Numbered from the stretch's first letter, positions 1 through 64,000 are shown. The stretch: DNA of 64,000 nt from Rhodospirillales bacterium (GCA_038143065.1 JAYQLI010000035.1:704001-768000); one strand, 5' to 3'. Numbers and translations: made by a program. The notes: a model not told the origin generated them from the letters alone.

Positions 1-27
1 TTGATCTGGATCAAACTGTTCGTCCAT
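1..27 (-). CDS. 5' end of a gene divergent from phnF that runs off the window (possibly phnG)
   Basis: ATG at 27 with AAGGTG just upstream; reads MDEQFDPDQ to the edge. Identity is inferred only from the common alphaproteobacterial phnF/phnG divergent layout. Confidence 0.35.
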
Positions 28-43
28 GGAACACCTTCAAATT

Positions 44-60
44 TGTCTAGACATCTAGAT
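44..60. promoter_or_regulatory. Putative PhnF (GntR/HutC family) operator pair
   Basis: Perfect palindrome TGTCTAGACA (44-53) overlapping ATCTAGAT (53-60). Fits the HutC-subfamily GT-N-TA-N-AC pattern and lies in the divergent promoter of phnF. Confidence 0.6.
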
Positions 61-116
61 AACTTGAAGTTAACTACATCTACGTAGTCTGTAAACCGGA
101 AAAAGAAGACAGTTTT

Positions 117-859
117 ATGACAATTAAAGAGCAAAGCACTTCCACACTTGAACGGGGAAGTGGTGAAGCATTGTGGAAACAGATTGCTAGTGAGTTAGAA
201 AACGACATCAAAACTGATGCTTATTCAAAAATTGGTCAGCGACTACCAACAGAACAGGTCTTAACTGCTCGGTTTAACGTCAACCGTCATACAGTTAGGC
301 GGGCCATTCAATCTTTAGTGGAAGATGGCCTCGTCCGCACAGAACAAGGTCGCGGCGTATTCGTAAACACAGAAGTCGTTGAATACCCACTTGGAAGACG
401 TGTCAGATTTAGCGAAAGCCTATCTGCGCTGCAAAAATCACCAAAAGGAAAAATACTCTCAATCATCAAATGCAAAGCCCCAATAGATGCGCTGGAAGCC
501 CTGGGTTTAAAAATGAACAGAGTTTGTGGAGGGTAGACAGATTGGGATTTAGTGATGAAACAGCAATAGCTCTGTCTTCGCATTATTTCTGCGCTGAACG
601 CTTTCCTAAACTTAAGGCTGTTTTCAACGAAACAAACTCAATAACAAGTGCTCTCAATGCTTTGGGTGTGGCGGACTATGAAAGGAGAGAAACACGTATA
701 TTGGCACGACCAGCTACTGCCGAAGAAACCCGTTTTCTAGAATTACCAAGAGGCAGACCAGTCCTTATAACAGAGGGCATAAACATCGATACCGAAGGAG
801 CCGTAATCGAATATAGCATTGCACGTTTTGCGGCAGACCGGGTGCAACTTGTTACATAA
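117..859 (+). CDS. phnF: Phosphonate metabolism transcriptional regulator PhnF (GntR HTH + UTRA); one frameshift near 525
   Basis: LPTEQVLTARFNVNRHTVRRAI...EQGRGVFV HTH in 117..536; UTRA C-terminus SITSALNALGVADYERRETRI...RFAADRVQL in 470..859. Confidence 0.85.
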
Positions 860-935
860 GATTCCTTAGATCTCAGGAAATAATGCTCTTCGGGAAAATG
901 AGAGCTGACTTTATTGGAAAGATAAGCTCACTCGA

Positions 936-1718
936 CTACCTATAACCACCACCACCATTTACATAGACTGTGTCAGCTGTCATGTAGCTACAGGCATCAG
1001 AGCACATAAAAAGCACAAGCTCTCCTATCTCTTCAGGACGGCCAAGCCTTCCCATTGGGACATCAGCAACCGCGCGAACACGGGCTTCCTCGTCACCTCC
1101 CGCAACATCTTCAAAAGGTGTGTCGATTGGACCGGGAGAAATTGATAATGCCCTTATACCTCGACCCGCAAATTCCCGAGCCACTCCCATGGTAAGGGTA
1201 ACTACCGCCCCTTTTGCAGCTGCATATGGAATTAATCCACCAGCTCCACCTCGCTTGTGAGACATGGACGCCGCATTAACAATCACCCCTCGCCCTTGAT
1301 CCAACATGTGCGGCAAGATTTCCTGCATACAGTAAAAGACACCAGACGCATTGATCCCCATCGCACCATCCCAGAGGGCATCATCTATCTCAAGAAACGA
1401 TGCACGCCTAAGAGCTGAACCAGCACAATTAAATTGAAAATCGATGATTCCAAATTCCTTAATGGCTGCAGCGAACGCACTCCTAACCGAAGACCGATCT
1501 GTTACGTCCATGTGAACGGTGAAACAGCGACCTCCCATTTGGCGAATAGCTTCAGCCGTTAGTTCAGCGCCGGTCGTATTAATATCAGCCACTACTACGT
1601 TTGCACCCTCTCGGGCAAAAACCAGCGCAGTCGCTCTACCAATTCCGCTCGCAGCACCTGTAATGATGATAGTTTTATTCAAAAACTCATCGGGCAACTT
1701 AGGCATTACAGGCTCCAT
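936..1718 (-). CDS. SDR family NAD(P)-dependent oxidoreductase
   Basis: TGAASGIG, YAAAK, C-terminal VNGG motifs. Confidence 0.9.
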   Translation of the reverse strand: MEPVMPKLPDEFLNKTIIITGAASGIGRATALVFAREGANVVVADINTTGAELTAEAIRQMGGRCFTVHMDVTDRSSVRSAFAAAIKEFGIIDFQFNCAGSALRRASFLEIDDALWDGAMGINASGVFYCMQEILPHMLDQGRGVIVNAASMSHKRGGAGGLIPYAAAKGAVVTLTMGVAREFAGRGIRALSISPGPIDTPFEDVAGGDEEARVRAVADVPMGRLGRPEEIGELVLFMCSDACSYMTADTVYVNGGGGYR

Positions 1719-1764
1719 CTAGTTAACACTTAATATCAACGCTACTGCTCATGCTAGAGTGCTT

Positions 1765-1778
1765 AGCGTAATTACGCT
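1765..1778. promoter_or_regulatory. Perfect 14-bp palindrome, putative operator
   Basis: AGCGTAATTACGCT, about 50 bp upstream of the SDR start. Confidence 0.4.
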
Positions 1779-2001
1779 CTTAACCAGGAGCTAAGGCAGA
1801 ACAAACCTCTAACTCTTCAGAAGAATTATCTCACAAGGGTGCAGAATTAGAATAACGATCAGATCCTGCAAAGTCTTAGTACCAAGCGCAAAATATCCGA
1901 TACGCCATGTCACACTCCCTAGGATTTTCTCCTAAATCTATAAAAGCTTTTACTTCTAACCCCAAAAAGAATAGTCGCGCTCGGATAAGCAGAGACACGA
2001 A

Positions 2002-2382
2002 ATGCCCATTTTATATAAACAGAAAATTGGATTTAAGAGTGCTATCACGCGTGGCCTACGCCGGCGCTGCCCATCCTGTGGTGAAGGCAGAGCTTTTTCT
2101 GGCTATCTTCAGCCAGTCAGTGTTTGTAGTGTTTGCAGCGCAGCACTTGGAGACATCAGAGCTGACGATTTTCCTCCTTATCTAACAATATTTATAGTTG
2201 GACATATCGTTGTACCATTTGCGCTGATCGCTGAGCAGAATTGGGCATGGTCGATTGTCTTGCATATGATCGTATGGCTACCTCTTACGCTAGCACTTCT
2301 TCTTGCAATACTCCCTTTCATGAAAGGCGCTGCCATTGGGCTAATGTGGCGGCTTGGACTGAAAGGTGATGAACAGCATTGA
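2002..2382 (+). CDS. DUF983 family membrane protein (zinc ribbon + TM)
   Basis: RGLRRRCPSCGEG...CSVC...ADDFPPYLTIFIVGHIVV. Confidence 0.85.
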   Translation: MPILYKQKIGFKSAITRGLRRRCPSCGEGRAFSGYLQPVSVCSVCSAALGDIRADDFPPYLTIFIVGHIVVPFALIAEQNWAWSIVLHMIVWLPLTLALLLAILPFMKGAAIGLMWRLGLKGDEQH

Positions 2383-2831
2383 GTGAAAAGATACCTTTTT
2401 GGCGCGAGAAAAAACTGGGCGATATGACCACTGATGAGTGGGGAGTCCCTATGTGATGGATGTGGGAAATGCTGCCTCCTAAAAGTTGAGTACGAAGATA
2501 CACAAGAAATTCTTGCAACCTCCGTTGCGTGTAAACTTTTGGACTTAAATAGCTGCCGCTGCCAGAATTACTCAGAGCGCAAGAGCTATGTTCCAGATTG
2601 CATTGATCTAAGTAAAAAAAGCTATCCACGTTACCATGGTTGCCAAAAACTTGTGCGTATCGCCTTATAGACGAAGGTAAAGACTTGGAGTGGTGGCATC
2701 CTCTTGTTTCAGGTTCCACAGAAACCGTGCATGAAGCAGGAATTTCTGTTCGCCACAAAGTCATATCAGAAGACGACTTGGAAGATATTGACGAAGACCT
2801 ACCCCGATATGTTGTTGACTGGAAATTATGA
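2379..2831 (+). CDS. YcgN family cysteine-cluster protein; two frameshifts
   Basis: Rejoined PFWREKKL...[14 protein letters not shown]...LPKTCAYRL...WWHPLVSG...VHEAGISVR; TTG start at 2379. Confidence 0.85.
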
Positions 2832-3516
2832 GCATCTTCCTCTTTCAAACGGTGACATAGCACCAGTTCGCGTGCGCGTTGACGGCAGATCAAAACAAAT
2901 ATCTCTAAAAGTCGAAAAAGTTGGCGGCCTAGTTACTTTAACCGCCCCAACCGCAGCAAAGTTGCCAGAAGCACGGCGTTTTATGAGTAAACGTACACGC
3001 TGGATTGCAGAGCGAAGAGCTGAAGCCCAAAAAATTACTCCCTTTGCACCAGGCTCAGTTATTCCTTTCCTAGGAAATATGTGCACGATCGTTCATGACA
3101 CTGACGCAAAGGATTTGGTAAAAATAAAAGAGGGTCAAATTCTTGTTGGGGGCGTTAGATCATCCATCAGTCGTTTAACAACCCGTTTTTTAAAGTCGGA
3201 AGCACTCCGGCGCTTAACACTCTCGACCAATAAGTATGCCGCATTATCAGGAAAAAAGGTCCTCCGAATTTCTGTGCGTGATGCCAAAACTCGCTGGGGA
3301 AGTTGCTCTGCTGATGGACGCTTATCCTTTTCCTGGCGCTTAGTTATGGCCCCAGAAAACATTCTTGATTATGTAGCGGCCCACGAAGTTGCCCATCTCG
3401 AGCACATGAACCATAGCGATCAATACTGGGCTCACCTGGCAGAAATTTTTCCTGATTTTAAGTTTGCAGAGATTTGGCTTAAGAAAAATGGCCCAAGTCT
3501 TCGCTGCTACGGCTAA
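2809..3516 (+). CDS. YgjP/DUF45 (M48-like) zinc metallopeptidase-family protein
   Basis: [25 protein letters not shown]; start approximate. Confidence 0.85.
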
Positions 3517-3537
3517 CGATTATGCGAGAGGATAGTT

Positions 3538-4615
3538 ATGACAAACCGTATTGTAATAGCTGGAGCGCTTGGAACTGTTGGAAGAGCTGCCCTTGAACAT
3601 TTTGAGAAGCTAGATGACTGGGAAGTTATTGCGCTTTCCCGACGACCACCAGATTTTGCAAATAAGGCAACCTGGCTGTCCGTAGACCTTCAAGACCCAG
3701 ATGATTGCCAGACTAAATTAGCAACTTTGAAGGATGTCACACATCTAGCCTATGCGGCAGTTTATGAAATGCCAGAGGTTGCGAGGGGATGGTTTACCCA
3801 GGAGCATGCCGATGTAAACCTCACAATGCTTCAAAACCTCTTAAGACCGCTATCCAATGCATCTCCAGACTTAACCCAAATCTCTTCTACAGGGTACAAA
3901 AGCCTACGGAGGGCATCTTGGTCCATTTAAACAACCTGCTAAAGAGAGCGATCCTCGTTATATGCCACCTAATTTTTACTATCTCCAGATGGATTGGCTC
4001 AACGAAGAACGCGCAAGAACAGGTGCCAAGTGGACATGGACGATACTTCGCCCTCAGGTTGTTTGTGGCCTTGCAATTGGAAGTCCGATGAATGTTATCG
4101 CTGGACTGGGCGTGTTTGCAGCTATTTCCAGAGAATACGGAATGCCCCTTCGTTTCCCTGGTGGAGATGCAAGGATCGGTGAAGCAACGGATGCCCGCAT
4201 TATCGCAAAAGCTATTGAGTGGGCCGCAAAAGATAAACGTGCAGCCGACCAGGTTTTTAATATTACAAACGGTGATGTTTATCAGTGGGAAGTAATTTGG
4301 CCACGTAACGCTAAGCTTTTCGATATGGATGTTGGAACTCGACATCCAATTTCGTAGGCACGAACAATGCCAGCAAATGCCCACTATTGGCCTAAGATTT
4401 CACGTAAGCACGGCCTAGAACCTTATTCGTTTGAACAATTAGTACCAAGTTGGGGTTTTATTGATTTTGTTCTGGGACATGGCCAACGCCCTAATCCTCA
4501 TCACATGAGTACTATCAAGGCACGTAAAGCTGGTTTTCAGGAATGCATTGATACTGAAGAAATGTTTGTAGAACTAATTCAAGAAATGCAGGCGCGGCGA
4601 TATCTGCCGTATTAA
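3538..4615 (+). CDS. PRISE-type (progesterone 5-beta-reductase-like) SDR/epimerase; frameshift near 3885 and in-frame TAG at 4355
   Basis: GALGTVG, LSRR, rejoined LLQGTKAY, PPNFYYLQ, KARKAGFQECIDTEEMF. Confidence 0.75.
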
Positions 4616-4668
4616 TATAATATTTCACCTACGATAAATTATTTAAGATATTGTATTTTATTGATTAA

Positions 4669-5330
4669 TTAATGCCCTTTAATGCGATCAATTGTTGACT
4701 GCCTTAATCGAATTTTAGTTTCTCCAAAGGCATGTTGATCCAGAAAAGCCAAGCGCGCAGCTGTCTCCAACGCAACATCTAGGACATCATTATCGGTTGC
4801 TTCATCTAAATATCCCGCCTTAACCGCAGCATCGGGGTCGTATAGTTTTGCCATAACCGTGGCGGCTTGAAGTTCGGCTGGATTTAAGCGATCGCGGGCC
4901 AGTTCTAAACCCACATAAGGCAGTGGCAAACCAATGGCTGTCTCATTTAAACCGATTTTGTAGCCCCTCGCTTACCTATCCGCACATCACCTGTCATCAG
5001 AAGTATCGCACCTGCGGCAACCGCATGACCGGTGCAAGCCCAGACTATTGGCTTTGGAAAAAGATAAAGGCGTTGCATTAGATCGGTTCCGAGACGCCGC
5101 ATCCTATCTCTTTCAGCCTCATCCTCCCCTCGTATAATTCGCAGATCGTATCCCCCACACAAAACACCGGGCCTACCATGAAGAACCATTGCTTTTGCTG
5201 CACTCTCAGCGCGATCTAGAGCACCATCAATAGCCTCAGACATCGCGGGCGAAAGAGCATTTGCTTTACCGTCGTCCATGTGGAGAACAGCTATCTCATT
5301 TTGCACTTCAAATTTGACTAGATCGGCCAA
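4669..5330 (-). CDS. Crotonase/enoyl-CoA hydratase family protein; frameshift near 4965
   Basis: MDDGKANALS, ACTGHAVAAGA, rejoined IGLNETAIGLPLP; GGAGG before TTG at 5330. Confidence 0.85.
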
Positions 5331-5532
5331 TTGATCCTCCAAAAATGATTAGCTAGAGAAGAAGTTTCAAAAAATTCAATCCCCAATTTCTTAGTAGTAA
5401 CGAGGCATCCACCAATAATTTCTACATTAAAATAATAACTTACAACAAGACAGACTTCGCAATTTCAAGGCTCTTTCGGTCCATGAATGGGTCTGATAGC
5501 AAGACGGTGTTACCTGTTGCGAGGACAAGGCT

Positions 5533-6284
5533 CTGAACATCGATATTGAAACCGCTGCCGTTATTGCACTTGCTTTTTTCATGGGCAGCCTTGTCAAGGG
5601 CGTGGCTGGTATCGGGCTCCCCTAGTAGCAATTCCAATACTTACTTTTGCAATGGATGTCCGGGATGCAACCCCCATGATTGTTGGGCCTGCAATCATCA
5701 CAAATGTCTTTCAAGTCATTAAGACAAGGCAGGCCCGTCTTCGATATAAAGAAATCACACCAATTATATTTGGTCTACTGATAGGAACATTTGGTGGAGC
5801 TTTGATCGCAGTTTCGGTCAATCCAAACGTGATGGTTGGTATATTGGGTTTTGTCATTCTCGCATTCGTTGCCTTTAGTTTTTCTGGATACATGCCGTCT
5901 ATTCCGCAAAAAGGGCGTCTGCAAATGGGCTTTGCAGCTGGCACGGGCACAGGATTAGTAGGAGGAATGACTGGGGTATTCGGGCCCGTTTTGGCAATCT
6001 ATACCCTCGCCCTCAAAATGCCCAAAGATGCTTTTGTTTGGGCTATGGGCGTACTCTTACTTCTTGCCTCATCTGGCCTTGGCATCTTCTATGCCACCCT
6101 GGGCGCCTTCCCTATCTGGGTTCTCATCGCATCTTTTGGAGCCATGCTGCCTTCTTATATAGGCATTGTTGCTGGAACTCGTTTACGCAAAATTGTTTCC
6201 GAAAAATTATTCAGGAACGTAGTTCTAAGCATTCTTGGCATTATCGCCCTGAAACATGTAGCGAGCGCTTTCGGATTAATTTAA
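5533..6284 (+). CDS. TauE/SafE (sulfite exporter family) membrane protein; frameshift near 5620
   Basis: N-terminal VKGVAGIGLP motif upstream of the listed ORF, GLVGGMTGVFGP in the second repeat. Apparent CTG start behind GAGGA. Confidence 0.75.
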
Positions 6285-6432
6285 TCAAATTTACCAGTGA
6301 CGCAGTCGTCACAAGATGCAATGATACAGCTTGTGCGTGGAAAAAAACACGCTTGAACAGAAAAGATCCGCCGTCTACATTTCTTTGATTGTAGGTGTAA
6401 GGAAAATGAAAACTCAACGGGGAGGAAACCCA

Positions 6433-7596
6433 ATGAACCGCTCAATCGCCGCTCTTGTGGCAAGCGTTTCAGTAGCAGCCTTTGCAGGCACTGCAATAGC
6501 AGACGGCCATGCTCCAAAGCTGCCACGCTCGAACGTTTGGACCGCATATGATCTTGGCTCTTCTGGCTACGCTGAAGCCGCTGGTATCGCAAACGCATTC
6601 CAGAAGAAATATAAAGCACGTGTAAGGATTATCCCATCAGGAACGTCAATTGGCCGACTTCTGCCACTGACTACAGGTAAAGCTCAGTATGGCTACCTCG
6701 CTAACGAGGCATTCTTCGCCGCTGAGGGAACCTATGACTTCGCAGTTCCTGAATGGGGGCCACAGGACCTTCGCATCATTACAGGCCGCCTCGCTAATGT
6801 GGGTGTTGCGACAGCGAAAGATGCCGGGATTAAGGAACTCTCCGACCTGAAAGGCAAACGGATGGGTTTCGTGAAGGGTAATCCTTCCGTAAATGTCAAA
6901 AACGATGCTTATCTTGCATTTGGTGGGCTGACACGTGATGACATTCAGGTAGTCTGGTTTGGTAGCTATGGCGCAATGAAAACTGCGCTTATCGCCGGTC
7001 AGCTTGATGCCTTTGGATCGGTCACAACTTCAGCTAACATGCGTGAGATCGAGGCGAGCCCTCGAGGCTTGCATTGGCCTAATTTCTGGCCAGACAACAA
7101 AGCTGGTTGGAAGGCTGTTACAGACGTGGTGTCCTTTGCAGCCCCAGGTAAAGAAACCCGTGGAGCAGCTCTTTCTGACGCAAACCCAGCCTGGCTCGTT
7201 GGATATCGCTATCCAATGATCACGACTTATGCTCGGACTTCAGAAGATGATGCTTATAATATGATCAAAGCCCTTGATATGGCGTTTGATGCTTACTCCA
7301 AGACCACCGCATCATCCTTTAACTGGGAAGTTGCCAAGGCTGGTCGTCCACCTTACGACACCCCTGCTCATGACGGTGCAATCCGTTACATGAAAGAAAA
7401 AGGGTATTGGCAGCCAGAAGATCAAGCTTGGCAGGACAATCGTCTCGCTCGCTTGAACGCGGTAATCGAGACCTGGGAAAATGGGCAAGCTGCTTTTGCT
7501 GATATGCGCACTGCAGAAAGAGCCAAAGGCAACAAGGTCGGCAATGATGCCTGGGCTGATTTCTGGACAGATTATCGGGCTAAAAACCTAAAATAG
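6433..7596 (+). CDS. TAXI-family TRAP transporter solute-binding subunit
   Basis: GGAGG RBS, signal peptide MNRSIAALVASVSVAAFAGTAIA, WTAYDLGSSGY, PAHDGAIRYMKEKG. Confidence 0.8.
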   Translation: MNRSIAALVASVSVAAFAGTAIADGHAPKLPRSNVWTAYDLGSSGYAEAAGIANAFQKKYKARVRIIPSGTSIGRLLPLTTGKAQYGYLANEAFFAAEGTYDFAVPEWGPQDLRIITGRLANVGVATAKDAGIKELSDLKGKRMGFVKGNPSVNVKNDAYLAFGGLTRDDIQVVWFGSYGAMKTALIAGQLDAFGSVTTSANMREIEASPRGLHWPNFWPDNKAGWKAVTDVVSFAAPGKETRGAALSDANPAWLVGYRYPMITTYARTSEDDAYNMIKALDMAFDAYSKTTASSFNWEVAKAGRPPYDTPAHDGAIRYMKEKGYWQPEDQAWQDNRLARLNAVIETWENGQAAFADMRTAERAKGNKVGNDAWADFWTDYRAKNLK

Positions 7597-7620
7597 TCTA
7601 CTAGTTCAGGAAAACCTTCG

Positions 7621-7657
7621 AAAGGGCTGTCTTTATGGGCAGCCCTTTCTTCTTTTA
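7621..7657 (+). terminator. Rho-independent terminator
   Basis: AAAGGGCTG(TC)-loop-(GG)CAGCCCTTT followed by a T-rich tail just after the TAXI gene. Confidence 0.8.
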
Positions 7658-7669
7658 CTCGAGCGTTCC

Positions 7670-7993
7670 ATGTATGAAACAGCACTTGTTTACGTTACCG
7701 CCTCCGATAAAGAAGAAGCGGAAAAAATAGCCAACTCTGTAATAACCGAGCGGCTAGCTGCTTGCGCAAATATTTTGGGAAATGTTTCTTCCATTTTTTT
7801 ATGGAAAGGTGCTATCCAAAACGAGAGCGAAATTGGTTTTTTTCTCAAGACAGCAGTAGAAAAAATCCCACTCTTAACAAAGCGCATTTCCGAACTTCAT
7901 TCCTATGAAAAGCCTTGTATTATCGCAATACCTATAATTGGAGGCAGTGAGCAATTCTTAGACTGGATCAAGACTGAAACACTCCAGCAATAA
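7670..7993 (+). CDS. cutA: Divalent-cation tolerance protein CutA
   Basis: LAACANI, SIFLWKG, ELHSYEKPCII, FLDWI. Confidence 0.9.
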   Translation: MYETALVYVTASDKEEAEKIANSVITERLAACANILGNVSSIFLWKGAIQNESEIGFFLKTAVEKIPLLTKRISELHSYEKPCIIAIPIIGGSEQFLDWIKTETLQQ

Positions 7994-8060
7994 AATCTCT
8001 CGACCAAACCTAGTATGCTGGCGTATTGTGACGCGTCCTGTTTAGATAAGGCTCCACAAA

Positions 8061-9314
8061 ATGCGCGACTTCTTTCGCGGACCAATGCCCTTTTTATGCA
8101 TTGGCCATTCCTTTGACCATATGTTCATCTTGCTGATTAACGTTGTTGTACTGCAAGTTCAGAGTGAATTTGGTCTTACATTTGGCGAGGGAATAAAACT
8201 TGCCTGGCTTGGCTTGGTGTTATTTGGCCTAGGCGCTCCAATTGCGGGCTGGCTGGCAGATAAATGGTCTGACATATGGATGATGTCCGTTTTTTTCATT
8301 GGCATTGGAATATCTACTCTTGGTGCTGGGCTAGCTCAGACATCAAGCCAAATGTTTGTTTGCCTATCATTCATCGGTTTATTCGCATCAATTTATCATC
8401 CAGTTGGTATTCCCATGGTAATGCGAGTAGCTGGGTCAAAATCAGGAAAAATGTTAGGCATTAATGGCATTTTTGGAAGTTACGGCATGGCCATGGCAAG
8501 TGGCGTTGCTGCTTTAATGATTTGGTTAGTTAGCTGGCGAATGGCCTACATTGTTCCGGGCGCGCTTAGCATTATCTTGGGAATTTGGTTTGCTGTTAAG
8601 TTCCGTAACCAAGCGAATGAAACAAGAGCTGCGCGACTTTTGACAGCCCAATCAGAAGCGCGAAAAGAAGGCCTTGGAGATATGATACGTGAGCTTGGCC
8701 TTAGCCGCTTTCTTCAAATTATGGGCGCGCTTTCTCTCATGACCTTAGGAGCAGGATTGGTTTTTCAATGCATGACAATCGGCTTGCCTAAAATCCTTCA
8801 AGCGCGGGTTGACTTTGTTACTGATGCCGAAGGCGCTGGTTTCGTAGCATCTGCTATCTTCTTCGTTGGCGCTCTTGCCCAACTTGCAGGCGGATTATTG
8901 GCAGATAAATTTCCGCTGAAGTGGTTATTTATTTGTATCTATGGTCTGATGACACCTGCTCTTTTTCTGGCCGCTGTCAGTACCGACTACGTGATGATCG
9001 TCGCAATTTGGATGATTGTCATGATCACCGTTGGCAACCAACCAGTGTCTGACTTTCTTTTCTCAAGATATGTGCCAAAGAGATGGGTCAATACGGCATT
9101 TGGTTTCCGTTTTGCTCTTTCCCTTGGCACTGCAATCGTTGCTGTACCTCTTGTGGGGGAAGTGTTTGACCAGACAGGTGATTTCTACTACGCCTTCCTT
9201 GCTATGGCTGCAGCGGCTGCAATAGCCGTACTATCGGCGCTTATCCTTCCAAATCGTGGAATTGAGGCACCAACTACATCAACCTCTCCTCAACCTGAAC
9301 TCTCTAAGACTTAA
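8061..9314 (+). CDS. MFS transporter
   Basis: About 12 hydrophobic segments; GWLADKW and GLLADKF motif A; SIYHPVG. Confidence 0.85.
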   Translation: MRDFFRGPMPFLCIGHSFDHMFILLINVVVLQVQSEFGLTFGEGIKLAWLGLVLFGLGAPIAGWLADKWSDIWMMSVFFIGIGISTLGAGLAQTSSQMFVCLSFIGLFASIYHPVGIPMVMRVAGSKSGKMLGINGIFGSYGMAMASGVAALMIWLVSWRMAYIVPGALSIILGIWFAVKFRNQANETRAARLLTAQSEARKEGLGDMIRELGLSRFLQIMGALSLMTLGAGLVFQCMTIGLPKILQARVDFVTDAEGAGFVASAIFFVGALAQLAGGLLADKFPLKWLFICIYGLMTPALFLAAVSTDYVMIVAIWMIVMITVGNQPVSDFLFSRYVPKRWVNTAFGFRFALSLGTAIVAVPLVGEVFDQTGDFYYAFLAMAAAAAIAVLSALILPNRGIEAPTTSTSPQPELSKT

Positions 9315-9843
9315 GCTCTAGGTGGCGTAATCGTGGGCGTCCATGCACGTGTTCAGCCAAAGGTGTCGTTGGACCACCAGTTCTAACTGGGCGCTCTGCA
9401 AAGCGCCCAAGGGAAATCATTCGATCATACATAACGATCGCTCCAGCAAGCCCTACATTTACGCAGAAGCTCGTCGGAATTTTAACAACATGAGAACATT
9501 GCTCGACCATTTCTGTGGATAGGCTCGCACGTTCAGGTCCAAGCACGTAGGCAGCGCGCATCGGGTGTTTAAAACTTGGTAACTCAATTGCATCATCTGT
9601 AAGTTCGATGCCAATCAGCTGACAGCCCTCAGGAAGCCGCATAGATTGTAAATTTTCAAAATCGTAGATCGGCAAGGAATTGGTTGCGCGACTGGTGTCT
9701 GTCTTACGGCCTTTTCTAGTTGCATACCGCGCACCTACCGTGAAAAGAAATTGCGCGCCAAAGGCGTGTGCGGTGCGCATTAGCGCCCCAAGATTATGCG
9801 CCTTAGAAATTCCTTCCGCGCCTATACCGAAGTACCCTTTCAT
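9304..9843 (-). CDS. SpoU/TrmH family RNA methyltransferase
   Basis: Start MKGYFGIG at 9843; NLGALMRTAHAFG, VLGPE, CVNVGLAGAIVMYDR. Confidence 0.9.
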   Translation of the reverse strand: MKGYFGIGAEGISKAHNLGALMRTAHAFGAQFLFTVGARYATRKGRKTDTSRATNSLPIYDFENLQSMRLPEGCQLIGIELTDDAIELPSFKHPMRAAYVLGPERASLSTEMVEQCSHVVKIPTSFCVNVGLAGAIVMYDRMISLGRFAERPVRTGGPTTPLAEHVHGRPRLRHLELKS

Positions 9844-9888
9844 TGGTCTATGATTACCTATCAACGAAAAAACTGAAAGGGCATAGAT

Positions 9889-10923
9889 ATGCGCGCCCTC
9901 CTCTGCCGTGATTGGCGACCTTTCAACGACCTTGAAATTGTTGAGCTTCCCGATCCCATACCACCCAAAAAGGGGCTTCGCATACGCGTAATGGCCGCCG
10001 GCGTAAGCTTTGCGCAAAGCCTCGTCGTTCAAGGGAAATATCAAAGGAAACCGCCCCGCCCCTTCACACCGGGGTCCGAAGTTGCCGGAATTGTGGAAGC
10101 TGTTGGGAGCGAGGCAAGTCGTTTTAAAGTTGGCGATAAAGTATTTGCTGTTATCGACTGGGGCGGGCTAGCGGAGAAAGCTGTAGCTCTGGAGGTAAAT
10201 ACTTATTCGATTCCAGAAGGTCTCGATTTTGCCAAAGCTATTTCAATTACTAATTCTTATGGAACATCAGCCGCAGCTTTAATGTGGCCAAATCTTCTTA
10301 ATGTTCAAGCGGGCCAAACTCTTCTAGTCCACGGGGCAGCTGGCGGTGTTGGCATCGCAGCTGTGGAGATTGGTAAGATATTAGGTGCAATTGTAATTGC
10401 GACAGCAAGTTCTGATGAAAAACTTGAAATAGCGAAAAGTCACGGTGCCGACCACGTGATCAACTACAGTAATACATCATTCAGAGATGTCGTTATGGAT
10501 ATCACAAATGGCTTTGGAGTGAATGCTTGTTACGATCCGGTTGGGGGTGATGTTTTTACCCAGTCGTTAAGATGTATGGCTGTGGAAGGCCGAATTATGC
10601 CCGTTGGATTTGCAGGAGGAGATATTCCACAAATCCCAGCAAATATACTATTGGTTAAAAATATAACTGTGACCGGCCTTAACATGGGGTATTACATGGG
10701 GTGGAGCCCATATGACGCACGCTACGAAAGCGAGAGCAAAGTTAGGCCTATTATGGAGAAGTTGGCCCAGTGGACGGTGACAGGAGATATCCGCCCAGAG
10801 TTAGCAGGCGCTTTCCATCTAGAAGATTTCCGAGATGCTATGTCGATGGTTTTAGGTCGAAAAGCCATTGGCCGCGTAGCTATAGCTTTTGATGAGGAAG
10901 CCACCAGATTGGGCTTAGAATAA
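9889..10923 (+). CDS. NADPH:quinone oxidoreductase family (MDR) protein
   Basis: GKYQRKP..PFTPGSE, HGAAGGVG, DPVGG, NILLVKN. Confidence 0.9.
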   Translation: MRALLCRDWRPFNDLEIVELPDPIPPKKGLRIRVMAAGVSFAQSLVVQGKYQRKPPRPFTPGSEVAGIVEAVGSEASRFKVGDKVFAVIDWGGLAEKAVALEVNTYSIPEGLDFAKAISITNSYGTSAAALMWPNLLNVQAGQTLLVHGAAGGVGIAAVEIGKILGAIVIATASSDEKLEIAKSHGADHVINYSNTSFRDVVMDITNGFGVNACYDPVGGDVFTQSLRCMAVEGRIMPVGFAGGDIPQIPANILLVKNITVTGLNMGYYMGWSPYDARYESESKVRPIMEKLAQWTVTGDIRPELAGAFHLEDFRDAMSMVLGRKAIGRVAIAFDEEATRLGLE

Positions 10924-10969
10924 AGATCGGCACAAGTCCCACCGAAAACATAAGAAAAAGGGTAAAGAC

Positions 10970-11713
10970 ATGAAACGATTCATCGGAAAAGTTGCAATTG
11001 TTACAGGCGGAGGGAATGGGATTGGCGCTGCCATTGTCGAACGTTTATCCGATGAAGGCGCTTCAGTGCTAATTGTCGATAGGGAATTGGAATCAGCAAA
11101 AGAAATTGCTCAGAAAACAGGGGCCTCCGTCTTGGCGGGAGATGTATCTGAACCAAACACCGCGCAAAATGCCGTTTCAACGGCCCTCTCCAACTATGGC
11201 AAAGTTGATGTTGTAGTTTGTAATGCCGGAATAACAGACCGTGCCCCTTTCCTTGAAATGACACCAGAATTTTTTGAAAAAGTCATAGGCATAAACTTGA
11301 AGGGAGCATTTTATTTTGCCCAAGCGGCCGCGCGTCAAATGGTGGCTCAGGAAACTGGAGGCCGCATTATTGCGGTTGCTTCTAACTCAGGGATTTTTGG
11401 TGGCCGTGGACGCGCTGCCTACGGAGCAAGCAAGGCTGGTCTGATAAATTTGGTTCAGACAATGGCAATCGAACTTGCCGAGCATGGGATAAACGTCAAT
11501 GCAGTTGTACCAGGACCAACTAAGACGCGAGTCACTAAAACTGCAGATTTACCACCTAGCGTTCAAAGTAGGATGCCTTTGCATAGGTTTGGATCGCCTC
11601 AGGAAATTGCTGCGGTAGCCGCGTTTCTGGCATCTGATGACGCAAGCTTTGTAACAGGCCAGGCTTACGCTGCCGACGGTGGGTATACAACTGCTGGGAT
11701 GATGGAAGGTTAA
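10970..11713 (+). CDS. SDR family oxidoreductase
   Basis: TGGGNGIG, NAG, YGASK. Confidence 0.9.
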   Translation: MKRFIGKVAIVTGGGNGIGAAIVERLSDEGASVLIVDRELESAKEIAQKTGASVLAGDVSEPNTAQNAVSTALSNYGKVDVVVCNAGITDRAPFLEMTPEFFEKVIGINLKGAFYFAQAAARQMVAQETGGRIIAVASNSGIFGGRGRAAYGASKAGLINLVQTMAIELAEHGINVNAVVPGPTKTRVTKTADLPPSVQSRMPLHRFGSPQEIAAVAAFLASDDASFVTGQAYAADGGYTTAGMMEG

Positions 11714-11748
11714 GCTGCGCAATATTGTCAATTTTAGTCGTCTAACGC

Positions 11749-11777
11749 TTGGCTAGATGAGCATTTTCGGCTAAATA
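11749..11777 (+). promoter_or_regulatory. Putative sigma70 promoter of the gltBD leader
   Basis: TTGGCT-N17-TAAATA, with GC before the -10 element as is typical of alphaproteobacterial housekeeping promoters. Confidence 0.4.
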
Positions 11778-11791
11778 ACCTCTCCCCGCGC

Positions 11792-11955
11792 AGATGGGTG
11801 CTGGAGCTGAAACGCCCCGACCCAAGGCTAGCGGTTCGATTATAGCATGATGGTGCCAGAAAAAGTGAGCGCCTCGCTATGTGGATCGCACGGGGAAACC
11901 GTGGGTTTCAGATTGCCCCATCCTTCTATATCTCAAGGGCTTACCCCTTGATTTT
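11792..11955 (+). ncRNA. Candidate structured cis-regulatory leader RNA upstream of gltB
   Basis: Nested complementary segments GATGGG/CCCATC, CTGAAAC/GTTTCAG, CGGTTC/GGATCG, TATAGC/GCTATG, GGTGC/GCGCC, CACGG-GGAAA-CCGTG, then TCAAGGG/CCCTTGA + TTTT. Family not recognised. Confidence 0.45.
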
Positions 11956-12014
11956 GGCTGGCTGGGTTCTAGGAAATCTTAGTATTGAATTTTATTTTTT
12001 AAGGACGATGGCCT

Positions 12015-15000
12015 ATGTCTAAGACGCCTGAAGCCCAGGGGCTTTATGACCCCAGGAATGAGCATGACGCATGTGGTGTCGGCTTTGTGGCGGATGTCAA
12101 AGGCCGAAAATCCCATGAAATCGTTCAAGAAGGCTTAGAAATTCTTCTAAAGCTAGATCACAGAGGTGCTGTTGGCGCTGATCCACTAGCCGGCGATGGC
12201 GCAGGCCTTTTATCCCAAATTCCTGATCAGTTCTTCAGGAAGCAGCAACTTGGGTTCACACTCCTCCTGTCGGTTCATACGCAGTCGGCCAAATCTTTCT
12301 TCCTCAGGACAAAAAGAATTCTTTGGCGCTGGAAAAACTTGTTGAATCTCATTGTCGCGATGAGGGATTAACTGTGTTGGGATGGCGAGATGTCCCGGTC
12401 AATAGCGAAGGACTAGGGGTCTCCGTTATCAAGACTGAGCCAACAACAAAGCAAATCTTTGTAACCGCTGATTATGCAAAGGATGATCAGGATAAATTCG
12501 AGCGAAAAGTTTTTGTTGCTCGCAAGTCCGTTGCAAACAAAATTTCTGGTGAGAAAATGCCCGGATTTGAGGATTTTTATATTTCCTCGATGTCTTCGCG
12601 GACCATTACCTATAAAGGAATGCTACTCGCCGGTCAGGTAGGCACATATTTCCTAGATCTCCAAGATCCTGATTTCACCTCCGCCTTAGCTTTGGTGCAT
12701 CAGCGTTTCTCGACCAACACATTCCCCTCTTGGCGGCTTGCACATCCCTATCGCATGGTCTGCCATAATGGCGAGATAAATACCCTTCGCGGAAACGTAA
12801 ACTGGATGGCAGCCCGTAAGCACGCTATGACATCTGATTTACTAGGCAGCGATTTAGAAAAATTATGGCCAATAATTCCAGAAGGTCAGTCAGACACTGC
12901 TTGTTTTGATAATGCTCTCGAACTGCTTGTCATGGGTGGATATTCCCTGGCGCATGCTATGATGGTGTTAATTCCAGAGGCATGGTCCGGTAACCCTTTA
13001 ATGGATGAGAAAAGACGTGCGTTCTACGAGTACTACGCTGCGGCTATGGAACCATGGGATGGCCCTGCTGCAGTAGCATTCACGGATGGACGACAAATCG
13101 GAGCCACCTTGGATAGGAATGGTCTCCGTCCGGCGCGTTATCTCGTAACGACAGATGATAAAGTTGTGATGGCATCGGAGATTGGTGTCCTTGACATACC
13201 ACCTGAGAAAATAGCACGGCAGTGGCGTCTACAGCCTGGAAAAATGTTCCTCATTGATACGGATGAGGGAAGAATTATTGATGACGCAGAACTCAAAAAA
13301 GAGCTCTCCGAGGCTAGAAATTACAAGGAATTATTATCTAAGACCCAATTCAAACTGAGTGAATTAGCGGGGAGCAAGGTGTCTGCTCCTACCTCGAATA
13401 TTCCGCTGATCGATAGACAACAAGCGTTCGGATATTCGCAGGAAGACCTGAAATTTTTCTTGGAACCAATGGCGGCTGAGGGAGATGATCCAATTGGATC
13501 AATGGGTAAAGATACGCCAATTTCTGTGCTATCTGATAAATCCAAGCTGCTTTACACATATTTCAAGCAAAATTTTTCTCAGGTGACCAACCCACCAATC
13601 GACCCAATCAGGGAAGAATTGGTGATGTCCCTGGTATCTATGATTGGTCCCCGACCCAATTTGTTTAGCGTTGATGATGGTGACGATCCACATTGGCGTC
13701 TCGAAGTTAGCCAGCCAATTTTAACGAATGAGGATCTCGAAAAGATCCGTAACGTTACAGACCTTGTCGGTGACGCATTCCGCACTGCAACCCTTGATGC
13801 GTGCTGGCCAGCTGACCACGGCTTAGGGGGTATGGCAGCTGCAATTTCTCGCCTTCAAAGTGAAGCGGAAAAGGCCGTTCGTGACGACCATCAGAATATT
13901 TTAATTATTTCTGATCGCAGCATGAGCCAGAGCAGTATTCCAATACCTGCTCTCTTGGCTTGTTCAGCCGTTCATCATCACCTTATACGCAAGGGCTTAC
14001 GCACAGAAACTGGACTCGTAATTGAAACTGGTGAAGCGCGCGAAGTTCATCACATGTGTGTTCTGGCCGGATATGGCGCTGAAGCAATAAACCCCTACCT
14101 GGCATTTGACTCTATCCGTGACAGGCTGGACGAATTGCCAGAGGGAGTGAATGAAGAGAAAGCGTTTAAGAATTACATCAAAGCTTTAAACAAAGGCATG
14201 CTTAAAGTGATGTCCAAGATGGGCATCTCTACATATCAATCGTATTCTGGAGCTCAGATCTTTGATGCAATTGGGCTCTCTTCAGAGTTCATTGAAGAAT
14301 ACTTTACTGGAACGGCAACAACCGTTGAGGGCATTTCTGTAGAGGAAGTGGCTAGAGAAACAGTTGAACGCCACGCCCGTGCGTTTAGTGATGACCCAAC
14401 CCTGGAACGGATGCTTGAAGTTGGTGGGGAATACGCTTATCGCATGCGTGGAGAACGTCACGCTTGGAACCCAACAAGCGTGAGGGCTTTACAACATGCA
14501 GTTCGTGGAAATTTACCCAACGAATATAAGACTTTTGCAGACTCAATTAATGAGCAATCTCGCAATCTTCTTACTCTCCGTGGTTTATTTGACTTTAAAT
14601 GGTCTGAACAGCCAATCCCATTAGATGAGGTAGAACCCGCGTCTGAGATAGTTAAGCGGTTCTCTACCGGGGCAATGTCATTTGGATCCATCAGTCGAGA
14701 GGCGCACACTACCCTAGCAATTGCGATGAATCGGATGGGTGGTAGATCTAATACTGGCGAAGGCGGTGAAGAACCGGATCGATTTAAGCCCATGGCAAAC
14801 GGCGACAGTATGCGGAGCCGCATTAAGCAGGTCGCAAGTGGCCGATTTGGCGTCACAACAGAATACCTAGCTAACGCCGATGACATTCAGATAAAGATGG
14901 CGCAGGGCGCCAAGCCAGGTGAAGGCGGGCAGTTGCCCGGTCATAAGGTGGATCGGAATATTGCTGCAGTGCGCCATTCCACTCCAGGAGTTGGCCTGAT

Positions 15001-16605
15001 TTCACCCCCTCCTCATCATGATATTTACTCTATTGAGGACTTGGCGCAGCTCATTCATGATCTTAAGAATGCTAATCCAAGTGCCCGTATTAGTGTAAAA
15101 TTAGTGTCAGAGGTTGGGGTTGGCACGGTCGCAGCCGGTGTGTCGAAAGCGCGCTCAGATCATGTCACAATTTCAGGTTTTGAGGGCGGCACAGGCGCCA
15201 GTCCAATAACCTCCCTCACACACGCAGGGAGTCCTTGGGAAATTGGTCTAGCAGAAACGCACCAGACCCTCGTACTAAACGGTTTGCGCGGCAGGATTGC
15301 TGTACAGGTCGATGGTGGTCTGCGAACCGGTCGCGACGTAGTTATCGGTGCAATTCTGGGCGCAGACGAATTTGGTTTCTCAACAGCGCCATTGATTGCT
15401 ATGGGTTGTATAATGATGCGCAAATGCCATCTGAACACATGCCCAGTCGGCGTAGCAACTCAAAACCCTGAACTCCGAAAGAAGTTCACAGGTACGCCAG
15501 AAAACGTAATTAACTACTTCTTCTTCTTGGCTGAAGAGATGCGCGAGATTATGTCTAAGCTTGGCGTTCGCTCCATGAACGAACTGATTGGCGCTACTGA
15601 ATTCCTAGATATGCGCCAGGCAGTGGAACAGTGGAAGGCAGACGGCGTAGACCTTCGCCGCCTAATATTTAAGCCAACCGCTGCAGATGGAGTTGCTACT
15701 TACAACTGTGAGACCCAGGATCACGAACTAGATAAAGCCTTAGACCAAAAATTGATTGCGGCAGCAAAGCCGGCAATCGACAACGGGGAAGCTGTTGTAA
15801 TTAACACGGAAGTCAGAAATGTTAACCGGACAGTAGGAGCTATGTTGTCTGGCCAGCTCGCAAAGAAATACGGACACGCCGGGCTTCCAGAAGATACGGT
15901 AGCCATCAAGGCCTCTCAGGAGTTGGTGGGCAAAGCTTTGGAGCATTCCTAACTCGTGGTGTTTCTATCGAGCTAGAAGGTGTTGCGAATGACTATGTTG
16001 GAAAAGGACTTTCTGGGGGTCGCATAGCAATATTCCCACCTAAAAAATCACCTTACGCACCCAAAGAAAACATGATCATCGGCAATACTGTGCTTTACGG
16101 AGCGATTGAAGGTGAATGCTTCTTTAGAGGTGTAGCGGGCGAGCGGTTCTGCGTGCGGAACTCCGGAGCGTTTGCAGTAGTTGAGGGCGTAGGCGACCAC
16201 GGTTGTGAGTACATGACCGGCGGCTGTGTTGTGGTATTGGGTCCAACCGGTGTTAATTTCGCAGCCGGAATGTCAGGTGGCCTTGCTTATGTGCATGACC
16301 CTGATGGGATTTTTGCTGATCGTTGCAATAAAGCGATGGTATCACTTGAAAAAGTTGAACCTGCGAAAAATGCAATGACACCACACGACTTCAAAGGTGA
16401 CATGCTCGATCATGATGAAATGCGTCTTAAAACGTTGATTGAGCGCCACGCCCACTACACTGATAGTGATGTTGCTAAGTCATTACTCGCACGATGGGAA
16501 GAAGCTCGTGGGGAGTTCGTCAAGGTAATGCCAGACGACTACCGACGCGCTTTGTTAGAAATGAAGTCTGATCAGACCGAGACCAGGAGCGAAACCCATG
16601 GGTAA
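12015..16605 (+). CDS. gltB: Glutamate synthase large subunit; frameshifts near 12265 and 15912
   Basis: [10 protein letters not shown]-terminus, [56 protein letters not shown]. Confidence 0.97.
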
Positions 16606-18024
16606 GCCAACAGGTTTCTTAGAACTAACTCGTTCCGAAAGAGGGTATCTGCCCGTTGAGGATCGACTAAAAAACTACAACGAATTCGTAGTTCCACTCT
16701 CTGAGAGCGAAGTTCAGAGCCAGGGGGCACGTTGTATGGATTGCGGAATACCGTTTTGCCACAACGGCTGCCCCGTAAATAATCAAATACCTGACTGGAA
16801 CGACCTTGTTTACGAAGGCGAATGGCAGAAGGCTTTAGTAAACCTGCACTCTACGAACAACTTTCCTGAATTTACTGGGAGAATATGCCCTGCTCCGTGC
16901 GAGGAGTCTTTGCGTTCTGAACATCAACGACAACCCAGTTGCTATTAAAACAATTGAATGCGCTGTCGTTGATAAAGGATTTGAAAACGGCTGGATTACA
17001 CCAGAAATTCCTGAACAGAAAACAGGCAAACGTATTGCGGTTATTGGATCAGGTCCAGCTGGCCTTGCAGCCTCTCAACAGTTAGCAAGAGCCGGTCATG
17101 ATGTCGTTTTATTTGAAAAGAATGATCGAATTGGCGGCTTACTACGTTACGGCATTCCTGACTTTAAAATGGAAAAGCATCTAATCGATCGGCGTATGGA
17201 ACAGATGTCTGCAGAAGGCGTGGAATTCCGAACAGGTGTTAATGTTGGCGTGGATATCAAAGTCGACGAACTAAAAGCCAGTTTTGATGCTGTTGTATTA
17301 ACGGGCGGAGCAGAAGCACCGAGAGACCTTCCGGTAGATGGAAGAAAACTAGACGGTGTTCATTTTGCCATGGAGTTTTTACCTCAGCAAAATAAGCGGG
17401 TTGCTGGCGATACCGTGCCTGATGATTTATCTATCTTGGCAGATGGTAAAAAAGTGCTCGTTATTGGCGGTGGTGATACCGGGTCCGATTGTATCGGAAC
17501 GTCCAATAGGCACGGTGCAACCGGCGTAACTCAGCTCGAAATTATGCCAAAACCACCCGTCCAAGAAGATAAACCGATGGTGTGGCCAGATTGGCCGATT
17601 AAACTACGCACGTCTTCTAGCCACGACGAAGGGGCTGAACGGAAGTTTGCCGCGTCCACCCTCGAATTCCAGGGTAAAGACGGTAAGGTAACAGGGGCAA
17701 CCATCTCCGAAGTAGAATGGACAAAAACTGGCCCGCAGCCCATCAAAGGGACAGAGCAACAAATTGATTGTGACCTTGTATTGCTTGCGATGGGCTTTGT
17801 TGGCCCGGTAAAACAGGGCCTAATTGAGGAATTAGGTGTTGATTTAGATCAGCGCGGCAATGTTTTTGCAGACGATTTTTCTTACAGAACTTCTGTAGAC
17901 AAGGTTTTTACCGCCGGTGACATGAGGCGTGGTCAATCCTAGTTGTTTGGGCCATACGTGAAGGACGGCAATGTGCTCGGGCCGTTGATGAGTACCTAAT
18001 GGGTACGTCTAAACTCCCCGTTAA
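16598..18024 (+). CDS. gltD: Glutamate synthase small subunit; frameshifts near 16910, 17940 and 18018
   Basis: [49 protein letters not shown](L)[10 protein letters not shown]. Confidence 0.95.
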
Positions 18025-18045
18025 GGGCTTCAAAAACAATATTGG

Positions 18046-18070
18046 AGGCTGCAGAGAGTGCCTGCAGCCT
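18046..18070. terminator. Hairpin between convergent gltD and the oxidoreductase gene
   Basis: AGGCTGCAG-N7-CTGCAGCCT perfect 9-bp stem; U-tail weak. Confidence 0.55.
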
Positions 18071-18089
18071 TGTCTCGTGCTGATCAGAA

Positions 18090-19082
18090 TTAAGTAAGTA
18101 TCACCTTACCGATAGCATCTCTATCAATCAGCATTTGCAATGCCTTTGAGGCTTCTGATAGCGGGAGTGATGCACTTACAAGCGGGTTTAATTTCCCCTC
18201 GTCAGCAAGTTTGACGAGAACCTCAACATTTTCTTGCGCGATTTCAGGTTGAAACTCATTAAGACCTCCTACGCGGCAACCAACTGCACTAGCACCTTTG
18301 ATGAGTAAGTGATTGGTTTTTGCGAGCGCAGGCGCACCAGCTAAGAAACCAAGGATCAGAATACGTCCGCCCCAATTAATACAACGCGTACATTCCTCAA
18401 AGGCCCATCCGCCAAGGGGATCCCAAAAAACATCCGCGCCCTTGCCTGCAGTCATCTCTTTTATAGTCTCACGAAACCTTCCTGGATTACCATCAGTTGG
18501 AGGCCCATAGTCAATAGCCTCGTCTGCACCAGCCGTAAGGCATGCTGCGCGCTTTTCACCTGAGGACGCAACAGCAATAACACGAGCTCCTAAAGCTTTT
18601 CCCATTTGGATAGCTGCTAATCCAATGCCACCAGCTGCTCCCAAAACTACCAGCGTTTCTCCCTCTTGCACGGAACCACGCTGAACAAGCGCATGATACG
18701 CTGTGGTATAGGCCGAGCGGAAACCTGCTGATTGGGCCATTGTGAAATTGCTCGGCACCTTCGCTAGTTCAGATGCATTGGATATGGCAAATTCTGCAAA
18801 GGCACCCGGTTGGTGTCGCGACATAACTTTGTCACCAAGAGACCAGCCATGGACCCCAGAGCCTATACTAACGATCTCGCCCGCAGCCTCTCCTCCCGGA
18901 ATAAAGGGAGGTTCTGGACGAAATTGATATTTACCTGCAACCATCAACACATCGACGTATTGAACCGCTCTTGCCTCGATTTTTACTAAGACCTCTCCCT
19001 CCTTGGGCTCGGGAACGGCGACATCTTCATGTAAGACCACTGCTTCAGGGCCACCAAATTTCTCACAAATAATTGCACGCAT
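18090..19082 (-). CDS. NADPH:quinone oxidoreductase family (MDR) protein
   Basis: [24 protein letters not shown]. Confidence 0.9.
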
Positions 19083-19093
19083 TTCTTTTCTCC

Positions 19094-20827
19094 CTACCAG
19101 CCAAGAGCATAAGCAACGCGACGATGGTCCGCGCCCGCTGCTTTAATTCCAGTTTCACGATCATCACGGATCATACAAATCGATCCAGCTAACCAGGTCC
19201 GCTCTGGCCACTCTTCAACACGGTGTCCACGTGCCGCAAGGCCCCTACCCGTCGCACTATCAATTCGACCCTCAATTTTTAATAACCCAGGATGATAATC
19301 GTGGGGTTCGAAGGAAGATGGAAATGAATAGCTTGCAAATCGCGGTGTTTCCACTGCTTGTTGTGGCCCCATTCCAAAAACTGCTATGTCACAGAACGCT
19401 TGAGCCATTCCTTGTGTTTGAACGTCTCCTCCTGGTGTTCCAAAAGGCAGAAACGTCAATCCATTACCACGGATAGCAATTGCAGGGTTGGGTGTTAAGC
19501 GCGGTCTCTTACCCGGCATAATTGATGAGGGGTGCAATGGATCAGTCCATGACTGCACACCTCTTGGACTTACACTTAAACCAGTACCCGGGACGACGGC
19601 ACCGTTGTAGGACCCATCGGAAGGTGTTGCCGAGAATACATTCCCTTGGTCATCTACAACGCATAAATAACTTGTATCTAAAGACCCACCAGGATGAGGC
19701 TGATCAACAGAAGGCTTAGGGAAAGGCGCTCCATGCCATGGTTCGCCTCCAGCATCTCCGGGCGGTGGCATTTCTGGAAATGCACTACTCATATCGACAC
19801 GTGCTTTTTGACTGTCGGCATAGGCCTCTGAAAGTAAGACCTCAACCGGCACCTTCACAAACCTTGGATCTCCAAAATAAGCATCGCGATCTGCCATAAC
19901 GAGCTTCGTTGCTTCTACATGGGCATGTACATAGTCGACGCTATTCAAACCAAATTGCTTTAAATCAAATCTTTTTAATAAATTTAATTTTTCCATCAGA
20001 GCAGGCCCCTGACACCAAGGCCCACATCCAAAGACCCGCCAATCACCAAACTTCGATGATACGGGAGGCTCAAAACCCACTTGAAAATTGGCCATATCTT
20101 CCATCGAAAGCCAACCACCAACAGAGTCATGATAGTCTGTAATAGTTTTAGCTAGATCACCTTTATAAAAGGCGTCTCTGGCTGCTTGTAAAGCTTGCCG
20201 CCGATCTGAACCGTGCTGAAGCGCTGCATGCTCCTCATCGATCATATACTGCAAACTATTGGCCAATGCTTTTTGGTAGAAAAGCTCACCAACCTGCGGG
20301 GGCTCGCCATTTTCCGAGAGATAAATCTCTGCTGCATGATCAAAAGCAGCATAGTCCTTTCGATTATTAACAATTGTCTGTCTTAAAAGCTCGTTCATCG
20401 GAAACCCATCGCGGGCAAATCGAACTGCATAATGCGCAACGTCCCCAAATGACATGGTGCCGAAGCTATCCAATGCAGCAATCCAAGCTGCTGGTGCTGA
20501 TGGCACGACGGTCCGCATGGGCCCCACAGGTATTGCACCTCCGTGCTCACGACGAAAATATTCGATGTCGGCTTTCGCCGGCCAACCACCCAATCCAGAA
20601 ATCGTTACCATTTGGGCTCGCTTTGCATCCCAAAGTATAATTGGTGCCACCCCAGCACAGCTCACGAGATCCGATTGAAGAACGCCAAGAGCTAACCCGG
20701 CCGCAACGCCTGCATCTATTGCGTTTCCGCCGGCTTGGAGAACCTCAAAAGCTGCCTGACTTGCAAAGTAATGTCCTGATGACACTGCAAAACGAGTACC
20801 TTGGATTTCCGGTCGCTCTGTAGCCAT
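19094..20827 (-). CDS. Gamma-glutamyltransferase family Ntn-hydrolase (no signal peptide)
   Basis: GGNAIDAG, DTSYLCVVD autoproteolytic Thr, PGKRPRLTPNP, GTPGGDVQTQ. Confidence 0.9.
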   Translation of the reverse strand: MATERPEIQGTRFAVSSGHYFASQAAFEVLQAGGNAIDAGVAAGLALGVLQSDLVSCAGVAPIILWDAKRAQMVTISGLGGWPAKADIEYFRREHGGAIPVGPMRTVVPSAPAAWIAALDSFGTMSFGDVAHYAVRFARDGFPMNELLRQTIVNNRKDYAAFDHAAEIYLSENGEPPQVGELFYQKALANSLQYMIDEEHAALQHGSDRRQALQAARDAFYKGDLAKTITDYHDSVGGWLSMEDMANFQVGFEPPVSSKFGDWRVFGCGPWCQGPALMEKLNLLKRFDLKQFGLNSVDYVHAHVEATKLVMADRDAYFGDPRFVKVPVEVLLSEAYADSQKARVDMSSAFPEMPPPGDAGGEPWHGAPFPKPSVDQPHPGGSLDTSYLCVVDDQGNVFSATPSDGSYNGAVVPGTGLSVSPRGVQSWTDPLHPSSIMPGKRPRLTPNPAIAIRGNGLTFLPFGTPGGDVQTQGMAQAFCDIAVFGMGPQQAVETPRFASYSFPSSFEPHDYHPGLLKIEGRIDSATGRGLAARGHRVEEWPERTWLAGSICMIRDDRETGIKAAGADHRRVAYALGW

Positions 20828-20882
20828 GCTAAGTCCTCCTCAACAAATTGATTCTCATAGTCTGCCGCAATCTGGATTTACC

Positions 20883-23016
<2,134 letters not shown>

Positions 23017-23171
23017 TTTTCAAATTTTAAGATATTCATGGAAAGGTCGTCTTCGGATAAATTTAACCTAAACAAAAAAATTCTTTGCCCAAAAACTCTT
23101 CGGCGTTGTTCTTCATTATTATCGTCAATGGCTTCATACTCTCAGGATCTAATTTATAGTTGGAGCACCTC

Positions 23172-24379
23172 ATGCCAGGTCCCTTTAAAGGCCTAAAGGT
23201 CGTAGATCTCACCACCGTAGTAGTAGGACCCTATTGCACACAAATGCTCTCTGACCTTGGTTGCGAGGTAATTAAAGTTGAAGCCCCAGATGGGGATTTA
23301 ACACGTCTCACCGGACCGTCACGCAATCAGGGCATGACGTCTAATTTTATGCAGCTTAACCGCAATAAACGCAGCATTGTATTAGACCTAAAAACGGAGA
23401 CTGGCGCAAAAGCAATGCAAGATCTGCTTCGAGATGCTGACGTCTTTGTTCATAATATGAGGCCAGAACCTTTAACCCGTCTTGGGTTTGATTACCCCAA
23501 GGTCAAAGAGATTAATCCAGAAATTATCTATTGTAACATTTGGGGATTTGGAGTTGATGGGCCTTATGCGGGCCGAGCTGCCTTTGATGACATAATCCAA
23601 GGTGTTTCGGGCCTCGTAGCACTTGAAGGATATGGTGATAAGCAACCGCGCTACGTTCCAATGCTCATTGCGGATAAAACCACAGGTGTCTTTGCCGCCC
23701 TAGCAATCTCTGCAGCCCTTTATCACAAGCTGGCAACAGGCGAAGGTCAGGAAATTGAAACACCGATGTTCGAGTGCATGACTTCATTCACCATGATTGA
23801 GCACCTATCTGGTGAAGGATTTTTGCCAGCCTTGGGAGCAGTAGGCTCTGAACGACACGCGAAACCAATGCGGTGGCCGATGCGAACAAAAGATGGCTGG
23901 GTTTGCATATTGGCTACGAGCGACAAGCATTGGCGTGGTTTAACAGAAGTGGGAAATCGCCCTGAGTTGACCGACGATCCGCGTTATAAAACCCGCCCTG
24001 CACGTCTAGAACGGCGCGAGGAAGTTATAGCTCTAACAGCAGAAATGATCCTCACCAGAAAACAAAAGACCTAGTTGCAGAACTCGCTGAAGCAGGTGTC
24101 CCCTGCATGCAAATTAATTCTCTAGATCAGGTGGTAAGTGATGAACACTTAAATGATGTTGGGTTTTGGCATGAAATGGACCATCCGAGCGAGGGACGTA
24201 TTCGGATGATGGCTCCGCCGTATAAACTGACAAAGACGCCACCGTCTATTCGAACTGGGGCACCAAGGTTTGGCCAGCATACTGCCGAAGTTTTAAGAGA
24301 GCTTGGCTACGGCGAAGAAGAAATCACTGCCATGCTAAAAGCGGGTGCTGCAGTACAGGACAACCGCAATAGCCAGTAA
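23172..24379 (+). CDS. CaiB/BaiF family III CoA transferase; frameshift near 24060
   Basis: GPYCTQMLSDLG.EVIKVE, NRNKRS, AFDDIIQ, GQHTAEVLRELG. Confidence 0.9.
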
Positions 24380-24384
24380 TTCCA

Positions 24385-25107
24385 TCAATACATGTGTTGA
24401 CCGCCATTGATAGAAACAGTGGAGCCAGTAACAAAAGTTGCATTATCAGCCACGAGGAAAAGAACGCCTCTAGCAATTTCTTCAGCATGGCCCAATCTTC
24501 CAACGGGAACTTTTGCAACAATTTTTTCTAGTACGTTAGCTGGAACTGCAGCAACCATATAAGTATCAATGTAGCCGGGCGCGATCGCATTTACTGTTAT
24601 ATTGTAACGGGCCCCTTCTTGAGCCAGTGCCTTGGTAAAACCATGGATTCCAGATTTAGCCGCCGCGTAATTAACCTGGCCATATTGACCCGCCTGGCCA
24701 TTTATCGAGCCAATATTAACGATCCGTCCAAATTCTCTCTCACGCATTGAAGGGAACACAGCGTGAGCCATATTGAAGCAAGACCCAAGATTTGTATCAA
24801 TAACCTCATCCCACTGCTGACGGGTCATTCTCATTAAGGTTCCATCACGGGTGATGCCAGCGTTATTGACTACAATATCGATCGGTCCCTTTTCGGCGAC
24901 AATCTTATCCACTCCTGCCTGGCATGCATCATAATCAGCTACATCCCATTTATATGCCGAGATGCCAGTATCAGCGGTGAACTTTGCAGCTGCTTCATCG
25001 TTACCAGCGTAGTTTGCCGCAACGTCATAATCGGCTTCATGCAGCGCCTCTGCAATTGCTCTTCCTATTCCCCGAGTACCGCCAGTTACGATTGCCACGC
25101 GCGCCAT
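24385..25107 (-). CDS. phaB: Acetoacetyl-CoA reductase
   Basis: MARVAIVTGGTRGIG, INGQAGQYGQVNYAAAK, SINGGQHMY. Confidence 0.92.
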   Translation of the reverse strand: MARVAIVTGGTRGIGRAIAEALHEADYDVAANYAGNDEAAAKFTADTGISAYKWDVADYDACQAGVDKIVAEKGPIDIVVNNAGITRDGTLMRMTRQQWDEVIDTNLGSCFNMAHAVFPSMREREFGRIVNIGSINGQAGQYGQVNYAAAKSGIHGFTKALAQEGARYNITVNAIAPGYIDTYMVAAVPANVLEKIVAKVPVGRLGHAEEIARGVLFLVADNATFVTGSTVSINGGQHMY

Positions 25108-25216
25108 AGCTTCTTCCTTCCATGAACCAAACATTGAAACCTATGTAACACCAGTGTTTTTTATTTATTATGTGCCGGGCAAAAGAACACAGTGCTGTTT
25201 GCCGCGCGACATATTG

Positions 25217-25228
25217 TGCAGTGCAGCA
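25217..25228. promoter_or_regulatory. PhaR box upstream of phaB
   Basis: TGCAGTGCAGCA matches the TGCRNYGCASMA-type alphaproteobacterial PhaR motif. Confidence 0.65.
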
Positions 25229-25241
25229 TAAATGGATGGCG

Positions 25242-25841
25242 ATGACACAAAAACTCTCAGTATATATTGATTACAAGAGCCCATATGCATTTCTAGCAAT
25301 GCAGCCAGCTCGCGAATTAGAGAAAGAACTTAGTCTACAAATTGACTGGTTACCGTACTCACTTCAGATCGATCAGTACCTGGGAGAAGTGGAGACCCGT
25401 AACGCACATCAGTGGAGAAGAGTAAAATACTCCTACATGGATGCTAGGCGACTAGCAAATGAGCAAGGCCTAATTGTAAGAGGCCCACAAAAGCTTTTTG
25501 ACAGTGCACTGGCTCACATTGGTCTGTTATTTACGAAAATAGCAGGGCCAGACATCCTGAATAGGTATCACGACATTGTTTTTGACGGGTTTTTTAAGCG
25601 TGAGCTAAACATAGAAAACCTATCTGAAGTGAAGAATGCAATAAATCACGCCGGAGCTAAAGTTAGTGAATTTGAAGAATTCCACGAAACGCAAGGGCGA
25701 AAACTCTTAGAACAAACAATTAAAGATGCAGAGGATCGACTTGGCATATTTGGCGTGCCAACATTTGTCATTGGAGATGAAATTTTTTGGGGTGGCGACC
25801 AAATAAATCGCGTACGACACTTCATTGAAAACTTCACCTGA
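25242..25841 (+). CDS. 2-hydroxychromene-2-carboxylate isomerase / DsbA-like (kappa GST) family protein
   Basis: YIDYKSPYA, YMDARRLAN, GIFGVPTFV..EIFWG. Confidence 0.85.
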   Translation: MTQKLSVYIDYKSPYAFLAMQPARELEKELSLQIDWLPYSLQIDQYLGEVETRNAHQWRRVKYSYMDARRLANEQGLIVRGPQKLFDSALAHIGLLFTKIAGPDILNRYHDIVFDGFFKRELNIENLSEVKNAINHAGAKVSEFEEFHETQGRKLLEQTIKDAEDRLGIFGVPTFVIGDEIFWGGDQINRVRHFIENFT

Positions 25842-25863
25842 TGCGGCATGAAGGAGATTAATT

Positions 25864-27252
25864 ATGGATGGACTGGTAAATTCACCTGCAGCACGCGACA
25901 AGGCCTACCTTGTCCACCCAATGACAAATCTCAAAAAGCATCTTGAAATTGGCCCAACAATTCTCAGTCACGGGAACGGTGTTCGTGTTTTTGATGACTC
26001 CGGAAAAGAATATATTGAGGGGATGGCTGGCCTCTGGTGCACCTCACTTGGGTATGGGGAAGAACGCCTAATCAAGGCAGCTACCGATCAGATGCGCAAG
26101 ATTGCCTATGTCCAACAGTTCAGACATATGAGTCATAATTCTGGAATTGATTTGGCTGAAAAGCTCGTATCACTTGCTCCAGCTGGGCTAACTAAAGCAT
26201 TTTTTGTCAACTCTGGTTCCGAAGCTAACGACAGCATTGTCAAGTTCGTGCGCTTCTACCAAAACGCCAAAGGCCGCCCAGAGAAAAAGAAAATCATTGC
26301 CCGGATGAAAGGGTATCACGGGACCACTTTAGTTGCAGCCAGTCTTTCCGGCCTGCCTCATATGCATGCCGCTTTCGATCTACCGATTACTGATGTGAAA
26401 CATACCTCTTGTCCCCACTTCTACCGATATGGCTTAGATGGCGAAACCGAAGAAGATTTTGCCACGCGTATGGCTGACGATCTTGAGGCTATGATTTTGG
26501 CCGAAGGACCCGATACTGTTGCTGCCTTTTTTGCCGAACCCGTCATGGGCGCTGGTGGGGTAATAGTCCCTCCAAGTACTTATTTCGACAAGATCCAAGC
26601 AATTCTTAAAAAGTATGAAATTCTTTTTGTAGCTGATGAAGTTATTTGTGGATTTGGCCGAACGGGAAATATGTTTGGAAGCCAGACCTATGATCTACAA
26701 CCTGATTTTGTAACTGTCGCTAAAGCACTTTCATCGGCTTATCTACCAATTGCTGGTGTACTTATGCGCGAAGAGGTTTTCCAAACTATAGCTGAACATG
26801 CTGGACAACTAGGCATTCTAGGCCACGGATACACGTATTCTGGCCACCCTGTTGCAAGTGCAGTCGCCCTAGAAACTCTAAAAATTTATGAAGAAATTGA
26901 TATTGTATCGCATGTACAAGACGTCTCAAAAACTTTCATGGACGAACTAATTTCTTTTGAGGCACATCCTTTGGTTGGTGAAAGTAGAGGAGTAGGTTTG
27001 GTCGGAGCAATAGAGCTCGTCACAGATAAGAAGACCAAAGCACCCATAGATATTAAGGGACCGGGACCGGATTATCTTTACAATAAAGTAATGGAGCATG
27101 GCCTTATCACACGACCTATCGGCAATTCGGTAGCTTTCTGTCCGCCCCTGATAATAGGTCACGATGATATACGAGAAATGTTTGGACGTTTCCGAAAAGC
27201 CTTAGATGAGACACTCGATTTTATGGTCCGAGATGGAAATATTACGGCGTAA
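25864..27252 (+). CDS. Class III (omega) PLP aminotransferase
   Basis: EGMAGLWC, SGSEAN, AEPVMGAGGV, ADEVICGFGRTG, AKALSS, HGYTYSGHP. Confidence 0.92.
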   Translation: MDGLVNSPAARDKAYLVHPMTNLKKHLEIGPTILSHGNGVRVFDDSGKEYIEGMAGLWCTSLGYGEERLIKAATDQMRKIAYVQQFRHMSHNSGIDLAEKLVSLAPAGLTKAFFVNSGSEANDSIVKFVRFYQNAKGRPEKKKIIARMKGYHGTTLVAASLSGLPHMHAAFDLPITDVKHTSCPHFYRYGLDGETEEDFATRMADDLEAMILAEGPDTVAAFFAEPVMGAGGVIVPPSTYFDKIQAILKKYEILFVADEVICGFGRTGNMFGSQTYDLQPDFVTVAKALSSAYLPIAGVLMREEVFQTIAEHAGQLGILGHGYTYSGHPVASAVALETLKIYEEIDIVSHVQDVSKTFMDELISFEAHPLVGESRGVGLVGAIELVTDKKTKAPIDIKGPGPDYLYNKVMEHGLITRPIGNSVAFCPPLIIGHDDIREMFGRFRKALDETLDFMVRDGNITA

Positions 27253-27529
27253 TGCAACCTTCCACATAGTCCCAAAAATGCCTCAGATCGGGAGTTGTCT
27301 TACCAGCTATTTTTGCTCTGTCATCCCAACGACGAAGTCTAACTGCATCTTTGCTGCCAGATTTTTGAATAAAACAATCAGCCTCATCTTGATCAAATCG
27401 GCCACCCTGTAGTTCTAGACTTCGCACTGATGCGAAAGATAAAGTGTCGAAATAGCTAGCCTCAGCAAAGCAAAGATACCGTTTTGCATCTACATGCAAA
27501 GCCACTGGCAAAACAACATCCTCTAGAAA
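27242..27529 (-). pseudogene. phnZ: C-terminal half of a PhnZ-like HD-domain phosphonate oxygenase
   Basis: FLEDVVLPVALHVDAKRYLC...YFDTLS.ASVRSLELQGG...AVRLRRWDDRAK...TPDL.HF; the N-terminal HD motif is absent. Confidence 0.7.
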
Positions 27530-27875
27530 TTAGTCCTAAGACGCCAACAAGAACGTTTGAAAGAACGCTCAATCTCTCAACTAAATTGAACTGCTGGAAA
27601 ATAACACCGATATGCCGTCTTACCTCCCGCGCATCAGGGGCAACTTTACCAGCCTGTTGCACCCGTTTACCGAGGACATCAATACGACACTGCCCATTCA
27701 CACGGTCGCCTTCAATGAGTCCGGCGATATGACGGATTAAAGTAGACTTACCCGAGCCAGAGGCTCCAATCAAAGCTACCATCTCACCAGGTTCGATGGT
27801 GAGACTAACCTGGTCTAATGCCTTCTTTGATTTTCCAAACGTTTTCGTGAGCGACTTAACAATGATTGCGGGCAT
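27522..27875 (-). pseudogene. phnC: N-terminal half of phosphonate ABC ATPase PhnC
   Basis: Walker A GASGSGKSTLIRHIAGL and IGVIFQQFNLVERLSVLSNVLVG; ends before the ABC signature and Walker B. Confidence 0.8.
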
Positions 27876-27935
27876 GCCAAAACCTCAATGTGACAATCGA
27901 CACCAAGGGTATGCGCGACCAACTAGGACTCTTTG

Positions 27936-27964
27936 GTTACAGAAACGTTAAGATCTTGTTACAC
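27936..27964 (-). promoter_or_regulatory. Triple Pho-box-like direct repeat (PhoB site)
   Basis: Minus strand GTGTAAC-aaga-TCTTAAC-gttt-CTGTAAC: 7+4 bp (11-bp) periodicity resembling CTGTCAT, 60-90 bp upstream of phnC. Confidence 0.65.
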
Positions 27965-28167
27965 ACGCAAAAGTTCTTTTAATAACGCCGAAACGTTTCA
28001 CTATCGCAGCCGCCTTATTTTGTTTCGATATTACTGCTGAACCGCACATCTTACGCGTGTTGGCACTTGCACCATTTGGCTACGCCGCCTATCACATGAC
28101 CGATCTAATTTTAGTTTCCCACTCCCTAAACCGAACCTAAACCTGCATTCTTAAAAAGATTTAAAAA

Positions 28168-29034
28168 ATGTCTGATCCAGCTACTCAAGCACTCCTAGAA
28201 CGTATCGCAAATGCTCTGGAACGCATCGCTCCTCCTGCTCCCGCTGAGTCAACAATGGAAGCAGCCGATGCCTTTGTCTGGCAGGCAGAAAACAGAAGCT
28301 TACTTCCTGTTAAATCTGTTGCCCGTGTTGAAATTGAACTTTTACGGGGAGTAGACAGGGTTCGTGATATTCTCCTTGATAACACCAATCGTTTTGCTAA
28401 AGGCCTTCCCGCTAACAATGCTTTGCTCTGGGGCTCCCGTGGCATGGGAAAAAGTTCACTCGTCAAAGCGGCTCACGCGGAAGTGAATAAAGACCGCAGT
28501 GATGTTAAGGACAGAGTTGCATTAATTGAAATACATCGCGAAGACATCGAGAGCTTGCCTTCCCTTCTTCGGATTATTGAGGAGAGCGGAAGAAGGTGCA
28601 TAGTTTTCTGCGATGACCTCTCCTTCGACAGTGGTGATGCTACTTATAAATCGTTGAAAGCAGTTCTTGATGGAGGAATTGAGGGACGGCCAGAAAATGT
28701 TCTTTTCTACGCTACCTCGAACCGGCGGCACCTAATGCCACGAGATATGATCGAGAATGAACGTGCAACAGCGATTAATCCAGGAGAAGCTGTCGAAGAA
28801 AAAGTGTCTTTATCCGACCGGTTTGGGCTTTGGCTTGGTTTTCATTCATGTAGCCAGGATGTTTTCCTGGAAATGATTGACGGTTATGCAAAGGCACTAA
28901 ACTTGCAAGTTCCCCAAGAAGAGTTGCGGCGGGATGCCTTAGAATGGGCAACCACTAGAGGTTCACGTTCAGGTCGCGTTGCATGGCAATTTATTCAAGA
29001 TCTCGCTGGTCGACACGGTCATCATTTAAATTAG
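28168..29034 (+). CDS. DUF815 family AAA+ ATPase
   Basis: ANNALLWGSRGMGKSS, FCDDLSF, ATSNRRHL, EEKVSLSDRFGL, SGRVAWQF. Confidence 0.92.
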   Translation: MSDPATQALLERIANALERIAPPAPAESTMEAADAFVWQAENRSLLPVKSVARVEIELLRGVDRVRDILLDNTNRFAKGLPANNALLWGSRGMGKSSLVKAAHAEVNKDRSDVKDRVALIEIHREDIESLPSLLRIIEESGRRCIVFCDDLSFDSGDATYKSLKAVLDGGIEGRPENVLFYATSNRRHLMPRDMIENERATAINPGEAVEEKVSLSDRFGLWLGFHSCSQDVFLEMIDGYAKALNLQVPQEELRRDALEWATTRGSRSGRVAWQFIQDLAGRHGHHLN

Positions 29035-29165
29035 CTTTTCCAAGAATAAAGCCTGAAACTATTAAACACCATAAATAGGTGACCTCAAGGCTTCGCGGGC
29101 TTGGCTATCCCCAAGCAGTTTCTTATGGTTGTGCGGCTTTAAGATTCGAGTGGAAAGTAAAAACA

Positions 29166-29750
29166 ATGACTATCGGACTTGATGTTCTGACCCTTGAAGC
29201 GGGACACGAGCAGTTAGACTGCGATAAAGACCGATTTTATTTCGTTCGACATGGACAAACAGCTGGCAATTTCAGCGGTATCGTTCAGGTCCCAACTATC
29301 CCTCTTGACGAAACAGGTACTGGCCAGGCCGAGGCCGCTAGTGCACTTTTAGCAGACCATCAGATCGATCTAGTAGTTGCTAGTCCTTTTAAGCGCGCTT
29401 ATGACACCGGCGTTGCAGTGGCCGGCAGTCGTCCTATGACAGTAAATCCCAATCTAGCAGAGCGCCTGTTTGGAGAATTCATGGGAACGCCATCCTCCGA
29501 ATTAGATTGGACTAAGTCTCCTGCCGGCGGCGAAAGTATGGCAGAGTTCCTACACCGGACCCGTACAGGCTTTACTCAAGCGCTATCGTGGCCAGGCGAA
29601 ATAGCAATTGTCGCCCACGGCGGAAATCTTCGCGTAATTGCCGCGGGCCTCAACGTACCGTTAACAGAAACTTCTGTAGGTAACGCCCACCCTCTCCTTT
29701 TTGAGCGGGTCTCAGGCAGCTGGCGTATGACAGAACTTGCGCTAGCCTAA
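29166..29750 (+). CDS. Histidine phosphatase family protein
   Basis: VRHGQT, SPFKRA, GGES, VAHGG. Confidence 0.88.
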   Translation: MTIGLDVLTLEAGHEQLDCDKDRFYFVRHGQTAGNFSGIVQVPTIPLDETGTGQAEAASALLADHQIDLVVASPFKRAYDTGVAVAGSRPMTVNPNLAERLFGEFMGTPSSELDWTKSPAGGESMAEFLHRTRTGFTQALSWPGEIAIVAHGGNLRVIAAGLNVPLTETSVGNAHPLLFERVSGSWRMTELALA

Positions 29751-29752
29751 CT

Positions 29753-30346
29753 CTAAGACTTTGTACTGAGCTCTTTTAAACGCTGCTGCATTTCTTCCAT
29801 TTGGCGCTGCAGCTCCTCAATGCCCCCTTCAGCATGTTTAGGTTCATTTTGCTGTTTAGGTTGTGGCTGCATTGCATTTGGCCAGAACGCTTTCATAGCC
29901 TGATCAAAAGCCGCGACGTTCCGTTTTGTCATTTCCTGCATCGCGTCCATTGACGCTCCCACAGGAAAAACACTTCCAAAGGTCCCTTCCATTGTTTTCC
30001 GAACATCATTCTGATGTTCTTCAAACCAAGAAGTCATGTGCTCGAGATATTGAGGCATCATCCAGCTCATACCGTCGCCATACATTGCTATCAGCTGTCT
30101 TAGGAATTTAATTGGCAATAAATTCCCATCGGCCTGCTCAGCCTCTACAAGGATCTGTGTTAGAACTGAACGAGTTAAATCTTCGCCGGTTTTTGCATCC
30201 AAAACAACGAAATCTATATCGTCTGCAATTAGAACTCTTAGATCATCTAGAGTGACGTAAGAGCTTGAATCCGTATTATATAGGCTGCGATTTGCTTATT
30301 TTTTTATAATTATTGGTGCATTTTGATCGCGCGATTGAGCTGCCAT
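29753..30346 (-). CDS. phaR: Polyhydroxyalkanoate synthesis repressor PhaR; in-frame TAA at 30296-30298
   Basis: IIIKK*ANRSLYNT.SSSYVTLDDL (family motif IKKYANRRLYNT), DAKTGEDLTRSVLTQI, LLPIKFLRQLI.MYGD. Confidence 0.85.
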
Positions 30347-30386
30347 CTTATCAACCTTTTCTGCTACGCTATAAGCGTCAACAGAA

Positions 30387-30398
30387 TGCTGCATCGCA
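30387..30398 (-). promoter_or_regulatory. PhaR box between phaR and the phaC-like gene
   Basis: Minus strand TGCGATGCAGCA, about 40 bp upstream of phaR. Confidence 0.65.
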
Positions 30399-30487
30399 AA
30401 AAGATGCTGCTTGGTCAAGTAAAACGCATCAAAACACTTCAGAGATTAGTTGACGCGGCCCATCATAATAGCGTTTTCATATAAATA

Positions 30488-31689
30488 ATGATTACAGAAA
30501 CAAACGATCGTCAGGGACCACGCCCTCTTGCGTTACACGCCTTTGCTGCTTGGCGCGCATATCTATTAGCAGCAACAATACCAAATGCCCCGGAGGGATC
30601 TGACCTAGAGTCCATCGTCATCGAAAAACTAGGCCACTCGCCAAACGAACGTCTAGCGCTTACTGCAGCAGTTTTGTCTGAAACCTGTAATAGATGGAGT
30701 GGTTTTTGGTCCGGGGTTGCTAAATATCGATCTCACGCTTTTAAGCGCCCTTCAGGGCATCAACAGATAGTTTGGCAGAATGGCCAAACATCGATTTTAG
30801 ACTTTGCTCCAGAGAGCAAGGGATCACCAATAATTGCCATTCCATCCCTCATCAACAATGCTGATGTCCTGGATCTTCTACCAGGGCGAAGTCTTATGCA
30901 GGCCTTAGCTGAGGCTGGGTTCAGGCCATTTCTTGTTTCCTGGGGAAATCCAGAGCCTGATGCAATGGATTGGCCAATTGATCGATATGTAAAAGATCGG
31001 CTTATTCCTGGTTTAACTCACATTTTGGAGTTAACAGGGAAGCCCCCATTTTGATGGGGTATTGCATGGGTGGCCTTTTAGCAGCAGCAATGGCGGCCAT
31101 CCGGCCCAATGAAACGAAGGGTTTGGCCCTGCTTGCAACACCGTGGAACTTCCACGCACCGTCTCCCAAGGTCGCCGCCTCAATATCTGATTTAAGCCCG
31201 TGGTTTGCCGAGGCCTCTGCTAAATCAGGCAGCGTTCCTACCGATATCATCCAGACACTTTTCATCGCCCTTGACCCCACTCTTGCTGCACGCAAGTTCA
31301 GACAATTTTCATCGCTCGATCAAACCTCAGACGAGGCACAACTTTTCATTGCAATGGAGGATTGGGTTAACAGTGGGCCCGATCTAGCTTGGCCTGTAGC
31401 TCAGACTGTGCTTGAAGACTGGTATGGTTCTAATTTACCCCATGAAGGTCTTTGGAAAGTTTGCGATAAGGTGATCTCACCTTCATCTATCTCTGGCCCC
31501 ATTTTGGTTGCATCACCATCAAATGATAGGATAGTTCCACCAATGAGCTCTAGAGCTTTTGCCCAAAGTGCAAACAATGCGAAACTACTTGATGTTCAAG
31601 CTGGCCATGTTGGTATGATTGTAGGAAGCCGCTCTAAAACGGGACTTTGGTCTCCATTAATCGAGTGGCTGAAGCATCAAACCGACTAA
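30488..31689 (+). CDS. PhaC-like poly(3-hydroxyalkanoate) synthase family alpha/beta hydrolase; frameshift near 31045
   Basis: IPSLIN...LDL.PGRS, lipase-like box GYCMGG, MEDWVN, DRIVP, GHVGM; lies between phaR and phaA. Confidence 0.75.
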
Positions 31690-31728
31690 CCACCATTGCA
31701 CTTCTAGTTAATTGGAACTAGATTTTTG

Positions 31729-31740
31729 TGCGCTGCAATA
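31729..31740 (+). promoter_or_regulatory. PhaR box upstream of phaA
   Basis: TGCGCTGCAATA (TGCRNYGCA core), 35 bp before the phaA start. Confidence 0.55.
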
Positions 31741-31774
31741 TAATTCTTTTTCATAGTCCACAATGGAGCCTGTG

Positions 31775-32950
<1,176 letters not shown>

Positions 32951-32960
32951 ACAAGATCTC

Positions 32961-33413
32961 ATGTCTAACGATCGGAGCTATCCAACAAGGCCTATAATAG
33001 GTGTAGGCGTCGTTGTCCTGCGAGGCGAAGAAGTTCTTCTTATTAAAAGGGGTAAACCGCCACGTATTGGGCAATGGAGTCTGCCTGGTGGCATGCAAGA
33101 ACTTGGAGAAACCGCAGCAGAGGCTGCGCACCGAGAAGTACTGGAAGAAACGGGCATTCAAATTAAGCTTGGCCAAGTACTAGATATAATCGACATCATC
33201 CGCCCTGATCATGATGGCCGGATTGAAACCCATTACACTCTAATCGATTACGCCGCTGAATATGCTTCCGGGATTCCCAGAGCTGGGGACGATGCACTTC
33301 ACGCAGAATTCGTAGCGCTTAGTAAAATTAAAGAACTGGGAATGTGGGAGGAAACAATCCGGGTGATTGAATTGGCATCAGTATTGAGCAACGAGAACCG
33401 TCACTTTGACTGA
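32961..33413 (+). CDS. NUDIX hydrolase
   Basis: Nudix box GGMQELGETAAEAAHREVLEETGI. Confidence 0.9.
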   Translation: MSNDRSYPTRPIIGVGVVVLRGEEVLLIKRGKPPRIGQWSLPGGMQELGETAAEAAHREVLEETGIQIKLGQVLDIIDIIRPDHDGRIETHYTLIDYAAEYASGIPRAGDDALHAEFVALSKIKELGMWEETIRVIELASVLSNENRHFD

Positions 33414-33530
33414 AACTATATAAAAGCAACTACACTACCAAACACATATCATTGACTTGTCCTTTGTCTTACCACTCGCAAAGCATGCTTGAATATTGGT
33501 GGGACAGTAACTTTGTCTTTCAATTATTTT

Positions 33531-33545
33531 TGTTATGTTATAACA
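33531..33545. promoter_or_regulatory. Zur box
   Basis: TGTTATGTTATAACA, a near-perfect Zur palindrome upstream of the zrgA-like gene. Confidence 0.85.
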
Positions 33546-33582
33546 TCCAATTGGAAGAAACGACGGTTTTCTGGGGCAATTG

Positions 33583-34195
33583 ATGCGCACACGAATTTTT
33601 TTATTAACGATAGCTTTACTAAGTATACATGCCGAGCAGGCTAGTGGAACAGATTACCGCTACGCCGATGCCCACCAGCACGGAAAAGGAATTTTGAATA
33701 TTGTCTTGGAAGGGAACACGCTTCTGATGGAGCTAGAGGCACCTGGAGCAGACATCATCGGATTTGAACACACAGCTAAGACAGCCACTGAAAAAAAAAG
33801 CAGTTAATCAGGCACTAGCATACCTGGAAGACCCACTGACTCTTTTCCGCATATCAAAGGAAGCAAACTGCAAATTAAAGGCCAGTAAATTGAACGTTGG
33901 AAAGCTTAGTGAGGAAACTGAAGGAAATCATGCTCATGAGCTGAGAGAACGAGAACATAGAGAAGAGCATGGCAAACACCACAACCACAAAGATGACGAA
34001 AGTCATAATGAGGTCCGAGCCCAATACACATTGAATTGCACAAACTTAAAGGCGCTTCGTTCAATAGACTTTCAGTATTTCAGTTACTTCAAGGCAGCCA
34101 AAATGCTGCAAGTAAATTTGATATCAAGTATTTCTCAAACTAGCTTCGAAGTTTATGATGAAAACCCAATCCTGAAAATTCGGGAAGGTATGTAG
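33583..34195 (+). CDS. zrgA: DUF2796/ZrgA-type periplasmic zinc-binding protein; frameshift in the A9 run at 33791-33799
   Basis: Signal peptide, AHQHG...ELEAPGADIIGFEH, His-rich insert, HNEVRAQYTLNC. Confidence 0.8.
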
Positions 34196-34217
34196 TAAAT
34201 ACTTTTTGTGTCACAAA

Positions 34218-34943
34218 ATGACTGATCAAAACGCTCAATATACCACTAGATGCGAGCCTGTAGTTGCTATCGAGAACCTTCAATTTAAATGGCAATCGAC
34301 TAGTCTATTTTCTCTAAACATACCTAACTTTAGAATTTATCGCGGAGAAAGCATCTTATTATTGGGCCCTTCCGGCTGCGGAAAATCAACACTATTGAAC
34401 ATGATTTGCGGCCTAGTAACACCGCAGCTTGGCTCGATTCACATCCTTGGTGAAAATATAAAGAGTATGTTTCCTCACCAACGAGATAGATTTCGCGCAG
34501 ACCATATCGGCGTAATATTCCAGATGTTCAATTTAATCTCTTTCAGCACAGCTATAGATAATGTCATATTACCACTATCCTTTAGCCCAAGACGGCGCGA
34601 GCGAGTTTTAGGCACCGACATTGAGGAGGCCAAACGCTTACTCACCAGCCTTGGAGTCGACGACAACCTTCTTAGAACACAGACTTCAAAGCTAAGCGTT
34701 GGCCAGCAGCAGAGAGTTGCTGCTGCTCGTGCTTTAATTGGGGAGCCTGAAATCATTGTTGCAGATGAGCCCACTTCTGCTCTTGATAGTTCACGGCGGG
34801 ACGAATTTTTAAGCCTTTTATTTAATCAAGCTTCCAGGGCAAACACGACAATAATCATGGTTAGTCATGACGAAACCAATCAGCATTGCTTTGACCGTGT
34901 TTTGAAAATGGAAGAATTGTTAGAAAAAGAGAACCAGTCTTGA
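34218..34943 (+). CDS. ABC transporter ATP-binding protein (ZrgB-like)
   Basis: GPSGCGKST, RDRFRADHIG.IFQMFNL, LSVGQQQRVAAARAL, ADEPTSALD. Confidence 0.88.
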   Translation: MTDQNAQYTTRCEPVVAIENLQFKWQSTSLFSLNIPNFRIYRGESILLLGPSGCGKSTLLNMICGLVTPQLGSIHILGENIKSMFPHQRDRFRADHIGVIFQMFNLISFSTAIDNVILPLSFSPRRRERVLGTDIEEAKRLLTSLGVDDNLLRTQTSKLSVGQQQRVAAARALIGEPEIIVADEPTSALDSSRRDEFLSLLFNQASRANTTIIMVSHDETNQHCFDRVLKMEELLEKENQS

Positions 34944-36202
34944 TTAAATTAAGACTATTAGCATCCTCAATTTACTCGCGGAAAATAACAGTACTGCTCA
35001 GCATTGCATCAATTTGCATTAGTGTTTCCCTAGTAATCGGCATTGAAAAACTTAGGACAAGTGCAAAGAAAAGCTTTACCAATACTATTTCCGCAACCGA
35101 CGTCATAGTTGGCGCTAGAAGCGGTAACATCCAACTCCTCCTTTACACTGTGTTTGGTATAGGAAATGCCACAAATAATATTACGTGGACTACCTACAAA
35201 GATATTTCTAAACGCCCCGAAGTTGAATGGGCCATTCCATTATCGCTAGGCGATAGCCACAAAGGCTTTCGCGTGCTTGGGACCACAAAGGAGTTTTTTG
35301 AACATTATCGGTATAGGCAAAAAAAGCCCTTGGCGTTCAAGTATGGTAAACCATTTGCCAAAACTCTAGACACGGTTATCGGGTCTGATGTTGCATCAAC
35401 GCTAGGTTACAACTTAGGTGATGCCATAGTCGTTTCACACGGTATTGGGAAAATTGAAACAAATCTTCACGATGATCAACCATTTACCGTGGTAGGCATA
35501 CTGCAGAAAACAGGAACGCCAGTAGATAAGACAGTACACGTTAGCCTCCAGTCAATTGAGGCAATACACAAAAATTGGAAAGGTGGTAGAAGGCTAAAAG
35601 CCCAAGACGCGCTTGGAGAAGTCCAAACTGAAACGAAATTTGTGCCCCGTGAAATAACAGGTGCTCTGGTCGGGTTGAAATCTAGAATTCAAATATTTCA
35701 GTTTCAAAGATATATAAACAATTATAGGCATGAAGCACTTTCCGCTATTTTGCCTGGTGTAGCACTTCAAGAACTCTGGTCACTCATTTCAACAGCCGAA
35801 ACTGCCTTAATAGCTATATCAACAATTGTCGTGATGACCTCATTTCTGGGGATGATTACAATGATATTAGCAACTTTGAATGAACGCCGCTGGGAAATGG
35901 CTATCTTAAGGGCTATTGGTGCAAGTCCTGCTGCAATTGCAGGGTTAATGATCGCAGAGGCATCTTTAATAATACTTGCAGGGATTATATCAGGATTTAC
36001 CCTTATTTATTCTGGATTGGTTGTATTCCGCTCGACAATTGACCAGATATCCGGGATCTATATTGATATTGGTTTCCCAACTGATACAGAACTTGTTGCT
36101 GTGATTGGGATTTTTATAATTGGTTGTCTGTGCTCGCTGATACCAGCTTGGCGCGCATACTTAATTTCAGTTACGAATGGATTTCACAGCCAAACGGGCT
36201 AA
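34940..36202 (+). CDS. MacB/FtsX-type ABC permease (ZrgC-like)
   Basis: VGARSGNIQLLLY.VF.IG, IPLSLGDSHKGFRVLGT, TGTPVD, LNERR.EMAILRAIGA. Confidence 0.88.
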   Translation: MIKLRLLASSIYSRKITVLLSIASICISVSLVIGIEKLRTSAKKSFTNTISATDVIVGARSGNIQLLLYTVFGIGNATNNITWTTYKDISKRPEVEWAIPLSLGDSHKGFRVLGTTKEFFEHYRYRQKKPLAFKYGKPFAKTLDTVIGSDVASTLGYNLGDAIVVSHGIGKIETNLHDDQPFTVVGILQKTGTPVDKTVHVSLQSIEAIHKNWKGGRRLKAQDALGEVQTETKFVPREITGALVGLKSRIQIFQFQRYINNYRHEALSAILPGVALQELWSLISTAETALIAISTIVVMTSFLGMITMILATLNERRWEMAILRAIGASPAAIAGLMIAEASLIILAGIISGFTLIYSGLVVFRSTIDQISGIYIDIGFPTDTELVAVIGIFIIGCLCSLIPAWRAYLISVTNGFHSQTG

Positions 36203-36215
36203 CCGATAATAATTA

Positions 36216-36962
36216 TTACTCGTAGGGGACTACAGTGGCATTGGGTATTTTGTATCCCGTCGGAACTTGCGCCTCACCGTCGACCAGCGCCAGCAAGGTT
36301 TGGTCATGCTGCGCATGTAATATTCCTGAAACCCAAACAGGAAAATATAGCTCAGTAGAAATCATCGGCTCACTTAGACTAACTTGAACAAGCTGATTTG
36401 GCGGCGGCGGTGGCACATGGATACAAGCTCCTACGTAAGGCACTAAAAGAAACTCCGTAACCCCAAGGTCCGCAAACTCAAGCGGCAAAAGATAGCCAGC
36501 AATCCTGATATTTGTTTTATTCAGAGAAATATTTAATTCGTTACCAAGCTGTTTTAAATCAGCATGGAATTGGCGGTAACGAGATATAAATCCACTTACA
36601 TCGACTCCTTTACTCAACAAACCCCGCTCATATTCAAGAGCCTCTTCGTACAAAGGATTCCCTGGGCCTATTTCACCATTCTTCTGAAGAATTCGTGAAC
36701 TGGCCACCAACTCTAGCTCATAAGCAACTACCGGATCTAATTCAGATAATGGATCGGTAGGTGGAGGCCTTGATGGCTGTAAATCCTGCCAGCCGATTGT
36801 TCTAGAGTCTCTGCTCTTAACAGCAAGGGATATGAATTGGCCACTAATAGTAATAAGCAAAGAAATCCAGTAAGTAGTGTGCGATTGGTCACGAAAAACA
36901 TTGCTCCCAACTATTATACAGAGCCTGCCAACCCATAACTCTGAAAGGTTTAAGCAAAACAC
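36216..36962 (-). CDS. DUF3299 (ZrgE-like) protein; true start uncertain
   Basis: IGWQDLQP, IAGYLLPLE, TEFLLVPYVGACIHVPPPPPNQLV. Confidence 0.85.
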   Translation of the reverse strand: MFCLNLSELWVGRLCIIVGSNVFRDQSHTTYWISLLITISGQFISLAVKSRDSRTIGWQDLQPSRPPPTDPLSELDPVVAYELELVASSRILQKNGEIGPGNPLYEEALEYERGLLSKGVDVSGFISRYRQFHADLKQLGNELNISLNKTNIRIAGYLLPLEFADLGVTEFLLVPYVGACIHVPPPPPNQLVQVSLSEPMISTELYFPVWVSGILHAQHDQTLLALVDGEAQVPTGYKIPNATVVPYE

Positions 36963-37064
36963 TTCGTATTAATATACTCAAATAAACTACAACTTATTTT
37001 TGGAACTAACAGCCCGTTTCTTTGCGACTTTTTCAAAGCCCCAACCTTTTGGAAGATCAATTTA

Positions 37065-37319
37065 ATGCGCCCAAAAACCCAGCACCTCATAGAAAAAGGG
37101 GCATTAATTCTTTTTACGTTAGTGCACTTAATCGTCGGATGCCCTTGGATAATACTAATAATCTTCGATATCCTCGGTAGGAATGTTTATAGCTTTCCCA
37201 TTACTCTTGCGGCAACTCTGTTGTCCTTCGCACCTTACTACTGGATTTTAACCCGCTGGTGGCGCCCTAGGGAAATGCAACTCAAAGATCGGATTAAATT
37301 AGAAAAGAATGAAGGTTAA
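37065..37319 (+). CDS. Small hypothetical membrane protein (2 TM)
   Basis: 84-aa ORF filling the gap, two hydrophobic segments and a charged C-terminus; no family recognised. Confidence 0.45.
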   Translation: MRPKTQHLIEKGALILFTLVHLIVGCPWIILIIFDILGRNVYSFPITLAATLLSFAPYYWILTRWWRPREMQLKDRIKLEKNEG

Positions 37320-37399
37320 ATAAGTTTTTACGTATTACACCCTACCAAGAGCAAAGTTAAAAGACTAATCGATCCCGGCTCTAACAAAACTTCTTGAAA

Positions 37400-38479
37400 T
37401 CAGTTATCAGCTGCAAGGCATGTTTTGATAGATGAAGCCATATTTCTCAGCAGCTGAAAATACATATTCGGCCCGCTCGCTATTGATGCTCCCAGAGGGT
37501 CAAGCACGCCGGTTTTCGCGCCACTGCCCTCACTCAAAGTTTTAACTAACTTTGGTTCAAATTGAGGCTCTGAAAAAATACAGGCGGCGCCCAGAGACAT
37601 AATTTTCTCACGTAACTCACTAACACGTTGAGCACCTGGGAGTACTTCTGGTGATACTGTTATGGAGCCAACTGCGGAGACACCAAATCGTTGCTCAAAA
37701 TAATGATATGCATCGTGAAATACTATGAAACTCTTGTCTTGGACCGGTTCAAGTTGATCTCGTAACTCTCTAACAAGAGAGTCAAGTTGACTCCTCAATT
37801 TGCGAGCGTTTTCTTTATAAACTGATGCATGCGCTGGGTCGGCTTTTACCAAAGCTTCTTCAATTTCGTGAACTAACGCTTTTGCGTTGACCGGATCTAA
37901 CCAGACATGGGGATCAATTTCCCCGTGGCCATGCTCTTTGTCTGCATGTTTTTCATGGTCGTTGTGCCCGTGATCATGCTCTTTGTCTGCATGTTTTTCA
38001 TGGTCGTTGTGCCCGTGATCATGCTCTTTGTCTGCATGTTTTTCATGGTCGTTGTGCCCGTGATCATGCTCTTTGTCTGCATGTTTTTCATGGTCGTCGT
38101 GTCCATGATCATCAAACATACCGCCCTCACGGAATTTAATCCTCTTAAGACCGTGGGCGTTGAGAAGTTTTATAATTTCGGCGCTGTCTGAAATATTTTT
38201 GATAGGCTTTTTCAAAAATGTCTCTATATCATCGCCCATCCAAAATACTAATTTAGCATCTTGCAGTTTTCTCGCTTCAGAAGGTTTGAGGGAGTAAGTA
38301 TGCGGACTGCTAGCCCCATCAACAATAAGATAAGGAGTGCCAACACCGTTCATTACGGAAGACACAAGTGAGTGCACAGGCTTGATGGATGTAACAACAC
38401 CAATATCAGCTTTAGCCCCTGAGAAACTGATTGGGCAAAATACCAAAAGTATTACGAGTAATCGTTTTAAGGGCATCAT
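37400..38479 (-). CDS. znuA: Zinc ABC transporter substrate-binding protein with expanded His-rich loop
   Basis: VVTSIKPVHSLV, GASSPHTYSLKPS, DPHVWLDP, FIVFHDAY.YFE, FSEPQF. Confidence 0.95.
   Translation of the reverse strand: MMPLKRLLVILLVFCPISFSGAKADIGVVTSIKPVHSLVSSVMNGVGTPYLIVDGASSPHTYSLKPSEARKLQDAKLVFWMGDDIETFLKKPIKNISDSAEIIKLLNAHGLKRIKFREGGMFDDHGHDDHEKHADKEHDHGHNDHEKHADKEHDHGHNDHEKHADKEHDHGHNDHEKHADKEHGHGEIDPHVWLDPVNAKALVHEIEEALVKADPAHASVYKENARKLRSQLDSLVRELRDQLEPVQDKSFIVFHDAYHYFEQRFGVSAVGSITVSPEVLPGAQRVSELREKIMSLGAACIFSEPQFEPKLVKTLSEGSGAKTGVLDPLGASIASGPNMYFQLLRNMASSIKTCLAADN
37931..38110. repeat. Four tandem 45-bp in-frame repeats within znuA
   Basis: Unit ATGCTCTTTGTCTGCATGTTTTTCATGGTCGTTGTGCCCGTGATC: three identical copies plus one with three mismatches; encodes DHGHNDHEKHADKEH. 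Confidence 0.97.
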
Positions 38480-38534
38480 ACGCTCCGGACAACTTTACTA
38501 TAGAAAATTATAGGCTTACTTAAGAGAAAAAACC

Positions 38535-38567
38535 CGTTATATTGTAACAATATGTTATATTATAACA
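38535..38567. promoter_or_regulatory. Tandem Zur boxes in the znuA/znuC divergent promoter
   Basis: CGTTATATTGTAACA (38535-38549) and TGTTATATTATAACA (38553-38567). Confidence 0.88.
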
Positions 38568-38620
38568 AACCTTATCAAGTCAATATTAGCAAACTTTCTT
38601 TCGAAGAAGTTCACCCCATC

Positions 38621-39415
38621 ATGACCAAGACCCATAACCATCTGTTAAAGCTAGACAATGCTGGTGCTTATCTATCTGAGAAGTGGCTTGTACGTGGCGT
38701 AAACTTAACCCTTAATCGGGGCGAATTAGTCACTTTGATTGGCCCCAATGGATCTGGCAAATCAACAACGGCTAAAATGGCACTCGGCATAGTTAATGCC
38801 TCCGAAGGTACGGTCCAGCGCCAGCCCAAAATTCGGATCAGCTATGTTCCACAAAAACTAATTGTTGATTGGACCATGCCTCTTACTGTCCGCCGTTTTA
38901 TGTCGTTAACGTATCCAGCCACTCGCCATAAAATCCAAAAAGCTCTTTCATCAACCGAGACTGAACATTTGATAAATTCTGAGATAAGAAATTTATCTGG
39001 TGGTGAATTCCAACGCGTTTTAATAGCTCGTGCTATCGTAAATGAGCCTGAACTCCTAGTGCTTGATGAACCAGTTCAAGGTGTAGATTTTAACGGTGAG
39101 ATTGCTCTTTACAGTCTTATCGAAAAGATTCGTGGCGATTTAGATTGTGGCATCATTTTGATATCTCATGACCTGCACATGGTTATGTCCAGTACTGATA
39201 GTGTCCTTTGCCTAAACGGCCATGTCTGCTGCTCTGGGACCCCTGAAATTGTAGCGTCTGCTCCTGAGTTTAGAAAACTATTTGGAGACAAAGCGGCCAA
39301 CGAGTTGGCATTTTATAGGCATAGCCACGACCACGAACATTTACCCAATAGAACAGTGCAGACAATTCATGAGGACGACCCCAAGCCCCACGAGAGCATC
39401 GCAAAAAGGAACTAA
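38621..39415 (+). CDS. znuC: Zinc ABC transporter ATP-binding protein
   Basis: GPNGSGKST, LSGGEFQRVLIARA, LDEPVQGVD, CLNGHVCCSGTP, YRHSHDHEH. Confidence 0.95.
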   Translation: MTKTHNHLLKLDNAGAYLSEKWLVRGVNLTLNRGELVTLIGPNGSGKSTTAKMALGIVNASEGTVQRQPKIRISYVPQKLIVDWTMPLTVRRFMSLTYPATRHKIQKALSSTETEHLINSEIRNLSGGEFQRVLIARAIVNEPELLVLDEPVQGVDFNGEIALYSLIEKIRGDLDCGIILISHDLHMVMSSTDSVLCLNGHVCCSGTPEIVASAPEFRKLFGDKAANELAFYRHSHDHEHLPNRTVQTIHEDDPKPHESIAKRN

Positions 39416-39436
39416 ATAAAGTGGAGTCACAGCGTC

Positions 39437-40254
39437 ATGCTTGATGACTTTTTATCCGTGCGTTGATAGGTGGTATCGGCGTTGCGTTAATAGCTGGACC
39501 TCTTGGGTGTTTCATAATTTGGCGAAGATTGGCGTATTTTGGCGATACACTTTCGCATTCAGCACTGTTAGGAGTGGCTTTAGCTTTATTGCTGGAATTG
39601 AACATCACGCTGTCCGTTTTTGTTATTTCATTAGGTGTGGCGATGCTGCTGTTACTTTTGCAAAGACAAGCCCGATTAACCTCCGATGCGCTTCTAGGTC
39701 TACTGGCTCATGCCACGCTCGCAGTTGGGTTGGTAGTTTTAGCCTTTATGACTTGGATACGCGTTGACCTTATGGGTTTTCTCTTTGGTGATATTCTAGC
39801 TATCTCTAAATTAGATATCTTAATTATTTGGTTTGGCGGACTAGTGGTTTTGCTTGCACTCTGCCTTATTTGGAAGCAGCTATTTGCTGCAACGGTCAAT
39901 TATGAGATTGCTGTTGCGGAGAATCAAAAACCTGATAAGGCCAATTTTTTCTTTATGATTTTGATGGCCGCCGTGATAGCGATTTCAATGAAAATTGTAG
40001 GCGCCCTTCTCATAACAGCCTTGTTAATTATCCCAGCTGCAACATCAAGACGCTTCGCCTCTACTCCAGAAATGATGGCGGTTATTGCTTCAATTGTTGG
40101 TGCTTTATGCGTCTGGCTCGGCTTGGAAGGCTCATTACATTGGGATACACCAGCTGGACCAAGTATTGTTGTGGCTGCGCTTATCGGATTTATTATATCT
40201 CTCCTACCATTCGAACGGCTTTTAAAAGTCGCAAATATCAAAAAAGCACGTTAA
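39437..40254 (+). CDS. znuB: Zinc ABC transporter permease; frameshift in the T-run near 39450
   Basis: MLDDF(F)IRALIGG, GPLGCFIIWRRLAYFGDTLSHSALLG, DTPAGPSIVV. Confidence 0.93.
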
Positions 40255-40269
40255 GGACAGTAATCTAGG

Positions 40270-40674
40270 ATGCGAGACTTAGACAAAATTAAGTTTTCAA
40301 AAAATGAAGCACTTGTTTTCGAAGCACTTAAAAATGCGAGCCATCCAGTTGGTGCCTACGATTTATTGGATCAGCTTAAAGTGCACGGATTGAAGTCCCC
40401 ACCTCAAGTTTATCGAGCTTTAGAACGCTTAACAGAACTAAAAGTGGCGCATCGAGTAGAGAGTTTAAATGCTTGGACTTCATGTTGTGAGGCCAACCAT
40501 GAAAATGCTCCAGTTTTTGTGATTTGTGATAATTGTGGGGATGTCACAGAACATATCGACCGGCCATTAAACGCAAGTCTTGAAAAAATTTATAAAAAAA
40601 ATGGCTTTGTACCAGGTAATCCAATCCTTGAAATACATGGCCGGTGCCATGATTGCATCTCAACAACATTGTAG
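40270..40674 (+). CDS. zur: Zinc uptake regulator (Fur family)
   Basis: GAYDLLD, PPQVYRALE, HRVESLNA, CDNC and CHDC; Zur boxes nearby. Confidence 0.9.
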   Translation: MRDLDKIKFSKNEALVFEALKNASHPVGAYDLLDQLKVHGLKSPPQVYRALERLTELKVAHRVESLNAWTSCCEANHENAPVFVICDNCGDVTEHIDRPLNASLEKIYKKNGFVPGNPILEIHGRCHDCISTTL

Positions 40675-40800
40675 CCGTCAAAAAAACTTCAAAAGCTTTC
40701 AAGTCATTGTTTTTAACTTTGTCGCCGCAGTAACAAAAGCACGGCTGGCGCTACAGCATTAGTTACGTAAAAGTCTCTGGCCAGAATTATAAAAGCGTTG

Positions 40801-41205
40801 TTAATCTAAAAACTTATAAGCGCCCTGGCCACTGGCTAACAAAGGTCCACCAACCCCATCAATCAGCCGGGCTTCTGAAAAGAAAGTCGAGCGCCCCCTT
40901 TTGAGCACACGTCCTTCGCAGACAAGCTCATCACCTTTTGCTGCACCTATAAAATTACAGGACATTGAAACAGTAACAGCTTTCCTTCTTCTCTCACCGT
41001 CAGGATCTTTATTGCCGGCAAACATGCCAGCGGAGTCAATTAAAGAAGAAATAACGCCTCCATGAGGCCGCCCCTGACGATTCATATGCTGCACGCCAAG
41101 CTTGACACGAAATTGGCAGAAATTTGGTTCCCATATTGCGAAGTGAAAACCCATAACAGCCTCGTAACGTCCAGGGTCACCTTCAGGCAACTGATTGTCA
41201 CTCAT
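40801..41205 (-). CDS. PaaI family thioesterase
   Basis: N..G.PHGGVISSLIDSA hot-dog motif. Confidence 0.85.
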   Translation of the reverse strand: MSDNQLPEGDPGRYEAVMGFHFAIWEPNFCQFRVKLGVQHMNRQGRPHGGVISSLIDSAGMFAGNKDPDGERRRKAVTVSMSCNFIGAAKGDELVCEGRVLKRGRSTFFSEARLIDGVGGPLLASGQGAYKFLD

Positions 41206-41690
41206 TTATTCTTTCCTGGTGGGTCAAGTACAAGGCACACTGACGTGCCATGCGCATAAATTTTTCCAGCAGTATCAACCAAACGCCCCTCCATAGAGAG
41301 CATGGTTCGTCCAGCGTGAACCACTCGGCCTTCAGCACGAAGCGGTCCCACATCAGGCATTACACCACGAGTAAAATTAACTTTTAAATCAAGGCTAGTG
41401 TAAGGATAACCAGCATCTATCATTGTATGACCAGCGCATCCCATACAGCTATCCAAAAGTGTAGAAATCCAACCACCGTGAACCCGGCCAAGAGGATTAA
41501 AATACTCAGCTTTAGGAATCCCCTCCCAAGCAACAAACCCCCTTTCAACGACTACAAGCCGAAAATCCAACGTGCTCGCTATTTTGGGATGCGGTAACTT
41601 TCCATCTCGAATAGCGCTCAGGAAATCAAATCCTGAATACTTTAATGCCTCCTCTATTGGGATAGCACCATAGGTTGGCGTTTCTGTCAC
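41202..41690 (-). CDS. PaaI family thioesterase
   Basis: NPLGRVHGGWISTLLDSCMGCA. Confidence 0.88.
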   Translation of the reverse strand: MTETPTYGAIPIEEALKYSGFDFLSAIRDGKLPHPKIASTLDFRLVVVERGFVAWEGIPKAEYFNPLGRVHGGWISTLLDSCMGCAGHTMIDAGYPYTSLDLKVNFTRGVMPDVGPLRAEGRVVHAGRTMLSMEGRLVDTAGKIYAHGTSVCLVLDPPGKNK

Positions 41691-42586
41691 TCAGCAGCCT
41701 CGATCGTGTCTTCGAAGGTCTTAAAGAAGCGACTTGCTGTACCTTTCTGATTCTCATAGATCGATCCTTGCGATTTCGCATCGGGGAATGGCATCCGAAT
41801 AGGAACGTTCGCCATTCGAGGCATGGTGGTAGACTTTCCACGCACCATTCGAGCTTCCCAGGCGTTAAACTCACCCTTCATTTTCGCAAGAGGCCAAGCA
41901 TCGGCAGCAGCATACTCAGTAAGGAGCAATCTGCGCTGTCGATTTCCAGTATTTAAAGCTGAACCATGCACGGCACGTACGTGATGAATAGTCATAGACC
42001 CTGCAGGTGCAGTCAATTTATGGGCACCCGAAACATCCAAACCTATGGAAGTAGGATCGAAGGCCCCGCAGAAGCATCCATCGGAATGATGATCATAAAC
42101 GGGCCCCTTGTGGCTACCGGGCAGCATCAAGAGAGGTCCGTTGGATTCATCACAATCGTCCAACAAAATTCCCGTGGCCAACACATCATCATTTGTGTGG
42201 GGATAGAAGGCCCAATCTTGATGCCACTCAACAGGCGCTCCATAAGATGCCGCCTTGATATTCATCTTACCGCCATAAACCCTAATGTCTGGGCCAATAA
42301 GCTGGGCAACAATATCCGTAATATCTGTATCTCTGCAGAGGTCCCAAAAATATGGAACGTGATTGTAAGGCTCTTTGATGCGTCTCACCCGAGGATTATC
42401 AGGTCTGTGACTATCTTCTAAATCATACAGTTCATTATTCTGAGATACCTCACTTGCTCCAGAAATAATTACATCTGTTTGAGCACGCAGCTCATTCAGC
42501 TTTTCGGGACTTAGCACACCCTCAACTACAACGTATCCATCATCATGGTACTTTGTGATCTGCTCATCTGTCAGCTTTATGCCCAT
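41687..42586 (-). CDS. Phytanoyl-CoA dioxygenase (PhyH) family Fe(II)/2OG oxygenase
   Basis: WHQDWAFYPHTN, NGPL..LPGSH, HGSALN...RR. Confidence 0.88.
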   Translation of the reverse strand: MGIKLTDEQITKYHDDGYVVVEGVLSPEKLNELRAQTDVIISGASEVSQNNELYDLEDSHRPDNPRVRRIKEPYNHVPYFWDLCRDTDITDIVAQLIGPDIRVYGGKMNIKAASYGAPVEWHQDWAFYPHTNDDVLATGILLDDCDESNGPLLMLPGSHKGPVYDHHSDGCFCGAFDPTSIGLDVSGAHKLTAPAGSMTIHHVRAVHGSALNTGNRQRRLLLTEYAAADAWPLAKMKGEFNAWEARMVRGKSTTMPRMANVPIRMPFPDAKSQGSIYENQKGTASRFFKTFEDTIEAAE

Positions 42587-42607
42587 AGTGTCCTCCCAAT
42601 ACAGATT

Positions 42608-44191
42608 TTATTCTTGTACGGATAGTCCTTCGTTGGCTAGGGCGCTTTTAATAAGTTCTATTGTTTCATCCACACCATATAGGGCAATAAAGCTACCCAT
42701 TCGCGGACCGGATGATTGTCCTAAAAGCACTTCATAGAGAGCTTGGAACCATTCTCGCAGATTTTCATACCCATGCGTTTTACCAACATGATAGACAGCA
42801 TTTTGCAACATCTCTGCAGACCGATCTTCCGCAGAAGCAAGTCTATCACTGAGATCAGCCATAGCGGCGCGTTCTGCAGCACTTGGAGCCCGATAGGCTT
42901 TTTCAGGTTTCACAAAGTCTCGATAATAAGCCAATGCATACCCTACCAAGCGATCCAACATTGGTGCTGTCTCAGGAGTAAGCTCCGGCGAATACCGCCC
43001 AATAAAACCCCATAGTGTTGCTTTGTCCTCTGCGTTGCAGACAGCCGCTAGATTCAAAAGAAGAGAGAAAGAAAAGTCTCCCTCTGTCGCCGGAGGGTTA
43101 CCACCATGAATATGCCATGATGGATTATCTAATTGTTTCTCTGGCTCCTGATTCCCAAAGCCCGCTAAATGTTGGCGATATTCGTCAACCGCCCGCGGTA
43201 TAACATCGAAATAAAGTCGTTTTGCGGCGGTAGGCTTTTGAAACATAAACATCGACAAGCTTTCAGGTGGCGCATACGCAAGCCATTCCTCCACAGAAAG
43301 GCCATTACCTTTTGATTTTGAAATTTTTCCACCTTCGTGATCGAGGAATAATTCGTAGGTGAATCCTTCAGGAGGTTTTCCGCCTAGGATCCTACAAATT
43401 GAGGAAGATAACTTGACACTCTCGATCAAGTCTTTTCCCGACATTTCATAATCAACGTCAAGGGCGAACCATCGCATGGCCCAGTCAGCTTTCCATTGCA
43501 GCTTGCAGTGCCCACCTGTGACAGGAGTTTCAATCAGTTTTCCGTTACTGGGATCAACATAAACGATCGTACCCGCATCTGGCCGTACTTCTTTTGCTGG
43601 TACTTGAAGAACCTCGCCCGTTTCTTCTGAAATTGGGAGAAATGGGCAATAGGTCTCCCTGCGCTCTTGGCCAAGCGTCGGAAGTATTACTTTCATGACT
43701 TTGTCAAACTGACGAAGCATCGCCATCAGAGCCTGGTCAAACTCTCCAGATTTGTAACATTCAGTGGACGATTTGAATTCATACTCAAATCCAAATTCGT
43801 CAAGAAATGCCCTCAGACGCGCATTATTATGAGCCCCAAAACTATCATGAGTTCCAAATGGGTCAGGTACTTGAGTTAGAGGTTTGTTTAGGTGTTTGGA
43901 TAACATCTCTTTATTGGGAACATTATCCGGAACCTTTCGCAGGCCATCCATATCGTCTGAAAAAGCAAAGAGCCGAGTAGGAATGTCTGATAATTCTGCA
44001 AAAGCACGCCTAACCATTGAGGTTCGTGCCACTTCACCAAAGGTACCAATATGAGGCAATCCCGATGGACCATAACCGGTTTCAAATAGAGCATAGCCTT
44101 TTTCAGACTTACTGTGCTCCATTCGCTTGAGCACTTTTCGTGCTTCTTGAAAGGGCCAAGCTCGAGCGTTTTCAGCATTTGCGTTCGGCAT
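42608..44191 (-). CDS. lysS: Lysine--tRNA ligase, class I
   Basis: [33 protein letters not shown]. Confidence 0.96.
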
Positions 44192-44444
44192 GGATTAGGA
44201 GATCCCGAGTTAGTGTCAAAGATCGGTTCCGAATAGCGACACACTGTTTCGGGAAAAACCGATACCATCGAAGGATTTATTAGTCGGAAGATGATATGTT
44301 GCCAAGCTGTACCGAAAAATAGTCTTCATCCTCATCTCAAACCCTCGAACCTTAAGATTAAATATTTCTCAAAAACTTGCCCTTCTGGTTCGTCCCAGCC
44401 AAATTGCATGTTAGATTCCGTATACCAGCGGAGTGGAGGCCCTG

Positions 44445-47400
44445 ATGCAGTTACGCAACGTTTCGCTCGAAGATAAATATATACTGGAAAACGGCAGTGC
44501 CTTTATGACAGGCACGCAGGCTCTGGTACGTTTACCAATGATACAGAGGCAGCGTGACCTCTCTGCCGGCTTAAATACTGCAGGCTACATTTCTGGATAT
44601 AGAGGTTCTCCACTCGGTGCGTATGACCAGCAACTCTGGTCAGCTCGTAAACACCTAGCTGCTCATCACATAACATTCCGACCCGGCATAAATGAAGATT
44701 TAGCAGCTACTGCCGTATGGGGTGCCCAGCAAATAGAACACTCTGGTGAAGCAAAATACGATGGAGTGTTTGGAATCTGGTACGGAAAAGGTCCAGGTGT
44801 GGATCGGTCGGGTGATGTATTCAAGCATGCAAATCAAGCCGGTTCAGCGCGACACGGTGGTGTTATCGCACTTGCTGGCGATGACCATATGGCCAAGTCA
44901 TCAACTGTTGCACATCAAAGCGAGTTTGCATTTGTCGATGCATTGATTCCAATTTTTTCACCTGCAGGGGTCCAAGAATTTTAGACTATGGTCTTCATGG
45001 CTTTGCGATGTCTCGCTTCAGCGGGCTATGGGCCGGATTTAAAGCAATTGGTGAAACAGTAGACTCATCTGCAGTTGTTGATCTGGACCCAGAGCGTGTT
45101 CGTCCATCCCTCCCCCATTTTGAAATGCCAGAAGGTGGGCTCAATAATCGTCAAATAGTCACCGAATTTTTGATGCTCGAGGAAATTCTGCATCGATATA
45201 AGCTCCCTGCAGCTAAGGCATATGCACGTGAAAACCGACTGGATCGTGTTGTTATAGGGGGCCCTGAAAGGCGAATTGGCGTAGTGACTGTTGGAAAGTC
45301 ATATCTTGATGTCCGGCAAGCTTTTGATGAACTTGGACTAACCGAAGCAGAGGCCGCACGTCTCGGCATCTCCTTGTATAAGGTCGCAATGCCATGGCCG
45401 CTGGAGACTGAGGGAGCGCAGGCGTTTTGTGAAGGCTTAGACCTCGTCATGGTTGTTGAAGAAAAACGGGGATTAATTGAGCCTCAACTTAAGGAAGCTC
45501 TCTATGGAATTAGCGCTGACCGACGTCCAGTAATAATTGGCAAGCAGGATGAAACTGGAGATGAGTTATTTCCTGCTTATGGCGAACTTACGCCTGGGAT
45601 TATAGCCCGCGCACTTGCCGACAGACTAAAAATTTCTGGCATAGACGAGCAAGGCCAACGTCGTATTGATGACGCTCTTGCACGATACGACAGACTGGAT
45701 GCCTCAGCATCTGGCAACCAACCACCTTCTATGAGTAGAACTCCATACTTCTGTTCTGGTTGTCCCCACAACACATCTACAAAAGTGCCAGAAGGTAGTC
45801 GTGCTGGTGCGGGAATAGGCTGCCATTATATGGCGTTATGGATGGACAGAGCCACTTCTGGCTTCACCCATATGGGTGCAGAGGGCGCCAACTGGGTTGG
45901 GCAAGCTCCATTTGTTGAAACACAGCATATTTTCCAAAACATAGGTGACGGGACCTACAATCATTCTGGCTTGCTAGCTATCCGGCAGGCAGCTGCTGCT
46001 GGCGTGAATATCACATACAAGATCCTATATAACGACGCTGTCGCAATGACAGGTGGTCAGCCTCATGACGGCACTTTAACTGTTGCAGAAATCAGTCGAC
46101 AGGTTCATGCCGAGGGGGCAAAGCGTATAGTCGTAGTAACAGACGAACCCGACAAATACCCCAGTGATTTTGGCTTCGCTCCCGGCGTAACAATTCATCA
46201 CCGCCAAGAGTTGATGAAGGTGCAGCGGGAATTACGCGAAACCTTGGGGTTAAGTGTATTAATTTATGATCAAACCTGCGCTGCTGAAAAACGTCGTCGC
46301 CGCAAACGTGGGACATTCCCCAATCCTCCAAAGCGCGCATTCATTAATGAGCGCGTTTGCGAAGGCTGCGGTGATTGCGGAGTGAAATCAAATTGTGTCT
46401 CAGTGGCTCCAATAGAGACTGAATATGGTCGCAAGCGGCGCATTGATCAGTCAGCTTGCAATAAAGACTATTCTTGTATGCAGGGATTCTGTCCTTCCTT
46501 CGTTACTGTGCTGAATGGAGAGCCAAGGAAGTCACCACCCGTTGCTGAAGATCCACAACGCATCTTGCCCGTTCCTGATCTCCCCAGCCTAGAAAAGCCC
46601 TACGGGGTCCTATTAACCGGTATAGGTGGTACAGGCGTTGTGACAGTGAACGCTGTATTAGCAATGGCTGCTCATCTAGAAGGTAAAGCTGCAACAGTTC
46701 TCGACATGGCAGGGTTGGCTCAAAAAGGTGGAGCTGTCTGGTCTCATCTTCGAATTGCTCAAAAAGCTGATGATCTGCATGCAACACGCATAGCATTGGG
46801 CGGAGCAGATTTGCTTCTTGGGTGTGATATTGTGACTGCCGCTCAACCCGACAGTATTTCAAAGCTAGAACGAGGGCAGTCCAAAGCTGTAATTAACACA
46901 TATCGGCAATTCACTGGAGACTTTACCAGAGATCCAGATTTTCAATTTCCAACTGATGAATTGAAAAACCGAATTGAAGGTGGCGTAGGACCAAACTCCG
47001 CCTTCTTCCTTGATGGGACTGAGCTAGCCACAAAGCTTATGGGCGATTCAATTGCAACCAATCTATTTATGACTGGATATGCATGGCAAAAAGGCCTTAT
47101 TCCTCTTGCACTCGATGCGATCTTAAAAGCAATTGAACTCAATGGTGTAGGCATCGAAATGAATACGCGTTCCTTCCATTGGGGGCGTATGGCAGCCTAC
47201 GACCTATCCAAAGTTGAGGCCGCGGCTGGGCCAAAACGAGAAATTAAAAAACCCTTAAACCTCGAAGAAACCATTGCAGATCGTATGGCGGAACTTACCG
47301 CGTATCAAAACACACGATATGCCAAAAAATATAAGGCACTCGTTAATAAGGTATCCGAAGCTGAGCAGGCAGTAGCGCCTGGTAAAACATCTTTAGCAAT

Positions 47401-47923
47401 GGCTGCAGCCCGATACGGGTATAAGCTTATGGCTTATAAAGATGAGTACGAGGTTGCGCGCCTCTATTCTGATCCAAAATTCCGGGAGCGCTTAGAGGCT
47501 CAATTCGAAGGTAATTTTGAGCTGCGCTTTAATCTTGCACCACCTCTCATGTCTAAGATTGATCCTGTATCTGGAGAGCCAATCAAAAAAGAATTCGGCC
47601 CATCCATGGAAAAGTGGTTCCGGCAGCTCGCGAAGCTGAAAGCCTTGCGTGGTACTAAGCTGGATATCTTTGGTCGCACGGAAGAGCGCAAGCGCGAAAG
47701 GGCATTAATTAGCGAGTATTCACAGCTGGTTGATAAGATTACAGACGAACTTACGAAAGAAAACTATCAGTTTGCTGTCGGTCTTTTGAGCATCCCCGAA
47801 CACATCCGAGGGTATGGACACGTCAAACTGCGCAACCTCGACATTGCTAAAGCAGAAGAAACCCGCCTTCTGGAAGCCTTTGACAACCCAGATGCTGTGA
47901 AGCTTACCCAGGCTGCCGAGTGA
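44445..47923 (+). CDS. Fused indolepyruvate:ferredoxin oxidoreductase family protein; frameshift near 44980
   Basis: SGYRGSPLG, WYGKGPGVDR, FCSGCPHN, GDGTYNHSG TPP motif, CEGCGDC...C, GIGGTGV, AYKDEYEVARL. Confidence 0.92.
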
Positions 47924-48639
47924 TGAAAACACTAGATGTTCAAGTATGGCGAGGTAATAAAAACGGAAGTTTTGAAAAATTCGAAGCTCCTGCTCAAGAA
48001 AATCAGACTGTCCTCGATGTAGTGACTTGGATACAGCGGAATGCTGATCCTAGCTTATCTTATAGGTTCGCGTGCAGAGTAGGCATGTGTGGATCATGTG
48101 CAATGACTGTTAACGGCCGGCCGCGCTGGACCTGCCGCACCCACGTCTCACGTGTTGCAAAAGATGGAAAATTAAAAATAGAGCCACTATTAAATCTTCC
48201 AATAATCAAAGATCTAGCTAGCGACCTTAAACCATTCTTTGATAAATGGAATGCAGCAAGAGGTACCTTTGAAGCTGCAATAAAGAGAGAAGATCCTCTT
48301 ATACCAATCTCTCCAGATCAACCGGAACGAGCAGCTGCAAACGCGGCAATTGAATGTATTAACTGTGCCGTCTGCTACTCAGCCTGTGACATGGTTAGTT
48401 GGAAGCCATCCTATTTGGGCCCTGCAGCACTAAATAGAGCATGGGCAGCATGGAACGATGTACGAAATGAAAATCGTTTGGATGTTTTAAAAGCTGTGTC
48501 AGATGATGCTGGATGCCATAACTGCCATAGTCATCAATCTTGTTCAGAACATTGCCCAGTTGGCCTGAATCCAACGATGTCTATTGCCGGTCTCAAACGG
48601 GCAACTTCAAAAGCCTTATTGAAAGGCGATCTGAAGTGA
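47920..48639 (+). CDS. Succinate dehydrogenase/fumarate reductase-like iron-sulfur subunit
   Basis: CRVGMCGSC...C (2Fe-2S), CINCAVCYSAC, CHSHQSCSEHCP. Confidence 0.9.
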   Translation: MMKTLDVQVWRGNKNGSFEKFEAPAQENQTVLDVVTWIQRNADPSLSYRFACRVGMCGSCAMTVNGRPRWTCRTHVSRVAKDGKLKIEPLLNLPIIKDLASDLKPFFDKWNAARGTFEAAIKREDPLIPISPDQPERAAANAAIECINCAVCYSACDMVSWKPSYLGPAALNRAWAAWNDVRNENRLDVLKAVSDDAGCHNCHSHQSCSEHCPVGLNPTMSIAGLKRATSKALLKGDLK

Positions 48640-48968
48640 TAACTGCGAAATTATATTTAATTCAGCGAATATCAGCTCTGTTAATGGCTCCGCTTGTAAT
48701 TGCTCATCTCATTGGAATTATCATGGCGGTGCAAGGGGGTTTAACAGCAGACGAAATCTTAGGCCGAACACAAGGTTCCCTTGGGTGGATGTTCTTTTAT
48801 GGTGCCTTTGTGATTCTAGTCGCTGTTCATGGTACTGTTGGTCTTCGTTCAATTTTAATTGAATGGACACCGATTGCTAATCGTATTGTTGACGTCTTAA
48901 CTGCGTTTTGGCTCATTTCAGCGCTAATTCTTGGGCTTCGAGCCGTAGTAGCGGTAACATGGTTGTGA
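48636..48968 (+). CDS. SdhD-like small membrane anchor
   Basis: QRISA, HGTVGLRSILIEW, three TM helices; GTG overlaps the upstream stop. Confidence 0.75.
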   Translation: MITAKLYLIQRISALLMAPLVIAHLIGIIMAVQGGLTADEILGRTQGSLGWMFFYGAFVILVAVHGTVGLRSILIEWTPIANRIVDVLTAFWLISALILGLRAVVAVTWL

Positions 48969-49306
48969 TGAAGCCCACCAGAAAACATTCAGGATATTGG
49001 GCCTTTTTAGTCCACCGCTTGTCTGGTCTCGGGCTTGCCCTCTTTCTTCCATTACATTTCCTTGCTCTCGGTACCGCCATTCAAGGCGCAGCCAAATTGG
49101 ACAGTTTTCTAGAATGGACCGAAAATCCAATAGCTAAATTTGCAGAGATAATTCTCGTGATACTTTTATCTGCTCATTTAACTGGTGGCCTGCGTCTGCT
49201 TGCTCTCGAGTTTTTACCATGGAGCGAGAGGCAAAAAACTTGGATATCCATTGGAGCTGGTATCTCCCTCGCAGCAGGCCTCGCAATGCTTTTTAATCTG
49301 ATTTGA
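48968..49306 (+). CDS. SdhC-like (cytochrome b556-type) membrane anchor
   Basis: HRLSG, HLTGGLRLL, three TM helices. Confidence 0.78.
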   Translation: MKPTRKHSGYWAFLVHRLSGLGLALFLPLHFLALGTAIQGAAKLDSFLEWTENPIAKFAEIILVILLSAHLTGGLRLLALEFLPWSERQKTWISIGAGISLAAGLAMLFNLI

Positions 49307-49314
49307 GGGTAACA

Positions 49315-51075
49315 ATGGCTCAGATAACTCGATCTCGCGTTGATATCTTAATCTTAGGTTCCGGAGGGGCAGGTTTATTTGCGGCTCTTCATGCGGCAAA
49401 GGCAAATCCGGACCTCGAGATAGCTGTTGCTGTGAAAGGGCTGATGGGTAAGAGCGGCTGCACGCGGATGGTGCAAGGCGGCTACAACGTTGCATTAGAC
49501 CCTAGAGACAGTCTCGAACGACATTTCATGGATACAATTGTTGGAGGCAAATGGCTTCCGCATCAGGACCTAGCTTGGACGCTCGTGGAACAAGCAGTCA
49601 TTCGTATCCAAGAGTTAGAAAATGAACTTGGGTGCTTCTTTGACCGAAACTCTGATGGCTCTCTTCATCAGAAAGCATTCGCCGGCCAAAGCTTTGACCG
49701 CACCGTTCATAAAGGAGACCTAACCGGTATCGAAATTGTAAATAGGCTCATGGAAAATGTGCTGGCGTTGCGTGTGCAACAACTCGAAGAGCATCGAGCA
49801 TTAGCTTTAATCAAAGCAAAAGACGGCTCAGGCATTTCGGGCGTTATGATGACGGATATGCGCACCGGCGATTTCCACTTTGTACAAGCAAAAGCGGTTC
49901 TATTAGCTACAGGTGGAGGTCCAACGATGTACCTCTACCATACTCCATCTGGAGATAAGGCAAGCGATGGATACGCCATGGCACTTCGCGCCGGCCTTAG
50001 CCTTCGGGATATGGAAATGGTCCAATTTCACCCAACCGGGCTCCTAGCCGGACCAAATACCCGCATGACCGGGACAGTTCTGGAAGAAGGCCTACGAGGA
50101 GCCGGCGGATATCTGCTCAATGGAGAAGGCAATCGCTTTATGTTTGACTACCATGACCATGGTGAAAGAGCGACGCGGGACATTGTTTCACGTGCCATAG
50201 ATTCCGAAATGCGGGCGGGTCGCACAACACCGATGGGGGGTGTTTACATTGAAATGAAACACCTAGGTCCAGAAGCAGTTCGAACACAATTTAAAGGTAT
50301 GGTTGATCGCTGTAATGATTGTGGCTTTGATCTTGCATCTGGTCGTGTTGAGGTTGTTCCAACCGCTCATTACATGATGGGTGGAGTAGAATTTGAACCC
50401 GGGTGCACCACGGAAATTCCTGGACTTTATGTGGCTGGTGAAGACGCTGGAGGAGTTCACGGCGCAAACCGTTTAGGGGGAAATGGTGTTGCAAACTCCA
50501 CCGTTTTTGGTGGCTTGGCGGGGGATGAAATGTCAAAGGCTCTCGCGGCAAGACAGCACGACTGGTCGGATCCTGATGAGGCCGAGATTGATAATTGTGT
50601 TGCGACCGTCCTAGCTCCCTTTGGTAAACCAACTGGCGACGTCAACAGCATCAGAGAACGGTTATATACCTTGATGTGGGATGATGTCGGGATAATTCGG
50701 GATGCAAATAGCCTGGCAAGAGGAGCATCCAGCCTCTCAAGCCTTAAAGAAGAGTTAAAAAATACAGGCATTGCTGACACAGGTCGCGCTTTTAATCTTT
50801 CATGGCATGACTGGCTAAATCTAGAAAGTCAGATCCTCGCTTCAGAAGCTATTTGCGAGGCTGCGAGAGGGCGAGAGGACTCACGTGGCGCTCATTTTCG
50901 AAGTGATTTTCCAGAGACAGGTAACCTAATGAGCACTCATTTTACGAGTGTAAAAATGACATCCAATGGAGAACTCTCCGTTACCAGCAAGCCTGTTGAT
51001 TTTAATATAGTTAAGCCAGGAGATAGCTTGATTGATGACGATGCCGGCGCCCCACCGATACTCGCAGCTGTCTGA
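49315..51075 (+). CDS. SdhA/FrdA/NadB-family flavoprotein (TfrA-like)
   Basis: GSGGAG, KSGCTRMVQGG, QFHPTG, ATRDIVSR, AHYMMGG, HGANRLGGN, EDSRGAHFR.DFP. Confidence 0.9.
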   Translation: MAQITRSRVDILILGSGGAGLFAALHAAKANPDLEIAVAVKGLMGKSGCTRMVQGGYNVALDPRDSLERHFMDTIVGGKWLPHQDLAWTLVEQAVIRIQELENELGCFFDRNSDGSLHQKAFAGQSFDRTVHKGDLTGIEIVNRLMENVLALRVQQLEEHRALALIKAKDGSGISGVMMTDMRTGDFHFVQAKAVLLATGGGPTMYLYHTPSGDKASDGYAMALRAGLSLRDMEMVQFHPTGLLAGPNTRMTGTVLEEGLRGAGGYLLNGEGNRFMFDYHDHGERATRDIVSRAIDSEMRAGRTTPMGGVYIEMKHLGPEAVRTQFKGMVDRCNDCGFDLASGRVEVVPTAHYMMGGVEFEPGCTTEIPGLYVAGEDAGGVHGANRLGGNGVANSTVFGGLAGDEMSKALAARQHDWSDPDEAEIDNCVATVLAPFGKPTGDVNSIRERLYTLMWDDVGIIRDANSLARGASSLSSLKEELKNTGIADTGRAFNLSWHDWLNLESQILASEAICEAARGREDSRGAHFRSDFPETGNLMSTHFTSVKMTSNGELSVTSKPVDFNIVKPGDSLIDDDAGAPPILAAV

Positions 51076-51120
51076 AAAACCTGATACGTTCATCCTGACG
51101 CATTAGGCTGGAAGATAATT

Positions 51121-52083
51121 ATGATCTCAATATCTACTGTCGAGGCGGCGGCATATGATGCGATGTGTAAAGCTGCCATTGAAATTCCCGACGATTACCT
51201 AACTGGTCTCAAAGCGCTTGTCGCAACAGAACAAGGTGACCTATCCCACTTTGTTCTAGAGGCGATGCTAGAAAATTATGAGGCAGCGAAGGCCGACCGC
51301 CGCGCAATGTGTGCGGATACTGGGGTTCCAAGGTACTACGTAAAAACAGGCAATGAGGCTGTTATCGAAGGTGGGTTTGTTGCTATTGAAGCGGCACTTC
51401 GGGGGGCTTGTGCTCGGGCAACTCATGACGTGCCGCTTCGGCCAAATCGCGTCCACCCTCTTTCCCGACACGACAACAATAATAATGTTGGCCTGAACGC
51501 ACCAGAAATCGAATACTCCTTTGAACCCGATGCCGACTGGATTGAAATAACAACAGTCCATAAAGGAGGTCTCTTCGGTACCGATTACCGGATGCTTTTT
51601 CCTGCAGATGGCACTGATGGGATAAAACGCTTCTTTCTAGATGCAATCATCGCATTCGGAAAACGAGGTTTAGCCTGCCAACCCGCAATAATCGGCATTG
51701 GTATCGGTGGATCTAAAGACACGTGCATGGTGCTAGGTAAACAGGCTGCCTGCTTACGTGCTGTTGGAGAGGCAAATCCTGATCCTGAAGTTGCTGCATT
51801 AGAAGCAGAGTTGAAAGAACTTGGTAATTCGGTAGGAATGGGTGCAATGGGCTTTGTTGGCTCCTCCATGGTCGTCGATTGTCATATAGAATGTGGTTTC
51901 ACCCATACGGGTGGTATGCCCATTTCAATTCATGCTTTTTGTCTTTCTTCGAGACGAGCAACAGCTCGAATTTACGCCGATGGAAGCGTTCAACTTCGCT
52001 CCGAGCCAAATTGGTTCACCCCGTATATGCGCAGGAATGAAATATCATGGCAGCAAGTGGAAAAATCCAAAAAGTCCGCCTGA
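51121..52083 (+). CDS. Class I Fe-S hydro-lyase (fumarate hydratase/tartrate dehydratase) alpha subunit
   Basis: MCADTG, LRPN.V.P, ACQP.IIGIGIGG, GMGAMGFVG, HAFC.SSR. Confidence 0.85.
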   Translation: MISISTVEAAAYDAMCKAAIEIPDDYLTGLKALVATEQGDLSHFVLEAMLENYEAAKADRRAMCADTGVPRYYVKTGNEAVIEGGFVAIEAALRGACARATHDVPLRPNRVHPLSRHDNNNNVGLNAPEIEYSFEPDADWIEITTVHKGGLFGTDYRMLFPADGTDGIKRFFLDAIIAFGKRGLACQPAIIGIGIGGSKDTCMVLGKQAACLRAVGEANPDPEVAALEAELKELGNSVGMGAMGFVGSSMVVDCHIECGFTHTGGMPISIHAFCLSSRRATARIYADGSVQLRSEPNWFTPYMRRNEISWQQVEKSKKSA

Positions 52084-52724
52084 ATGCTCCCATTGCAGAC
52101 TCAGACATAGCTGCGTTGGAAATTGGGCAAGTCGTTTATCTCGATGGCTTGATTTATACAGGGCGAGAGGGTGTTTACAATCGTGTTCTAGCGGAAGGCA
52201 AAGCACCGCCAGTTGATCTAAAAACACTTACAAACGTAAATTTTCATTGTTCTCCTGCAGCGGCTAAGGATACTGACGGAACGTTTCGCGTGGGCGCCGT
52301 GACAGCTACAGCTAGCTTTCGCTTCTCTAAATGGCTCCCTCGCTGGTTTGCTGAAACAGGCTGCAAAGTCATAATTGGCAAGGGCGGAATGAGCTCATCA
52401 GATTATCAATCAGCTTTCGTACCAGCAGGGGCTGTTTATTTGACTACAGTTGGATATGGCACCGGTGCTTTACTCGGCAGAGGGATAAAAAAAGTTGAAG
52501 CTGCACATTGGTTAGATGAACTGGGAGTTGCGCAAGCAATGTGGGTCCTCCGGGTGGAGAATTTTGGGCCCCTGCTCGTCGAAAGTGATCTGCAAGGCCG
52601 CAGCCTTTTTGAAGAAAATAACGCCGAGGTTAATGGAAAAATAGCCAAGCTCTATGATGGGCTAAAGGCACCTAGCCTTTCACGTTACGGCGAAACCGAC
52701 GATAAAACGAAGGAATTAATCTAG
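52047..52724 (+). CDS. Class I Fe-S hydro-lyase beta subunit
   Basis: G.VVYL.G.IYTGR, FHCSP, IIGKGGM, LG..QAMW.L.VENFGPL.V..D..G.SLF. Confidence 0.85.
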   Translation: MAASGKIQKVRLNAPIADSDIAALEIGQVVYLDGLIYTGREGVYNRVLAEGKAPPVDLKTLTNVNFHCSPAAAKDTDGTFRVGAVTATASFRFSKWLPRWFAETGCKVIIGKGGMSSSDYQSAFVPAGAVYLTTVGYGTGALLGRGIKKVEAAHWLDELGVAQAMWVLRVENFGPLLVESDLQGRSLFEENNAEVNGKIAKLYDGLKAPSLSRYGETDDKTKELI

Positions 52725-53566
52725 GCAAACTCCTGAGAATGCCGGCTTTCTTCCTCCCTATAATTTCTAGCATATCTCTCAATCGCACGCTTGTGCACTG
52801 TTAGAGAGTCAGGATCGAGTTCTACTTTAGGACGCGGCAGATGTTCAAAGTTGCCAAATCGATCTTCACCTCGTACGAGCATTGCACATGGCTTCTCTGG
52901 TAATTTTCCTCTCAGGCTTGGAGAAACAAAATTCATACCAAGTCCAACCCTTCTCTCGGTTGATCGATTGGGCGCCGATCGATGTAAACAAAGACCGTGG
53001 TGCATGGAAAATTGACCTGCTTGCAAGGGCATGAGTGTGCCATCAACTTTTAGATCATCTGTTATTGATTGAGCAGCGCGATTAACACTGTGTTCTACGA
53101 CATGCACAGCATGACGCATTTGTGAAGGCCGACCGTTAAATGTTAAAGCTTCAAGACACCCTGCCTCCTCACTTGCATTTGTGAGCGCTATCCAAACAGT
53201 AACTTCTTCTGGAGGTGTCAATCCGTAATAAGTCGAGTCTTGATGCCAAGCTGTTATTGCCGGGTACACAGGATCTTTAATAAAAAAAGTACTGGTATAA
53301 ATCATTATATCTGGCCCGATTAAAGCCTCAATCGGATCTAAGATACGAGGATCATGAGCTAGGTCGGCTACCCACGGAAGGCAGCAATGGTTCATAGACC
53401 TGAAGTTGAAATCTTTAGCATGATTGACTGGTGCGCCAAGCCAATCCTCAAACCGCATCAACCCTTCCTGACACCGCTTTAACTCCTCAGTAAGCAAAAG
53501 GTTGATAGGTGATAAGAAGCCATTATGATTGAAAAAATTTATTTGTTCATTTGTTAAACTAGTCAT
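52721..53566 (-). CDS. Phytanoyl-CoA dioxygenase (PhyH) family oxygenase
   Basis: FFIK, AWHQDSTYYGL, HRSAPNRS..RRVG, AMLVRGED. Confidence 0.88.
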   Translation of the reverse strand: MTSLTNEQINFFNHNGFLSPINLLLTEELKRCQEGLMRFEDWLGAPVNHAKDFNFRSMNHCCLPWVADLAHDPRILDPIEALIGPDIMIYTSTFFIKDPVYPAITAWHQDSTYYGLTPPEEVTVWIALTNASEEAGCLEALTFNGRPSQMRHAVHVVEHSVNRAAQSITDDLKVDGTLMPLQAGQFSMHHGLCLHRSAPNRSTERRVGLGMNFVSPSLRGKLPEKPCAMLVRGEDRFGNFEHLPRPKVELDPDSLTVHKRAIERYARNYREEESRHSQEFA

Positions 53567-53784
53567 GACACCATCAATCCCACGGCTCACCAGACGAAAA
53601 TAGAGCACTTAAATCAAGCGGATTTTTATCCTTCGAAGAGGAATAGATATTACTTGCTGGATATGACATCGGCAGCAAAGAATTACATAAATTAGAACTC
53701 CCAAAAGATCATTGTGACCGATGCTTGCACGACGGCGCCGGTCCGTCCATCCTTACTTGATATTCCTTTAAATATTTGGTGCAC

Positions 53785-54984
53785 ATGTCCCTCACCCACA
53801 TCTTGGTTCCTGTTTTTGCGGCTGTTGCAATGCAGGCGCTTCCAACTTTTGCTAATCTGGGCCCAACCACCCTGGCATCTGAAATTATCCCTGCTCTGAA
53901 TTTACCTGGGATTGCAACGAATGCTTATGTGACAGGGCTCTATTCTATTGCAACATTGACTTCTTTCGTTGCGGCCGCGTTTGTTTTAAAGCACGGACCA
54001 ATCCGAGCAGGTCAATGGGCACTAAGTTGTTACTTCTTAGGTGGACTTATTATTTTCGCTTTTCCCCATCCCATCAGCTTCTGCTTCGCGGCCTGTTTAT
54101 ATGGCGCTGCATATACTATGCCGATCCCTCTGGGGGCTCACATTCTTATAAATCACACACCACCTCACATGAGAAATACTCTATTTGGCATTAGACAAAT
54201 GGGAGTTCCGATAGGGGGACTTGCTGCAGGTATGTGTTTCCCATTAATGGCGGAAGCATATGGCTGGCAATTAGCAATACTTTTCGCCGCATTGGCTTGT
54301 CTTAGCCTTGCATTGGTTATTCAATTAATTCGGTCTCAGTACGACACCGAACGACAGCCAAAAAGGCAGCTTTTTATATCTAATGGCCAAGGCCCAATTT
54401 CAGTAATGCAACATGCCCCAAGAATGCGGCGACTGTGTTTTGCAGGAATGTTATTTGCTGGGGCAGAGGTCACCGCTGTCGCTAATATTGTTTTCTTCCT
54501 ATCGCATGACGTCGGGTGGTCATTAACTTCAGCAGGCCTAGCATTGAGTATCCTTAGTTTAGGTGGAGCTATTGGCCGTCTTTTTTGGGGACTTGTAGCC
54601 GATCGTCTCAGAAATAACACCAATATGCTGGGGTATCTCGGGATAGCAATATTTGGGTCAATGATCGCTCTTGCGGTTTGGAGCGACGATGCCCCTTCGT
54701 TGGTTTATGTAGCCGCATTCTGTGTTGGAGTAACAGCAGGAGGATGGACAGGAGTTGGCATTGCCGAAGGTGCACGTTTGGCAGGAAAATCTGGTGCAGT
54801 GGCAGGAACGGCAGCATTAACTCAATTCATGTTTTTAGGTGTTGTTCTTCTTCCAATGATGGCTGGAATAGCGCTAGCCTTAGGAACAACTTATCCTTAT
54901 GTTTTTGCTATGGTCGGGGCACTCAGTGGGCTTGGCGGCCTATCCTTACTTACGATGCCGCCTGAACATACTAGATCCACTCCA
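53785..54984 (+). CDS. MFS transporter domain 1; in frame with domain 2 in this assembly
   Basis: About 12 TM segments, FGIRQMGVPIGG, GRLFWGLVADR; no stop before the ATG at 54985. Confidence 0.75.
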
Positions 54985-56177
54985 ATGCAGAAAATTCCTT
55001 GGACCCCGCTTTTACTCACAATGCTCACCCAAGCTGCGGCTACAATGGCGGCATATACCTTATCCACTGCCTCTCCTTATATTGCTCCCGACTTAGGCGT
55101 TGAAAATGAGGATGTCGCACAACTAGTAGCTGTCGTCTATTTATTGGGGGCTATGTCAGCGATGACAGTGCCCCCTTTATTCATCGCTTTGGGGGCATGA
55201 CAATTTCCATAGCCATCTGTGTTGCAACCGCCGCAATGCTATCTATTGCATCGTTTGCCTCTTCCATTGGCATACTGACGTTAGGCGCCCTCAGCTTGGG
55301 CGTTTTATACGGGTCTACTGCTCCATCAAGCAGCCATGTGCTAGCACCTCTTACATCTGAAAAAAGAAGGAATTTTGTATTTTCGGTTCGACAAATTGGC
55401 GTACCTCTGGGAGGAATTCTTGGAGGATTATTAGTACCACCATTGATCTTGATTGGCGGTTGGCGGATTGCATTTCAGGCCCAACTCATATTTGCACTGG
55501 TGATGATATTTGCAATTTTTCTTGTCCGTTCTCGATATGACCACGGACGCGACCGTAACCGAAATGTTTGGAGCTTAAGTGGACCTATTCGGCTTGTGGG
55601 ACTTCTGCGCGAACTACCCGAGATAAGACCTCTCGCAATTGCCGCTTTTGTGTATTCGGGTGCTCAACTGTGTTTTGGAGCATTCATTGTTACACAACTT
55701 GTCCGGGTCTATGGTCAGGACGGATATCACTTTGCCAGTGCCGTCGCACTGGTGGCATTTCAATTATCTGGGATAACTACGCGAATAGTGCTTGGTGTAA
55801 TTGCTGACTCATGGATATCGGCTCGCTGGCTTCTTGTGGCCCAAGGTTTTTTAATGACACTCTCCGCTATAGTTGCTGCAGGTTATGATTCAAGCTGGCC
55901 CTATTGGCTAATAGTAATTAATTGTGCTCTCGCTGGAGCAACAGCAAGCGGTTATACAGGACTTGCTTTTGCAGAATTTGTGCGTATGGGAGGCCCCAAG
56001 CGGACCGCTGAAGCAACTGGCTTAGGAACAGCCCTAATGTTCTTTGGTGTAGCTGCAATGGCCCCTCTTTTTCGTCTTGGGATTGATATCTTTAACGGTT
56101 ACGCCATCCCATATTTTTTGGTCGCTGCGCTAACAGCAGCCAGTGCATTACTTCTAGCAATCGGAACACGCCGATGA
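54985..56177 (+). CDS. MFS transporter domain 2; frameshift in the C-run near 55172
   Basis: MQKIPW...; adding one C gives FIHRFGG joined to 55197..56177 (FSVRQIGVPLGG, RIVLGVIADS). Confidence 0.75.
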
Positions 56178-57021
56178 CTTTTGCTAAACTCACCCCTCAA
56201 TTGTTAATAGATAATGATCACATGGTTGGCTCTTTGTTTGTTAAAGAGTGTCGACCACTGAACCCAACCCAATTGACCACTCCAATTCTTATGGTGCATG
56301 GATCAAATCATGGATGGTGGGCTTGGCGGGTTTGGCAGCCTTTCTTTGCTGCTGCCGGATGGCCAACATACGCATTATCTCTTAGAGGTCATTATGGCTC
56401 TGCCCCGGTCAACGAAAATGATTTCTTAAACCTTAGCATGTCTGACTATGTCGAAGACGTTGCTTCAGTGGCGCGCTGGCTTGGCAAGCCTCCAGTTCTT
56501 ATAGGCCACAGTCTGGGTGGTATAGTAGTTCAAAAGGCGGCAGAGACGATATCTTCAGCAGCTATCGCTCTTATTGCTTCTATTGGTCCGTCAGCCATTG
56601 GTCGCCAAAGACCTGGACCGCCTCCCCCATGGACAAGCCTGTTTTTCCTAGCAAGGCAGAAGCACTCGAACGTTGGATGTACGACCCATGGCCTGAAGAA
56701 CGCTTTGATCAATTTTACGAATGTCTAACCCCTGAATCTCCAGGGGTATTGGCCACATCTGGGACAGGATTAACCGACGTCAATGCAGAATTAATAAAAT
56801 GTCCTGTCCTTTGTGTAGGAGGCTCAGAAGACAAAAGCTATGTCCCAAAAGCGGAAAAACTTGCAAAAATCTACAAAGCTGATTGGTTTGAGCAACCCGA
56901 CGCAGGACATGACATGATGTTAGAGTCTGCATCTTTGGATGTCGCACAGCAAATTAATCAATGGCTGATTGGAAAATTAGGCTTAGAACGGTCATCAAAA
57001 ATCCAAGCGATTAAGCCATAA
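56174..57021 (+). CDS. Alpha/beta hydrolase; frameshift near 56625
   Basis: MVHG, SLRGH, GHSLGG nucleophile, GGSED, AGHDMMLE. Confidence 0.85.
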
Positions 57022-57098
57022 TATTTCATATGTCATTGGCTGCAGCTAAAACTGGATAGATTGAAACCTCATTACCTCAAAAAGAAGGTCACCCTTAC

Positions 57099-57890
57099 TT
57101 GAATATATCAAACCCAAACTGGAGATATGTTCGTCTCAGACAGTCTGATGATATTGCCGTTGTTACGTTCGATCGAGGCGACGACATCAACGCACTGTCC
57201 CTTCAAGCAATGACCGAGCTAACTGAAGCTGCCAACCAGATACAATCCGATCTCAACATATCGGCAGTTGCTTTAGTTGGAAGCCCAAAAGCCTTCTCAG
57301 CAGGACGCGATCTAAAAGATCCTGCTCTCGATCCACGCCAAAAATCAACCTTGTTGGAAAAACGACATATAGCGGGAGCTGGTTCTCGGCTTTGTAAAGC
57401 CTGGAACGAAATTGAACAATTCACCGCTTGCGGCATCGAAGGTTTTGCAATTGGTGGCGGGGTGGCTTTAGCTGTATCTTTGGATTATCGGGCAGTTGGA
57501 AGATCTAGCCATTTCAGAGCACCCGAAACCGCTTTAGGACTCTCTATGAGTTGGGGGTCAATACCAAGGCTAGTAAATCTCATTGGGCCAGCGCGCACTA
57601 AGCAATTTCTAATTCATGCAAATCAGCGATTTTCAGCTGAAGAAGTTTATAAATGGGGACTAGTCCAAGAAGTTGTTGATGATGGGGACGCTGCCAAAGC
57701 TGCTATATCAGCCGCTAAAAAGGCTGCTAAAATCCCTCCAGTAGCAGCTCGGATGGTCAAGCGGGCTATCGATTCATATGCAAACGCCTTGTCGGATGCC
57801 ATCATTCATATGGACACCGATCAAGTGCTTTTAACAGAAAATGACCTAGAACACCTAGAAGCGGTGCATACTTTTCTGGCAAAAGACTAG
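57099..57890 (+). CDS. Enoyl-CoA hydratase/isomerase family protein
   Basis: FSAGRDL, IEGFAIGGG, APETALG, PRLVNLIGPARTK. Confidence 0.88.
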   Translation: MNISNPNWRYVRLRQSDDIAVVTFDRGDDINALSLQAMTELTEAANQIQSDLNISAVALVGSPKAFSAGRDLKDPALDPRQKSTLLEKRHIAGAGSRLCKAWNEIEQFTACGIEGFAIGGGVALAVSLDYRAVGRSSHFRAPETALGLSMSWGSIPRLVNLIGPARTKQFLIHANQRFSAEEVYKWGLVQEVVDDGDAAKAAISAAKKAAKIPPVAARMVKRAIDSYANALSDAIIHMDTDQVLLTENDLEHLEAVHTFLAKD

Positions 57891-57951
57891 CCGAATAACA
57901 AAGGTTCCTGATTCTAGGGGCTAATAAACACAAACTTGGAGTAATTCTTAT

Positions 57952-58500
57952 ATGCCCTTCCGTTTTAGCTACATTGCAGCCGTCTTTGCCGCTGCTGGCG
58001 TTTCCGGTGGTTCTGCAGCAGCCCAGGATCTCGAAAATACACTTTACCTTGATGTTGATGGAGGTCGCGTAACGATTGAAATGCGCCCAGACGTAGCTCC
58101 AATGCATGTGGCGCGAATTAAAGAGCTAACACGTCAAGGTTTTTATGACGGCCTTACTTTTCATCGCGTAATTGATGGCTTTATGGCTCAAACAGGTGAT
58201 CCTAGAGGTGATGGCACCGGGGGATCTGGACAAAACATTACTGCGGAATTTAACCAAATGCCTTTTGAACGTGGTGTTGTCGGAATGGCACGCTCACAGA
58301 ACCCAAACAGCGGTGACAGTCAATTTTTTATTATGTTTGAAGCCGCTCCACACCTTAACGGTCAGTATACAGCCTGGGGACAAGTTGTTGATGGCATGGA
58401 GCACGTTGACGGCATCAAGAAAGGCCATGCCGCAATGAATGGATCTGTGCAGGATCCAGATAAAATATTGAAAATGCAGGTAGCTGCTGACGCTAAATAA
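57952..58500 (+). CDS. Periplasmic cyclophilin-type peptidyl-prolyl isomerase
   Basis: Signal peptide, FYDGLTFHRVIDGFMAQTGDP, GMARS, SQFFI. Confidence 0.93.
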   Translation: MPFRFSYIAAVFAAAGVSGGSAAAQDLENTLYLDVDGGRVTIEMRPDVAPMHVARIKELTRQGFYDGLTFHRVIDGFMAQTGDPRGDGTGGSGQNITAEFNQMPFERGVVGMARSQNPNSGDSQFFIMFEAAPHLNGQYTAWGQVVDGMEHVDGIKKGHAAMNGSVQDPDKILKMQVAADAK

Positions 58501-59296
58501 TCCTACTCTTCAACTGTAAGGTTACCGCGCCCAGTTCACCAATTGAATATTGGGCACGGTCACCAATAGCTGCAAAACGTGTCTTTAATGTGGAGCCGGT
58601 AATCACTACCTGTCCCTGCTTAGCCGTTAGTCCTCTTGAATTTAAATTATTAAGAACAGAGGCTAAAGCATTGAATGGATTACCCATTGCTTCACCTGTT
58701 GTCGCATATTCTTCCACATCGTTGTAAGAAAGACACACAGGGCAATTAACCCAATCAATCTCTTTCCAGCCAATCAATTCTGCCCCTAAGACAACACCCC
58801 CATTCCAAGTATTATCTGCAACTAAAGATAGAGCTTCAAAATCTGAGTAATCGGCTGCTCGATCCTCAATAAGCTCAAAAGCAGGCGCCACAACTGATGT
58901 TACTTCCATGGCAGACGATGCATCAAAGATTTTGTCAGAAGGCTCAATATCTACCCCCAAGACAACCGCGAGCTCAAATTCCAGTCCAAGACGCACATAA
59001 TTACTCGCCCTCACCCTCGTAGGCCCTGCTATAATTGCCTTCTCTAAAACTCCCCCAACACAGGGCTGGTCTATACCACACAATTGCTGCATCGCTGGTG
59101 AGGTAATTGCTATTTTCCAGCCTCCAATAGAGCCAACACCCTCGCTCTCCCAGATTGAATGAAGACGTGTCTGAACAGCATAAGCCTCCTCTAAAGAAGT
59201 TGGCGCTAGATCGTCCTTTAGCCACTCAAATTTTGCTCGCTTTCGATTTTCGGCAAATAGGTGCTGGGCTATTTTCTCAATTCGTTCTGAATTCAA
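58493..59296 (-). CDS. 2-keto-4-pentenoate hydratase-like (FAH superfamily) protein
   Basis: EAYAVQ, GWKIAITSPAMQ, EFELA, VADN, MGNP, VVITGS. Confidence 0.82.
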   Translation of the reverse strand: MNSERIEKIAQHLFAENRKRAKFEWLKDDLAPTSLEEAYAVQTRLHSIWESEGVGSIGGWKIAITSPAMQQLCGIDQPCVGGVLEKAIIAGPTRVRASNYVRLGLEFELAVVLGVDIEPSDKIFDASSAMEVTSVVAPAFELIEDRAADYSDFEALSLVADNTWNGGVVLGAELIGWKEIDWVNCPVCLSYNDVEEYATTGEAMGNPFNALASVLNNLNSRGLTAKQGQVVITGSTLKTRFAAIGDRAQYSIGELGAVTLQLKSRII

Positions 59297-60961
59297 TTTT
59301 TAACTCCATAATCCCGTGCCGCCGCGTTAACGGATATATACCCGTCAGCAATATCTCTTTTAATAGCCTTGAGATCCCGCTCAGCGGGAAGGACCATAAC
59401 CGCCAGCACCAGCCAAGCGAAAACTCACAATGTCACCACGCTTAAGTGATGTTACATCTTTAGATCCAAGGGTTTGGGGGTGAGTATCTGGATTTAATAT
59501 CGTTTCAGCTCGAGCCCCTGCTTTTCCGCCAAAGATACCATAAGGCTGGGTATCATGACGGTCGCCAAGTCCTGTCATGATGGCTTCCTCGGCGAGGAGT
59601 TCAATGTCTTTTCGCAACCCTAAACCACCACGATACTTGCCTGCTCCACCAGTATCTTGAATCAACTCCAGGCAATGAATACGAACCGGATTATGGGTCT
59701 CATGAACTTCCACAGGAATATTGCGACAGTTCATAACAGGGGCTAAAGCCTCTGCACCGTCCTTATCAGAGCGCCAACCGTAGCCACCAAACATTAAGTC
59801 ATACATCACGAAAGGCTTACCTGTTTCAGGGTCTAAACCTCCAATATTTGGATTGCTCCAATGGCTGAAAGCCCCCATGGCTCGATTGGGCATAGCCTTT
59901 GCTAACGCCCCATTTATTGCGTCAAAAATTCTGATTTGAAGCGCTGCACGGCCACCACTTGGAGCTGGAAAAGTGGGATTAAAAAAGCTGCCCGGACGAG
60001 CTTTTGCAATGATGGGGCGCATCCCTCCATCATTTTGTGGTAAGAGCGCGTCGCAATACACCTTTACAGCAAAAAATGTGTATGCCCGAGTATAATTTAT
60101 GTAGCTATTAAGAGCTGCGGGAACTTGATCGCTTGACCTCGAAAAGTCGACTTCTATGACATTTCCATTGATTGTAACGTCCACTGCAACTTTGATTGGC
60201 GGGGTGCCTGGCCCGTAATCATCCATCTGGTCGTCAAAGCTATAAACGCCGTCAGGCATGTCACCAATTAGCTCGCGCATTCTTTTTTCTGAACGTTCTA
60301 AAATCTCGTCAAATGCGCTTTCAGTTACATCACGCCCATATTGAGAATGTAGCTCCTCAAGTCTAACCACTCCCGCACGATTTGCATTAGCTTGGGCTCT
60401 GAGATCGCCCCTCACCTTTTCGGGCGCACGCACATTGCCGAGAATTATTCTCAAAATGTCAGCATCAAATTCTCCCGCTCTGATCAATCTAATTGGAAGA
60501 ATTCGCAAACCCTCTTGGTAGGCTTCAGTAACCCCATGGACTTTTTGAGACCCTGGAGCTGCACCACCAACATCAATATGGTGGGCTGTGGTGCATACAA
60601 AGCCTATGACTTCGTTATTCAAAAAGGCTGGACTGACGAGAAAACAATCAGGAAAATGACCAGACCCTAAAAAACTATCGTTAAGCAGAATTGCGTCGCC
60701 CGGATGTAAATCAGCGATAGGAAAATATTCTAATACCGTCCGAACAACATACGGCATCGAGCCAAGGTGCCCTGGAGTAAAGTTTCCCTGAGCAACCAAG
60801 CGCGCTTGTATATCAAATACACCAGTGGAGAAATCTTCGCCCTCACGAACAGCCTCCGAAAAGGCCGTGCGCCGAAGGGTAGAACCCATTTCCTCCGCAA
60901 TGGCCAAAAGACCATTCCAGATAACTGTCAGCGTTATTGGATCAATATTGGCTTCTTTCAT
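59293..60961 (-). CDS. Hydantoinase B/oxoprolinase family protein; C-terminal frameshift near 59390
   Basis: DPITL.VI, PGHLGSM, GHFPD, HHIDVGG, GGAGKYRGG, AGAGGYG; tail ERD...DIADGYIS...RDYGV ends at 59293. Confidence 0.9.
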
Positions 60962-63029
60962 ACACGACTACCTATGTTAATCCGAATATGGCCATTTTCT
61001 GTAACTATCGCTGTATCACCACTAGGTATAACGATAGTTGCTTCGGGATCCTCAATGATTGCCGGTCCAACTATTTCTGTCCCAACAAAAATCCCTCTGC
61101 GATCATAGATTTTTGTTTCAACAAAGCCGTTTGCTTCTGGTTGCCAGGTCTTTCGTTGCCGGGGGGAATAGATGATTTTGGAACATGCCAACCGAGATCC
61201 AATTTGTCAGAATGCAATGGCAGGGTGGCAACCAAATGCCAATCTACAGCCTCAATAGCAGCCTCATGATCTGCATACCCATAAGTCTTCTCATAAGAGG
61301 CATGAAATGCCTCTGCAACTAGAGCAGGAAAATCACTATTTATAGGACCTTCCGGCAAATCTGTTCTAATTTCGTAACCCTGACCTTTATATCGAAAATA
61401 GCCATATCGATTAAACTTGGGCGTCCCAGGAGCTCCCAGACGCTTCAAATCCTCTGACACACGACTTTCAAGACCTTCATATATTGAACGGCACACCTCT
61501 TCAGCAATGCTTGTTTCAAGATCTAGTATTGAAGTAATCGACACCTCAATTTTAGGTGCCGCCTGCAAAAAGACCAATTGCGCTACCCACACCAGCACCG
61601 AATGGCGTTAAAACCTCTGGCATGCCAATAGCCCGCGCTATTCTCGCAGCATGAGCAGGCCCTGCTCCTCCAAACGCAACTATGGAATAGCGGCGGGGAT
61701 CTCTACCTCTTTCAACAGAGACAATGCGCATCGCCCTTTCCATGTTAGCGTTGGCAACTACATGAATTCCCCAAGCCGCTTCTTCAATACTTAGACCTAA
61801 AGGTTCAGCAACATCTCGAGCGATGCCAGTACGAGCACTTTCGAGGTCAAGTGACATGGCTCCTGCATTAAAGAAGTCAGGGTTCAAATAACCAAGAACT
61901 AGATTGGCATCGGTTACGGTCGCCCTATCACCCCCACGACCGTAACAAATTGGTCCAGGGTCCGCTCCCGCACTATCCGGGCCCACGTGAATAACACCAA
62001 GATCCACTCTGGCAATGGAACCACCACCTGCACCTATCTCCAAAAGCTCAACGGAAGGAACATTAATTGGAAGTCCAGAGCCTGCCTTATAGCGGATGGG
62101 ATCAACTTCAAAAGTTGGCAATACAGCGGGAACACCTCCATCTACAGCCCCAAGCTTGGCTGTAGTACCACCCATATCGAAAGAGATGACATGATTAATA
62201 CCAGCCTCCGCTCCAATTATTCCTGCCATTAGCACCCCTGCAGCAGGACCAGATTCAACAATCCGAATTGGTTCTTCTTTCACAATGTCCGGCGATATAA
62301 GTCCGCCAGCAGACTCCATTACAAACATGGATTGATGAAACCCTTTGCCTGAAAGAGTTCCTTCTAATCGGTCAATATAAGAAGAAACGATTGGCCTAAT
62401 GTAAGCATTGGCAACTGCGGTTGAGGTTCGCTCGTACTCACGAAATTTAGGAGACAGCGAGGAAGCCAAAGTTATTGGAATTCCTGGCAGGATTCTTTTA
62501 GAATGCGTTCAACCTGCTTTTCATGATCGGTGTTTGCGTACGCATGCAGTAAAGCAACAGCTATTGAACTGTAGCCACCATTTTTTATGGAACTGACTAA
62601 CTCTTTGAGAGCTGTTTGGTCTAATGCCTTCAATACCGTACCACGGTGATCTATCCGCTCTGAAACCTCAAATATTGACCGACGAGCGACAAGAGCCGGT
62701 GGTTTTTCCATATATAAATCATAGGTTTCATAGCGCTTCTGACGACCTATGATTAATACATCTTTAAACCCTTCGGTTGTTACTAGGGCGGTCGGTGCCC
62801 CTTTCCTCTCTATTATGGCATTTGTTGCGATCGTAGTTGCGTGTAATACCGCCTCAAGGTCTTTTCCGCTTTGTCCAGCTTCCTGCAAAAGCATATCGAA
62901 GCCTTCTTCTACCGCTTTTGCAGGATCTTCTGGGGTAGTAGGCAGTTTGAGGAAACGAGGGGATACTCCACCAGCCACAAGCACAAAATCAGTGAACGTT
63001 CCGCCAATATCAAAAGCCATTCTCAACAT
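60958..63029 (-). CDS. Hydantoinase A/oxoprolinase family protein; three frameshifts
   Basis: DIGGTFTD, HATTIATN, EYERTSTAVANAY, ESGPAAG, DMGGTTAK, IGAGGGS, AFGGAGP, RYKGQGYE, GPAIIE. Confidence 0.9.
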
Positions 63030-63226
63030 AAAAAGAATGTTGAACCCTCACGTTCAAGACTGCAAGGGATGAACTTAGTTAAAAAAGGTTGACTAAAATT
63101 TCTGGCTTTGCAGTCCACATTCAATTTAACTTTTTGAGATGAGAGCAATGCAAAAAAGCCGCTGTCCCAGCCTAGTTAATCAACCGGAAAGAGGTTATTC
63201 ATACTCTTTCATCAAGAGGCTTAATA

Positions 63227-64000
63227 ATGAAAATCGTAGTAGCAGGCTTGGGGTATGTAGGTTTATCGAATGCCGTTTTACTATCTCAAAAACACGAGGT
63301 CATTGGACTTGATCTTGATCAAGAGCGCGTAAAGATGGTTAACGACCGTCAAGCGCCAATCGTTGACGCAGAGCTTGAGAACTTTTTTGCAAATATAAAA
63401 CTCAATCTATTTGCTACCACTAATCAGAAAGAAGCCTACTCCTCCGCAGATTTTGTTATTGTGGCAACCCCAACTGACTATGATCCTGCAACGAATGAGT
63501 TCAACACATTTACTGTCGAAAACGTTATTGATGATGTTTTGAGTGTAAATAGAAATTCCACCATCGTAATAAAATCGACCATTCCTGTAGGTTTCACGAG
63601 AAACGTGCGCCAAAGGCTGGGGACCCAACAGATAATTTTTTCCCCAGAGTTTCTTCGTGAAGGACGCGCTCTTTTTGATAATCTGCATCCCAGTAGGATC
63701 ATCTTTGGTGATCAGGGTGAAAAAGCAAGCCAATTTGCCAATCTTTTGATTGAAGGATCAGCTGAGGAAGATGTTCCAGTTCTTTTCACTGGAGCTGATG
63801 AAGCCGAGGCAATAAAACTATTCTCAAATACCTATCTAGCTATGCGTGTAGCTTATTTTAATGAATTAGATAGTTATGCATTAGCTGCGGGTATGAATAC
63901 CCAGGAAATAATAGAAGGAGTTGGGTTAGATCCCAGGATTGGCTCGCATTACAACAATCCCTCCTTTGGATACGGCGGTTATTGCCTCCCTAAAGATACC
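63227..64000 (+). CDS. ugd: UDP-glucose 6-dehydrogenase, truncated by the window end
   Basis: Absent from the ORF track (no stop). Read directly: [69 protein letters not shown]. Confidence 0.95.

Follow-up and report, generated by a model that had tools for sequence, protein, structure and literature searches.

A structured spacer upstream of gltBD in an uncultured alphaproteobacterium is a single-sequence candidate for a new sRNA or leader RNA

Introduction

What occupies the 301 nt between a short-chain dehydrogenase/reductase (SDR) gene and the glutamate synthase genes gltB-gltD in an uncultured alphaproteobacterium: a short RNA with an end of its own, a leader that acts on the genes behind it, or DNA signals whose fold is accidental? 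Cyanobacteria, Firmicutes and Negativicutes are known to control nitrogen assimilation through RNA; for Alphaproteobacteria, a search of an open-access library found no description of a gltB leader RNA. The original prediction described a highly structured leader with a terminator-like hairpin before gltBD, and proposed either a cis-regulatory RNA sensing nitrogen status or an independent sRNA. Here, that proposal is followed up computationally in the whole 64-kb stretch of DNA that surrounds the spacer, referred to below as the window, and in gltB loci of other genomes.

Results

Genomic setting of the spacer

The window comes from an alphaproteobacterium that has not been cultured. For its class I lysyl-tRNA synthetase, the nearest 90%-identity cluster carries the name 'MAG: Alphaproteobacteria bacterium', holds 88 member sequences and shares 98% identity with it; other clusters lie at 90% and ~80% identity, and proteins bearing the names Rhodospirillales, Rhodospirillaceae and Kiloniellaceae share ~70%. 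Relatives of this enzyme are present in many metagenome contigs. The G+C content of the window is 46%. All four genes of 9889–18019 are carried on the + strand, and gltD comes after gltB in gene order; both were assigned by tblastn with the intact GltB and GltD proteins of three other loci (L012, L016 and L048). The SDR gene is a possible source of read-in transcription across the spacer.

The gap, put at 300 bp in the original prediction, measures 301 nt from the SDR stop (11713) to the gltB ATG (12015), and intergenic gaps are indeed mostly tiny, with a median of 22 nt in a crude ORF map. The size of the SDR-gltB gap is unexceptional, because 15 of the 71 gaps in this map reach at least 150 nt, and it ranks eighth among them. 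In other genomes, the gap upstream of gltB is at least 200 nt in 26 of the 65 measured loci among the matches listed, and gaps of 200–460 nt are common. Both counts favor an explanation without any RNA function, in which the spacer combines an SDR terminator with gltBD promoter and operator DNA and the fold arises by chance in a GC-rich stretch.

Sequence quality bears on the details of the fold. The gltB and gltD frames are broken four times, with two frameshifts each (near 12243–12265, 15886–15910, 16905–16911 and 17939). Protein matches flanking each break are 60–75% identical to intact GltB and GltD, and two of the examined frameshift sites lie at short homopolymers; the breaks therefore look like assembly error and not gene decay. 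Overlapping same-strand ORF pairs or triplets with the look of split genes are also present at 117–859, 5652–7596, 21905–23016 and 42608–44268, and further split-looking ORF groups at 47920–49306, 56174–57021 and 61071–62469. The assembly probably carries indel errors, and given homopolymer indels, the bulges of helix P1 and the length of the U-run described below may be wrong. Elsewhere in the window, a 45-nt unit is repeated 4.2 times with 96% match at 37922–38112 within a ZnuA-family zinc-binding-protein gene (37400–38479, − strand), where it encodes the His/Asp/Glu-rich 15-residue repeat HDHGHNDHEKHADKE.

Predicted anatomy of the spacer RNA

Every element named in the original prediction is present at its position with the correct sequence, and RNAfold reproduces the named helices in both the MFE and the centroid structures of 11784–11960 (MFE −62.6 kcal/mol) and of 11793–11922. 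The features are collected in Table 1.

Table 1. Features of the SDR-gltB region, with positions counted from the first nucleotide of the window
Feature	Position	Strand	Basis or remark
SDR gene (247 aa), context	10970–11713	+	ORF list; Pfam adh_short_C2, E 2.1e-64
Optional 5' stem-loop, only with read-in from the SDR gene	11716–11792	+	z −1.12, 27/200 shuffles as good; not significant alone
Promoter-like TTGGCT-N17-TAAATA (TTGGCT 11749–11754, TAAATA 11772–11777)	11749–11777	+	Weak match
P1 5' strand, GAUGGG(U)GC, partner 11915–11922	11793–11801	+	MFE and centroid folds
P2 5' strand, CUGAAAC, partner 11905–11911	11807–11813	+	MFE and centroid folds
P3 long arm, 59-nt imperfect hairpin, 23 pairs (5 G-U), purine-rich apical loop	11831–11889	+	
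P4 small hairpin, CACGG-GGAAA-CCGUG, 4–5 pairs	11889–11903	+	MFE and centroid folds
3' strands of P2 (11905–11911) and P1 (11915–11922)	11905–11922	+	
Unpaired C/U-rich linker CUUCUAUAUC, P1 to terminator hairpin	11923–11932	+	Unpaired in MFE and centroid
Terminator-like hairpin TCAAGGG-CTTAC-CCCTTGA plus TTTT	11933–11955	+	Consensus scan, folds
AT-rich spacer with Shine-Dalgarno-like AAGGA (12001–12005) ahead of gltB ATG	11956–12014	+	Sequence
gltB codons 5–8 (CUGAAGCCCA), predicted partner of 11902–11911	12028–12037	+	Read-through mRNA fold
gltB-gltD (glutamate synthase large and small subunits), downstream genes	12015–18019	+	tblastn

As far as folding predictions can show it, this anatomy is real, with the helices at the sites listed and specific for the + strand. 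G-U pairs had been taken to favor a sense-strand RNA, and this holds: 5 of the 42 core pairs are G-U, all of them within P3, and the core folds at −51.9 kcal/mol (z −3.2) on the + strand versus −42.3 kcal/mol (z −1.58) on the − strand, whose fold lacks a defined centroid. The strand asymmetry together with the five G-U pairs argues against a fold produced by chance. P3 alone has an MFE of −23.2 kcal/mol.

Fold stability relative to chance

The significance of the fold depends on where its boundaries are drawn. With the boundaries of the core as first proposed, none of 300 shuffles folds as well as the real sequence, and P3 alone reaches a z of −3.41, with 1 of 200 shuffles as good; the P3 value in particular speaks against chance. 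Values for longer segments are −2.11 for 11714–11955 (4 of 200 shuffles as good) and −1.37 for the full 177 nt that run from the putative start as far as the terminator (19 of 200). When the shuffles are free to offer their best 130-nt window, z is −1.33 and 15 of 150 are as good; in this test three blocks were shuffled separately, and a 10-nt grid was applied to the real sequence and the shuffles alike. Because z falls to −1.33 once the choice of boundaries is allowed for, the statistical support for the fold is marginal, and the values of −1.37 and −1.33 fit a chance fold. The same is true of simple arithmetic, by which a 7-bp perfect helix is expected ~0.5 times within 130 nt.

A scan of the whole window places the region high but not at the top. 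The best of the three grid windows that overlap it (starts 11776–11826) lies at −2.14 SD after G+C correction and ranks 43rd of 2555 on the + strand, and many coding windows fold equally well or better, again as expected by chance. Compared with other intergenic DNA, the spacer is modestly distinctive. No other of the 15 intergenic regions that measure 150 nt or more reaches its 130-nt GC (0.59 vs 0.44–0.55), and none of the corresponding 30 strand-regions has a lower GC-corrected MFE residual (−2.84 SD, + strand; next −2.61), a combination that counts against chance. Fairly stable folds are also found in two other large intergenic regions, 30203–30487 (− strand, −2.61 SD) and 1719–2001 (− strand, −2.34 SD), and the large intergenic region at 24075–24384 has raised G+C (0.49, peak 0.55).

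Promoter and terminator signals

The promoter-like sequence at the 5' side of the structure was found as described, and its two hexamers match the consensus at 4/6 and 3/6 positions, the second without the T at position 6. Its standing as a promoter did not hold up to the same degree, as it falls below the sigma-70 thresholds and is unlisted in the scan of 11400–12400. No sigma-54-like site is present on the + strand of the spacer, even at 3 mismatches. Downstream of the hairpin (11956–12014, + strand), no gltB promoter passed the consensus scan, which misses the 11749–11777 hexamers too.

The terminator-like hairpin with its TTTT is confirmed before gltB, ending 59 nt ahead of the ATG. It has the features of an intrinsic terminator, with 7 pairs (4 G-C), a 5-nt loop and the tail TTTTGGCT, in which only 4 U are consecutive. 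The consensus scan of 11400–12400 returns the stem-loop at 11933–11951 as its one terminator-like site, versus 1.1 expected in shuffles of the same kilobase, and the terminator scan of the window is noisy, with 27 of its 31 matches inside genes. For an independent sRNA, the signals are a terminator-like hairpin that is present and promoter-like hexamers below the scan thresholds.

A canonical strong intrinsic terminator is present at 7620–7649 (+ strand), with an 11-bp stem and a T-rich tail, 24 nt past an NMT1-like binding-protein gene. Intrinsic terminators of this kind are therefore in use in this genome. The hairpin upstream of gltB lies 220 nt past the SDR stop, against 24 nt at 7620, which leaves ~200 nt of GC-rich sequence to explain and argues against reading the spacer as an SDR terminator beside a chance fold. 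If termination at 11955 were efficient, the gltB promoter would have to lie in 11956–12014.

Dependence of the helices on transcript length

Helix pair probabilities were computed for transcripts of differing starts and ends. In these predictions, P3 and the terminator hairpin (11933–11955) are the robust parts of the structure and P3 is its most robust element; in all contexts tried, the pair probability is 0.72–0.95 for P3 and 0.81–0.99 for the terminator hairpin. P4 is context-dependent, ranging between 0.02 and 0.96. The probability of P1/P2 varies with the 3' end of the RNA. With an RNA start at 11784 or 11714, it is 0.77–0.90 for 3' ends no farther than 11955, and 0–0.3 after at least 20 further bases. 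For P1 taken singly, the values are 0.78–0.88 up to that end and 0–0.2 in read-through RNA with these starts, and P2 follows the same pattern. With a start at 11650, inside the SDR gene, it is 0.60–0.66 with an end at 11955 and remains ~0.6 until the RNA passes 12020, beyond which it is 0.25–0.37. This behavior can be read in two ways: the loss of P1/P2 in longer transcripts is compatible with a chance fold, and helices that are probable with an end at 11955 but lost on read-through, next to a terminator that is always predicted, support a terminated RNA.

In the read-through mRNA, a predicted 10-bp helix between 11902–11911 and 12028–12037 displaces P2, and the MFE is −96.7 kcal/mol, versus −90.6 kcal/mol with the originally proposed structure enforced. 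Such an exchange, in which gltB codons 5–8 take over the P2 3' strand, would offer a leader a possible long-range switch.

A classical termination switch requires an antiterminator. In a thermodynamic search, the terminator 5' arm has no strong alternative partner before the 3' arm is made; the best partners are 3 pairs at a probability of 0.43 and 4 pairs with the P1 3' strand at 0.18. The terminator is still predicted when the P1/P2 5' strands are blocked. Mutually exclusive terminator and antiterminator folds, the hallmark of a transcription attenuator, are therefore not predicted thermodynamically, which counts against a classical termination riboswitch, and the comparison of the hairpin to an expression platform finds no support in these predictions.

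Known families, coding potential and copy number

Two findings that would have spoken against a new element, a known Rfam family and a dispersed repeat, were not obtained: Rfam 15 gives 0 matches in the whole window at the gathering score, and blastn-short returns only the self-match in the 64-kb window. At E values up to 10, the Rfam matches in 11650–12100 are only noise (a eukaryotic lncRNA fragment at E 3 and an archaeal snoRNA at E 9.1), which weighs against a leader, and none of 11 related gltB loci matched Rfam. A second copy of the core is absent, by covariance model, from the window and from 68 gltB loci among the matches listed, and none of the spacer was found in a plasmid collection searched in distant mode.

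Coding potential is similarly limited. The longest stop-to-stop frame in the region is 58 aa, and none of five frames tested reaches the Pfam cut-off, the best being PilM at E 0.013 (15.9 bits vs a cut-off of 25). For a 47-aa ORF, a search of 5.8 billion clusters gave no homologue, and a small protein gene was rejected on these grounds. The spacer ORFs of 33–47 aa on the + strand lack a preceding Shine-Dalgarno sequence and a run of Gln or Glu codons. A leader peptide for a ribosome-mediated attenuator was likewise rejected, as the 34-aa upstream ORF is without a Shine-Dalgarno sequence and without a regulatory codon run, a point against control of gltBD from a leader. ARAGORN finds 0 tRNA genes in the window, and Rfam is without a tRNA match. 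A tRNA-like remnant suggested by the T-loop-like GGTTCGATT was also discarded, since by eye the flanking bases form no 5-bp T-stem. In the window, the 68 loci and the plasmid collection, the spacer region is single-copy, non-coding and without a known family.

Comparison with known RNA elements near glutamate synthase genes

The glnA motif is a small three-stem fold of ~60 nt that occurs in cyanobacteria and marine metagenomes, and ppGpp riboswitches (ykkC subtype 2a) occur in Firmicutes. glnA RNA is placed upstream of nitrogen-assimilation genes, at times glutamate synthase (PMC2864571, PMC8632094). Like the candidate RNA of the spacer, the glnA RNA or glutamine riboswitch and the Downstream-peptide motif are, as described there, sense-strand RNAs before nitrogen genes. 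Unlike glnA RNA, the spacer has a core of 130 nt with a 59-nt arm, and it lacks a match to Rfam 15 at E up to 10.

The gltD motif (SRC-18-1) is described as a riboswitch candidate of Selenomonadales/Veillonellales (Negativicutes) with a proposed cis-regulatory role (PMC8632094). By that description it resembles the spacer in having a promoter predicted before it and a position directly upstream of a glutamate synthase gene (PMC8632094). It belongs to another phylum, however, and its hairpin is described as covering the ribosome site; the hairpin of the spacer, by contrast, ends 59 nt ahead of the gltB start and is followed by a U-run. It is by this published description that the spacer is set apart from the gltD motif (PMC8632094). 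For the ppGpp riboswitch, 15 of 105 examples in the account cited precede glutamate synthase genes, gltB among them (PMC6003355), and no ykkC-type Rfam match is present in the spacer. Within Alphaproteobacteria, an sRNA of ~100–200 nt with a predicted terminator is predicted in the gltB/SMc04029 spacer of S. meliloti, according to the entry in PMC2573895. Compared by description, this orphan-terminator candidate points away from gltB, whereas the candidate RNA considered here is sense with gltB. In SAR11, riboswitch-like nitrogen control is proposed for amt and amtB and not gltB (PMC3870248). The presence of RNA elements before glutamate synthase genes in other phyla, as far as these accounts describe it (PMC2864571, PMC8632094, PMC6003355), favors a leader.

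gltB upstream regions of other genomes

Relatives were sought by searching genome contigs with a 1209-aa GltB fragment, which yielded at least 601 stretches; among the matches listed, 80 loci have 54–78% amino acid identity, and 68 of these 80, from other genera, hold the gltB N-terminus. In a comparison of the spacer with these 68 loci, nhmmer finds none and blastn only two weak matches (L024, 67% over 72 nt, E 0.69 against all loci; L072, E 1.4). The lack of conservation in the 68 upstream regions among the matches listed counts against a leader. None of the 7 neighboring window proteins shows synteny in any locus among the matches listed, with only two SDR-like matches of 32–34% in one of them (L019). 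A single-sequence covariance model of the core, R1, finds only itself, all other matches having E >2 and lying away from gltB upstream regions. With filters off, R1 gives nothing >8.5 bits in the upstream regions of four Rhodospirillaceae-type loci (L073, L069, L064 and L001). Loci at 54–78% identity are too distant for leader alignment, so the missing similarity says little. A promoter similarity to L073, seen by eye as TTCGGCTAA followed by a C-rich stretch (21/31 identical, ungapped), was rejected because BLAST is silent on it, and a 7-mer match of this TTCGGCTAA type is expected ~1.7 times by chance in the locus set.

Conserved blocks of other kinds are present upstream of gltB in these genomes. 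Ten Novosphingobium- or Erythrobacteraceae-type loci (L012, L017, L034, L036, L037, L039, L040, L043, L047 and L049) share a ~90-nt block that contains TTGCAAAA. The block also holds a hairpin, and for 6 of its 16 predicted pairs at least one sequence has a compensatory change at both positions. The block, which reads TTCGCAGTTGCAAAA ... CGCGCAAC ... GAGTCGCGC, lies ~50–150 nt upstream of gltB and is possibly a leader element for this gene in Sphingomonadales. Rfam has no match in the three carriers (L012, L017 and L040) that were among the 11 scanned loci. A second arrangement, GCTTTTCTTTTG-N13-TAATGTCGC, is shared upstream of the gltB start by L066 (−171), L072 (−172) and L073 (−127), and L066 and L072 have a conserved long hairpin 3' of it.

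These lineage-specific blocks of other Alphaproteobacteria resemble the spacer in position (~50–170 nt upstream), sense orientation and presence of hairpins, but are without sequence or structure similarity to it. They indicate that lineage-specific gltB leaders are common and, with the compensatory changes in one hairpin, favor a leader here as well, raising the prior for function only slightly. In one further locus, 4674–9318 of L032 (Dankookia sp. P2, complete genome), the reading frame of gltB ends at 721 aa and the rest lies in a second ORF of 825 aa, so that this gltB looks split.

Discussion

The usual build of an sRNA, or of a terminated leader or 3'UTR-derived RNA, is a compact RNA followed by an unpaired linker and a terminator that forms regardless. 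We tentatively interpret the spacer as a lineage-specific terminated sense non-coding RNA of this build, be it an sRNA or one derived from a leader or a 3'UTR, at a probability of about 0.35. We infer transcription of the region, the start and stop of the RNA, and any function. The GC-rich part of the SDR-gltB spacer would be transcribed in sense as the 3' part of a short terminated RNA. P3 and P4 would be closed by P1/P2, which would bring the ends of the RNA together, and would be followed by the C/U-rich linker and the terminator at 11955. The RNA would be ~170 nt long if it started near 11784 from the weak promoter-like site, and would otherwise make up the final 240 nt of the SDR mRNA. 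In either case, expression of gltBD would rely on partial read-through or on a promoter within the AT-rich 60 nt after 11955, and the terminated RNA would not be a ligand-switched terminator.

This interpretation is supported by P3 (z −3.41), by the + strand core (z −3.2) and its G-U pairs, by the peak GC and fold among 15 large spacers, and by the response of P1/P2 and the terminator to transcript length. It is weakened by the marginal z values, the rank of 43 of 2555, the lack of similarity in 68 loci, hexamers that stay below the scan, and the 4-U tract.

A spacer without RNA function, holding only an SDR terminator and the DNA signals of gltBD, is nearly as likely as the terminated RNA and, like it, is held at less than even odds. 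The shuffles with free boundaries, the coding windows, the ordinary size of the gap and the fate of P1/P2 in longer transcripts all suit it. It accounts less readily for the strand asymmetry, for P3, for the position of the spacer among its large intergenic peers, and for the distance of the hairpin from the SDR stop.

A cis-acting leader of gltBD, riboswitch or attenuator, seems unlikely. Its RNA would start near 11784, and P1–P4 would sense nitrogen status, with glutamine, glutamate, 2-oxoglutarate, ppGpp, a protein or an sRNA as candidate signals; the signal would set the frequency of termination at 11933–11955 or access to the ribosome site. The arrangement is suggestive, as a promoter-like site, a multi-helix domain and a terminator-like hairpin stand in sense 59 nt before a nitrogen operon. 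The missing antiterminator, the Rfam result and the upstream regions of the 68 loci argue the other way. The anatomy suits an independent sRNA no less well than a cis-regulatory leader.

In the most specific form of the leader hypothesis, P1–P4 would be the aptamer of an undescribed riboswitch class that senses nitrogen status (glutamine, 2-oxoglutarate or ppGpp) on the gltBD leader of a probably marine lineage and acts by P2-3'/codon 5–8 re-pairing or through terminator efficiency instead of a classical antiterminator; we regard this as quite improbable. That the region is what remains of a decayed gene, a remnant resembling a tRNA or a gene for a small protein, to which the coding-like GC, the T-loop resemblance and the many broken frames of the assembly might point, is hardly credible given the ARAGORN, frame-length (at most 58 aa), Pfam (0/5), homologue and Rfam results above.

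For the terminated sense RNA that we favor, it is reasonable on the present predictions to regard the spacer as a candidate, based on one sequence, for an sRNA or leader of a new family, and not yet as a riboswitch candidate in the strict sense. If real, that family would be associated with glutamate synthase in a lineage of uncultured Alphaproteobacteria.
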